DNA from: Bacteroidales bacterium UBA1458
Lineage (GTDB): Bacteria; Bacteroidota; Bacteroidia; Bacteroidales; VadinHA17
Assembly (NCBI GenBank): GCA_002325785.1
Contig: DCSU01000174.1
Span: 9,514-49,010, forward strand
Reading direction: 5' to 3'
DNA: 39,497 nucleotides
A program made the position numbers and the translations under genes. Of the stretch, positions 1 through 39,497 are shown one piece after another; position 1 is the first letter of the stretch; the number at the start of each line of letters is the position of its first letter. A model generated the notes under the pieces. It was given only the letters and a program-made list of their open reading frames with translations. It searched no databases and had not been told where the DNA came from.

Positions 1-1061
1 GTGATGTTTCACGCCATTTCTTCGGTGTGGAAGATATAAAGACCTTTATTGATCAGATGGCAACATACAAGATGAATATGTTGCACCTGCACCTTTCAGA
101 TGATCAGGGCTGGAGAATCGAGATCAAGTCGTGGCCCAACCTTACTGCTCATGGAGGCAAAACGGAAGTAGACGGCGGTGAAGGCGGTTTCTATACCCAG
201 GAGCAGTATTCGGAGATAGTGAAATATGCCCGTGAGAGGTTTGTAACAATCATTCCCGAGATTGACATGCCGGGACATACAAACGCAGCCCTCTCTTCTT
301 ATCCGGAATTAAATATCGGAGGCAAGGCCCCCGAACTTTACACGGGAACAAATGTAGGGTTCAGTACCCTTGACACTAAGTCGGAGATCACCTACAAATT
401 CATTGATGATGTTATCCGTGAACTGTCAGAACTTACTCCCGGTCCGTACATTCACATCGGAGGCGATGAATCTCATGTAACAAAGCTGGAGGATTACATT
501 CCGTTCATCAACAGGGTTCAGGATATTGTAGTTTCTCACGGAAAGCAGGTGCTTGGCTGGGATGAGATTGCGCTTGCCACACTGAAGCCCAACACCGTTG
601 TTCAATTCTGGGCAAGGGCTGACAATGCCATAAAAGGTGTGAACCAGGGAGCAAAGGTCCTCATGTCACCGGCCAAATATGCATATCTCGATATGCAGTA
701 TGATTCCACCAGCATCTTCGGTCTTCACTGGGCGGGCTTCATAGAGCTTGATCACGGATACAACTGGGATCCTGCCACGCTGGTGCCGGAAATCAAAAGG
801 GAGAATATTATAGGGATAGAGGCGCCCCTGTGGTCCGAAACAATATCAGACAGAAAGGAAGCCGAGTACCTCCTTTTCCCGCGCCTGCCGGGTTATGCCG
901 AGATAGGGTGGACCCCTGCGGAGATGCGCAACTGGGATGAATACAAGGTTCGCCTTGCATCTCACGGTCTGAGGATGCATGCAATGGGCATAAACTTCTA
1001 CCAGTCGGAGATATTGGAGTGGGGGCTTCCGCTTCAGGAGGAGAGCCCTGCAGTTGAGTAA
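1..1061 (+). CDS. beta-N-acetylhexosaminidase, glycoside hydrolase family 20 (5' end cut by window edge)
   Basis: The frame stays open back to nt 3 (DVSRHFFGVEDIK...), so the track start at 27 is an internal GTG. GH20 hallmarks are present: HLHLSDDQGWRIE, MPGHTNA and the catalytic HIGGDE pair. Confidence 0.9.
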   Translation, partial: DVSRHFFGVEDIKTFIDQMATYKMNMLHLHLSDDQGWRIEIKSWPNLTAHGGKTEVDGGEGGFYTQEQYSEIVKYARERFVTIIPEIDMPGHTNAALSSYPELNIGGKAPELYTGTNVGFSTLDTKSEITYKFIDDVIRELSELTPGPYIHIGGDESHVTKLEDYIPFINRVQDIVVSHGKQVLGWDEIALATLKPNTVVQFWARADNAIKGVNQGAKVLMSPAKYAYLDMQYDSTSIFGLHWAGFIELDHGYNWDPATLVPEIKRENIIGIEAPLWSETISDRKEAEYLLFPRLPGYAEIGWTPAEMRNWDEYKVRLASHGLRMHAMGINFYQSEILEWGLPLQEESPAVE

Positions 1062-1092
1062 CTGCAATAAGAAACAAGGTTCAGGTGTCACA

Positions 1093-2604
1093 ATGTTCAG
1101 AAAAAAATTCAGGATGAAGAATGAGTTTATTCTAACGGGTATGATGTTGCTGGTTGCATGCAATGGCAACAGGGTCAGCGACGTGCCGTCAGCGGCAGTA
1201 CAAGCAACACAGGCGGTACAGGAATTTAGTGCCGCCGGTAAAAAGGTTGTGGTATATACAACCGCCGATGGTACTGACCTTAGATTATCGGCAACAGACA
1301 CGCTGACGTTTTCAGACTTCGGGCAGCCGCCTGAGACACAGCCCTCGCTGTTCCTTGATCCGGAACACAGGTTCCAGACCTTTATCGGGATAGGAGGCGC
1401 ATTTACCGATGCCTCTGCAGAAACATGGGCAAAGCTGCCGGCAGAGAAGCAGGAGGAACTTATTAAGGCCTATTTTGACCCGGCTTCAGGTATAGGTTAC
1501 TCGTTTGGCAGAACCAATATGAACAGCTGCGATTTCTCGAGTGACATGTACACCTATGTGGAGGAGGGCGACAAGGAGCTGAAAACCTTCAGCATTGCCC
1601 ATGATGAGAAGTATAAGATACCCATTATCAGGGAAGCACTGAAAACAGCTGGAGGGACCCTCCCTCTGTTTGTCAGCCCCTGGAGTCCGCCCGCATGGAT
1701 GAAGGACAATAATGACATGCTGTTCGGAGGGAAGCTTTTACCGGAGTACTACCAATCATGGGCTGATTATTATGTTAAATACATCCAGGCTCTTGAACAG
1801 ATCGGAGTGCCCGTCTGGGGTCTGTCAGTACAGAATGAACCTATGGCAAGGCAGACCTGGGAGAGCTGCATTTATACAGCAGAGGAGGAGAGGGATTTCA
1901 TAAAGAATTACCTGGGTCCGACACTTCACAAAAACAATATGGCCGGTAAGAAGCTCATTGCCTGGGACCATAACCGTGACCTCATCTATTACAGAGCAGC
2001 AGGTATTCTGAGTGACCCGGAGGCGGCGAAGTACGTCTGGGGTATAGGCTTTCACTGGTATGAGGTTTGGACCGGCGGAAGACAGTATGAAAATGTAAAA
2101 CGGGTGGCTGAGGCATTTCCGGAGACGAACCTGCTGCTCACCGAGGCATGTCATTATCCGTTCAGCTGGGAGACAATAGACCAGTGGAAGTGGGGAGAGT
2201 TGTACGGAGAGAATATGATCCACGACTTCAACAACGGTGCGGTGGCATGGACAGACTGGAATATTCTGCTTGATGAGACCGGAGGCCCCAACCATGTCAA
2301 AAACTACTGTTTTGCCCCTGTTCATGCCAGGGTTAACGAGGGAACGCTCCATTACATGAACTCATATTATTACATCGGTCATTTTTCAAAGTACATAAGA
2401 CCGGGAGCAGAGCGAATCATCAGTTCATCAAGCAGGGCCCAGCTGCTGACCACAGCCTTCATCAATACTGACGGCACAATAGCCGTGGTTGTAATGAATC
2501 CGACTGATCAAGAGATAAGCTACAGGCTGTATATAGGGAATCAGGCTGCTGTCACTACCAGTCTGCCTCACTCGATAGCCACCCTTACAATAATGGATAT
2601 GTAA
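1093..2604 (+). CDS. glycoside hydrolase family 30 (glucosylceramidase-like / beta-1,6-glucanase-like) lipoprotein
   Basis: GH30-type motifs FGRTNMNSCDFS, SPWSPPAWMK, WGLSVQNEP and LLLTEAC. Lipoprotein-type signal MMLLVAC. In-frame ATG at 1093 (MFRKKF) is preferred over the TTG at 1054 used by the ORF track. Confidence 0.82.
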   Translation: MFRKKFRMKNEFILTGMMLLVACNGNRVSDVPSAAVQATQAVQEFSAAGKKVVVYTTADGTDLRLSATDTLTFSDFGQPPETQPSLFLDPEHRFQTFIGIGGAFTDASAETWAKLPAEKQEELIKAYFDPASGIGYSFGRTNMNSCDFSSDMYTYVEEGDKELKTFSIAHDEKYKIPIIREALKTAGGTLPLFVSPWSPPAWMKDNNDMLFGGKLLPEYYQSWADYYVKYIQALEQIGVPVWGLSVQNEPMARQTWESCIYTAEEERDFIKNYLGPTLHKNNMAGKKLIAWDHNRDLIYYRAAGILSDPEAAKYVWGIGFHWYEVWTGGRQYENVKRVAEAFPETNLLLTEACHYPFSWETIDQWKWGELYGENMIHDFNNGAVAWTDWNILLDETGGPNHVKNYCFAPVHARVNEGTLHYMNSYYYIGHFSKYIRPGAERIISSSSRAQLLTTAFINTDGTIAVVVMNPTDQEISYRLYIGNQAAVTTSLPHSIATLTIMDM

Positions 2605-2668
2605 CAGTCGCGGATTTGCCGCAATTTGCAGGTTTTGACCTTGAAAGAAACCAATAACCGAAATTGCC

Positions 2669-3643
2669 ATGGAGAATCACAGAAAATGGGTTTTCATTGT
2701 TAATCCGGTAGCAGGCAACGGTTTTGCACTGACCCTGGTTGAAAAGATCAGACAGGAGATTGCCCTCCGCAACATGGATGCTGACATTGTCTTCACTGAG
2801 AGGAAAGGCCATGCCACCCAATTGTCAGAGCACTATGCCGCAAACGGATACAACTGCATCGTAGGTGTGGGTGGAGACGGTACCATGAATGAGATTGCTG
2901 TGCCCCTTGTTAACAGGAAGGATATAAATATCGGATTGATTGCCGGGGGCACGGGCAATGATTTCATTCAGATAACCGGGTTTCCCGACCGTTTCAGTGA
3001 TAGTGACTGGGAGATGTTTTTCAATGTTAATGTGATGCCCATGGATGTGGGTACATGCAACGGGAAGATCATCCTGAATGGCCTTGGACTGGGATTTGAC
3101 GCACAGGTGGCTTCGGAAAATTACACTGAATCAGGTGAGGTTAAACCTGGTGGCAAGAGTAAATATATCTGGCATATTTTAAAAACATTGTTTGCCTACA
3201 AGGAAAAAAGGATGACAGTGATCTGTAACGGGTCAACTCATGAGACCGACTGTTTCATGAACACCGTTGCCAACGGCAGGAGATTCGCGGGATCGTTTTA
3301 CCTCACTCCCGATAGTATCGCCAATGACAGTCTGCTTGACGTCTGTGCGATCAAAAGACTATCCCTGTACCAGAGGCTCCGGATACTGCTTATGGTACCG
3401 GCCGGGACACATGTCAATGATAAGCGGGTAAGCTACTACCAGACGGATAAGCTGGTGCTTGAGTTCCCCTCACGGATGCCTTACCATATTGACGGGGAAC
3501 TATATTTCGGACAGCATTTTGAGATGGGTGTCATTCCCGGAGCCCTGAACATTATTTATAATCCCGCGGGTAAACATTTTTTCAAAGTCGAACAGGAGGA
3601 GAGTGTTTCCACGGATGAGAAGGAGATAATTCAAAGAGGTTAA
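2669..3643 (+). CDS. diacylglycerol kinase-family lipid kinase (YegS/BmrU/LCB5-like)
   Basis: N-terminal FIVNPVAGNG, the GVGGDGTMNE nucleotide-binding motif and AGGTGNDF. Length is about 324 aa, typical of soluble DAGK-catalytic-domain lipid kinases. Confidence 0.82.
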   Translation: MENHRKWVFIVNPVAGNGFALTLVEKIRQEIALRNMDADIVFTERKGHATQLSEHYAANGYNCIVGVGGDGTMNEIAVPLVNRKDINIGLIAGGTGNDFIQITGFPDRFSDSDWEMFFNVNVMPMDVGTCNGKIILNGLGLGFDAQVASENYTESGEVKPGGKSKYIWHILKTLFAYKEKRMTVICNGSTHETDCFMNTVANGRRFAGSFYLTPDSIANDSLLDVCAIKRLSLYQRLRILLMVPAGTHVNDKRVSYYQTDKLVLEFPSRMPYHIDGELYFGQHFEMGVIPGALNIIYNPAGKHFFKVEQEESVSTDEKEIIQRG

Positions 3644-3652
3644 AGGCCGGGA

Positions 3653-4384
3653 TTAAAGGCTGATCAGCCAGGCCAGCAGAGCCACACCGGCCCCTCCTGC
3701 AATAAGACTGTCAAACCTGTCGAGAAAACCGCCATGTCCGGGAATAAGCCTGGAGAAGTCCTTTACATTGTATTTTCTTTTGTAAACTGATTTGGCCGCA
3801 TCGCCGGCAAATGCAAACACAACCACTACGGCAGCGGTGAGGATGACCCCGGAGAAGGCAATATTCGAAATTAAATGCCTGAATACAAGCGAGCTAAGTA
3901 TAGCCACTGAGGCACCCCCAATAAAACCCTCGACGGTTTTGTTGGGACTTATTTTAGGGAAAAGTTTTATTTTTCCAAAGAGCTGACCCGTCACCTGGCT
4001 GAAGCCGTCAAAGATGCAAAGGATGAGAAAAGCGTACATTATCAGGCCCTGATCCATTCTGCTGAAAGAGATGAAGCCTGCGGAAAGGACTGCCAGTATG
4101 ATCATTGCAGTCAGGAAGAAGATTTTATGGCGATATCCGGATTCCAGGAAGAGTTTCGCCACCTCAAGGAATCCGGCAGCAATTATTAAAATTGCAATAT
4201 ACCTGAAGAGCTTAACATCAAGGGCTATACTGAAGAACAGAACACTTGTTATGATGAAGTAGGTAAAGTGTTTAATCCAGGCCCTGCGGGCCACCTCCCG
4301 CTCCTTTTTCCTGTTGATGATCCATATTCCTGCGGTGCCCAGCGCGAAATATGAGATGATTATTATATAGGCTGTCAGGTACAT
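3653..4384 (-). CDS. cdsA: phosphatidate cytidylyltransferase (CDP-diacylglycerol synthase)
   Basis: Polytopic membrane protein with the C-terminal CdsA signature SxxKRxxxxKDxxxxIPGHGGxLDRxDS (SVYKRKYNVKDFSRLIPGHGGFLDRFDS). ATG at 4384. Confidence 0.87.
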   Translation of the reverse strand: MYLTAYIIIISYFALGTAGIWIINRKKEREVARRAWIKHFTYFIITSVLFFSIALDVKLFRYIAILIIAAGFLEVAKLFLESGYRHKIFFLTAMIILAVLSAGFISFSRMDQGLIMYAFLILCIFDGFSQVTGQLFGKIKLFPKISPNKTVEGFIGGASVAILSSLVFRHLISNIAFSGVILTAAVVVVFAFAGDAAKSVYKRKYNVKDFSRLIPGHGGFLDRFDSLIAGGAGVALLAWLISL

Positions 4385-4413
4385 ATGATTATCTCATGAG
4401 TTATGTGATCTGT

Positions 4414-5214
4414 TCATCTGGTAAATATCATCAGGATACCAAAGATGATCATGCCAATTGCGTACCAAGTGCGTATGGGACCTTCTGCGCGTTCGAGCTT
4501 AATGCCGTTAAGCAGCCTGGGACCCAGGATTGACCCTATGATGGTGCCGGCAGTCAGAAAATAGACCTGTGTCAGGTCAATATCACCCACCAGGAAGTGA
4601 GCTCCCAGGGCTGACGCCGTATTAACCATTACCACCATTAGTGATGTTCCTATCACCATCTTAACAGGTATGCGCATAGCGAACATGCCCGCCTGAACCG
4701 GCGTTGCCCCGCTAGTTCCGAAGGTGGCGGTTATTATGCCGGCGATGAAACCGAAGAACGAACCTGTTGCGATTTTGCCGAAGCGTGAGCTTTCGGGTTT
4801 AATGATTCCGTTTGCCTCATCCCTTTTCTTTTTCCAGGCACTGATAATCATCTGCAGAGCAATCAGGATGATATAGATACCCCAGCTTACCTTCAACTGC
4901 TGGGCGGTTATCAGGCTGGTGATGCTTGCCCCGGAAAGCGCACCCAGGACACCCGCGGCCGCGAAGATCATGCCGGTACGGATCTTTGTGTTCCCGTTGC
5001 GGTAGTGTGCAAACGACCCGATGATGCATATCGGGAGTGTCGCGGCCAGAGATGTGGCAAGGGCGATGTTGGCCGGGACCCCGAACAGCAGCGTCAGCAA
5101 AGGGATGAAGAAGAAGCCCCCACCTCCTCCAATTAAGGTGCCTATCAGTCCGACAATAAATCCTATAAGCGGATACCAGAGATAGCTGTTGTCAAATGCG
5201 GAGTGAAAGATCAT
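4414..5214 (-). CDS. TauE/SafE-family anion permease (sulfite/organosulfonate exporter family)
   Basis: 266-aa protein with about 8 TM segments and an internal duplication. Gly-rich helices (LIGGGGGFFFIPLL; FGTSGATPVQAGMF) are typical of TauE/SafE (DUF81). Its ATG overlaps the stop of the upstream gene (ATGA at 5211-5214). Confidence 0.8.
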   Translation of the reverse strand: MIFHSAFDNSYLWYPLIGFIVGLIGTLIGGGGGFFFIPLLTLLFGVPANIALATSLAATLPICIIGSFAHYRNGNTKIRTGMIFAAAGVLGALSGASITSLITAQQLKVSWGIYIILIALQMIISAWKKKRDEANGIIKPESSRFGKIATGSFFGFIAGIITATFGTSGATPVQAGMFAMRIPVKMVIGTSLMVVMVNTASALGAHFLVGDIDLTQVYFLTAGTIIGSILGPRLLNGIKLERAEGPIRTWYAIGMIIFGILMIFTR

Positions 5215-5804
5215 GGTCTCTTATCCTTTTCTGCCTTCTGTGCCTTCAGAACCCAGTAAAGCCCTTTGACATTCGATTGCATTTCGGGTATAATCATTTG
5301 TATAGCAATGTGTTCTATGGCTCCGATAATTGCCCAGGTGATGACCAGGTAATAGAATGGAGCATAGAAGCCCAGCGTGAAAAGACAAATGATGAAGGCT
5401 CCCTGTATATAGCCTCCGATCTTGGTGATATAGAGATGAAAACTGGGAAATTTTCTGAATTTAATGAGTGAAATAATCACTGTCAGTGCCAGCATACTTA
5501 CAAATACTATGAAACTTACCAGATGAGGCCTGAAGTCATCCATTTTGAAAACAAGCAGGCCTGTGAAAGCAAGGAGGTAATTGAAATTGTCGGCAAAGGA
5601 ATCGAGTTTTGCGCCTGTCTCTGATTCCATATGGAACCGCCTGGCAATATAACCGTCAATTATATCAGAGACGAGGTTTATGATAAGGAAGACAGCGAAG
5701 AGTTTTTCGTTTCGTGCAAATATGAAATAAAGGATAAATGGGACTGCCAGTAACCGATATGATGTTATCAGGTTCGGGATTGTAAAAAGGTCATTTTTTT
5801 TCAT
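5211..5804 (-). CDS. CDP-alcohol phosphatidyltransferase family protein (head-group specificity unknown)
   Basis: Complete D-x2-D-G-x2-A-R-x8-G-x3-D-x3-D motif (DIIDGYIARRFHMESETGAKLDSFAD). 197 aa and multi-TM. Confidence 0.85.
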   Translation of the reverse strand: MKKNDLFTIPNLITSYRLLAVPFILYFIFARNEKLFAVFLIINLVSDIIDGYIARRFHMESETGAKLDSFADNFNYLLAFTGLLVFKMDDFRPHLVSFIVFVSMLALTVIISLIKFRKFPSFHLYITKIGGYIQGAFIICLFTLGFYAPFYYLVITWAIIGAIEHIAIQMIIPEMQSNVKGLYWVLKAQKAEKDKRP

Positions 5805-5871
5805 CAGATATTATCCTGAAAACCTCCAGGCTCAAGGGTTGTGAATTATAATACTGATCAAGGCTATACAA

Positions 5872-5892
5872 ATATGGATAAAAAATCCATAT
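5872..5892. promoter_or_regulatory. perfect 8-bp inverted repeat ATATGGAT-N5-ATCCATAT in a divergent promoter region
   Basis: Read directly from the sequence: 5872-5879 is the reverse complement of 5885-5892, with an AAAAA spacer. It lies 68 bp upstream of the ATG of the CDP-alcohol phosphatidyltransferase operon. Confidence 0.3.
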
Positions 5893-5944
5893 TGTTTATC
5901 ACAGGTCTGATTATTGGTTTCTGCAAGCCGGGCTGGCACGGCAG

Positions 5945-6027
5945 GGCTCACGGCGAAACTCCCTGTCCAGGCAGGGGGTCATAGCAGGTCTCACCATCCC
6001 GGCGTGGCTCACGGCAAAACTCCCTGT
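5945..6027. repeat. two copies of a 22-bp direct repeat (GGCTCACGGCRAAACTCCCTGT) 61 bp apart inside a GC-rich island
   Basis: 5945-5966 and 6006-6027 match at 21 of 22 positions. The surrounding 5930-6040 stretch is visibly GC-rich compared with the AT-rich flanks. Confidence 0.6.
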
Positions 6028-6144
6028 AACGGCAGCCATTTAAGAGTTAAAATTCCTGTTTAGCTCGACAGGGTCCGGGAAATTGAGTAATTTTATAGGG
6101 CAGTTCCTGTTGAAGGGAGCGCAATCGTTCAAGTCGGAATAACC

Positions 6145-6552
6145 ATGATTCATATGAAAAAGCCAATGGTTCTGATATTAATGGTTCTGACCGTCTCCTG
6201 CGGTACCATCAAGAAATCCTCACTTCCACCTGAGGAAGACGAGCTGCTGATAACACGCAAATATGTAGGTGAGTACATTGAGCATCGCCAGACCGGTCCT
6301 GAGAATTATGACGGCCCCAACATGATCTGGGTAAAAAGCTCTATGGAAGATGTTTACGGTAAAATATCAGCCTACGGCAGGAAGTGCGAATTTGCTGAAG
6401 GAGACAGGTTATATATCAGAAGGACATTTTACAGTCCGGGGATTGTTGCCGGGTACTGGGTTTACACCCTTGAGAATGATGCCTCAGTCTCATACAGGGC
6501 AACCGATCTGCAGCATGACAAGGTAGTCTACATCAGGACCTGGTTTGAGTAA
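6145..6552 (+). CDS. hypothetical lipoprotein
   Basis: Signal peptide with lipobox (LMVLTVSCG). No recognisable family motif. The true start may be the MKKP Met at 6154. Confidence 0.6.
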   Translation: MIHMKKPMVLILMVLTVSCGTIKKSSLPPEEDELLITRKYVGEYIEHRQTGPENYDGPNMIWVKSSMEDVYGKISAYGRKCEFAEGDRLYIRRTFYSPGIVAGYWVYTLENDASVSYRATDLQHDKVVYIRTWFE

Positions 6553-6662
6553 TCTGGCAGTACAGTGCTGTTCATTTTGCGGGTGTGAATTGAAATTTGA
6601 TATATTTAAATCTTCAAAACTGGAATCATAATTGTTTGTGATTTCCCGGAAGCCTCCAGAAG

Positions 6663-7976
6663 ATGAACAGCATAATTGTAACGACATTTCAAAAGTTCGA
6701 CAGGTCCCAGAGCCTTGGTGGATTGTTGCTTTTTGGTGCAACAATAGTGGCGCTGATATTTGCCAATACCGGTCTCAGTGATTTTTATGATACCATAAGG
6801 GAGACGGTATTTGGAATAGAGGCCGGTAGCTTTAGTCTCAAAAAGCCTTTTATAATCTGGGTCAACGATGGTCTGATGGCCATCTTCTTCTTCATGATCG
6901 GGCTTGAGATCAAGCGGGAGTTGATGATAGGAGAATTAAATACCCCGGCTAAGGCTGCGCTTCCACTCATTGCTGCTGTTGGCGGCATGGCAGTACCGAT
7001 TGTATTTTATATTATCCTGAACAACAACCCACTGGCATCTCACGGATGGGGCATTCCAATGGCAACTGACATTGCCTTTTCACTTGCAATCCTGAAGTTT
7101 CTTGGCAAAAGGGTACCGGTCGGGCTTAAGGTTTTCCTGGCTGCCATTGCCATCATTGGTGATATCGTGGCGGTGCTGGTAATTGCCCTTTTCTACAGTA
7201 GGTCAATCGACTGGATGATGCTGTTATGGGCCGCCATTCCCATTTCCGTCCTTGTGGTCATTAACCTGATGAACCATTTCCCCAAGTATCTTCATCTCCT
7301 TTGCGGTATTGTTATATGGTACTGTTTTCTCAAAGCGGGTATTCACCCTACCATTGCAGGCGTATTGCTGGCATTTACCGTACCCCTGAGGCAGAAGACT
7401 GATGTGAAGACATTCAGCATTAAGCTCTTTGAGATTGCGGATGAGATTAAGGAGACCTCTGCCACAGAGGCACCCCTTCTTACATCTGATCAGATGGAGC
7501 AGATCGACGACATTGAGGAATGGGTGGAGAATGTACAGTCACCTTTGCAGCATATTGAACATGTGCTGCAGAACTGGGTAGCATATCTTATTATGCCTCT
7601 CTTTGCCTTTTTCAATGCGGGAGTGGCCTTCAGTGCCGGAATGCAGCCTGATCTGCCCCTGATTTCTAGCCTGGGGCTAAGTCTTTTCCTGGGAAAGACA
7701 CTTGGAGTGACGTTGTTTTCATATGCAAGTATCAGGATGAAATTTGCCAGCCTGCCTCCCGGGGTATCCTTCGGGCAGATTTTCGGCACTGCCATACTTG
7801 CCGGAGTAGGCTTCACGATGTCAATGTTCATTGCCAACCTGGCCTTTTCAGATGCTCCTGTGCTGATGGACTCGGCCAAGATAGGAATACTTTCAGGTTC
7901 ACTGGTCTCAGGTGTCGCCGGCTACCTTATGCTGAGATTCTGCCGTCAGGGTAACAGTCAGATCATCAGCGTGTGA
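6663..7976 (+). CDS. nhaA: Na+/H+ antiporter NhaA
   Basis: NhaA signatures WVNDGLMAIFFFMIGLEIKRE and GIPMATDIAF. Polytopic membrane protein (I did not count TM segments), 437 aa. Confidence 0.93.
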   Translation: MNSIIVTTFQKFDRSQSLGGLLLFGATIVALIFANTGLSDFYDTIRETVFGIEAGSFSLKKPFIIWVNDGLMAIFFFMIGLEIKRELMIGELNTPAKAALPLIAAVGGMAVPIVFYIILNNNPLASHGWGIPMATDIAFSLAILKFLGKRVPVGLKVFLAAIAIIGDIVAVLVIALFYSRSIDWMMLLWAAIPISVLVVINLMNHFPKYLHLLCGIVIWYCFLKAGIHPTIAGVLLAFTVPLRQKTDVKTFSIKLFEIADEIKETSATEAPLLTSDQMEQIDDIEEWVENVQSPLQHIEHVLQNWVAYLIMPLFAFFNAGVAFSAGMQPDLPLISSLGLSLFLGKTLGVTLFSYASIRMKFASLPPGVSFGQIFGTAILAGVGFTMSMFIANLAFSDAPVLMDSAKIGILSGSLVSGVAGYLMLRFCRQGNSQIISV

Positions 7977-7981
7977 AGATC

Positions 7982-8539
7982 ATGCAGGACAAAAGCCGGG
8001 ATCTCTATTTTATTGCCATTATCCCTCCCCGACCGTTGCTTGATGAGATTCGGGTGATCAAAGAAAGGTTCCGTGACAGGTTCGGTGCCGGACACGCACT
8101 GAAGTCGCCGGCCCACATAACCCTTCAGATGCCGTTTAAAAGAGTCTCGACATTTGAAGAGAAGATTTCGACAGCATTGAGAAGATTTGCCTCAGATGAA
8201 AAGAGTTTCGGTGTTGATCTTGATGGTTTCGGAGCCTTTCCTCCGAGGGTTATCTATATCAAAATTATCAACCCTGAACCTGTACGCAGCCTGCACAGCC
8301 GCCTCAGGGATGTGCTGTTTTCGGAGCTAGGTTTCAGCCAGGAAGAGACAATGGCAGATATTAAGCCTCATATTACGGTTGCTACGAGAGATCTTACGAA
8401 AGCAGAATTCAGTGATGCCTGGCCTGAGTTCAGTGAGGGGAAATTTGCCGGTAAGTTCGAAGTCAACAATATTTTTCTGCTGAAGCACAACGGCCGGAGC
8501 TGGGACATCCTGGAAGAGTTTCCTTTCGGAGAGAGATGA
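7982..8539 (+). CDS. 2H phosphoesterase superfamily protein (LigT / 2'-5' RNA ligase-like)
   Basis: Two H-x-T-x motifs (AHITLQ and PHITVA) at the expected spacing, about 186 aa. ATG at 7982 is preferred; the GTG at 7973 would overlap the nhaA stop. The stop overlaps the next ATG (ATGA at 8536-8539). Confidence 0.75.
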   Translation: MQDKSRDLYFIAIIPPRPLLDEIRVIKERFRDRFGAGHALKSPAHITLQMPFKRVSTFEEKISTALRRFASDEKSFGVDLDGFGAFPPRVIYIKIINPEPVRSLHSRLRDVLFSELGFSQEETMADIKPHITVATRDLTKAEFSDAWPEFSEGKFAGKFEVNNIFLLKHNGRSWDILEEFPFGER

Positions 8540-11418
8540 AGCGAAGAACATTCATATCAGGAGGGGCTGTTGCCGCAGCCGGATGGATGGCAACGGGCCG
8601 GTTGCCGCTCTTTGCAAAAGCCGGACCTGGCGCTGGCATGGTCACAAGCGCAATCGGACTGTATGATTTATTCATTGACCCCGGGGCCTCTTACCGCCCC
8701 TTCGTCAGATGGTGGTGGAACGGCAACAAGGTGGAGGCTGCCGAGCTGGTGAGGGAACTACGTTTACTTAAGGAGGCTGGTATCGGAGGTGTGGAGATCA
8801 ACCCGGTTCAGTTCCCATCACGTTCCCCGGGTGATGATCTTGGGAAACCATCACTGCAGTGGCTCAGCAAGAAGTGGCTGGCAATGCTGAAGGTTGTGTT
8901 TGATGAGGCGAAGACCCTGGGGATGACCTGCGACCTGATTGTCGGTTCCGGATGGCCCTATGGGAGTGAGGACCTTGAAGAGGAGGAGCGGTCACGCATT
9001 GTGACCGTTGCTGCAAGAAAGGTCAGTGGCCCCATTGACATTTCATTCTCCAGGGATGAGCTTTTCACAGAGGCTGACCCGGCTGTCAGCTCGCCCTGGC
9101 ACGGGCGCAGGCATAAACTGCTCTCTCTGTCACTTGTGCCCGATCCGCTGTCATTACCTGAAGAGATTACCGATTTGTCGGACAGGATTGGCGAGGAGTA
9201 TTTTAACCTGTTTATTCCCGAGGGTGATCATGCCCTTTATGCCCTTGTAGAGACATCGGGGTTCATGGAGGTCATCAACGGTTCTCCCGGAGCCAGCGGA
9301 CCGGTACTTGATCATTACAGCGAGGCTGCAGTCAAGAGATACCTCAATCACATGTCTGACACTGTGGAAGGATTTACGGGACCTCTTTCAGAACACCTGC
9401 GGGCGCTGTTCACTGACAGCATGGAGCTGGAGGGCTCAAACTGGACCTCGGATATGCGGGATGAGTTTTTAAGAAGACGAGGATATGACATCTTTCCTAA
9501 CCTGCCTTTTATTCTCTTCAGGACCGGGGCCATGGGCAATGTCACTGATTTCGGGTATGGTGCTGTCAGGGAGCCGGGTTTTGAGGAGATGATCATGCGT
9601 ATGAGGTATGATTTTGAATTTACCAGGGCGGAAATGCTTGAAGAGAGGTTCCTGAAGACATTTTCATCCTGGTGCAGGGAGCTTGGGGTCAGGTCACGGA
9701 TGCAGGCCTACGGACGTGGTTTCTACCCGCTGGAGAGCAGCATGGCAGTTGACATCCCTGAGGGGGAGTCGTGGACCATGAACTGGCTGAAGCACCGTAT
9801 AGGGGAGGAGATGCCTGAGAGTGACTACAGGAGGGGCAGGGCCTATACGATGGTCAATAAGTACGTCTCATCGGCGGCACATCTGAGCGGGAAGAGACTG
9901 ATCAGCTGCGAGGAGATGACCGATACCTACACTGTCTTCAATACGTCACTCGAAAACCTGAAGATCGGCAGCGACCAGAGTATAATATCAGGGATAACCC
10001 ATTCCATTTTCCACGGATTCAATTATTCGCCACCGGAGGCGCCATGGCCCGGCTGGATAAGATACGGAGGCTACTTTAGTGAAGACAACAACTGGTGGCC
10101 CCATTTCCCTCTGCTGAATCTGTACAAAGGGCGACTCTCTGCCCTGCTGCAGAACTGTGACATGTATGCTGATATAGCTATCCTCCCGCCGACAGCGGAT
10201 ATGTGGAGCCGTATTGGAATGCAGAATGAACCTTTCCCCTCGGTTCTGCACGCTGAATACCTCTCACTTGTCTGGGAGGCCATTGTCAGGAACGGCAGCG
10301 GGTGCGACTATGTGTCCGAGAGGATACTCGTTGCCTCGGAGGTAGAAAAGGGGTTCATAACATACGGACCCCGGAAGTATCACACAATCTTCCTGGTTCA
10401 GGTTGAAAGCCTGGAACCTTCCACTGCAGATAAACTGCTTGAGTTCGTCCGTTCAGGAGGAAGGGTTTTCTGTATAGAAACCTCTCCTTCGAAATCCGTC
10501 GGTTGGCAAGACCACGATGAGAGAGACAACCATGTAAATTTAACTTTTGAAAAGCTGAGAGCATACCCGGAGCGGTTCATAATGCTTAAAAAGCCTGAAA
10601 ATGACTATATAAGTTGGTACAGAGATGTACAGAAGCAGTACCAAATATTGCCATATTTCAGAATTGATAATCCCGGTCCCTTCCTGATGCAGACGAGGTA
10701 CAGTGCGGATAACGGGTCTGAATATATTTTCATTATTCACTCGCATCTCCATGATTCACATCAGACTCGGATTGAGTTTTCAAAAGAAGTATCGCGCCGG
10801 AAACGCTGTTCGGTATGGGATCCTGAAACCGGTAAGCGCAGCAGGGTAAATCTGGACGGAAATAACGGCATTACTCTTGATCTTGGACCGGCAGAATCAT
10901 TACTTTTCGTATTTGACCGTGAAACTGTACCAGATGAATGGAGGCCTCTGCCAGCCGCCGGCGAGGAGATGCATGAGCTTGCAGGAGCCTGGCGGGCGGA
11001 ATTCAGGCACTGCCGCGACGGCTCTGTGAAAGAAGTTGAGATGGACAGGCTGACGGATCTGAAAGAGATGCCGGATTATGTCCACTTTTCGGGAACCATA
11101 GTCTATTCCAAAAGGTACAGGCTTGAAAAGTCCGTGAGCCTGGTACTCAATCTCGGCAAGGTATATGGCACCTCAGAGCTCATCATAAACGGAAACAGAT
11201 GCGGGGTAAAATGGTTTGGCCGCAGGATATTTGATATAGGGAAGTATATCATCGCGGGCGACAATCTGATTGAGGTTATTGTGACTACCTCCATGGGAAA
11301 CTACATGAAATCACTTACTGACAATCCGGTTGCACAGTATTGGACCAATGCAGGTACCAAGAACCAGCCGCTCCAGTCGATGGGTATGACCGGTCCGGTC
11401 ACTTATTATAACATATGA
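8536..11418 (+). CDS. Tat-signal glycoside hydrolase, GH106-like (alpha-L-rhamnosidase-type) with C-terminal galactose-binding-like domain
   Basis: Twin-arginine signal MKRRTFISGGAVAAAGW. N-terminal YRPFVRWWWNGNKV...LKEAGIGGVEINPV resembles the GH106 family. The C-terminal FSGTIVY...LNLGKVYGTSELIINGNRCG...GDNLIEVIV resembles a GH2-type sugar-binding jelly roll. The family assignment is from memory and needs an HMM check. Confidence 0.7.
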   Translation: MKRRTFISGGAVAAAGWMATGRLPLFAKAGPGAGMVTSAIGLYDLFIDPGASYRPFVRWWWNGNKVEAAELVRELRLLKEAGIGGVEINPVQFPSRSPGDDLGKPSLQWLSKKWLAMLKVVFDEAKTLGMTCDLIVGSGWPYGSEDLEEEERSRIVTVAARKVSGPIDISFSRDELFTEADPAVSSPWHGRRHKLLSLSLVPDPLSLPEEITDLSDRIGEEYFNLFIPEGDHALYALVETSGFMEVINGSPGASGPVLDHYSEAAVKRYLNHMSDTVEGFTGPLSEHLRALFTDSMELEGSNWTSDMRDEFLRRRGYDIFPNLPFILFRTGAMGNVTDFGYGAVREPGFEEMIMRMRYDFEFTRAEMLEERFLKTFSSWCRELGVRSRMQAYGRGFYPLESSMAVDIPEGESWTMNWLKHRIGEEMPESDYRRGRAYTMVNKYVSSAAHLSGKRLISCEEMTDTYTVFNTSLENLKIGSDQSIISGITHSIFHGFNYSPPEAPWPGWIRYGGYFSEDNNWWPHFPLLNLYKGRLSALLQNCDMYADIAILPPTADMWSRIGMQNEPFPSVLHAEYLSLVWEAIVRNGSGCDYVSERILVASEVEKGFITYGPRKYHTIFLVQVESLEPSTADKLLEFVRSGGRVFCIETSPSKSVGWQDHDERDNHVNLTFEKLRAYPERFIMLKKPENDYISWYRDVQKQYQILPYFRIDNPGPFLMQTRYSADNGSEYIFIIHSHLHDSHQTRIEFSKEVSRRKRCSVWDPETGKRSRVNLDGNNGITLDLGPAESLLFVFDRETVPDEWRPLPAAGEEMHELAGAWRAEFRHCRDGSVKEVEMDRLTDLKEMPDYVHFSGTIVYSKRYRLEKSVSLVLNLGKVYGTSELIINGNRCGVKWFGRRIFDIGKYIIAGDNLIEVIVTTSMGNYMKSLTDNPVAQYWTNAGTKNQPLQSMGMTGPVTYYNI

Positions 11419-11419
11419 T

Positions 11420-12886
11420 ATGAAAAACAGGAAACTCTTTTTGTCACTTATCCTTCTTGCATCCATGCTTCAGCTTGCGGCAAAGGATTACAATGCATCA
11501 ATGTTCGGAGTCAGATCGAACGGTACCACCCTCAATACAAATTCCATACAGAGGGGGATTGACTATATCAGTGAGAACGGTGGTGGGCGCCTGGTCTTTT
11601 ATGTAGGCAGGTACCTTACGGGAACCATCTACCTGAAATCGAATGTTACCATTCATCTTGAGGAGGGTGCGATACTCGTCGGTTCAACCACTCCGTTCGA
11701 TTATGAGAGGAATTATAACTGGACCGCGCTCATCTTTGCGCTTGACCAGAAAAATATCGGGATCACCGGCAAGGGTGTTATTGACGGTCAGGGGTTCCAG
11801 GTGGCATATAACCTTGTTGATTTGATTCACAAAGGGGTGGTTAAGGACCCCCTGAAGTATGACCGGCCCAGCGAGACAATCCGCCCCCAGAATATTTATT
11901 TCAGGGGCTGCAGTAACATAGTGATCAGTGGCATAATACTCAGGGATCCGGGTAGCTGGAACCAGCAGTATGATCAGTGCCGTAACCTTGTCATTGACAA
12001 CATCACGGTCGACAGTAAATCATACTGGAATAATGACGGAGTGGATATTGTTGATTGTGACAGCGTGGTTGTCTCGAATTCATACTTTGATGCAGCCGAT
12101 GACGGTATTTGCCTGAAGTCGCACAGTGCCGACTTCGTTTGCCAGAATGTCTGGATTCGCAACAACACCGTCAGAACAAGCGCCAACGGCATCAAGTTCG
12201 GCACGGTGGGGCACGGCGGTTTTCGTAACATAAGCATCATCAACAACCTGGTGTTTGACACATACAGATCGGCAATCACCTTTGCCGCCGTTGACGGGGG
12301 CTTTGTCGAGAATATAGTAGTCGACAGTCTCCGGTCACTCAACACCGGCAATGTTATCTTCCTGAGGATAGGAGAACGGCGGGCAGGAAAAAAAGGAAGG
12401 ATGAACGGCGTGACAATCTCAAATGTATACGCAGAAGTGCCGGCTACCAAACCTGATGCCGGATATAATTATGAGGGCCCCGTTGAGGACCTGCCACGCA
12501 ACATTTCACCTTCGTCAATAGTTGGAATGCCTGATGCCATGATCGAGAACATTACGTTGAAAAACATTGAGATACATTATCCCGGGGGAGGAAACCCGCA
12601 TTATGCAAAGGTCGGGCTTGACGAGCTTGACAAGTTGCCGGAGATGGGTGCAAGTTACCCTGAGTTCTCAATGTTCAGGGAATTGCCGGCATGGGGATTT
12701 TATATAAGGCATGCCAGGGGAATTACCTTCGAAAATGTCAGGCTGTTATGTGACAAAAAGGATTACAGGACTGCGGTGGTTCTTGACGACGCACACGGAG
12801 TCACCTTCAGGAATCTTAAGGTGACGGAACCGGGCGGCAGGAAGGAGCCTGTATTTCATTTCAGATCCACGGCTATTGACCTGTAG
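11420..12886 (+). CDS. glycoside hydrolase family 28 (polygalacturonase / rhamnogalacturonase-like, beta-helix)
   Basis: Signal peptide, then GH28 catalytic motifs NNDGVDI, AADDGICLKS, G-H-G-G and NGIKFGT. The repetitive beta-helix pattern is visible. Confidence 0.87.
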   Translation: MKNRKLFLSLILLASMLQLAAKDYNASMFGVRSNGTTLNTNSIQRGIDYISENGGGRLVFYVGRYLTGTIYLKSNVTIHLEEGAILVGSTTPFDYERNYNWTALIFALDQKNIGITGKGVIDGQGFQVAYNLVDLIHKGVVKDPLKYDRPSETIRPQNIYFRGCSNIVISGIILRDPGSWNQQYDQCRNLVIDNITVDSKSYWNNDGVDIVDCDSVVVSNSYFDAADDGICLKSHSADFVCQNVWIRNNTVRTSANGIKFGTVGHGGFRNISIINNLVFDTYRSAITFAAVDGGFVENIVVDSLRSLNTGNVIFLRIGERRAGKKGRMNGVTISNVYAEVPATKPDAGYNYEGPVEDLPRNISPSSIVGMPDAMIENITLKNIEIHYPGGGNPHYAKVGLDELDKLPEMGASYPEFSMFRELPAWGFYIRHARGITFENVRLLCDKKDYRTAVVLDDAHGVTFRNLKVTEPGGRKEPVFHFRSTAIDL

Positions 12887-12924
12887 AGGCAGGGTAAGGG
12901 CCTGCCTCCGGGGTGCCCCCGGGG
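12886..12924. terminator. two adjacent GC-rich hairpins between convergent genes (possible bidirectional terminator)
   Basis: GAGGCAGG(12886-12893)/CCTGCCTC(12901-12908) and CCGGGG(12908-12913)/CCCCGG(12917-12922). There is no clear U-tract. Confidence 0.35.
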
Positions 12925-12972
12925 AATGTTCGTCATCAATTTTCAATTCTTTAAAGGAGGTAACAGAAATCC

Positions 12973-13662
12973 TTATCCCAGATCGGATATCCGGCTAAGC
13001 AGGGCAGCGTCAATTATTGTTACATCACGTCCCTGAATTCTTATTATACCTTCATTTTTAAGTTCAGTCAGAAGCCTGACAGTGTTTTCCTCCGAGATGG
13101 CTGACATCTCTCCGAGCTCTTTCCTGGTCACGGGCAGGGTGAAGCTGTTATTGCCATAAAATGCAGCCAGTGATAAAAGGCTCTCCGCAATTCGCCCCCT
13201 GATGTTTTTTTGATTGAGGCATATGATCTTTTTCATTATCAGGGCTACAGATTTACCGAAGGCCTTGTTGAGCCTGAGGAGCACTTCATGGTTTTCGAGG
13301 TACAGCTCTTTCAGGGATTCGAGCTTAACCATACACACCTGTGAATCTTCAATGGCCGTCACAGAATAAGTATAATGGATGCTTTCAAAAAATGAAAGCA
13401 AGCCTATGTAGGCTGGTGGTCTCATAAGGTACAGGATGATGTTGTGACCATTAATCCCTTCAATGTATAGTTTTGCCGTTCCCGAAGTCAGGTAAATGGC
13501 ATGACTGACGTTGTCACCCTGTCGGCAAATCATCTCGTGCTTCCGAAACCTTGCCCGGATAATGTTTGATTCGGGGAAGACTCTGCCAGACTTCCTGAAG
13601 GCATCATAGAGATCACACTTGTTTCTGCAAGCCTCACAAGGCATTTTACCGGTAATTCTCAT
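12973..13662 (-). CDS. Crp/Fnr-family transcriptional regulator with FNR-like N-terminal Cys cluster
   Basis: cNMP-binding-type beta-roll (ICRQGD...YLTSGTAKLY) and a C-terminal HTH (TRKELGEMSAISEENTVRLLTELK). N-terminal C-x2-C-x3-C (PCEACRNKC) plus a later Cys (QVCMV). ATG at 13662 is preferred over the TTG at 13671. Confidence 0.85.
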   Translation of the reverse strand: MRITGKMPCEACRNKCDLYDAFRKSGRVFPESNIIRARFRKHEMICRQGDNVSHAIYLTSGTAKLYIEGINGHNIILYLMRPPAYIGLLSFFESIHYTYSVTAIEDSQVCMVKLESLKELYLENHEVLLRLNKAFGKSVALIMKKIICLNQKNIRGRIAESLLSLAAFYGNNSFTLPVTRKELGEMSAISEENTVRLLTELKNEGIIRIQGRDVTIIDAALLSRISDLG

Positions 13663-13765
13663 TTTCAGCAAGTTATATTGTAGAAATTTAGATTAATCCA
13701 TCTGAACGTCATTGATAATGCCGGCTTAAGGCCTATAAATAACCAGTTATCATTTTCAAATATAG

Positions 13766-13779
13766 TTGATTTAAAACAA
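13766..13779. promoter_or_regulatory. FNR/CRP-like half-palindrome TTGAT-TTAA-AACAA
   Basis: 9 of 10 half-site positions match the enterobacterial FNR box TTGAT-N4-ATCAA (I have not checked the box preference of Bacteroidota Crp/Fnr regulators). It lies in the divergent intergenic region, centred about 97 bp upstream of the 13870 ATG. Confidence 0.3.
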
Positions 13780-13869
13780 TGTTACATTGCAAGGTTATGC
13801 CAGGATGTACATCTTTCAAAATCTCTATTTTAGCTAATCTTAAACGGATTACCAAACACCCGAAAATCT

Positions 13870-14640
13870 ATGGAATCAAGCGACCAGTACAATTTCAGTA
13901 TTTTCACTCCCCGCAATTTGCACGGAAAGAAGAACAGGAATGTAATCTTTACCATGCTTGCCATCTGGGTGGTGGCAGTTTTCGGCTTCCAGTTCCTTCT
14001 GAGGGCTATTGAGAAGCCAACTCCCGAAAAGGCTCTGACGATATTTGAAACAGAGTGGTCCGGCATTGCCTCAGGGAATGAGGATGGGGCAGATTACCGG
14101 GCTCTTCTCAATTCACTTCTCATGGTTAAGGGGAAGCTCACCGTTGCTGCAAGTGACCGGGAACTCCTCTCTGAGGCAATAAGTACCGTCACATTCCGGA
14201 TGGTACCTGACTCCCTGAGACCTCTTGTAATGGAGAAGGTTGCGGAGCTTGAGATAATGCATGCAGATATTGCCGGCCTGAAGGGTCAGCTGTATATGGA
14301 CCTTAAATTCCGTATACAGGATGCCAGCAAAAACCTGATCACTATTCTTGAACCCCATACCGGATATGGAGCAACAAGCCTGGAGGCGTCACTACTTGCT
14401 GCCAGCCTGAAAAAGGACTACCCTGTTTCATTAATGGAACCATCCCTGGCCCGCCTGCCTGACCTGATGAAATTGTATCTCACGCATAACCAGTCGGTAC
14501 TTACTGATACAAAATTCCTCGGGTTTCCTTTTCACTATTTCTATACTGCCGTCTTTCTGCTGGTACTTTTCGTGGTGCTTTGCATAGCTTATAATATTCT
14601 GATAGAATGGCGCTTAAAAAATGAAGGCATTGTTGAATAA
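13870..14640 (+). CDS. putative solute:sodium symporter small subunit (DUF4212-like) carrying a ~165-aa insertion between its two TM helices
   Basis: N-terminal KNRNVIFTMLAIWVVAVFGFQFLL and C-terminal FLGFPFHYFYTAVFLLVLFVVLCIAYNILIEW resemble the two helices of the ~80-aa DUF4212/TIGR03647 family. The gene sits 6 nt upstream of the large subunit. Confidence 0.62.
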   Translation: MESSDQYNFSIFTPRNLHGKKNRNVIFTMLAIWVVAVFGFQFLLRAIEKPTPEKALTIFETEWSGIASGNEDGADYRALLNSLLMVKGKLTVAASDRELLSEAISTVTFRMVPDSLRPLVMEKVAELEIMHADIAGLKGQLYMDLKFRIQDASKNLITILEPHTGYGATSLEASLLAASLKKDYPVSLMEPSLARLPDLMKLYLTHNQSVLTDTKFLGFPFHYFYTAVFLLVLFVVLCIAYNILIEWRLKNEGIVE

Positions 14641-14646
14641 TTTAAT

Positions 14647-16338
14647 ATGCAGAGATACATGAAAAAGTTATACGTCACCTTTATTATGCTCCTGGCGGGA
14701 GCAATCTCATTAAATGCGCAGAATCTGACTCAGCTGGAAGGAAGTTTCAAGACCGGACCGGCGATAATACTGATCGCTACTCTGGTTACATTTGTATTGG
14801 TCGGGATATTTTTCCGCGCAAAGGATCCGGCTGACTATTATGCTGCCGGGAGGAGCATATCCAAGGTAGGATCGGGCATGGCCATCGCCTCCAACTGGAT
14901 GAGTGCAGCCTCGGTGCTGGGCATGGCAGGCATGATGTACGGGTTCGGTTATAACGGTCTGGCTTATGTTGTCGGCTGGACGGGAGGCTATGTTCTCCTT
15001 CTGATACTGATGGCTGCCCAGATCAGGAAATATGGCAAATACACGGCACCTGACTTCATAGGGGACCGTTTCTACTCACGCGATCTCAGGATTGTAAGTG
15101 CAGTTTTTACTATTCTGATATCGTTTGCCTATTGCGTTGGACAGTTTGGAGGCATAGGATTGATGTTCAAGTGGATACTAGGGCTTAACTATACGTGGGC
15201 GGTAATAATCGGTTCATCTGTGGTTTTGCTCTATACCCTGATTTCAGGCATGATCGGAGCGACAAAGAACATGCAGATCCAGTATGTTATAATTGTGGTA
15301 TCATTCCTTATACCGGTTTTTATAATGGCATATAAGTTTGATTATTTCTGGCTTCTTCCTCAGATTGGTTACGGTGCCGCTGTAACTGACATTGTGCAAG
15401 GAATTCCAGCACCAAATATTTCTGACGGTGCTGCCCTGCTCAATGCATACGGTCATGACCTTTCGATCGTGCCCAGTCCGGAATTTGCCATGCCATGGGA
15501 TCCCTCAACCGGTACAACCTTCTTCCAGTGGGTTGCTATTTGTTTTTCACTGATGGTTGGTACGGCAGGGCTGCCCCACGTGATCCAGCGCTTCTATGTT
15601 GTGCCGAAAGTAACAGATGCCAGATGGTCAGTTGTATGGGGTCTCTTCTTCATATGTCTCGTTTATTGGTCTGCTCCGGCATATGCAACTTTCGGGAAGC
15701 TGCTCTCCTCAAATCCTGAGGTGGGTGTACTTGCCAAGGATGCAATTGTAGTTTACACGGCTCAGTTGGGAGGGGTCAACTCACTTGTTGTAGGTCTGCT
15801 GGCAGCGGGTGCCATCTCTGCGGCTTTCTCTACGGTCGCGGGTTTGCTGGTCGCTGGAGCGTCAGCTTTCTCGCATGATCTCTATGTTAAGGTCATCAAT
15901 CCGGCCTCAACCCCGAAACAACAGTTGAGAATTGCCCGTTTAGGCACTGTTCTCATGGCAGTGCTGGTGACAATAGTGGCACTCATGAAGCTTGGACTGA
16001 TTGCACAGCTTGTCTCTGTCGCGTTTTCAATGGCAGCATGCACCATATTTCCGCTGTTCCTTCTTGGAATCTGGTGGAGTGGTTCTAACAGGGCCGGTGC
16101 AAAAGCAGGACTGTTCGCAGGAATCCTTGTTACTGTTATATCACTGACCTATTTCATCGTTAATCTTAGCGGAGGCGCTCTTCCGGGGCAGGCCTTTATT
16201 TCATACTGGCTTAATGTATGGTATTTCGCATGGTTTGGAGCTCCGCTGGCGATTGCGGTTAATATTGTTGTCTCTCTGCTTACAAAACCGACTCCTCTCG
16301 AGATTAAGAAATTTCTTGCGGAACAGGTTCATAACTGA
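14647..16338 (+). CDS. sodium:solute symporter family transporter, ActP / VC_2705-like large subunit
   Basis: SSS motifs (DYYAAGRSIS, AIASNWMSAASVLGMAG, GLPHVIQRFY). An ActP-like cleavable-looking N-terminal signal segment (LLAGAISLNAQ). 563 aa and polytopic. Confidence 0.9.
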   Translation: MQRYMKKLYVTFIMLLAGAISLNAQNLTQLEGSFKTGPAIILIATLVTFVLVGIFFRAKDPADYYAAGRSISKVGSGMAIASNWMSAASVLGMAGMMYGFGYNGLAYVVGWTGGYVLLLILMAAQIRKYGKYTAPDFIGDRFYSRDLRIVSAVFTILISFAYCVGQFGGIGLMFKWILGLNYTWAVIIGSSVVLLYTLISGMIGATKNMQIQYVIIVVSFLIPVFIMAYKFDYFWLLPQIGYGAAVTDIVQGIPAPNISDGAALLNAYGHDLSIVPSPEFAMPWDPSTGTTFFQWVAICFSLMVGTAGLPHVIQRFYVVPKVTDARWSVVWGLFFICLVYWSAPAYATFGKLLSSNPEVGVLAKDAIVVYTAQLGGVNSLVVGLLAAGAISAAFSTVAGLLVAGASAFSHDLYVKVINPASTPKQQLRIARLGTVLMAVLVTIVALMKLGLIAQLVSVAFSMAACTIFPLFLLGIWWSGSNRAGAKAGLFAGILVTVISLTYFIVNLSGGALPGQAFISYWLNVWYFAWFGAPLAIAVNIVVSLLTKPTPLEIKKFLAEQVHN

Positions 16339-17123
16339 TGAGTCTTAAAGACCTGATTGTTATATCACCCGGTACGAAGAAGTTACTGGCAATCACTCTT
16401 TCGGTAACATCGCTGGCAGTGACCTTTGCTTTTTTCTATTACAGAGGAGTCAACAGGTCGGAAGACCCGCGCGTAACTGAGGCCCGGGGGTTAATGGCTG
16501 AATATGACCGGGTGTCAGGTGGAAAGAACAGCTATGCCTCGTTTTATCTACTTGATTCTGCAGGCGGGATTTACATGAGGGTACCAGGTTACGAGTCTTC
16601 GTGGGAGAGAGGTGTCATCTATAACAACAAGTGCAGTGGCCTTCTACTGATGGCCTTGTATGACAGCACTGTAACCGCATCTGAGAAGAACACGCTTCTT
16701 GATCTCTCCATCAGCTACTGTGACAGTAGTATAACGGTATATACCGGTTGGCTTGATGAATGGGAAGATCTGTCTGAAGAGGTCGTATCACAGCGTCTGC
16801 TTCCATCAATGAATGTGAAGGATCCTGCATTTGCGGGGCTTAACTTTAACAGAATCTTCAGGAAAAGGGTCAGGGATGTCATGCTTGCCCGGATTGAAAC
16901 ACCCAGAAGGCTCTCTGTCAGCTATACCAATAAGGCCACTGCATACCGTCACCTGATGAGGCAGGATTCAGCGCTGGTTTATTATGAAAAGGCTCTCACA
17001 TTGTGGAAGGAAAACCGCACAGCAGAGAGCAACCTGAGTGTGCTTCTTGGAGGTGAGCCTCTGAAAACGGGAATCATTGAATCTTTGTTTCCCCCGGACA
17101 GGAAGAAGGCAAGTAAAAATTGA
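16338..17123 (+). CDS. hypothetical single-pass membrane protein with TPR-like C-terminal helices
   Basis: The ATG overlaps the symporter stop (TGATG, 1-nt overlap). One TM helix (LLAITLSVTSLAVTFAFFYY). C-terminal YTNKATAYRHLMRQDSALVYYEKALTLW looks TPR-like. No other family recognised. Confidence 0.6.
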   Translation: MSLKDLIVISPGTKKLLAITLSVTSLAVTFAFFYYRGVNRSEDPRVTEARGLMAEYDRVSGGKNSYASFYLLDSAGGIYMRVPGYESSWERGVIYNNKCSGLLLMALYDSTVTASEKNTLLDLSISYCDSSITVYTGWLDEWEDLSEEVVSQRLLPSMNVKDPAFAGLNFNRIFRKRVRDVMLARIETPRRLSVSYTNKATAYRHLMRQDSALVYYEKALTLWKENRTAESNLSVLLGGEPLKTGIIESLFPPDRKKASKN

Positions 17124-17174
17124 GTCTTGTTGTACCACCAATAAGGCAAAAAACAGATATTAAATAAAGTCAAT

Positions 17175-18413
17175 ATGAAAAGAGCAGCTGTAATAATTGC
17201 AAGTCTGATTTTGCTCGGGCCACAGCTTGTGGCACAGGATGATGGTCAGAACTGGGGGATAAAACTATCAGGTTATGTTAAGACTGATATTTTTTACGAT
17301 ACCAGGCAGTCATCTGCCTCCAACGGCTTGCGTGAAGGACACTTTTATCTGTTTCCCGATGACGTCTTGTATGATGAGGAGATGAATGACCTGAATGCCA
17401 ACCCATCTTTTCATATTCTTAACATACAGACAAGGGTGAGAGGTGACATCACTGGTCCTGATGCCTTTGGTGCAAAGACCTCGGGAGCAATTGAGGCTGA
17501 GTTTTTTGGCACTGGTGAGAGTGATCTCAACGGGTTCAGGCTTCGTCATGCATATGTAAAGATGGACTGGACCAGGGTGACCCTGATTGCAGGTCAATAC
17601 TGGCATCCGATGTTTCCGGCAGAAAATTTTCCGGGTACCATTAGCTTCAATACCGGTGCTCCTTTTCTTCCTTTCAGTCGTAATCCGCAGGTCAGGTTTG
17701 TTTACTCACCGGGCAAGTTCAGCGTAACCATGGTTGCATATTCACAGCGCGACTTTTCATCGGGGGGACCCGATGGCAACAGCAGCAAATACATCCGAAA
17801 CAGCGGAATACCGGGATTACATTTTCAGGTAAAGGCACCCGCAGGTGAGAATCTGACAGCCTGGGGAGGTATAGATTTTAAGGTTATCAGGCCTGAGATC
17901 AGGACAACAGCGAACATTGAAACTGATGCCACCGTGAGCAGTATGGCCGCTTTTGCCACTCTTAAACTTAAAACAAAGCCGTTAAACTTTTCTGTAATGG
18001 GCGTTTATGGTGAGAATGCAAGTGATATGATGATGATCGGAGGATATGCGGTTTCTGGCATTACAGACCCGGTTGACCAGATCAGGGAGTGGACCACAAT
18101 GAATAACGCCGGATTTTGGATTGATCTGAGCACCAACGGCAAGAAGGCTGTTTTTGGTCTCTTCAGCGGCTACAGCAAAAACCTTGGTTCAAGGGAGTTG
18201 GTTGAGGGGTCTGTTTACGCCAGGGGCAGCAACATTGATCATCTATTCAGAGTATCTCCGAGGTTATCCGTAACGGAGGGTAAACTGAGTATTGCAGCAG
18301 AGATAGAAACGACCCTGGCTGCTTACGGCACAATGCAGTCTGACGGCAGGGTGACGGATACCCATGATGTTACCAATGTGCGTATGCTGCTCAGTATGAT
18401 CTATCGCTTTTAA
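17175..18413 (+). CDS. outer-membrane beta-barrel protein (putative porin)
   Basis: Signal peptide (IIASLILLGPQLVAQ), alternating amphipathic beta-strand pattern, a LRHAYVKMDW...AGQYWHP porin-like segment, and a C-terminal aromatic residue (..MIYRF). Confidence 0.7.
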   Translation: MKRAAVIIASLILLGPQLVAQDDGQNWGIKLSGYVKTDIFYDTRQSSASNGLREGHFYLFPDDVLYDEEMNDLNANPSFHILNIQTRVRGDITGPDAFGAKTSGAIEAEFFGTGESDLNGFRLRHAYVKMDWTRVTLIAGQYWHPMFPAENFPGTISFNTGAPFLPFSRNPQVRFVYSPGKFSVTMVAYSQRDFSSGGPDGNSSKYIRNSGIPGLHFQVKAPAGENLTAWGGIDFKVIRPEIRTTANIETDATVSSMAAFATLKLKTKPLNFSVMGVYGENASDMMMIGGYAVSGITDPVDQIREWTTMNNAGFWIDLSTNGKKAVFGLFSGYSKNLGSRELVEGSVYARGSNIDHLFRVSPRLSVTEGKLSIAAEIETTLAAYGTMQSDGRVTDTHDVTNVRMLLSMIYRF

Positions 18414-21268
18414 ATTGTTACGGTGTGAAAATCATTGCCAGCCTTCAGCATCAGATTATTTATTTCTTCAATCGCACCTGCGGCAAGTAATTGCATATCG
18501 GCGTATCTTACCTTAAAATCGACCCTGTTATCCGGCTCCCTGCCGGTGCTTATGCATGATGCCTGATGCGAGAGGCGTATAAATGCAAGGTCTTTCCATG
18601 CCCTCAGGGCATTGCGGAGCAGCTGGTGGCTGATATGTTTTCCTGAATGCAATTCAAGGATTCTGTCTACTGTTGACAATCCGTCAAGCCCGTGTTTCAG
18701 GGCATAGAGGCGGATAACCCCTGTTAGCGCCATGAGGATTCTCTTGATATCCGTCGTCTCCTCTGTGAGGGCCGCCCGGGAGGGATTGAATTGTTTCAAT
18801 GCCATCGACATATGGTAGAAGAAGATGTCACTTGTCCGGAGGCTGGTTTTTACATATTCTCTAAGCTCATTGCAGAGTGAGTCATCTCCGTAACATGGTC
18901 TGAAGTCGAAGAAAATGCTTATATCCAGGATCTCCGAGGGGCCAGGGATTCTTATCCAGTCTGAAAAATAGCCCTTCCATTTATCAAGAGGCTGGCACCA
19001 TTTCGGATTCCCGGCCATGTTATTACCCTTGCAGAGACGAAAGCCGATCTGGTCAAGCAGTTCATTTACTTTCTTCCCGAGTGCCAGGAAATAATCTTCT
19101 GCCGCTTGCAGCTTCTCTCCTGCAAGGTTTTCAAAAATGATGGCGTTATCCTGGTCTGTCAGAAAGCTTTGCTCTCTTCGTCCCGCACTGCCTGTCTGGA
19201 TGAATGAAAAACGGCAAGGAGGCGCTCCGGCATCCTCTATGCATAAATCGATAACCCTCTTGCATACTGCATCGGCGACTGAGGAGATGTGAAGGGAGAT
19301 CGCATATGGGTCTGAATGGCCGGCAATCATTGACAGTGAGGCCTTATGGCTGTTCTGCCATATCTTTTTAAGGCTGTTAACCGAGCTGGCCGCAGCAATA
19401 TCATTTAAGATCAACTCATGGGTCATTGCGGAGGCATGGGCTAACTCATCATTGGTAATAACACCTGCAAGCCTGTTTTCTGACGACATAACGAGGAGGC
19501 ATCCGGAACTGTTCCTGATCCTGTCTATAGCTACAGTGATCTTTGCATCTTCTCTGACAAAGGATGGTGGCGCATGCATGAATCTGAAGATCTCAGCGGT
19601 GGCCGAATCTCCTTCCGCCATTCCGAATCCGATACTGCCTGCATCGGCCACACCCATTGGTTCCCCGGTACTGTTCAGAACAACCATCACCCTGGTATTA
19701 TTCTCTTTCATCAATGCAACTGCCCTTGAGATAGTTGTATTTTCAGGGCATGTAACCGGGGGCTTCATAATTGCTGACACCGGTGCATCCTGTATATACG
19801 GAGCACCATAGGTCTCATATCCGGCTGCAGGAATGCCAGAGGCAGAGAGCGGAGCCGAAAGCAGCTCAATACTTCCGTCACACCATATTTCACCGGTTCC
19901 GGAGTCAATAACCAATATCGTTAATAATACCGCTATCTCATTACCGTCTTTTCTCCTGAGAATAACATTCTGGTTGTCAAGGCCATTCATTGTTTCAATC
20001 ATTTGATAGACGTATTCATATTGATGAGGATCAGCAAACATTGCTTCGAAGTGATGCAGTTGCAATTCCTGGATGTTTGAATAGCCCAGCAAGTTTAAGA
20101 CCGGAGCAGTGGCGTGAATGAATCTTGGTTTTATACCATAGGTTAAACGGAAAAAACCTGTTCCCGTATTCTCAAGGAGCGATATAGGGAGGTTTATTCC
20201 GGATGTTGACGATAAGCTTCTGGCGGGACGGATAACGATTAGTACTGCATGATTGTCGCCCAGAGTGATCCGTGACAGATCGGCATGACATGCTATCTGT
20301 TTTCCGGTTCTTGTTTTCAGCATGCACTCGACAAATCGTCTGGCTGACAGTTCCTCATATAATTTCACCGGATCATATGGATCACTAATATTCTGTGAGC
20401 TCAGTATATCTGGCAAAGGCCGGTTCAGGATCTCTTCCTCGCTAAGTTCAATCCACGAAAGCAATGTCTTATTTGCCTGAATTCCCTGCCCTGACCATAT
20501 TATGACTCCCTCTGATGCTGCCTCTGCCAGTGTCCTGTAGAGCTCTCTCGATTTACGGAGTTCCTCTTCAGCCCTGCTTCTCTTCTGTTCTATTTTATGG
20601 CTTTGGCCTGATATGGCAAGCAGGAGACCAAAAATAAACAGGCCGAAAATTCCGGAAATTGCAAGTGTTCTGATCTCCATCCTGCGTATCTCCGTCCTGA
20701 CATCCTCCACATATATCCCTGTTCCTACGACCCATTCCCAGGGCTCAAACAGTCTTACATAGGACAATTTCGGAACTATACGGGTAGAATCATCATTCCA
20801 TTGCCACATATACTCAACATAACTCTCACCGTCATCAGCCACGGCTTTCACAAATTCGACAAAAATTGCCTTACCCTTTGAATCATAAAAGCAGGAGAGA
20901 TCCTGTCCGTTGAGGTCAGGTCTGTATGGATGGGTTATCATCACCGGAACCTTGTCTGTAATCCAGAAATAATCCTTAAGGTCATGCCCGTACCTGATGG
21001 TTGTGACAGCTGCCCCGGCCTGTTTCTGAGCCTCGGGTTTTTCAAGGTCACCGTTTTGCTCCAGCGTGTGGTAGTACTCAAGAAGGCTGTAGACTGATGC
21101 AGTCATTTCATGGATCAGGTTCCTCTTGCGGTCCATCATGACCTTTTCAAAGGCCGGTATCAGGTAGAGGAATATCATTCCCGCAAAAAGTATAATGGCC
21201 AGCAGGGCAGGCAGGTCAATCTTCAGCAGAAACAGCTTTTTTTTACCTTTTGGAGCTCGCTCTTTCAT
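18410..21268 (-). CDS. membrane sensor protein: TM - Cache - TM - PAS - PAS - CBS pair - DUF294 nucleotidyltransferase - DUF294_C
   Basis: TM helices at aa 19-40 and 201-220 flank a Cache-like domain (DYFWITDKVPVMITHPYRPDLNGQDL ... KLSYVRLFEPWEWVVGTGIYVED). PAS-like segments at aa ~240-470. Two CBS repeats at aa ~497-612. NTase motif FIQTGSAGRREQSFLTDQDNAIIF (G-S ... D-x-D, nt 19148-19192). Helical C-terminal region typical of DUF294_C. Confidence 0.85.
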   Translation of the reverse strand: MKERAPKGKKKLFLLKIDLPALLAIILFAGMIFLYLIPAFEKVMMDRKRNLIHEMTASVYSLLEYYHTLEQNGDLEKPEAQKQAGAAVTTIRYGHDLKDYFWITDKVPVMITHPYRPDLNGQDLSCFYDSKGKAIFVEFVKAVADDGESYVEYMWQWNDDSTRIVPKLSYVRLFEPWEWVVGTGIYVEDVRTEIRRMEIRTLAISGIFGLFIFGLLLAISGQSHKIEQKRSRAEEELRKSRELYRTLAEAASEGVIIWSGQGIQANKTLLSWIELSEEEILNRPLPDILSSQNISDPYDPVKLYEELSARRFVECMLKTRTGKQIACHADLSRITLGDNHAVLIVIRPARSLSSTSGINLPISLLENTGTGFFRLTYGIKPRFIHATAPVLNLLGYSNIQELQLHHFEAMFADPHQYEYVYQMIETMNGLDNQNVILRRKDGNEIAVLLTILVIDSGTGEIWCDGSIELLSAPLSASGIPAAGYETYGAPYIQDAPVSAIMKPPVTCPENTTISRAVALMKENNTRVMVVLNSTGEPMGVADAGSIGFGMAEGDSATAEIFRFMHAPPSFVREDAKITVAIDRIRNSSGCLLVMSSENRLAGVITNDELAHASAMTHELILNDIAAASSVNSLKKIWQNSHKASLSMIAGHSDPYAISLHISSVADAVCKRVIDLCIEDAGAPPCRFSFIQTGSAGRREQSFLTDQDNAIIFENLAGEKLQAAEDYFLALGKKVNELLDQIGFRLCKGNNMAGNPKWCQPLDKWKGYFSDWIRIPGPSEILDISIFFDFRPCYGDDSLCNELREYVKTSLRTSDIFFYHMSMALKQFNPSRAALTEETTDIKRILMALTGVIRLYALKHGLDGLSTVDRILELHSGKHISHQLLRNALRAWKDLAFIRLSHQASCISTGREPDNRVDFKVRYADMQLLAAGAIEEINNLMLKAGNDFHTVTI

Positions 21269-21273
21269 AATAT

Positions 21274-21279
21274 CCTCCT
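21274..21279 (-). promoter_or_regulatory. Shine-Dalgarno-like AGGAGG 5 nt upstream of the sensor-NTase ATG
   Basis: The minus strand reads ...ATT ACT TAGGAGGATATT ATG AAA GAG. The AGGAGG overlaps the TAG stop of the upstream metallophosphoesterase gene. Confidence 0.4.
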
Positions 21280-22048
21280 AAGTAATTTTTTCATGTTTCA
21301 GATATAGCATTCCTGTGTCCGTATCCAGGACAGAAAATGACGTTCTTCCGTTACCTCCCGTGAGAGGGGGCAATAAGATCATCGTCATTTCATGTCCGAG
21401 AAAGATTCTGTCGTTGGGGACAGGATGAACAGCCCGCAGGAAAGGTATTGGCCCATGGTGCGAGAAGTATGCAACCGGTTTGTGCGAATGGCCTGAAAAG
21501 GAAAACATAATTTTGTGATGGCTCATGAATTTCCACAGTTCTTTCAGGTGCCGGTGCTTCTCAATATAGAGGGTGGTTGAGCCTGTGAAGTCAGGGCAGA
21601 CATAGTGTGAAAGAAGGAGAGTTGCCTTGATCTCAGATAGAATGACATATTCGGGAATAGTATTCAGATATGATATTTCCTCCTCCCCCAGATCATTTGG
21701 GTCTTCCCCTTCAAATGACCAGACCAGGCCCTTTGAAGCGCCTCTTCTGGCTGAAGGTGCCATCTGAAACCATTGTTCCGGGTAGTTGTAGCCGTTTGAC
21801 CAGGAGGGGAGCCTGTTTGCCGCAAAAAGGTCATGATTCCCGGCAACCACCCACCTGCAGTTTGATCTTATGAGCGAAATGCATTGACTGGCGCTTTTGA
21901 TGAAGTGGTAATTATAGAACCTGCGGTCATACCCTGTTATGTCACCCAGGCAGGCAAGCTCATCACATCCACTGGCCTCTGCAAGCTTAAGGACGGCCTC
22001 AAGCATTGTTACATTTTCATGGATATCAGTTATGATTCCCAGCTTCAT
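21278..22048 (-). CDS. metallophosphoesterase (calcineurin-like phosphoesterase)
   Basis: Ordered MPE motifs: DIH (GIITDIHEN), GD (CLGDITG), GNHD (VAGNHD) and GHSH (FSGHSH). ATG MKLGII at 22048 is preferred over the GTG at 22132. Confidence 0.85.
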   Translation of the reverse strand: MKLGIITDIHENVTMLEAVLKLAEASGCDELACLGDITGYDRRFYNYHFIKSASQCISLIRSNCRWVVAGNHDLFAANRLPSWSNGYNYPEQWFQMAPSARRGASKGLVWSFEGEDPNDLGEEEISYLNTIPEYVILSEIKATLLLSHYVCPDFTGSTTLYIEKHRHLKELWKFMSHHKIMFSFSGHSHKPVAYFSHHGPIPFLRAVHPVPNDRIFLGHEMTMILLPPLTGGNGRTSFSVLDTDTGMLYLKHEKIT

Positions 22049-22203
22049 AATTTCTGTCAGTTGGGCTGCCTCAATGAGTGCCGTTATTATAGACCAAGTT
22101 ACGCAGATTTGACTGATTTGGCAGCAGTTCACCCATTAAAGTCCTGAAAATCCAGAATATTAGTATCATTGTGAAATTATTTATACCCTGATTAATATTT
22201 TCA

Positions 22204-23091
22204 ATGGATTTCGATTACTCTGACTTCTGTCACGCAGGGGCAACCTATGAGGTCAATTACTCTGCCCTTCCGACAGGGGTGGAGTTGCTGACTGTCATAT
22301 TCACACCTCCCGAACCGGCTGATGCTCCGCCGGTGATATTTGTTCCGGGACTGGCCTCCGTAATTGAGAACTTCAGGGAGACGGTAATTGAACTGACAAG
22401 ACATCATACGGTTTACTATATTGAAACGCGTGAAAAAAAGAGTGCGTTGATCAACAAGGGTCACCGGTTCACTGTAGAGGAGGTTACCTCGGACCTGGTT
22501 CACTTTGCCGGTCAGACCTTCCCTGAAGGTTCCCGGTACGTCATGGCAGGATATTCACTGGGGGCAACAGCCATTGCAGAGGCCTTTGCGTTACTAAGAA
22601 ACAAGCCTGAGAGGATCGTTCTTATTGAGCCGAATAGCTCCTTCCCGTTTCAGGGATGGTTGCTTTTTCTGGCAAGGGCAGCCGGGGTAATATACTATCC
22701 GGTGAAACCGATTCTCAAGTGGTACATGAGGCGTTTTCGAATTAATCTTGCAGAGGATTACGAGATGTATCGTATTAACTGCAGGATCCTTGATTCGGCA
22801 GAACCTGTCCGTACCGGCCGTGCAATAAGGGACCTCAGCAAATACCGTATGACCGGATGCCTTGGGGAGATATCTGTACCGGCGCTGGTTGTGGTTGCCT
22901 CAAAGGACAGGTTCCACAGCCATGACGAGGGCACGGATATTGCCAGACAGATCAGGGATGCCGGTTATATGGACCTGGTCGACAACAGGAGGACCCATAG
23001 TGCTGAGATGGGCCGCGTGATCAACGAATTTATTTCTTCTCCGGCACAAAGACCATCTCAAGCAGGTCAGCTTTGGCAAGATATTTCTTAA
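22204..23091 (+). CDS. alpha/beta hydrolase
   Basis: Nucleophile elbow GYSLGA, oxyanion-region VIFVPGL, and late Asp (ASKDRF) and His (RRTHSA) candidates for the triad. Confidence 0.8.
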   Translation: MDFDYSDFCHAGATYEVNYSALPTGVELLTVIFTPPEPADAPPVIFVPGLASVIENFRETVIELTRHHTVYYIETREKKSALINKGHRFTVEEVTSDLVHFAGQTFPEGSRYVMAGYSLGATAIAEAFALLRNKPERIVLIEPNSSFPFQGWLLFLARAAGVIYYPVKPILKWYMRRFRINLAEDYEMYRINCRILDSAEPVRTGRAIRDLSKYRMTGCLGEISVPALVVVASKDRFHSHDEGTDIARQIRDAGYMDLVDNRRTHSAEMGRVINEFISSPAQRPSQAGQLWQDIS

Positions 23092-25840
23092 CCAGCTTTT
23101 TCATGTCTTTTACGGTAAGGCCGTTGAGTATTCCGGCATAATTTTTCTCATCATTGCCATCAATTCCGTAGAGGTAATAATTGGTGATCGTGCTTGCCCA
23201 GTAGCTGTTGTGCTCCTTCTCCTCCTCGCGTGTTTTGAGCAGGTTGCTGACGCTCTTTTCAAGATTCACCTGTGAAGGGCCGTTAACGGCAATTCCCTGC
23301 AATTCTTTGTAGATTATTGCTTTAAGGTCCGCAGCCCTGGCAGGGTCGCATTCGAACGCTATAAGAAAATCAGCTTTTTCAACCGGTCTCTTATGAGATG
23401 TGGCATTGGTGCTGACGCCGTAGGTTCCACCTTCTTCCTCTCTTACTTTCTCAGTATAGACCAGGTCAAGGATACCCTTAAGAACATCCATCATCAGGTT
23501 GTTTTTCGGGTTGAATTTCATGCCGGCAGTATAGTTCATTACAACCGTTGCTTTAGGAACTGCAAGGGGGATTGCGATCTCTTTGCGTACGGTGCCATCG
23601 GGCTGGGCAACACCCAGGTCCTTCCAGGTCTCTGTGATATTTTTTGAAGGAAGTGAGCCGATATACTTCGATGCCATATCACGCGCAACCTGCTCTTCCA
23701 CATTACCTGTGATGAAGAATGTAAATGCAGACGCATCGTCAAAGGCCGTCTCATATATGTGGTTCACATCATCATAGCTGATGAGCTTCATTGACTCAGG
23801 AGTCATGAGGAAGGTGCGGGGATGATATCCTGTCATGTTCATCGTGAGGCTGTCAGACAAAATCTTGTTGGGGTTTTTCTGCATGGCGGTTATCACCGCA
23901 GTATAGCGGCCGATGATTGCATCATAAGCCTCCCTGTTGTAATTGGGCCTGGCGAAGCGAAGATAGAGAAGCTGCATCATGGTCTCAAAGTCCTTTGGCG
24001 TAGATGATCCGGTTATTGTTTGAACGGTCTCCTGCAGCCCGAGCGACACAGAGGCCTTCTTGCCGGCCAGCATCTTTGTCAGGGCAACATTGTCAAACTC
24101 ACCGGCTCCGTACATTGAAATTATCTGTGGAAAAAGCGAGAGCGACGGTACCAGGGAGTCAGGATACAGTGATGATCCGCCGTAGGCAAATGCTGATACC
24201 GTGACATTGTCCTTTTCATAGTCGGCATGCCTGAAGACCACCTTTGCCCCGTTTGCCAGAGTCCATTCAGCAGCGCTGAACTGAGGCAGGCTAACGGTGC
24301 TGATCACCGCTGCCCCCGGAAGGGTTTCGCCTATCAGGTCTGTACCACCGGTGATATCTTCGTAAGGGACTATCCGGGCTGCCTTGACCTTTGTAATCAG
24401 GTCAGATACCTCTGCTTCTGAAAGATGCTTCCTGTCATCAGGGCCTTCAACGACTATGAAACTGTTATCATCGGATATGAGGCCCTTCAGTCTTCCCGTA
24501 ACCTCTTCAAGGGTGATCAGTGGAAGGATCTGTTTGTAATATTCATATTGAACATCAAGAGAGGGGATAGGCTCACCTGTAAGGTAGTGGTTACGGATAT
24601 TCGATGCCCAGGAATCATTGCTGATCTTGTCCTTCTGCTTGTATCTGTTCTCGAAGTTGGCAAGCATGGTTGCCTTAGCCCTCTCCAATTCACCTTTGGT
24701 AAAACCGTGTTGCCGGACTCTTTCCATCTCTGTCAGCGCAGCTTCAAGGGCTTTGCTCTCCTGATCATCACGTACGGTTGCTGAGAGTGTGAGAGCGTTG
24801 TAATTCCTGGCCAGGAAAGAATCGTAACTAAGAGATCCGTTGATGAACGGCGGTGTACCTTTCTGCACTATCTCACTGAACCTGTTTCTCATCATGTTGT
24901 TCATCAGGGCAATGACATAACCGTCACGGATATATTTCATATCCCTGGGTGCTGTATCGGGCTCACGGTCGATAGTGATCAGGCTGACAGAGGTTTCAGA
25001 AGCTTCAGGGTCTGTGATAAGCAGGTATTTTGTTCCCACTTTGGGAACCAGCAGGTTTTCAGGCCTGGGCACGGGGTTTTCGATAGCCGGAATCGGGGAG
25101 AAGATCTCTTTTATCTTTGCTTCGACGGCATCGACATCAATATCGCCCACCACAGCAATAGCTTGAAGATCAGTACGGTACCAGTTAAGGTAGAAGTCGC
25201 GCAGGGTTTGAGGACTGAAATTTTTGATTACTGCAGTATCTCCTATGATATCCCTGGAAGCATACTGTGATCCTTCAAACAAAACTGGAAGCATCTGTGT
25301 CATCATCCTCCAGGAAGCATCACGTCTGCTTCTCCATTCCTCCATTATAACGCCTCTTTCCTTATTAATTTCCTCTTCAGCCAGCGTCAGGTAGTCAGAC
25401 CAGTCAGCCAGGATCATGAGGCAGGTATCTGTGAGGCCCGGTTTATCAACGGGCACATCGCTCAGGTTATAGACTGTCTCATCCCAGCTGGTGTACGCGT
25501 TTATATTGTAGCCAAAGGCTACTCCATGGCGTTCAAGGGTGCTCAGAAGGCTCTTCCCGGGGAAATGTTCAGTTCCGTTGAAGGCCATGTGCTCAAGGAA
25601 GTGGGCCAGACCATTCTGGATGTCCTTCTCAAGAATGGCTCCGACATTCTGGATTATATAATAGCTGGCCCTTCCTGCAGGCTCTGTGTTATGCCTGATG
25701 TAGTAGGTAAGGCCATTTTCGAGCTTTCCGATCCGGTAAGCAGGATCAACAGGAATAGTGCTGTCTGTAGGGTTCTGTGCCGTTGCTGACAAAACAGCGG
25801 CAACAAGCAATGAGAGAACAAGAAATCTTTTCATGATCAT
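23030..25840 (-). CDS. M16-family zinc peptidase (insulinase/pitrilysin-like, two M16 units)
   Basis: Inverted zincin motif HFLEHMAFNGT (HxxEH) with a downstream Glu. Signal peptide MKRFLVLSLLVAAVLSATAQ. About 935 aa. The track start at 25888 is a TTG that falls inside the predicted -7 box, so ATG at 25840 or 25834 is preferred. Confidence 0.9.
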   Translation of the reverse strand: MIMKRFLVLSLLVAAVLSATAQNPTDSTIPVDPAYRIGKLENGLTYYIRHNTEPAGRASYYIIQNVGAILEKDIQNGLAHFLEHMAFNGTEHFPGKSLLSTLERHGVAFGYNINAYTSWDETVYNLSDVPVDKPGLTDTCLMILADWSDYLTLAEEEINKERGVIMEEWRSRRDASWRMMTQMLPVLFEGSQYASRDIIGDTAVIKNFSPQTLRDFYLNWYRTDLQAIAVVGDIDVDAVEAKIKEIFSPIPAIENPVPRPENLLVPKVGTKYLLITDPEASETSVSLITIDREPDTAPRDMKYIRDGYVIALMNNMMRNRFSEIVQKGTPPFINGSLSYDSFLARNYNALTLSATVRDDQESKALEAALTEMERVRQHGFTKGELERAKATMLANFENRYKQKDKISNDSWASNIRNHYLTGEPIPSLDVQYEYYKQILPLITLEEVTGRLKGLISDDNSFIVVEGPDDRKHLSEAEVSDLITKVKAARIVPYEDITGGTDLIGETLPGAAVISTVSLPQFSAAEWTLANGAKVVFRHADYEKDNVTVSAFAYGGSSLYPDSLVPSLSLFPQIISMYGAGEFDNVALTKMLAGKKASVSLGLQETVQTITGSSTPKDFETMMQLLYLRFARPNYNREAYDAIIGRYTAVITAMQKNPNKILSDSLTMNMTGYHPRTFLMTPESMKLISYDDVNHIYETAFDDASAFTFFITGNVEEQVARDMASKYIGSLPSKNITETWKDLGVAQPDGTVRKEIAIPLAVPKATVVMNYTAGMKFNPKNNLMMDVLKGILDLVYTEKVREEEGGTYGVSTNATSHKRPVEKADFLIAFECDPARAADLKAIIYKELQGIAVNGPSQVNLEKSVSNLLKTREEEKEHNSYWASTITNYYLYGIDGNDEKNYAGILNGLTVKDMKKLVKKYLAKADLLEMVFVPEKK

Positions 25841-25885
25841 AAATTGTTTTAAGTTATCAGAGACATTGACACGACTTATCAAATT

Positions 25886-25893
25886 CAAATTTA
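25886..25893 (-). promoter_or_regulatory. Bacteroidota -7 promoter box TAAATTTG (TAnnTTTG) for the M16 peptidase gene
   Basis: The reverse complement of 25886-25893 is TAAATTTG. It is about 45 bp upstream of the ATG at 25840 and directly downstream of the dNK terminator. Confidence 0.4.
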
Positions 25894-25894
25894 G

Positions 25895-25922
25895 AAAAAA
25901 ACCATCACTGAGGATGGTTTTT
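25895..25922 (-). terminator. rho-independent-type terminator after the deoxynucleoside kinase gene
   Basis: The minus strand reads GGCAAAAACCATC-CTCAGT-GATGGTTTTTTTC. That is a 9-bp stem (25898-25906/25913-25921), a 6-nt loop, then a U-run. It lies 25 nt after the stop. Confidence 0.6.
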
Positions 25923-25945
25923 GCCTGAAAATCAGCTGAAATTTT

Positions 25946-26560
25946 TCAGAAGAGACCGTGCAGCTCGGCGTTGATCTTGTCAATGACTTCGCTGAGGTGC
26001 TCCTTATTTTCGGGGAAATCGTAATAGTCGGCCTCAAGGATAAGCAGTCTGCCGAACTTATATGATTCTATCCAGGCCTCGTATCGTTCATTGAGTCTCT
26101 TGAGATAGTCAAGCCTTATTGAGCTTTCATATTCACGGCCGCGTTTCTGTATCTGGCTTACCAGCGTTGGTACCGAAGCCCTGAGGTAGAGAAGCAGGTC
26201 AGGTGGTTCCACGAGTGAGCTCATAAGCTTGAAGAGTGTGAAATAGTTTTCAAAGTCGCGTGTTGACATTAGCCCCATTGCATGGAGGTTTGGAGCGAAA
26301 ATATATGCGTCTTCGTATATTGTGCGGTCCTGAACAATTGTGTTTTTTGCCTTTTTTATTTCGAGAACCTGGCTGAAGCGTGAGTTCAGAAAGTATATCT
26401 GAAGGTTGAAAGACCACCTCTGCATGTCCTCATAGAAATCATTGAGGTAGGGATTTTCATCCACCTCTTCATAATGAGCCTGCCAGCCGTAATGTTTCGA
26501 GAGCAGTCCGGCCAGTGTTGTCTTGCCTGATCCGATGTTTCCTGCTATTGCTATGTGCAT
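25946..26560 (-). CDS. deoxynucleoside kinase (dAK/dCK/dGK family)
   Basis: P-loop IAGNIGSGKTT, a conserved QDRTIYED (ERS/DR-type) segment and a lid-region RGREYE. 204 aa. Confidence 0.87.
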   Translation of the reverse strand: MHIAIAGNIGSGKTTLAGLLSKHYGWQAHYEEVDENPYLNDFYEDMQRWSFNLQIYFLNSRFSQVLEIKKAKNTIVQDRTIYEDAYIFAPNLHAMGLMSTRDFENYFTLFKLMSSLVEPPDLLLYLRASVPTLVSQIQKRGREYESSIRLDYLKRLNERYEAWIESYKFGRLLILEADYYDFPENKEHLSEVIDKINAELHGLF

Positions 26561-26635
26561 AAAATTAACCGTTTAAATCTGAGTCTAAATATAGGAAAAA
26601 GGGAGGGAGATGATCTGTCTGTTAATAAAAAGATT

Positions 26636-28150
26636 TCATCTACCGGCGGTTTTCAGGACGCTCTCGATAAATTCCCTGTTGTTTGAGAGCCGGGGCATTT
26701 TGTTTTGTCCGCCGAGCTTGTCTCTATCCCTGAACCATTTGTAGAAGGTTCCTTTTGGCACAACTCGTACCACAGGTCTTACAAGGGTCAGGTCCTTGTA
26801 TCTTTTGGCTTCGTAGTCAGAGTTCAGGGCTTTGAGGGTGGTGTCAAGTATTTCGATGAAATGGTCAATATCTTCGGGTTCCTTGTTAAACTCAATCACC
26901 CATTCGTGGGAGCCGCGTGTTTCACTTCCCATATATACAGGGCCGGCAGTATATTCACTGATATGTGCTCCTGTGCCATTGCAGGCTTTCTCAAGTGCCT
27001 TTTCGGCATTGTCAATTATGACCTCTTCGCCGAAGGCATTGATAAAGTGTTTGGTCCGGCCTGTTATTTTAATCTTGTGGGGGAAGAGGCTTGTGAATTC
27101 AACAGTATCGCCGATGGCATATCTCCACAACCCGCAGTCGGTTGATATAATGACGGCATAGTTCACACCTTTTTCAACTTCGCCAATGGTAAGAGTACGA
27201 GGGTTGTCAGTCCCGATCTCATCTGCCGGGATGAATTCATAATAAACGCCATAATCGAGCATCAGCAGCATGGAGCTGTCTGAAAGGTCATCCTGTATGG
27301 CGAAGAAACCTTCGGATGCATTGTAGGTCTCCATGTAATGCATATTCGGGTCAGGAAGCAGCTTTTTGTATTGTTCACGGTAAGGAGCAAAGCTGATGCC
27401 GCCATGAAAGAAAACTTCGAGGTTGGGCCAAACCTGGTGAAGGTTTTCCTTGCCGGTGGTCTTCAGGATATGTCTGATCAGGACAAGGTACCATGATGGT
27501 ACACCGGAGATGCTGGTGATGTTCATATCCACCGTCTTTTCGGTGATCATCTTCATCTTCTCCTCAAAGTCCTCAATGAGCGCGATGCGTGCCGGCGGAG
27601 TGCGTATCAGGTCAGAGTAGCCTGGCGCGTTCTCAATCAATATGGCAGAGAGGTCTCCGTATAATGAGTTATTGCTGAAGTTGTTGATCTGGTGACTCCC
27701 TCCGAGTGTCAGACCCTTGCCGAGGAACAACCTGGTTGCGGGATTGTATGTTGTGTAGAGCACTATACAGTCTTTGGTGCCACGGTAATGTGTTCCTTCA
27801 AGGGATTCCCTTGTTATTGGTATGAACTTGCTTTTGGTGCTTGTTGTGCCTGAAGACTTAGCAAACCATTTCACCTCCCCGGGCCATAGCAGGTTCTTTT
27901 CTCCGGCCCTTAGTTTTTCTACGTACGGGATAAGTTCCTCATATGACTGGACGGGGACGTTACTGCAAAATTGCTGGTGAGTTGAAACGGACGAGTAGCC
28001 GTGTTCCCTGCCCCACACCGTATCGCGGCTGCGGGCAATAAGCTGTGAGAGGACCTCCTCCTGGCTCTCCGCAGGGAATTTCCTGAAGAGCTCGATCTGT
28101 GAGACTCTTTTGGTGTTTACCCATTTAATGACTGAAGGAATAAATGGCAT
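26636..28150 (-). CDS. GH3 (auxin-responsive promoter / acyl-acid-amido synthetase-like) family protein
   Basis: FAKSSGTTSTKSKFIP adenylation-type motif, YNASEGFFA, and about 500 aa. This resembles the bacterial GH3-family proteins commonly annotated in Bacteroidota. Confidence 0.78.
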   Translation of the reverse strand: MPFIPSVIKWVNTKRVSQIELFRKFPAESQEEVLSQLIARSRDTVWGREHGYSSVSTHQQFCSNVPVQSYEELIPYVEKLRAGEKNLLWPGEVKWFAKSSGTTSTKSKFIPITRESLEGTHYRGTKDCIVLYTTYNPATRLFLGKGLTLGGSHQINNFSNNSLYGDLSAILIENAPGYSDLIRTPPARIALIEDFEEKMKMITEKTVDMNITSISGVPSWYLVLIRHILKTTGKENLHQVWPNLEVFFHGGISFAPYREQYKKLLPDPNMHYMETYNASEGFFAIQDDLSDSSMLLMLDYGVYYEFIPADEIGTDNPRTLTIGEVEKGVNYAVIISTDCGLWRYAIGDTVEFTSLFPHKIKITGRTKHFINAFGEEVIIDNAEKALEKACNGTGAHISEYTAGPVYMGSETRGSHEWVIEFNKEPEDIDHFIEILDTTLKALNSDYEAKRYKDLTLVRPVVRVVPKGTFYKWFRDRDKLGGQNKMPRLSNNREFIESVLKTAGR

Positions 28151-28166
28151 TTATCTGATTTTGTCC

Positions 28167-28174
28167 CAAAGATA
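28167..28174 (-). promoter_or_regulatory. -7 promoter box TATCTTTG (TAnnTTTG) for the GH3-family gene
   Basis: The reverse complement of 28167-28174 is TATCTTTG, 16 nt upstream of the ATG at 28150. Confidence 0.35.
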
Positions 28175-28192
28175 GCTAAAGCCTGATTCAAT

Positions 28193-28915
28193 TCATCTGA
28201 AAATATCCTTCAGGACCTGCAGCGATCTGATCTGTCTTATTCCCGCCAGGTGCAAGCTATAGTATTTCAGTATCCGTGCGAGCAGATCAGTACGTTCTTC
28301 TCCGGAGAGTGACAGAGAACTGACCTTTTCAGCCGGCATCTGCAACAGGCGGTTGAGAATAGCGGCGCTGCTCGGTTCCAGGTAATCGGGGTGCAGTGGC
28401 TGTTGTGCCGTGAACTGACCGGAAAGCATATCAAAGTAACACTCCTGAAGTGAAGTATGCGACGGACCAATCCCGGTATAATCCATTAATGCTACAAGAA
28501 ACCACAGGTGAAAGTTGCTTGTCCCGGCAGTCATTCCGTCAAGGGTGATGACGGATGATTCAATGAATTCATAAAGCATCCGGTTTGCGTCTTCCTCCCT
28601 TATAATATTGTACAAAATCTCACTGATGAACATTGCCACGGTGGTTCGCTGAATATCCCCGGGAATGGTTTTAGGGATGAAAGCGAGGCTCATCTCTTTC
28701 AGGTTGTGCAACTCCCTGTTTTCATAATGGTAAAGTTCGATATTGAAGATATTCAATGGCTGGAAATAATTGAACCGGACTCCTCTCTTTCCGGAGGAAA
28801 TTCCTTTGACCATTACAGACAACCTTCCGAATTCCTGTGTATAGAAATAAGCAATCAGAGAGTTTTCTGAATAACGGACATGATGAAGCAGGACGGCTTT
28901 GGTTTTTACCAGCAT
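28193..28915 (-). CDS. recO: DNA repair protein RecO
   Basis: N-terminal OB-fold start MLVKTKAVLLHHVRYSENSLIAYFYT, typical of RecO. About 240 aa. ATG at 28915 is preferred because a TAnnTTTG box (28933-28940) lies inside the longer track ORF. Confidence 0.8.
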   Translation of the reverse strand: MLVKTKAVLLHHVRYSENSLIAYFYTQEFGRLSVMVKGISSGKRGVRFNYFQPLNIFNIELYHYENRELHNLKEMSLAFIPKTIPGDIQRTTVAMFISEILYNIIREEDANRMLYEFIESSVITLDGMTAGTSNFHLWFLVALMDYTGIGPSHTSLQECYFDMLSGQFTAQQPLHPDYLEPSSAAILNRLLQMPAEKVSSLSLSGEERTDLLARILKYYSLHLAGIRQIRSLQVLKDIFR

Positions 28916-28932
28916 TGCATGAAACCTGAAAC

Positions 28933-28940
28933 CAAATGTA
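28933..28940 (-). promoter_or_regulatory. -7 promoter box TACATTTG (TAnnTTTG) for recO
   Basis: The reverse complement of 28933-28940 is TACATTTG, 17 nt upstream of the 28915 ATG. Confidence 0.4.
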
Positions 28941-28983
28941 TTAAAGTTTCCGGACAGCACATTGCACGTCAGGGTGCTGACTT

Positions 28984-28991
28984 TAATTTTG
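28984..28991 (+). promoter_or_regulatory. -7 promoter box TAATTTTG (TAnnTTTG) for the cyclase-HD gene
   Basis: Exact TAnnTTTG match 25 nt upstream of the ATG at 29017. A partial -33 element (ATTG, 28961-28964) lies 19 bp upstream. Confidence 0.4.
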
Positions 28992-29016
28992 TATATTTAC
29001 GCTTCAATTTCAGAAT

Positions 29017-30411
29017 ATGGATTCAAGATCAAAGGATCAGCTGCTCAAACGCATAGCCAGGCTTGCCCGTCAGAATAAAGAGCTTGAGGAGCAGGTTAAG
29101 AAGCTTGAGCGGGAGAAGGGGAAGATTCTGGAAATGAACGAGAGATACAGGCTTCTGCTTGAACGGAATGAACTACCGGGAGCAAAAACCGCTGAGGAAG
29201 AGAAGTCGGCCAGATACAACATGGTCACGGTGCTGTTCGCCGATATCCACGGTTTCTCAAAACTTGTGGAAGACATGGATTCTACAAGGATAATGGATGA
29301 ACTTGATGAGATTTTTCTGGAATTCGATAAAATAATCGGGAAATATCATGTTGAGAAAATAAGGTCAATCGGTGACACACTGATGTGTGCCGGGGGGATA
29401 CCATCGAAGAATATAACTAACCCGGTGGAGGTTGTTATGGCCGCGGTGGAGCTCAGACACTTCCTGAAGAATTATGAGTCAGGGAAGAGAGCCGATGACA
29501 GGATATGGAATCTGAAGACAGGTATCCATACGGGCCCGGTAACTGCCTCCTTGTCAGGCAAAAACAAGGTCTCGTACGACATCAAGGGTCGTGCGGTAAA
29601 TACGGCAAGCCGTATCGAGAACGTCTCGGATAAGGACTCAATCCTGATCTCGGTTATGACCTACGAACTGGTCAAGGAATTTTTCCATTGTGAGTATTTC
29701 GGGAAACTGCCCGTGAAATATACAGGCAGCATTCAGATGTACCGGGTTAAAGGTCTGCTTCCGGAGTTATCTGTTGATGGCCGCGGATTCATACCCAATG
29801 ATGCGTTCAAAATCAAATTCGGATTAATCCAGTTCACTGATATACAAGAGATTATATTGGATAAGCTTGAGCGGGAATTGCCCGAGTTTCTCTTTTATCA
29901 TAATGTCAAGCACACGGTTGATGTGGTTACGGAGGTTGAGCTAATCGGATGGGCAGAAGGATGCAATGACGAGGAGATACTTCTGCTGAAGACTGCTGCT
30001 CTCTTCCATGATGCGGGGCATTCTGTCTCGTATGATGATCATGAATATCAGGGTACGCTTCTGGCCCGGGAGATGCTGCCCGGTTACGGCTATTCCGGTA
30101 AGCAGATTGACAGGATTTGCAGTATTATCATGTCAACCAAGCTGCCTCCCCGGCCTGCCGACCTGCTTGAACAGATCATCTGTGACTCCGATCTCGATTA
30201 CCTTGGCAGAAGTGATTTTATTCCTGTTTCAAATACCCTTTTTGAGGAGTTGAAGGCGCAGAACAAGATCACAAAACTGAACGACTGGAACAAGATGCAG
30301 GTGAAATTCATCTCGGGTCACCAGTATTTCACTGCCACTGCCCGCAGTCTCAGGGAGGTGAACAAGAAGCTGCAGATTGAGAGGATACAGAGTCTGATCA
30401 CCGAAGAGTGA
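29017..30411 (+). CDS. class III adenylate/guanylate cyclase fused to an intact HD phosphohydrolase domain (soluble, N-terminal coiled coil)
   Basis: Coiled coil at aa 8-50. Cyclase motifs VTVLFADIHGFS, IRSIGDTLMCAGG and YDIKGRAVNTASRIE. HD domain motifs YHNVKHTVDV ... ALFHDAGHS ... ICDSDLDYLG. Confidence 0.88.
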   Translation: MDSRSKDQLLKRIARLARQNKELEEQVKKLEREKGKILEMNERYRLLLERNELPGAKTAEEEKSARYNMVTVLFADIHGFSKLVEDMDSTRIMDELDEIFLEFDKIIGKYHVEKIRSIGDTLMCAGGIPSKNITNPVEVVMAAVELRHFLKNYESGKRADDRIWNLKTGIHTGPVTASLSGKNKVSYDIKGRAVNTASRIENVSDKDSILISVMTYELVKEFFHCEYFGKLPVKYTGSIQMYRVKGLLPELSVDGRGFIPNDAFKIKFGLIQFTDIQEIILDKLERELPEFLFYHNVKHTVDVVTEVELIGWAEGCNDEEILLLKTAALFHDAGHSVSYDDHEYQGTLLAREMLPGYGYSGKQIDRICSIIMSTKLPPRPADLLEQIICDSDLDYLGRSDFIPVSNTLFEELKAQNKITKLNDWNKMQVKFISGHQYFTATARSLREVNKKLQIERIQSLITEE

Positions 30412-32715
30412 TCAATTGATTACCAACATTTTAGTGACTGCAGCAAGGTTCCCGTCTTCATTCGAGCAGAAGATGAGATAGACTCCGGTTGCCACCCTGG
30501 CGGAGCGGTAGTTGCGCAGATCCCAGGTAACCTGTCCCCCGAGGGAGGTGGTCTCATAAACAAGGTTCCCGCTTACGTCGGTGATCTTTACCGATGAGTT
30601 TTCAATGAGGCCTGTCACGGTTACCACACCCATAAAATCCTCCCTGACCGGGTTGGGGAAAACATAAATTCCCGAAAAATCTTCTTTGCCTTCTGTTGCC
30701 TCACCGCGGAAAGAAATTATGCCTTCGGATGTGCCGAACCAGACCTCACCGGAGAGTCCGTTTATGGCTATCGTGACAATATTGTCAGACAGAAGGGGGC
30801 TGTTGGAGCTGTTGAAGTGAAGCAGTTCCTTCTTTGCGTCGTCTGACATCAGATAGGCTCCCGAACTCATGGTTCCGAACCACTTTCTGTTTGCACCGTC
30901 TATGGCTATGGATGTGACTGTCTCTGTACCCAGCAGATAGTCAGCAAGTCCGGACCCGTCATTGCGCGGAATTTTAATTCTGGAGGCCATCAGTCCGCCC
31001 GAGAATACTTTTCCGGGGTTATAAAATACTGCAGGTCCGGTATCTGTTCCGATCCAGATGTTTCCGTCATTGTCAGTGGTAATTGCAAAAAGGTTATTCA
31101 TCACATGCCCCTCGGCGTCTTCGGCCTGAAGCCTGAGATACCTGTCATCTGAAATTGTTTCGGGTGTGCCGGCAGGGTCATAAACCAGCAATCCGTGGCC
31201 GCGTGGCAGAATAACCCAGATGAAGTCGTTGCGGTCTATGACTATGTCTCCTGTAACTGGCACGTTCAGGTTAAGTGACGGTGTGATCCAGTTACCGTCA
31301 GGGGTAAGGGCTTTCAGATTACCCGGCACCCCCGACTGCGACATCCAAAGGTTTCCCGACCTGTCATATGCCAGTCCGCAAATACGTGAATAATTCTCTC
31401 CCGGTATTACACTTGCCAGGGGAGAGTTATACTGGTTGAAGTTGTTTACCATCTCACCCTCCAGGAATTCATAGAGACCGTTGCCCCACGATGAGGCAAA
31501 AAAGTGATTTTCATCCGTCGGGTCAGCTATTACTCTCATGGCATCCCTGTCAGCATCACCGTAGAGAATTATGCTCTGCCATTCGTCATTTGTGCCTGTG
31601 AAGATCTGGAGGGGCCTGTAAACATTGCCCCACGCATTGTCTACTGTTCCCCCGGTGACATAGAAATTATCACCTGAGAAATGGATGTCTGCAACATTAT
31701 TGGTATAAGGTCCTGTGATTGTAAGATTCCGGAAGGTGATATAGTCAGATGTAGAAACCAGGCCGGCAGAGGCATCGGCTATCCAGAGGTTCTGTCCGTG
31801 ACTCAGTGCCATGCGGGGATTGACGGAAGCCCAGCCGTAACCGGTGATCTCCCTGGTGATAGTACCCTGCGAAGAAAGAATTTTCAGGGTAGAGGTTGTT
31901 GACATAAACATTGATGTGCCGTCGCCGTCGCCGTCGAGTGACCTGATGGCACCAGCCGGAGCGGTGGTAATGAGGGTGGCATCCTGGCCGGGGATAATGC
32001 GGAACAGCGAATCCGGAGACGGGGATGATCCTTGCCTGCTTATGAACAGTGCCGGTCCCGCAACTGCAACATTGTCATATTCTGACGTCGGATCAGGCAA
32101 TCCCTCCAGCAGGTCCCAGTTGCCGGAGTATGAGAGTCCGGGACGGCTCAGTGGTGCAGAAAATACCCCTTTTGCGGTAGCCGCATAGACACGCTCATTG
32201 AGGATTGCCGTTTTGTGAACCAAGTTTGTTTCACCGTCAGGCCCGGGCCTCCAGGTGTCAGCCACATATCTTCCCCTGATGTCAAGTACCACAATACCGA
32301 AACTGCATGACAAAAGAGCCCGGCTGCCCGAGACGGTTACATCATAAATCTCCTTGAACCCTGCGATGTATTTATTTTTGATATCGGGGATATTGGTGAT
32401 AACTCCCTTCCTTACCAGGTCAACGCCGGTATTGCTATACACTACTATCAGGGTTTCTTCATCATCGCACCATTCTATTAGTCTGATGGCGGTTTCATTA
32501 AGCCCTGAAACCCTCGAAAGGGGCGATGATTTTCCGGATGGTATGTCATAAACAAGAATCGATGCTCCGGCAGCAGACCAGATCTTGTCTCCCCCTGCTG
32601 CAACAGAAAATGATGAACTGTATGAAAGACGGTCATTCCATGATCCCACTGCCCCCTGTCCGCGGAGGAGAAGCGAGATGGCCATGAATGCGGTTATTGT
32701 TATGATCCTCCTCAT
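30412..32715 (-). CDS. porZ: T9SS-sorted double beta-propeller protein, PorZ-like
   Basis: Signal peptide, repeated two-component-regulator propeller-type blades (..GNLWMSQ.., ..NIWIGTDTGPAVF.., ..RKWFGTMSSGAYL.., ..EVWFGTSEGIISF..). C-terminal T9SS sorting domain (YVFPNPV...VKITDVSGNLVYE...GVYLIF...TKMLVIN). The 767-aa length matches PorZ. The symbol is tentative. Confidence 0.6.
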   Translation of the reverse strand: MRRIITITAFMAISLLLRGQGAVGSWNDRLSYSSSFSVAAGGDKIWSAAGASILVYDIPSGKSSPLSRVSGLNETAIRLIEWCDDEETLIVVYSNTGVDLVRKGVITNIPDIKNKYIAGFKEIYDVTVSGSRALLSCSFGIVVLDIRGRYVADTWRPGPDGETNLVHKTAILNERVYAATAKGVFSAPLSRPGLSYSGNWDLLEGLPDPTSEYDNVAVAGPALFISRQGSSPSPDSLFRIIPGQDATLITTAPAGAIRSLDGDGDGTSMFMSTTSTLKILSSQGTITREITGYGWASVNPRMALSHGQNLWIADASAGLVSTSDYITFRNLTITGPYTNNVADIHFSGDNFYVTGGTVDNAWGNVYRPLQIFTGTNDEWQSIILYGDADRDAMRVIADPTDENHFFASSWGNGLYEFLEGEMVNNFNQYNSPLASVIPGENYSRICGLAYDRSGNLWMSQSGVPGNLKALTPDGNWITPSLNLNVPVTGDIVIDRNDFIWVILPRGHGLLVYDPAGTPETISDDRYLRLQAEDAEGHVMNNLFAITTDNDGNIWIGTDTGPAVFYNPGKVFSGGLMASRIKIPRNDGSGLADYLLGTETVTSIAIDGANRKWFGTMSSGAYLMSDDAKKELLHFNSSNSPLLSDNIVTIAINGLSGEVWFGTSEGIISFRGEATEGKEDFSGIYVFPNPVREDFMGVVTVTGLIENSSVKITDVSGNLVYETTSLGGQVTWDLRNYRSARVATGVYLIFCSNEDGNLAAVTKMLVIN

Positions 32716-32747
32716 TATGCTTTAGCCGCTGCAGCCGTTATTTTTCG

Positions 32748-33329
32748 TTACAGCGGGCTCTCTTTCAGGAATGAGAGTAATTTTCTCATCGCCATGGCCC
32801 TGTGAGAAATCTTGTTTTTTTCCGCAAGGGGGATCTCTGCAAATGTCAGGTCATATCCCCGGGCAACAAAGACAGGGTCATAACCGAAGCCACCGGTTCC
32901 TTTTCTTTCACTAATTATCTCACCCTCAACTTTACCCTCAAACAAGTATTCCCTGTTGTCGAGGATCAGGGCAATTACTGTCCTGAACCGGGCGCTGCGA
33001 TTATCTTTTCCTTCAAGCTGAGTTAAAAGCTTGGTGATATTGTCATCAAAGCTCCTGCCTTCGCCGGCATATCTTGCCGAATAGACGCCCGGGGCTCCGT
33101 CAAGAGCGTCTGTCTCCAGTCCGGTGTCATCTGCGAATACATTCAGGCCTGTTCTGTCATGGACGTACCTCGCCTTAAAGAGAGCATTCTCCTCCAGAGT
33201 ATCTGCCTCTTCAGGAATCTCTTCGGTTATCTGCACATCAGCCAGGCCAAGAATCTTGAAGTTCTCATCAAGAAGTTCACTTATCTCCCTGATTTTATGT
33301 TTATTATTTGTAGCGAATACCAGTTCCAT
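32748..33329 (-). CDS. rdgB: non-canonical purine NTP pyrophosphatase (dITP/XTP pyrophosphatase, Ham1/RdgB family)
   Basis: MELVFATNNKHKIREI start, FADDTGLE, GAPGVYSARYAG, GFGYDPVF and SHRA motifs. ATG at 33329 is supported by a -7 box at 33350-33357. Confidence 0.88.
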   Translation of the reverse strand: MELVFATNNKHKIREISELLDENFKILGLADVQITEEIPEEADTLEENALFKARYVHDRTGLNVFADDTGLETDALDGAPGVYSARYAGEGRSFDDNITKLLTQLEGKDNRSARFRTVIALILDNREYLFEGKVEGEIISERKGTGGFGYDPVFVARGYDLTFAEIPLAEKNKISHRAMAMRKLLSFLKESPL

Positions 33330-33349
33330 GCAAGGGTAGTAATTGAAGG

Positions 33350-33357
33350 CAAAAATA
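33350..33357 (-). promoter_or_regulatory. -7 promoter box TATTTTTG for rdgB
   Basis: The reverse complement of 33350-33357 is TATTTTTG, 20 nt upstream of the ATG at 33329. Confidence 0.4.
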
Positions 33358-33412
33358 GTCAATGCATCTGTACCAGACCGTACCGGTATACCAAAACAGC
33401 GAAATAATAGTT

Positions 33413-33420
33413 TATTTTTG
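33413..33420 (+). promoter_or_regulatory. -7 promoter box TATTTTTG for the Y_Y_Y-cyclase gene
   Basis: Exact TAnnTTTG match 26 nt upstream of the ATG at 33447. Confidence 0.4.
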
Positions 33421-33446
33421 TACAGATCAGACAAATTTAGTTTCCT

Positions 33447-35378
33447 ATGACGGCCATTTTATTTCGCGGTTGTGTTCTGCTCTCTCTCATTCTGTCAGTG
33501 GGAGTCTGTGGTCAGTCCGTGAATGCAGTAGTCACGGGACCTGATAATATTCTGCCGGGCAGAGATAAGATCACTGAAGTTTTTTTATACCGATCAGGCG
33601 AGAGGGTAGATGCCGCAGAGGAAAAGCTCGTTCTCGTCAATCATGAAGGGATTATTTTCTGGATGGAAAAAGGAGCGTCCACAGAATATTCTTTTTATAT
33701 GGAGGGGCCTGATGATGACTGGACCGCCTGGGATGAGCGTAACTACAAGGAATATACAAACCTTGACCAGGGGAAATATACATTCAGGTACCGGTACCGG
33801 GAGGATGGCGGTGGTGAAACGGTCGTTAGCCCTGACAATGATGGCGGTGGTGAATCGTCCGGCGGGGTGGACTCGACAAGCAGGGGCGGCGCGGCCGGCG
33901 AGGGCTCATTCAGCTTCCGGGTAAAGGCACCTTGGTACTTCTCTCCGCTGGCATTGATTATCTATCCTTTTCTTCTTGTTTTTGCCGGAATGATGCTACG
34001 CGTCCGTACCCACCGGTTGTTCAAGGAGAGACAGAAACGGCTTGAGGAGCTCATCGCAGAGCGAACAGAGGAGCTTCAGCATGAGAAGGAAAAGTCGGAT
34101 AATCTTCTGGCAAATATGCTTCCCAAAGGTACAGCCGAAGAAATCATGTCAAAAGGGAAAGCGGCGAAGACAAAATACAATTTTGTAACGGTACTGTTTT
34201 CCGATATACAGGGATTCACCAGGATTGCAGAGGAGATGAACCCGGAGGTTCTGATTGATGAGCTTGACCGGTTCTTTTTTCAATTTGATTCACTTGCCGA
34301 GAAGTACAGGATTGAAAAGATAAAGACCATTGGGGATGCCTACATGTGCGCAGGAGGAATCCCGGAGAGGAACAGGACCAACCCGGTGGAGGTGGTGCTG
34401 GCTGCACTTGAGATGCAGCAATACATGCAGTTTATGAAGGATGATCCGGCAAAGACCGCCGCACGGTTCTGGGATATCAGGATTGGCATTCACACAGGTA
34501 CGGTGATAGCGGGTGTTGTTGGGCATAAGAAGATTACCTATGACATCTGGGGTGACACGGTGAATACAGCGAGCAGGATGGAATCATCGGGCGAGCCGGG
34601 GAAAATAAATATTTCGGGTACAACATATGAGTTTGTAAAGGAATATTTCATCTGTGATTACCGGGGCAGGATGCCTGTCAAGTACAAAGGTGATCTTGAC
34701 ATGTATTTTGTTAAGGGTATCCGGCCGGAGTTTCGCGAGCCTGACGGTTCGCCCAACAGGAAATTCTTTACGAAGATTGAGATGATCCGTATTCTTGATG
34801 CGGAGGAACATGTTTTTACAAAGTATTCGGAGATCGCCTCTCCCGATCTCTTTTTCCACAGTGTTGATTATATCCGGAGCGTATGTCTCCAGGCTGACCT
34901 CCTGGCCAGGGCTGAAAAGCTGGATGACAAGGATTATATTCATGTCAGGCTGGCATCAGTATTTATCTTTTTCGGCTATGCGTTTGACTATAATGATCCG
35001 CCAGCTGCCGCCCGGAAGAGGGCCGGGGAGATACTCTCAGTTTACGGTTTCGGACCCCAGACCCTGGATGCAGTGACTGCCTTGATGGATTCCGCATTTC
35101 TTCCTGTACGGGATAATGCCGCCGCTATGGTCTTGCATGATGCAGTATATGACTTCACCGGAAGGATAGATTTTGTCACAATGGTTGACAGACTGTACCG
35201 TGAGGAAATGGCGTACGGCAAGGTAAATGACCCTAAAACCTGGTTCCGGAATTTGGCCGTGAGAATTGAAGAAAATCAGTTCCTTACTGAGACGGCAAAG
35301 AAACTGAGATCGGTTACTCTGCAGGAGCAACTCAATGCTCTTCAGTCTTTTGCCGGGGAGAAGCTCAACAATATTTAA
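33447..35378 (+). CDS. membrane class III adenylate cyclase: signal peptide - Y_Y_Y-like periplasmic domain - TM - coiled coil - cyclase - degenerate HD-like domain
   Basis: Y_Y_Y-type segment YSFYMEGPDDDWTAWDERNYKEYTNLDQGKYTFRYRY...FSFRVKAPWYFS. TM helix PLALIIYPFLLVFAGMML. Cyclase motifs VTVLFSDIQGFT, IKTIGDAYMCAGG and YDIWGDTVNTASRMES. The C-terminal ~120 aa aligns with the HD domain of the 29017 paralog, but His and the HD dyad are replaced. Confidence 0.88.
   Translation: MTAILFRGCVLLSLILSVGVCGQSVNAVVTGPDNILPGRDKITEVFLYRSGERVDAAEEKLVLVNHEGIIFWMEKGASTEYSFYMEGPDDDWTAWDERNYKEYTNLDQGKYTFRYRYREDGGGETVVSPDNDGGGESSGGVDSTSRGGAAGEGSFSFRVKAPWYFSPLALIIYPFLLVFAGMMLRVRTHRLFKERQKRLEELIAERTEELQHEKEKSDNLLANMLPKGTAEEIMSKGKAAKTKYNFVTVLFSDIQGFTRIAEEMNPEVLIDELDRFFFQFDSLAEKYRIEKIKTIGDAYMCAGGIPERNRTNPVEVVLAALEMQQYMQFMKDDPAKTAARFWDIRIGIHTGTVIAGVVGHKKITYDIWGDTVNTASRMESSGEPGKINISGTTYEFVKEYFICDYRGRMPVKYKGDLDMYFVKGIRPEFREPDGSPNRKFFTKIEMIRILDAEEHVFTKYSEIASPDLFFHSVDYIRSVCLQADLLARAEKLDDKDYIHVRLASVFIFFGYAFDYNDPPAAARKRAGEILSVYGFGPQTLDAVTALMDSAFLPVRDNAAAMVLHDAVYDFTGRIDFVTMVDRLYREEMAYGKVNDPKTWFRNLAVRIEENQFLTETAKKLRSVTLQEQLNALQSFAGEKLNNI
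33804..33854 (+). repeat. in-frame 15-bp perfect direct repeat GATGGCGGTGGTGAA (DGGGE) spaced 36 bp apart within a Gly-rich insertion
   Basis: 33804-33818 and 33840-33854 are identical. An adjacent GTACCG tandem lies at about 33789-33800 (RYRY). Confidence 0.7.
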
Positions 35379-35383
35379 AATCA

Positions 35384-35414
35384 TTTGGTACTTTGGTTAT
35401 AAAGAGTACATTTG
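35384..35414 (+). promoter_or_regulatory. Bacteroidota-type promoter for ilvE: -33 TTTG and -7 TACATTTG
   Basis: TTTG at 35384-35387 and TAnnTTTG at 35407-35414, with a 19-bp spacer. The -7 box ends 22 nt upstream of the ATG at 35437. Confidence 0.45.
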
Positions 35415-35436
35415 AAAAATCCTAATACTTGCAATC

Positions 35437-36459
35437 ATGGTTAATTTGGACTGGAACAATCTGCCTTTTGGCTATATCAAGACTGATTACAATGTCAGGT
35501 GTTACTTCAGAAACGGAGAGTGGAGCAAGCCTGAAATATCTGACTCAGAGTACCTTAATGTTCATATAGCTGCTACGGGGCTGCATTACGGGCAGGAGTC
35601 GTTTGAAGGACTCAAGGCCTACAGGGGCCGTGACGGGAAGGTCAGGTTATTCCGCTGGGAGGAGAATGCTAAACGGATGACCGCTTCGGCAAAAGGAATC
35701 ATTATGGAGCCCGTACCCATTGAACTGTTCCGGGAGGCGATATTTACTGCCGTCAGGCTTAATGAGAAGTTTGTTCCACCCCACGGATCGGGGGCATCGC
35801 TTTATATAAGGCCGTTGCTTTTTGGCAGTGGCGCGGAGGTTGGGGTCAAGCCTGCATCGGAATATACGTTCCTGGTTTTTGTTACCCCGGTAGGTCCTTA
35901 CTTCAAAGGGGGCGTAAAACCCGTAAACATGATGATATGCCGTGATGTTGACCGTGCTGCTCCGCTTGGTACAGGCAACATTAAGGTCGGGGGTAACTAT
36001 GCCGCCAGTCTGAGAGCCATAGTGAAAGCCCGCGACGGAGGATATGGCAATGCACTCTTCCTTGACGCACTGGAAAAGAAATATATCGATGAATGCGGTC
36101 CTGCAAACTTCTTCGGCATAAAGAACAACACATATGTAACACCACTGTCAGAATCGATTCTTCCCTCAATTACCAACAAAAGTCTCATCGCGATAGCTGA
36201 AAAGATGGGGATGAAAACCGAAAGGCGGAGGATTCCGGTTGAGGAACTTGAGGAGTTTGAAGAGACAGGTGCCTGCGGTACCGCGGCTGTCATAAGTCCG
36301 ATCGCAAAGATAGTCGATCCCGACACCGGGAAGGTTTATGAATATTGCAAAGATGGCAATCCTGGACCTGTTTCGATGAAGCTGTTCAACAAGCTGGTTG
36401 GAATACAGTACGGCGATGAACCCGATGAATTCGGGTGGATGACTGTAGTGGAGGCCTGA
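35437..36459 (+). CDS. ilvE: branched-chain amino acid aminotransferase (class IV PLP enzyme)
   Basis: GLHYGQESFEGLKAYRG, ASLYIRPLLFG and GNIKVGGNYAASL motifs. 340 aa. Confidence 0.9.
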   Translation: MVNLDWNNLPFGYIKTDYNVRCYFRNGEWSKPEISDSEYLNVHIAATGLHYGQESFEGLKAYRGRDGKVRLFRWEENAKRMTASAKGIIMEPVPIELFREAIFTAVRLNEKFVPPHGSGASLYIRPLLFGSGAEVGVKPASEYTFLVFVTPVGPYFKGGVKPVNMMICRDVDRAAPLGTGNIKVGGNYAASLRAIVKARDGGYGNALFLDALEKKYIDECGPANFFGIKNNTYVTPLSESILPSITNKSLIAIAEKMGMKTERRRIPVEELEEFEETGACGTAAVISPIAKIVDPDTGKVYEYCKDGNPGPVSMKLFNKLVGIQYGDEPDEFGWMTVVEA

Positions 36460-36542
36460 CCTTCATTTCCCGGTATTGTTTTAATTCCTGGCACGTTCTG
36501 AAAAAATTGCCGGCCTTTGGAAGGAATTGGCGGTTTCTGTGC

Positions 36543-36550
36543 TATTTTTG
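36543..36550 (+). promoter_or_regulatory. -7 promoter box TATTTTTG for ftsX
   Basis: Exact TAnnTTTG match 16 nt upstream of the GTG start at 36567. This implies a very short leader. Confidence 0.35.
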
Positions 36551-36566
36551 ACGCAAAGATTCAGCG

Positions 36567-37445
36567 GTGGCAAAAACATTGGGAGGGATATCCAGATACA
36601 GGTTAGGCAGTTCTTATGTCACACTGGTTGTGAGTGTATCTCTTGTTCTCTTTCTGCTCGGAATCCTGGGAATGGTACTGATCAATGCCCGGCAGCTCTC
36701 AGACTATTTCCGGGAAAGTCTTTCGTTCACCATAATGCTCAAAGAGGATGCACGAGAGGCAGACATCATGATGCTTCAGAAGGAGCTGGATGCCAAGTCA
36801 TATGTTAAACAGACGGAGTATGTATCCAAGGATGAGGCAGCTGTTAAGCTGAGCGAAGAGCTGGGTGAGGATTTCCTTGATTTCCTGGGATATAATCCCC
36901 TGATGCCGACGATAGATGTTTACCTGCTGGCTGATTATACTCATCCTGACAGTGTTATAAAGCTGGAGAAGATCATATCTGAGTATCCGGTGGTTGATGA
37001 AGTTTATTACCAGGAGTCAATACTTAACCTGATCAATGACAACGTAAAGAAGATAAGTGCTTTTCTTCTGGTTATCAGCGCTTTGCTATTCCTGATTGCG
37101 CTGACGATAATAAACAATACAATCAGGCTGTCAATTTACTCTAAGAGGTTCCTGATCAATACTATGCAGCTCATCGGTGCCAACAGGTCCTTCATCAGGA
37201 AGCCTTTTCTGCTCAAAAGCCTCTTTTTCGGTTTTCTGGCGGCGCTGATTGCGATAGGGCTTTTGATGGGACTTATGTACCTGATTGAGAAGGAGTTTTT
37301 CACGCTGTTTACTTATGAGAACATAAACATGTTTCTGTTTTTGTGCCTGGCGCTGGCGTGTGCGGGGGTAGTGATCAATGCCGTGTCGACATTTTTTGCC
37401 GTCAACAGATATCTGGGCATACACGAGGATAAACTATATTATTAG
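36567..37445 (+). CDS. ftsX: cell division protein FtsX (permease-like)
   Basis: TM1, an extracytoplasmic domain of about 100 aa, then 3 C-terminal TM helices (FtsX topology). The RLSIYSKRFLINTMQLIGA segment matches the conserved FtsX region. GTG start. Confidence 0.82.
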   Translation: MAKTLGGISRYRLGSSYVTLVVSVSLVLFLLGILGMVLINARQLSDYFRESLSFTIMLKEDAREADIMMLQKELDAKSYVKQTEYVSKDEAAVKLSEELGEDFLDFLGYNPLMPTIDVYLLADYTHPDSVIKLEKIISEYPVVDEVYYQESILNLINDNVKKISAFLLVISALLFLIALTIINNTIRLSIYSKRFLINTMQLIGANRSFIRKPFLLKSLFFGFLAALIAIGLLMGLMYLIEKEFFTLFTYENINMFLFLCLALACAGVVINAVSTFFAVNRYLGIHEDKLYY

Positions 37446-37451
37446 AAGGAA

Positions 37452-37700
37452 ATGGTTGCTAAAAAGGAAGATGACAAAAAAACAGGCTTTGCCCTGGGAA
37501 GGGAGAATTACAAGCTTATGGCCATAGGTTTTGCCATAATTATTGTAGGGTTCATTCTCATGGCAGGAGGCAGGTCTGATGATCCGAAAGTCTTTTCGGA
37601 GGATATCTTCAGTTTCCGCAGGATTACTGTAGCTCCGCTGATCGTTCTTGCCGGTTTCATTTTTGAGATTTACGCAATAATGAAAAGACCCAGGGATTAA
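37452..37700 (+). CDS. small two-TM membrane protein (DUF3098-like)
   Basis: 82 aa with two TM helices. The position between ftsX and uppP is conserved in Bacteroidota, by my recollection. Confidence 0.6.
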   Translation: MVAKKEDDKKTGFALGRENYKLMAIGFAIIIVGFILMAGGRSDDPKVFSEDIFSFRRITVAPLIVLAGFIFEIYAIMKRPRD

Positions 37701-37730
37701 CATTTTACGAATTGAAATCAGATAACCTTG

Positions 37731-38507
37731 ATGAATTGGTATGAAGCCCTGATCTTCGGACTGGTACAGGGACTGACTGAGTTTTTACCGGTCAGCAGCG
37801 ATGGGCACCTTGAGATCGTTAAATATCTTTTTGGCGGGATTGAGGAGAGTTTTCTCTTCTCGGTTGCTGTTCACGGCGCAACGGTATTAAGTATAATCGT
37901 AGTGTTCTGGAATGATATCATGAAACTGCTGAGAGGTGTTTTCAAATTCACCCTTAATGAGGAGACTCTGTTTGCACTCAAGATTATTGTTTCAATGATT
38001 CCGGTGGCGATTGTGGGTTTTACGCTCAGGGATGAGGTAGAGTCGCTGTTTGTTGCAGACATGGATATCACCGGTTCATTTCTGCTTGTTACTGCCCTGT
38101 TTCTCACCCTGGGCCATTTTGTAAGGAAAAGGGATAAGCCAATAACCTATGGGGGCGCGTTCATTATGGGGATAGCACAGGCGCTTGCTGTACTGCCGGG
38201 CCTGTCCAGGTCCGGGTCCACAATTTCCACAGGACTGATGCTTGGGAACAGCAAGAATGAACTGGCCCGCTTCTCATTCCTGATGGTTATTATTCCTATC
38301 ATCGGGGCCAATTTCGTGGAGGTTGTCACAACAGAAACTGCTGAGGTCAATCTGGTTGTTTTGCCGCTTATAATAGCTTTTATTGCCGCCTTCGTGTCAG
38401 GTTATGTTGCCTGCCGGTGGATGATCAACATCGTCAGGAAGGGCAAGCTGGGATGGTTTGCGCTCTACTGCCTAATTTTAGGACTGTCACTTATAATATT
38501 TGCCTGA
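37731..38507 (+). CDS. uppP: undecaprenyl-diphosphate phosphatase
   Basis: GLTEFLPVSSDGHL and LPGLSRSGSTI signature motifs. Polytopic membrane protein. ATG at 37731 (the track start at 37728 is a TTG). Confidence 0.92.
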   Translation: MNWYEALIFGLVQGLTEFLPVSSDGHLEIVKYLFGGIEESFLFSVAVHGATVLSIIVVFWNDIMKLLRGVFKFTLNEETLFALKIIVSMIPVAIVGFTLRDEVESLFVADMDITGSFLLVTALFLTLGHFVRKRDKPITYGGAFIMGIAQALAVLPGLSRSGSTISTGLMLGNSKNELARFSFLMVIIPIIGANFVEVVTTETAEVNLVVLPLIIAFIAAFVSGYVACRWMINIVRKGKLGWFALYCLILGLSLIIFA

Positions 38508-38509
38508 TA

Positions 38510-39232
38510 GTGCTCAAGAACTGTTCCAGCTTTGATGAAGGTGAGATCCTGCTGCTTCAGAAGCCGCTCTACTGGACCTCATTTGACCTTGTGAACAAGG
38601 TTAAGCTGGCTATACGTCATCGTTGCGGGCTCAAGAAGATCAAGGTAGGGCATGCCGGCACGCTTGATCCGCTGGCAACGGGACTGATGATTGTTTGTAC
38701 CGGCAGGGCCACTAAGAGGATTGATGAGTTCCGGGATCTTGACAAGGAGTACACGGCTCTTGTAAGGTTCGGAGCTACAACCCCTTCCTTTGACCTTGAG
38801 AGTGATACTGACAGGGAATACCCTTCCGGTCATATAACTGGCGCGATGATAGCTGAAAAGCTTGAGGGTTTTCTCGGAGAGCAGATGCAGGAGCCGCCTC
38901 TCTTTTCGGCGAAGTTTGTTGACGGGAAGAGGGCTTATGAACTGGCAAGGAAGAAGATAGAGAAGAAGCTTGACGAGGTGAAGGTGGTTTTTCGCGAACT
39001 TGAGCTGCTTGAATACAGGGATAATGAAGCAAAGATCAGGATAGTATGCAGCAAAGGCACCTATGTCAGGGCTTTCGCCCGTGACCTGGGCATCTCCCTG
39101 GGGAGCGGAGCGCATCTCAGTGGGCTGGTAAGGAACGCCATAGGAGAATTTCGTGTTGAAAAAGCTCTGACTGTAGATGAATTTAAATTTATTCTCGAAA
39201 ATTTGAAACAAAACGATATTTCAATCGTATAA
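38510..39232 (+). CDS. truB: tRNA pseudouridine(55) synthase
   Basis: [14 protein letters not shown] and the catalytic [19 protein letters not shown] motif. GTG at 38510, 3 nt after the uppP stop, gives a normal TruB N-terminus. The track start at 38417 would overlap uppP by 91 nt. Confidence 0.87.
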
Positions 39233-39260
39233 ATATTCTTGCACTAATCATAATTGGATT

Positions 39261-39497
39261 ATGAAACTATCTCAATTTAAGTACACACTACCCCAGGAAC
39301 TGATTGCGCTCTATCCATCAAAAAACAGGGATGAGTCGAGGCTTATGGTTGTGCACAGGGATACCGGAGAGATTGAACACAAGGTATTTAAGGATATTGT
39401 TGACTATTTCAGGGAGCGTGACGTGCTGGTCTTCAACAATACGAAGGTATTTCCCGCAAGGTTATACGGCAACAAGGAAAAGACAGGTGCTGAGATA
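39261..39497 (+). CDS. queA: S-adenosylmethionine:tRNA ribosyltransferase-isomerase (3' end cut by window edge)
   Basis: [31 protein letters not shown]...[14 protein letters not shown] is the canonical QueA N-terminus. The frame is open to the window end. Confidence 0.88.

What the first reader, a model, noticed from the sequence alone, without database searches (positions are those of the whole stretch)
18410..21268. Atypical DUF294 protein: extracytoplasmic Cache sensor and tandem PAS domains fused to a CBS-nucleotidyltransferase output
Seen: two TM helices (aa 19-40 and 201-220) enclose a ~155-aa Cache-like domain (nt ~20699-21136). After them come two PAS-like segments (nt ~19859-20551) and a CBS pair (nt ~19433-19780). 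Next is a polymerase-beta-type NTase core with G693-S694 and D705-x-D707 (nt 19148-19192), then a helical DUF294_C-like tail.

Established: the usual DUF294 architecture I recall is soluble, cNMP-binding + CBS pair + DUF294 + DUF294_C. Its fold is related to the GlnD/GlnE-type protein nucleotidyltransferases.

Inference: here an NTase, rather than a kinase, cyclase or GGDEF domain, would be the output of a transmembrane one-component sensor. It would integrate a periplasmic ligand (Cache), a cytoplasmic redox or ligand cue (PAS) and adenylate energy charge (CBS). A membrane-anchored, ligand-gated protein- or small-molecule-nucleotidylating sensor would be a new signalling output class.
Basis: partly seen in the sequence, partly recalled or inferred. 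Interest (0 to 1): 0.75.

Follow-up and report, generated by a model that had tools for sequence, protein, structure and literature searches.

The report
Membrane acetate-type sensor with nucleotidyltransferase output
This gene encodes a membrane receptor that probably detects small organic acids such as acetate outside the cell and signals through a GlnE/DrrA-like nucleotidyltransferase; it belongs to a large, widespread family that nobody has studied and that sits next to acetate-type transporters.

Summary
ORF 18410-21268(-) encodes TM–sCache_2–TM–PAS–PAS–CBS pair–DUF294 NTase–DUF294_C, with G693-S694 and D705-x-D707 intact.

The architecture is not atypical. 96 of the 149 nearest 50%-identity clusters share it, and the 80 best genome loci carry labels from more than ten lineages.

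New findings:
- **Cache pocket:** it has all seven ligand-contact residues of the acetate/propionate/pyruvate sensor PscD, and they are invariant family-wide.
- **Neighbouring transporter:** the gene lies beside an ActP/MctC/VC_2705-type monocarboxylate symporter in 61 of 79 loci. In the window this is a DUF4212–SSS–TPR–outer-membrane-barrel operon behind a conserved FNR box.
- **Phosphoesterase partner:** the NTase is paired with a phosphoesterase that is swapped between lineages. In the window it is a Metallophos at 21278-22048. Elsewhere it is another Metallophos subfamily or a PHP, and PHP or a DEDDh exonuclease is sometimes fused to the sensor. The classical soluble cNMP-type has a separate DEDDh exonuclease.
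- **Fold:** the NTase module significantly matches only DrrA and GlnE, which are protein adenylyltransferases.

Best reading: a short-chain-carboxylate receptor that controls monocarboxylate uptake through reversible, GlnD-like nucleotidylylation, with the phosphoesterase as eraser. The substrate is unknown. I rate it a new variant of a known but uncharacterised kind.

The parts
18410..21268 (-). Sensor nucleotidyltransferase, 952 aa: TM–sCache_2–TM–PAS–PAS–CBS pair–DUF294–DUF294_C
   Evidence: ORF; Pfam; AF2 model; 120 or more full-length homologues
21149..21220 (-). TM helix 1 (aa ~17-40), preceded by a basic cytoplasmic N-terminus
   Evidence: Hydropathy and K/R count
20681..21139 (-). Periplasmic sCache_2 domain (aa 44-196) with a C2/C3-carboxylate pocket: Y100 W102 H113 F136 Y153 W155 K167
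   Evidence: Pfam 4.9e-35. PDB 4k08 at 2.6e-32 and 5g4y at 1.7e-31. Foldseek TM 0.89-0.90. PscD contact residues from PMC5062169. Invariant in A1 and A2
20606..20674 (-). TM helix 2 (aa ~199-221), continuing into a long cytoplasmic linker helix
   Evidence: Hydropathy; AF2 helix 187-249
20225..20509 (-). PAS domain 1 (aa 254-348)
   Evidence: Pfam PAS_9 255-345; AF2; Foldseek hits to PpsR and DosP
19862..20161 (-). PAS domain 2 (aa 370-469), poorly conserved
   Evidence: AF2 fold; few invariant columns
19433..19780 (-). CBS pair (aa 497-612)
   Evidence: Pfam CBS x2; Foldseek hits to ST2348, MJ0922 and CorC CBS
18941..19339 (-). DUF294 NTase core (aa 644-776). The G693-S694…D705-x-D707 motif is at nt 19148-19192. 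The candidate third carboxylate D788 is at 18905-18907, just beyond the Pfam boundary
   Evidence: Pfam 4e-39; motif positions; invariance; DrrA/GlnE fold
18515..18769 (-). DUF294_C helical substrate-binding-type tail (aa 834-918; helices run to ~948)
   Evidence: Pfam 1.2e-15; AF2. Placed with GlnD/GlnE C-terminal domains in PMC3710099
21278..22048 (-). Partner metallophosphoesterase (Metallophos, 256 aa counted from the internal ATG). Its stop is 10 nt before the sensor's start, so the two are a likely operon. Proposed eraser/hydrolase
   Evidence: Pfam Metallophos 3.3e-11. Motifs DIH, GD, GNHD and GHSH are present. The same gene is immediately upstream in 42 of 79 related loci. Homologues are 255-256 aa
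13870..14640 (+). Symporter small subunit (DUF4212/TIGR03647) with an extra N-terminal TM and a ~165-aa insert
   Evidence: Pfam and NCBIfam; TM analysis; conserved in the cassette
14647..16338 (+). VC_2705-family Na+/solute symporter. Its nearest named relatives are the MctC and ActP monocarboxylate/acetate symporters
   Evidence: TIGR03648 at 502 bits against a cutoff of 321; MctC at 8.6e-61. An SSS lies beside the sensor in 61 of 79 loci. All ten sampled were ActP/MctC-like
16338..17123 (+). Membrane-anchored TPR protein of the transporter operon
   Evidence: Pfam TPR_1; one TM at aa 15-35; conserved in the clade
17175..18413 (+). Predicted outer-membrane beta-barrel (signal peptide; C-terminal …IYRF). 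No Pfam, NCBIfam or PDB match
   Evidence: Sequence; no family hits; homologue present in 40 of 79 loci
12973..13662 (-). FNR-like Crp/Fnr regulator, divergent from the transporter operon. It has conserved Cys: C9-x2-C12-x3-C16, C46 and C110
   Evidence: Pfam cNMP_binding + HTH_Crp_2; Cys conserved in 23-24 of 26 homologues
13766..13779 (.). FNR-type box TTGATTTAAAACAA, about 104 bp upstream of the small-subunit start codon
   Evidence: Palindrome. The same offset occurs in the related loci of the close clade. 13 of 19 intergenic regions have a box with at most 1 mismatch, against a background of 0.088 per kb

Best explanation
The protein is a transmembrane one-component receptor for extracellular C2/C3 monocarboxylates such as acetate, propionate, pyruvate, lactate or glycolate. 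It controls the neighbouring monocarboxylate uptake system.

Proposed mechanism:
1. Ligand binds the periplasmic sCache_2 domain.
2. The signal passes through TM2, a long helix, two PAS domains and a CBS pair to a C-terminal GlnE/DrrA-type nucleotidyltransferase.
3. That domain most likely attaches an NMP (AMP or UMP) to a protein target.
4. The co-transcribed metallophosphoesterase removes the NMP again.

Together the two proteins would form a GlnD-like writer/eraser switch that sets the activity or expression of the DUF4212–SSS symporter and its outer-membrane channel.

Shown here:
- the architecture and topology
- the identity of the carboxylate pocket to PscD
- the intact catalytic motif
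- the DrrA/GlnE fold
- the conserved linkage to a phosphoesterase and to ActP/MctC-type symporters

Inferred:
- that the NTase is active and ligand-regulated
- that its substrate is a protein
- that the phosphoesterase reverses the reaction
- that the transporter system is the target

Approximate confidence by layer:
- carboxylate sensor tied to the symporter: 0.8
- NTase/phosphoesterase antagonism: 0.6
- protein substrate: 0.4
For: **Ligand.** The Cache domain matches Adeh_3718 (4k08) and PscD (5g4y) at E about 1e-32 and TM 0.9. All seven PscD propionate contacts (PMC5062169) are identical here and invariant across A1 and A2.

**Linkage to the transporter.**
- An SSS lies within 6 kb in 61 of 79 loci, and in 39 of 44 loci with full flanks.
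- The cassette is kept where the outer flanks differ.
- All ten sampled symporters from ten lineages are ActP/MctC-type.
- Price et al. (10.1101/072470) report cofitness of DUF4212/SSS genes with a nearby COG2905 gene during lactate or D-alanine use.

**Writer/eraser pair.**
- A phosphoesterase is adjacent or fused in 63-65 of 79 Cache-type loci. The types are Metallophos A, B and C, PHP separate, PHP fused (7 loci) and RNase_T fused (1 locus).
- 13 of 15 representatives longer than 1000 aa carry an N-terminal PHP.
- The canonical cNMP-type has a DEDDh exonuclease adjacent in at least 57 of 77 loci.

**Chemistry.** The NTase-only model (pLDDT 86) matches only DrrA and both GlnE domains at E about 1e-7 and TM 0.64-0.68. 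No cGAS, OAS, poly(A) polymerase or CCA-adding enzyme scores significantly. G-x11-D-x-D and D788 are invariant.
Against: - No biochemical data exist for any DUF294 protein in the searchable literature.
- No candidate substrate was identified.
- The partner phosphoesterase families (DEDDh exonuclease, PHP, Metallophos) are best known for cutting nucleic acids or nucleotides, not protein-NMP bonds. That fits the rivals as well.
- Similarity to DrrA and GlnE is at fold level only, at 12-15% identity. The Pfam GlnE hit is insignificant (E 0.12).
- About 10 fully flanked loci show no recognisable phosphoesterase.
- 18 of 79 loci show no nearby SSS, though many of these are truncated contigs.
- The transporter promoter carries an FNR-type box, so transcription may be controlled independently of the NTase.
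Confidence: 0.5

Rival explanations
1. The NTase synthesises a free nucleotide signal, either a linear or cyclic oligonucleotide or another nucleotide derivative. The partner phosphoesterase degrades it, as in GGDEF/EAL or cyclase/CpdA pairs. A receptor such as a cNMP-binding domain or an RNA leader then switches the transporter on.
For: - The partner families are all typical nucleotide or oligonucleotide hydrolases: DEDDh/RNase_T, PHP, Metallophos, and in one locus a GAF–HD_5 (HD-GYP-like) protein.
- Canonical family members carry a cNMP-binding domain.
- An orphan 'TIGR03647 riboswitch candidate' with unknown ligand sits directly upstream of this transporter's small-subunit gene in 770 cases (PMC6429828).
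Against: - The fold search finds no cGAS, OAS or CD-NTase-like match. Only protein adenylyltransferases pass the threshold.
- The adjacent regulator in this clade is FNR-like, with conserved Fe-S-type cysteines and an FNR box, so it is not an obvious nucleotide receptor.
- No Rfam RNA was found in the window cassette or in 16 canonical loci. I do not know whether Rfam 15 holds that motif.
Confidence: 0.15
2. The NTase adds untemplated nucleotides to an RNA 3' end, for example on the transporter mRNA or a small RNA, and the partner nuclease trims them. Control of the symporter would then be post-transcriptional.
For: - Pol-beta-type NTases include RNA tailing enzymes.
- The canonical partner is an RNase_T-type 3'-5' exonuclease.
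- Price et al. speculated that the COG2905 gene is needed for expression of the symporter.
- A conserved RNA leader exists upstream of many such transporters.
Against: - TUTase and CCA-adding enzymes score only E 0.4-0.5 at low probability.
- The C-terminal domain is the GlnE/KNTase_C type, not a poly(A)-polymerase RNA-binding domain.
- No RNA motif was detected in the window.
Confidence: 0.1
3. The NTase-like module is a non-catalytic nucleotide-binding or scaffolding domain. The protein regulates the symporter by direct protein-protein contact, and the Metallophos neighbour is unrelated.
For: Pseudo-NTases do occur. The soluble cNMP-type paralogue in L047 lacks the D-x-D motif (sequence).
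Against: - G-S, R697, E699, D705, Q706, D707 and D788 are invariant down to about 30% identity.
- Phosphoesterase partners are repeatedly replaced and even fused. That is hard to explain without shared chemistry.
Confidence: 0.07
4. The enzyme nucleotidylates a small molecule in the manner of kanamycin/aminoglycoside NTases, for example a metabolite derived from the imported carboxylate.
For: DUF294_C lies in the KNTase_C clan. ANT(4')/KNTase structures are the next-best fold hits.
Against: Those hits are five orders of magnitude weaker, at TM about 0.3. The sensor architecture and transporter linkage point to regulation, not metabolism.
Confidence: 0.05

Closest known systems
Soluble cNMP-binding–CBS–DUF294–DUF294_C proteins (the JGI name 'signal-transduction protein with cAMP-binding, CBS, and nucleotidyltransferase domain'; COG2905 from memory)
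   Same: Both have the same CBS–NTase–helical-tail output module, with the GS…DxD and FFDFR motifs. Both are often found beside SSS symporters. Both are paired with a phosphoesterase gene.
   Different: The sensor is TM–Cache–TM–PAS–PAS in place of a cytoplasmic cNMP-binding domain. The partner is a Metallophos (or a PHP elsewhere) in place of the DEDDh exonuclease, which is adjacent in 57 of 77 canonical loci against 2 of 79 Cache-type loci.
sCache_2 C2/C3-carboxylate chemoreceptor sensor domains: PscD (5g4y/5g4z), Adeh_3718 (4k08) and McpP
   Same: 36-38% identity, TM 0.9, and identical ligand-contact residues. The sensor is flanked by two TM helices.
   Different: The output is an NTase, not an MCP signalling domain. 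Ligand binding here is predicted, not measured.
GlnE (glutamine synthetase adenylyltransferase) and the Legionella DrrA/SidM AMPylation domain
   Same: These are the best and only significant fold matches over the whole NTase plus helical tail (about 340-390 columns, TM 0.64-0.68). They share the G-x11-D-x-D motif; that GlnE and DrrA have this signature is from memory.
   Different: There is no significant sequence-family membership (GlnE Pfam E 0.12). Identity is 12-15%, the substrate is unknown, and the module is fused to a membrane sensor.
GlnD (PII uridylyltransferase/UMP-removing enzyme), as I recall its organisation
   Same: The logic is the same: a ligand-regulated NTase writer coupled to a metal-dependent phosphohydrolase eraser. 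In the PHP- and exonuclease-fused relatives the two sit in one polypeptide. GlnD's system ultimately governs a transporter, through PII and AmtB.
   Different: The eraser is a Metallophos, PHP or DEDDh enzyme, not an HD domain. The sensors are Cache, PAS and CBS, not ACT. No PII-like substrate was identified. This is an analogy only.
MctS/MctR and CrbS/CrbR (MxtR/ErdR)-type two-component control of monocarboxylate/acetate permeases
   Same: Both couple monocarboxylate availability to the expression or function of an SSS-family permease. The MctS sensor region resembles this Cache domain (NCBIfam 1.8e-20). The ActP cluster PA3232-PA3235 is induced on acetate and propionate.
   Different: There is no histidine kinase or response regulator here. 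The output is an NTase.

Membership tests
DUF294 signal-transduction nucleotidyltransferases (PF03445 + PF10335) | PF03445 and PF10335 hits above gathering scores | tested here: met
   134.1 bits against a cutoff of 21, and 58.1 against 22.5
DUF294 signal-transduction nucleotidyltransferases (PF03445 + PF10335) | CBS pair immediately upstream of the NTase | tested here: met
   CBS x2 at aa 497-612; AF2 and Foldseek
DUF294 signal-transduction nucleotidyltransferases (PF03445 + PF10335) | Intact pol-beta-type catalytic motif (G-S…D-x-D plus a downstream acidic residue) | tested here: met
   G693 S694 D705 D707 D788 are invariant
DUF294 signal-transduction nucleotidyltransferases (PF03445 + PF10335) | N-terminal cNMP-binding domain (canonical architecture) | tested here: not met
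   No cNMP_binding hit; TM–sCache_2–TM–PAS–PAS instead
DUF294 signal-transduction nucleotidyltransferases (PF03445 + PF10335) | Adjacent DEDDh/RNase_T exonuclease gene (canonical context) | tested here: not met
   The window has a Metallophos instead. An exonuclease is adjacent in 57 of 77 canonical loci and 2 of 79 Cache-type loci
sCache_2 C2/C3-carboxylate sensors (PscD/McpP/Adeh_3718 type) | sCache_2 fold between two TM helices, facing outside | tested here: met
sCache_2 C2/C3-carboxylate sensors (PscD/McpP/Adeh_3718 type) | Seven ligand-contact residues: Tyr90, Trp92, His103, Phe126, Tyr143, Trp145 and Lys156 of PscD | tested here: met
   Y100 W102 H113 F136 Y153 W155 K167, mapped through the HMMER alignment onto the residues listed in PMC5062169
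sCache_2 C2/C3-carboxylate sensors (PscD/McpP/Adeh_3718 type) | Measured binding of acetate, propionate or pyruvate | not testable with these tools
   Needs ITC or thermal shift on aa 41-198
GlnE/DrrA-type protein adenylyltransferases | NTase core plus helical C-terminal domain with the same fold | tested here: met
   6yx5_B, 1v4a and 3k7d at E 2.4e-7 to 1.1e-6, TM 0.64-0.68. These are the only hits at E<=1e-3
GlnE/DrrA-type protein adenylyltransferases | Sequence-family membership (Pfam GlnE PF03710 or NCBIfam GlnE) | tested here: not met
   E 0.12, 12.1 bits against a cutoff of 24; PRK14109 at E 0.014
GlnE/DrrA-type protein adenylyltransferases | Transfers AMP to a Tyr, Ser or Thr of a defined protein substrate | not testable with these tools
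   Needs radiolabel or mass-spectrometry assays
cGAS/DncV-like (CD-NTase) or OAS nucleotide-signal synthases | CD-NTase/OAS fold | tested here: not met
   No such structure appears among the listed Foldseek PDB hits. No PADLOC hit
VC_2705-family Na+/solute symporter with small subunit (the neighbouring genes) | TIGR03648 and TIGR03647 above their cutoffs, with the genes adjacent | tested here: met
   502.3 bits against 320.75, and 33.1 against 26.05; genes at 13870-14640 and 14647-16338
FNR-type regulators (the neighbouring gene) | Crp/Fnr fold with a conserved cysteine cluster, and a TTGAT-N4-ATCAA operator in the target promoter | tested here: met
   Pfam; 5 Cys conserved in 23-24 of 26 homologues; box conserved at a fixed offset. 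Fe-S binding itself was not tested

The most novel reading that the evidence does not exclude
DUF294 enzymes make a so-far unknown nucleotide-derived signal in response to extracellular short-chain carboxylates. The interchangeable partner hydrolases (DEDDh exonuclease, PHP, Metallophos) destroy it. In many bacteria its receptor would be the orphan 'TIGR03647' RNA leader that sits in front of the same transporter, or the cNMP-binding domain of canonical family members. That would amount to a new second-messenger pathway and would give an orphan riboswitch candidate its ligand.
Probability: 0.12. Interest if true: 0.9.

Novelty: new variant of a known kind. Interest (0 to 1): 0.6.

Why it matters
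Short-chain carboxylates such as acetate, propionate and lactate are the main currency of anaerobic microbial communities. How Bacteroidota, Ignavibacteriota and many other anaerobes sense them is largely unknown.

This family could be a widespread sensing route whose output chemistry has never been studied: a GlnE/DrrA-like nucleotidyltransferase opposed by a phosphoesterase. If the model holds, it would be a membrane receptor that signals by reversible protein nucleotidylylation. It would also give a function to DUF294, DUF294_C and their long-noted exonuclease partner.

The comparative data provide concrete, testable predictions about the ligand, the catalytic residues, the eraser and the physiological target.

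Tried and rejected
- **Literature on 'DUF294'.** Most hits were prefix matches to DUF2946. A whole-word search gave 3 papers, none functional.
- **Locus-tag searches.** They found only that the P. aeruginosa PA3232-PA3235 cluster around ActP is induced on acetate and propionate. I did not verify that PA3233 is a DUF294 protein. The Pseudomonas loci I fetched (L134, L145, L150) showed the DUF294–exonuclease pair without a nearby SSS, so I do not lean on that memory.
- **PDB sequence search with the NTase half.** Only spurious WD-repeat hits came back.
- **PDB sequence search with the neighbours.** The Metallophos gave only weak hits to 3rqz and 3qfm. The 412-aa protein gave nothing.
- **Rfam.** There was nothing in the cassette and only tRNAs in 16 canonical loci. 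This does not settle the TIGR03647-RNA lead, because I cannot confirm that the motif is in Rfam 15.
- **Anti-phage defence reading.** There were no PADLOC hits. The NCBIfam DS11 hit covers only the CBS region and is far below its cutoff. Rejected.
- **'Adjacent Crp is a receptor for an NTase-made cyclic nucleotide'.** This is weakened by conserved FNR-type cysteines and an FNR box.
- **The count of 590 genome matches.** It rests on Cache-domain peptide patterns and may include other sCache_2 proteins. Only the 80 best loci, all full-length, were examined.

Full report
**1.

The window has a 952-codon ORF at 18410-21268 on the minus strand. Pfam finds the following domains, all above their gathering scores:

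| Domain | Residues | E-value |
|---|---|---|
| sCache_2 | 44-196 | 4.9e-35 |
| PAS_9 | two stretches | 7.6e-11 |
| CBS | two, from aa 497 | 1e-14 |
| DUF294 | 644-776 | 4e-39 |
| DUF294_C | 834-918 | 1.2e-15 |

- Hydropathy gives two membrane helices, at about aa 17-40 and 199-221. The N-terminus has 7 K/R in 18 residues. The expected topology is therefore N-in, with the Cache domain outside and the rest cytoplasmic.
- An AlphaFold2 model built on 33 homologues (mean pLDDT 78.9) shows the Cache fold, a long TM2/linker helix, two PAS folds (254-348 and 370-469), a CBS pair, the NTase core and a helical tail.

**2. The architecture is common, not atypical**

- In the 5.8-billion-protein search, the top 120 clusters are about 950 aa long, 51-100% identical and carry the same Pfam set. 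The only names attached are generic ones, and where a taxon is given it is a Bacteroidales MAG.
- I searched the 50%-identity representative library with the CBS–NTase half. It gave 3321 representatives at E<=1e-3 and 828 at E<=1e-30.
- Of the 149 nearest representatives, 96 have a homologous Cache domain upstream. They come in three versions:
  - one PAS domain, about 820-850 aa
  - two PAS domains, about 950-975 aa
  - N-terminally extended, about 1070-1240 aa
- Soluble PAS–CBS–DUF294 and cNMP–CBS–DUF294 proteins are also present.
- In species-representative genomes, the 80 best loci are all full-length. Their labels include Bacteroidota, Ignavibacteriota, Chlorobiaceae, Elusimicrobia, delta-proteobacterial and Myxococcales groups, Gemmatimonadetes, NC10, Chloroflexota, Aminicenantes and Sumerlaeota.
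- The catalytic residues stay invariant at about 30% identity: G693, S694, R697, E699, D705, Q706, D707 and D788.
- PAS2 and the CBS pair have very few conserved positions.

**3. What the Cache domain senses**

- The domain matches the periplasmic sensors Adeh_3718 (4k08, E 2.6e-32) and PscD (5g4y, E 1.7e-31) by sequence.
- It also matches them by structure, at TM 0.89-0.90 and 36-38% identity.
- PscD binds glycolate, acetate, propionate and pyruvate. In the crystal structure propionate contacts Tyr90, Trp92, His103, Phe126, Tyr143, Trp145 and Lys156. The same residues occur in McpP and Adeh_3718 (PMC5062169).
- Through the HMMER alignment these map to Y100, W102, H113, F136, Y153, W155 and K167 here. 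All seven are identical to PscD and invariant across both family alignments.
- The ligand is therefore very probably a C2/C3 monocarboxylate.

**4. Gene context**

The window's cassette runs as follows:

| Coordinates | Strand | Gene |
|---|---|---|
| 12973-13662 | - | Crp/Fnr regulator |
| 13870-14640 | + | DUF4212/TIGR03647 small subunit |
| 14647-16338 | + | VC_2705-family symporter (TIGR03648, 502 bits; next best MctC/ActP) |
| 16338-17123 | + | membrane-anchored TPR protein |
| 17175-18413 | + | 412-aa protein with a signal peptide and a C-terminal …IYRF, a likely outer-membrane barrel |
| 18410-21268 | - | the sensor, convergent with the transporter operon |
| 21278-22048 | - | Metallophos gene, 10 nt upstream of the sensor on the same strand |

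- The cassette is kept at 69%, 58% and 53% identity, even where the outer flanks differ.
- Across 79 Cache-type loci, an SSS gene lies within 6 kb in 61, and in 39 of the 44 loci with full flanks. A homologue of the 412-aa protein is present in 40.
- All ten symporters sampled from ten lineages have ActP or MctC as their best hit, at 400-740 bits.
- Price et al. found DUF4212/SSS genes necessary for lactate or D-alanine use. They were cofit with a nearby COG2905 gene, and the authors speculated that this gene is needed for symporter expression (10.1101/072470).

**5. The phosphoesterase partner**

A Metallophos gene of the window's type lies immediately upstream in 42 of 79 loci. Where it is missing, another phosphoesterase usually takes its place:

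- a second Metallophos subfamily, convergent and just downstream (10-12 loci)
- a third Metallophos subfamily, just downstream on the same strand (3 loci)
- a separate PHP protein (2 loci)
- a PHP domain fused to the N-terminus of the sensor (7 loci)
- an RNase_T-type exonuclease fused to the N-terminus (L051)

In total, 63-65 of 79 loci have such a partner. Of the 15 representatives longer than 1000 aa, 13 carry the PHP fusion and one carries the exonuclease fusion.

For comparison I fetched 80 loci of the canonical cNMP-type. A DEDDh exonuclease is directly adjacent in at least 57 of 77 of them, against 2 of 79 for the Cache type. An SSS lies within 5 kb in 27 of the 52 canonical loci with full flanks.

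The conserved unit is therefore NTase plus a phosphoesterase, and the phosphoesterase is replaced by unrelated families and sometimes fused. This argues that the two enzymes act on the same phosphodiester bond.

**6. What kind of NTase**

- No solved structure is detectable by sequence.
- An NTase-only model (aa 612-952; pLDDT 86.4, pTM 0.86) finds only four PDB chains at E<=1e-3:
  - the DrrA AMPylation domain (6yx5_B, TM 0.67-0.68 over 338 columns)
  - the N-terminal domain of GlnE (1v4a)
  - two chains of the C-terminal domain of GlnE (3k7d)
- Aminoglycoside NTases follow five orders of magnitude behind.
- cGAS/OAS-type, poly(A) and CCA-adding enzymes are not significant.
- The HEPN-superfamily survey had already grouped DUF294_C with the GlnD/GlnE C-terminal domains (PMC3710099).
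- The closest known chemistry is therefore protein adenylylation.

**7. Most likely mechanism**

- I read the gene as a receptor for extracellular acetate-type carboxylates. Its NTase output, opposed by the phosphoesterase, forms a GlnD-like writer/eraser switch governing the adjacent monocarboxylate uptake system.
- The sensing and linkage steps are well supported. Catalytic activity, a protein substrate, reversal by the phosphoesterase and the identity of the target are all inferred.
- The main rival is a nucleotide-messenger synthase/hydrolase pair. The partner hydrolase families favour it, and so does the orphan 'TIGR03647 riboswitch candidate' found upstream of this transporter's small subunit in 770 cases (PMC6429828). 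The fold result argues against it.
- I found no Rfam RNA in the window cassette or in 16 canonical loci, but I cannot say whether that motif is in Rfam 15.
- RNA tailing, a non-catalytic role and small-molecule modification are less likely.
- A defence-system reading is rejected.

**8. Transcriptional control of the transporter**

- The divergent promoter contains TTGATTTAAAACAA (13766-13779). This is one mismatch from the FNR consensus and lies about 104 bp before the small-subunit start codon.
- The box sits at the same offset in the related loci of the close clade. It occurs in 13 of 19 equivalent intergenic regions, against a background of 0.088 per kb.
- The adjacent regulator has five cysteines conserved in 23-24 of 26 homologues, which is FNR-like.
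- Transcription of the transporter operon is therefore probably tied to redox or anaerobiosis. This leaves room for the NTase to act post-translationally, and it weakens the idea that this regulator receives an NTase-made nucleotide.

**9. Novelty and verdict**

- In the searchable literature I found no paper that characterises any DUF294 protein.
- The window's gene is one ordinary member of a large family. The family itself is an undescribed transmembrane variant of the DUF294 signal-transduction NTases, with a predicted ligand, a swapped partner enzyme and a predicted physiological target.
- I rate it a new variant of a known (but uncharacterised) kind, with interest 0.6.

Noticed in passing
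window 12973-13662 (-) and 13766-13779: The Crp/Fnr-family regulator next to the transporter operon has FNR-like conserved cysteines (C9-x2-C12-x3-C16, C46, C110). An FNR-consensus box sits at a fixed offset upstream of the small-subunit gene in related loci. The monocarboxylate uptake operon is probably under redox or anaerobic control.
   Followed up: yes
window 13870-14640 (+): The symporter 'small subunit' is 256 aa, not the roughly 80-90 aa I recall as usual. It has an extra N-terminal TM helix (aa 24-48) and a ~165-aa soluble insert before the DUF4212 segment. The length is conserved at 256 aa in the clade. The function of the insert is unknown.
   Followed up: partly
window 17175-18413 (+): A 412-aa protein with a signal peptide and a C-terminal …MIYRF has no Pfam, NCBIfam or PDB match. 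It is likely an outer-membrane beta-barrel. Homologues follow ActP/MctC-type symporters in 40 of 79 loci across Bacteroidota, Ignavibacteriota, Chlorobiaceae and Elusimicrobia. It may be an unannotated carboxylate channel family.
   Followed up: partly
L030, L056, L058, L064, L067, L071, L073 (ORFs starting ~9170-9330) and L051:9287-12868: In other lineages the phosphoesterase is fused to the N-terminus of the Cache–DUF294 protein, giving single polypeptides of about 1190-1250 aa. The fused domain is PHP in seven loci and an RNase_T-type exonuclease in L051.
   Followed up: yes
L047:7449-9272 (+) and 9989-12889 (+): A Myxococcales MAG has a soluble cNMP–CBS–DUF294 gene directly upstream of a Cache-type one, followed by DUF485 (YjcH-like) and an ActP-like symporter. 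The soluble copy lacks the D-x-D motif (…GSEGRREAAWPPTRAGF…), so it may be a pseudo-enzyme.
   Followed up: partly
L077:8717-9889 (+): In a Desulfocapsaceae MAG, a GAF–HD_5 (HD-GYP-like) protein sits just upstream of the Cache–DUF294 gene, and no Metallophos or PHP is present. It may be yet another hydrolase partner, or it may be coincidence.
   Followed up: no
literature (PMC6429828); relevant to window 13672-13869: An orphan 'TIGR03647 riboswitch candidate' is reported immediately upstream of this transporter family's small-subunit gene in 770 cases. No Rfam hit was found at that position in the window, nor in 16 canonical DUF294 loci. I do not know whether Rfam 15 contains the motif.
   Followed up: partly
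window 29017-30411 (+): By synteny with L001 and L003 (same order and the same 464-aa length), this ORF is a class III nucleotide cyclase with a weak HD-domain hit, about 8 kb from the sensor. It is conserved only in the close clade and is absent from L004's neighbourhood, so it is probably unrelated. I did not scan it directly.
   Followed up: no
window 18410-18413: The stop codons of the convergent sensor gene and outer-membrane-barrel gene overlap by 4 nt, leaving no room for separate terminators between them.
   Followed up: no
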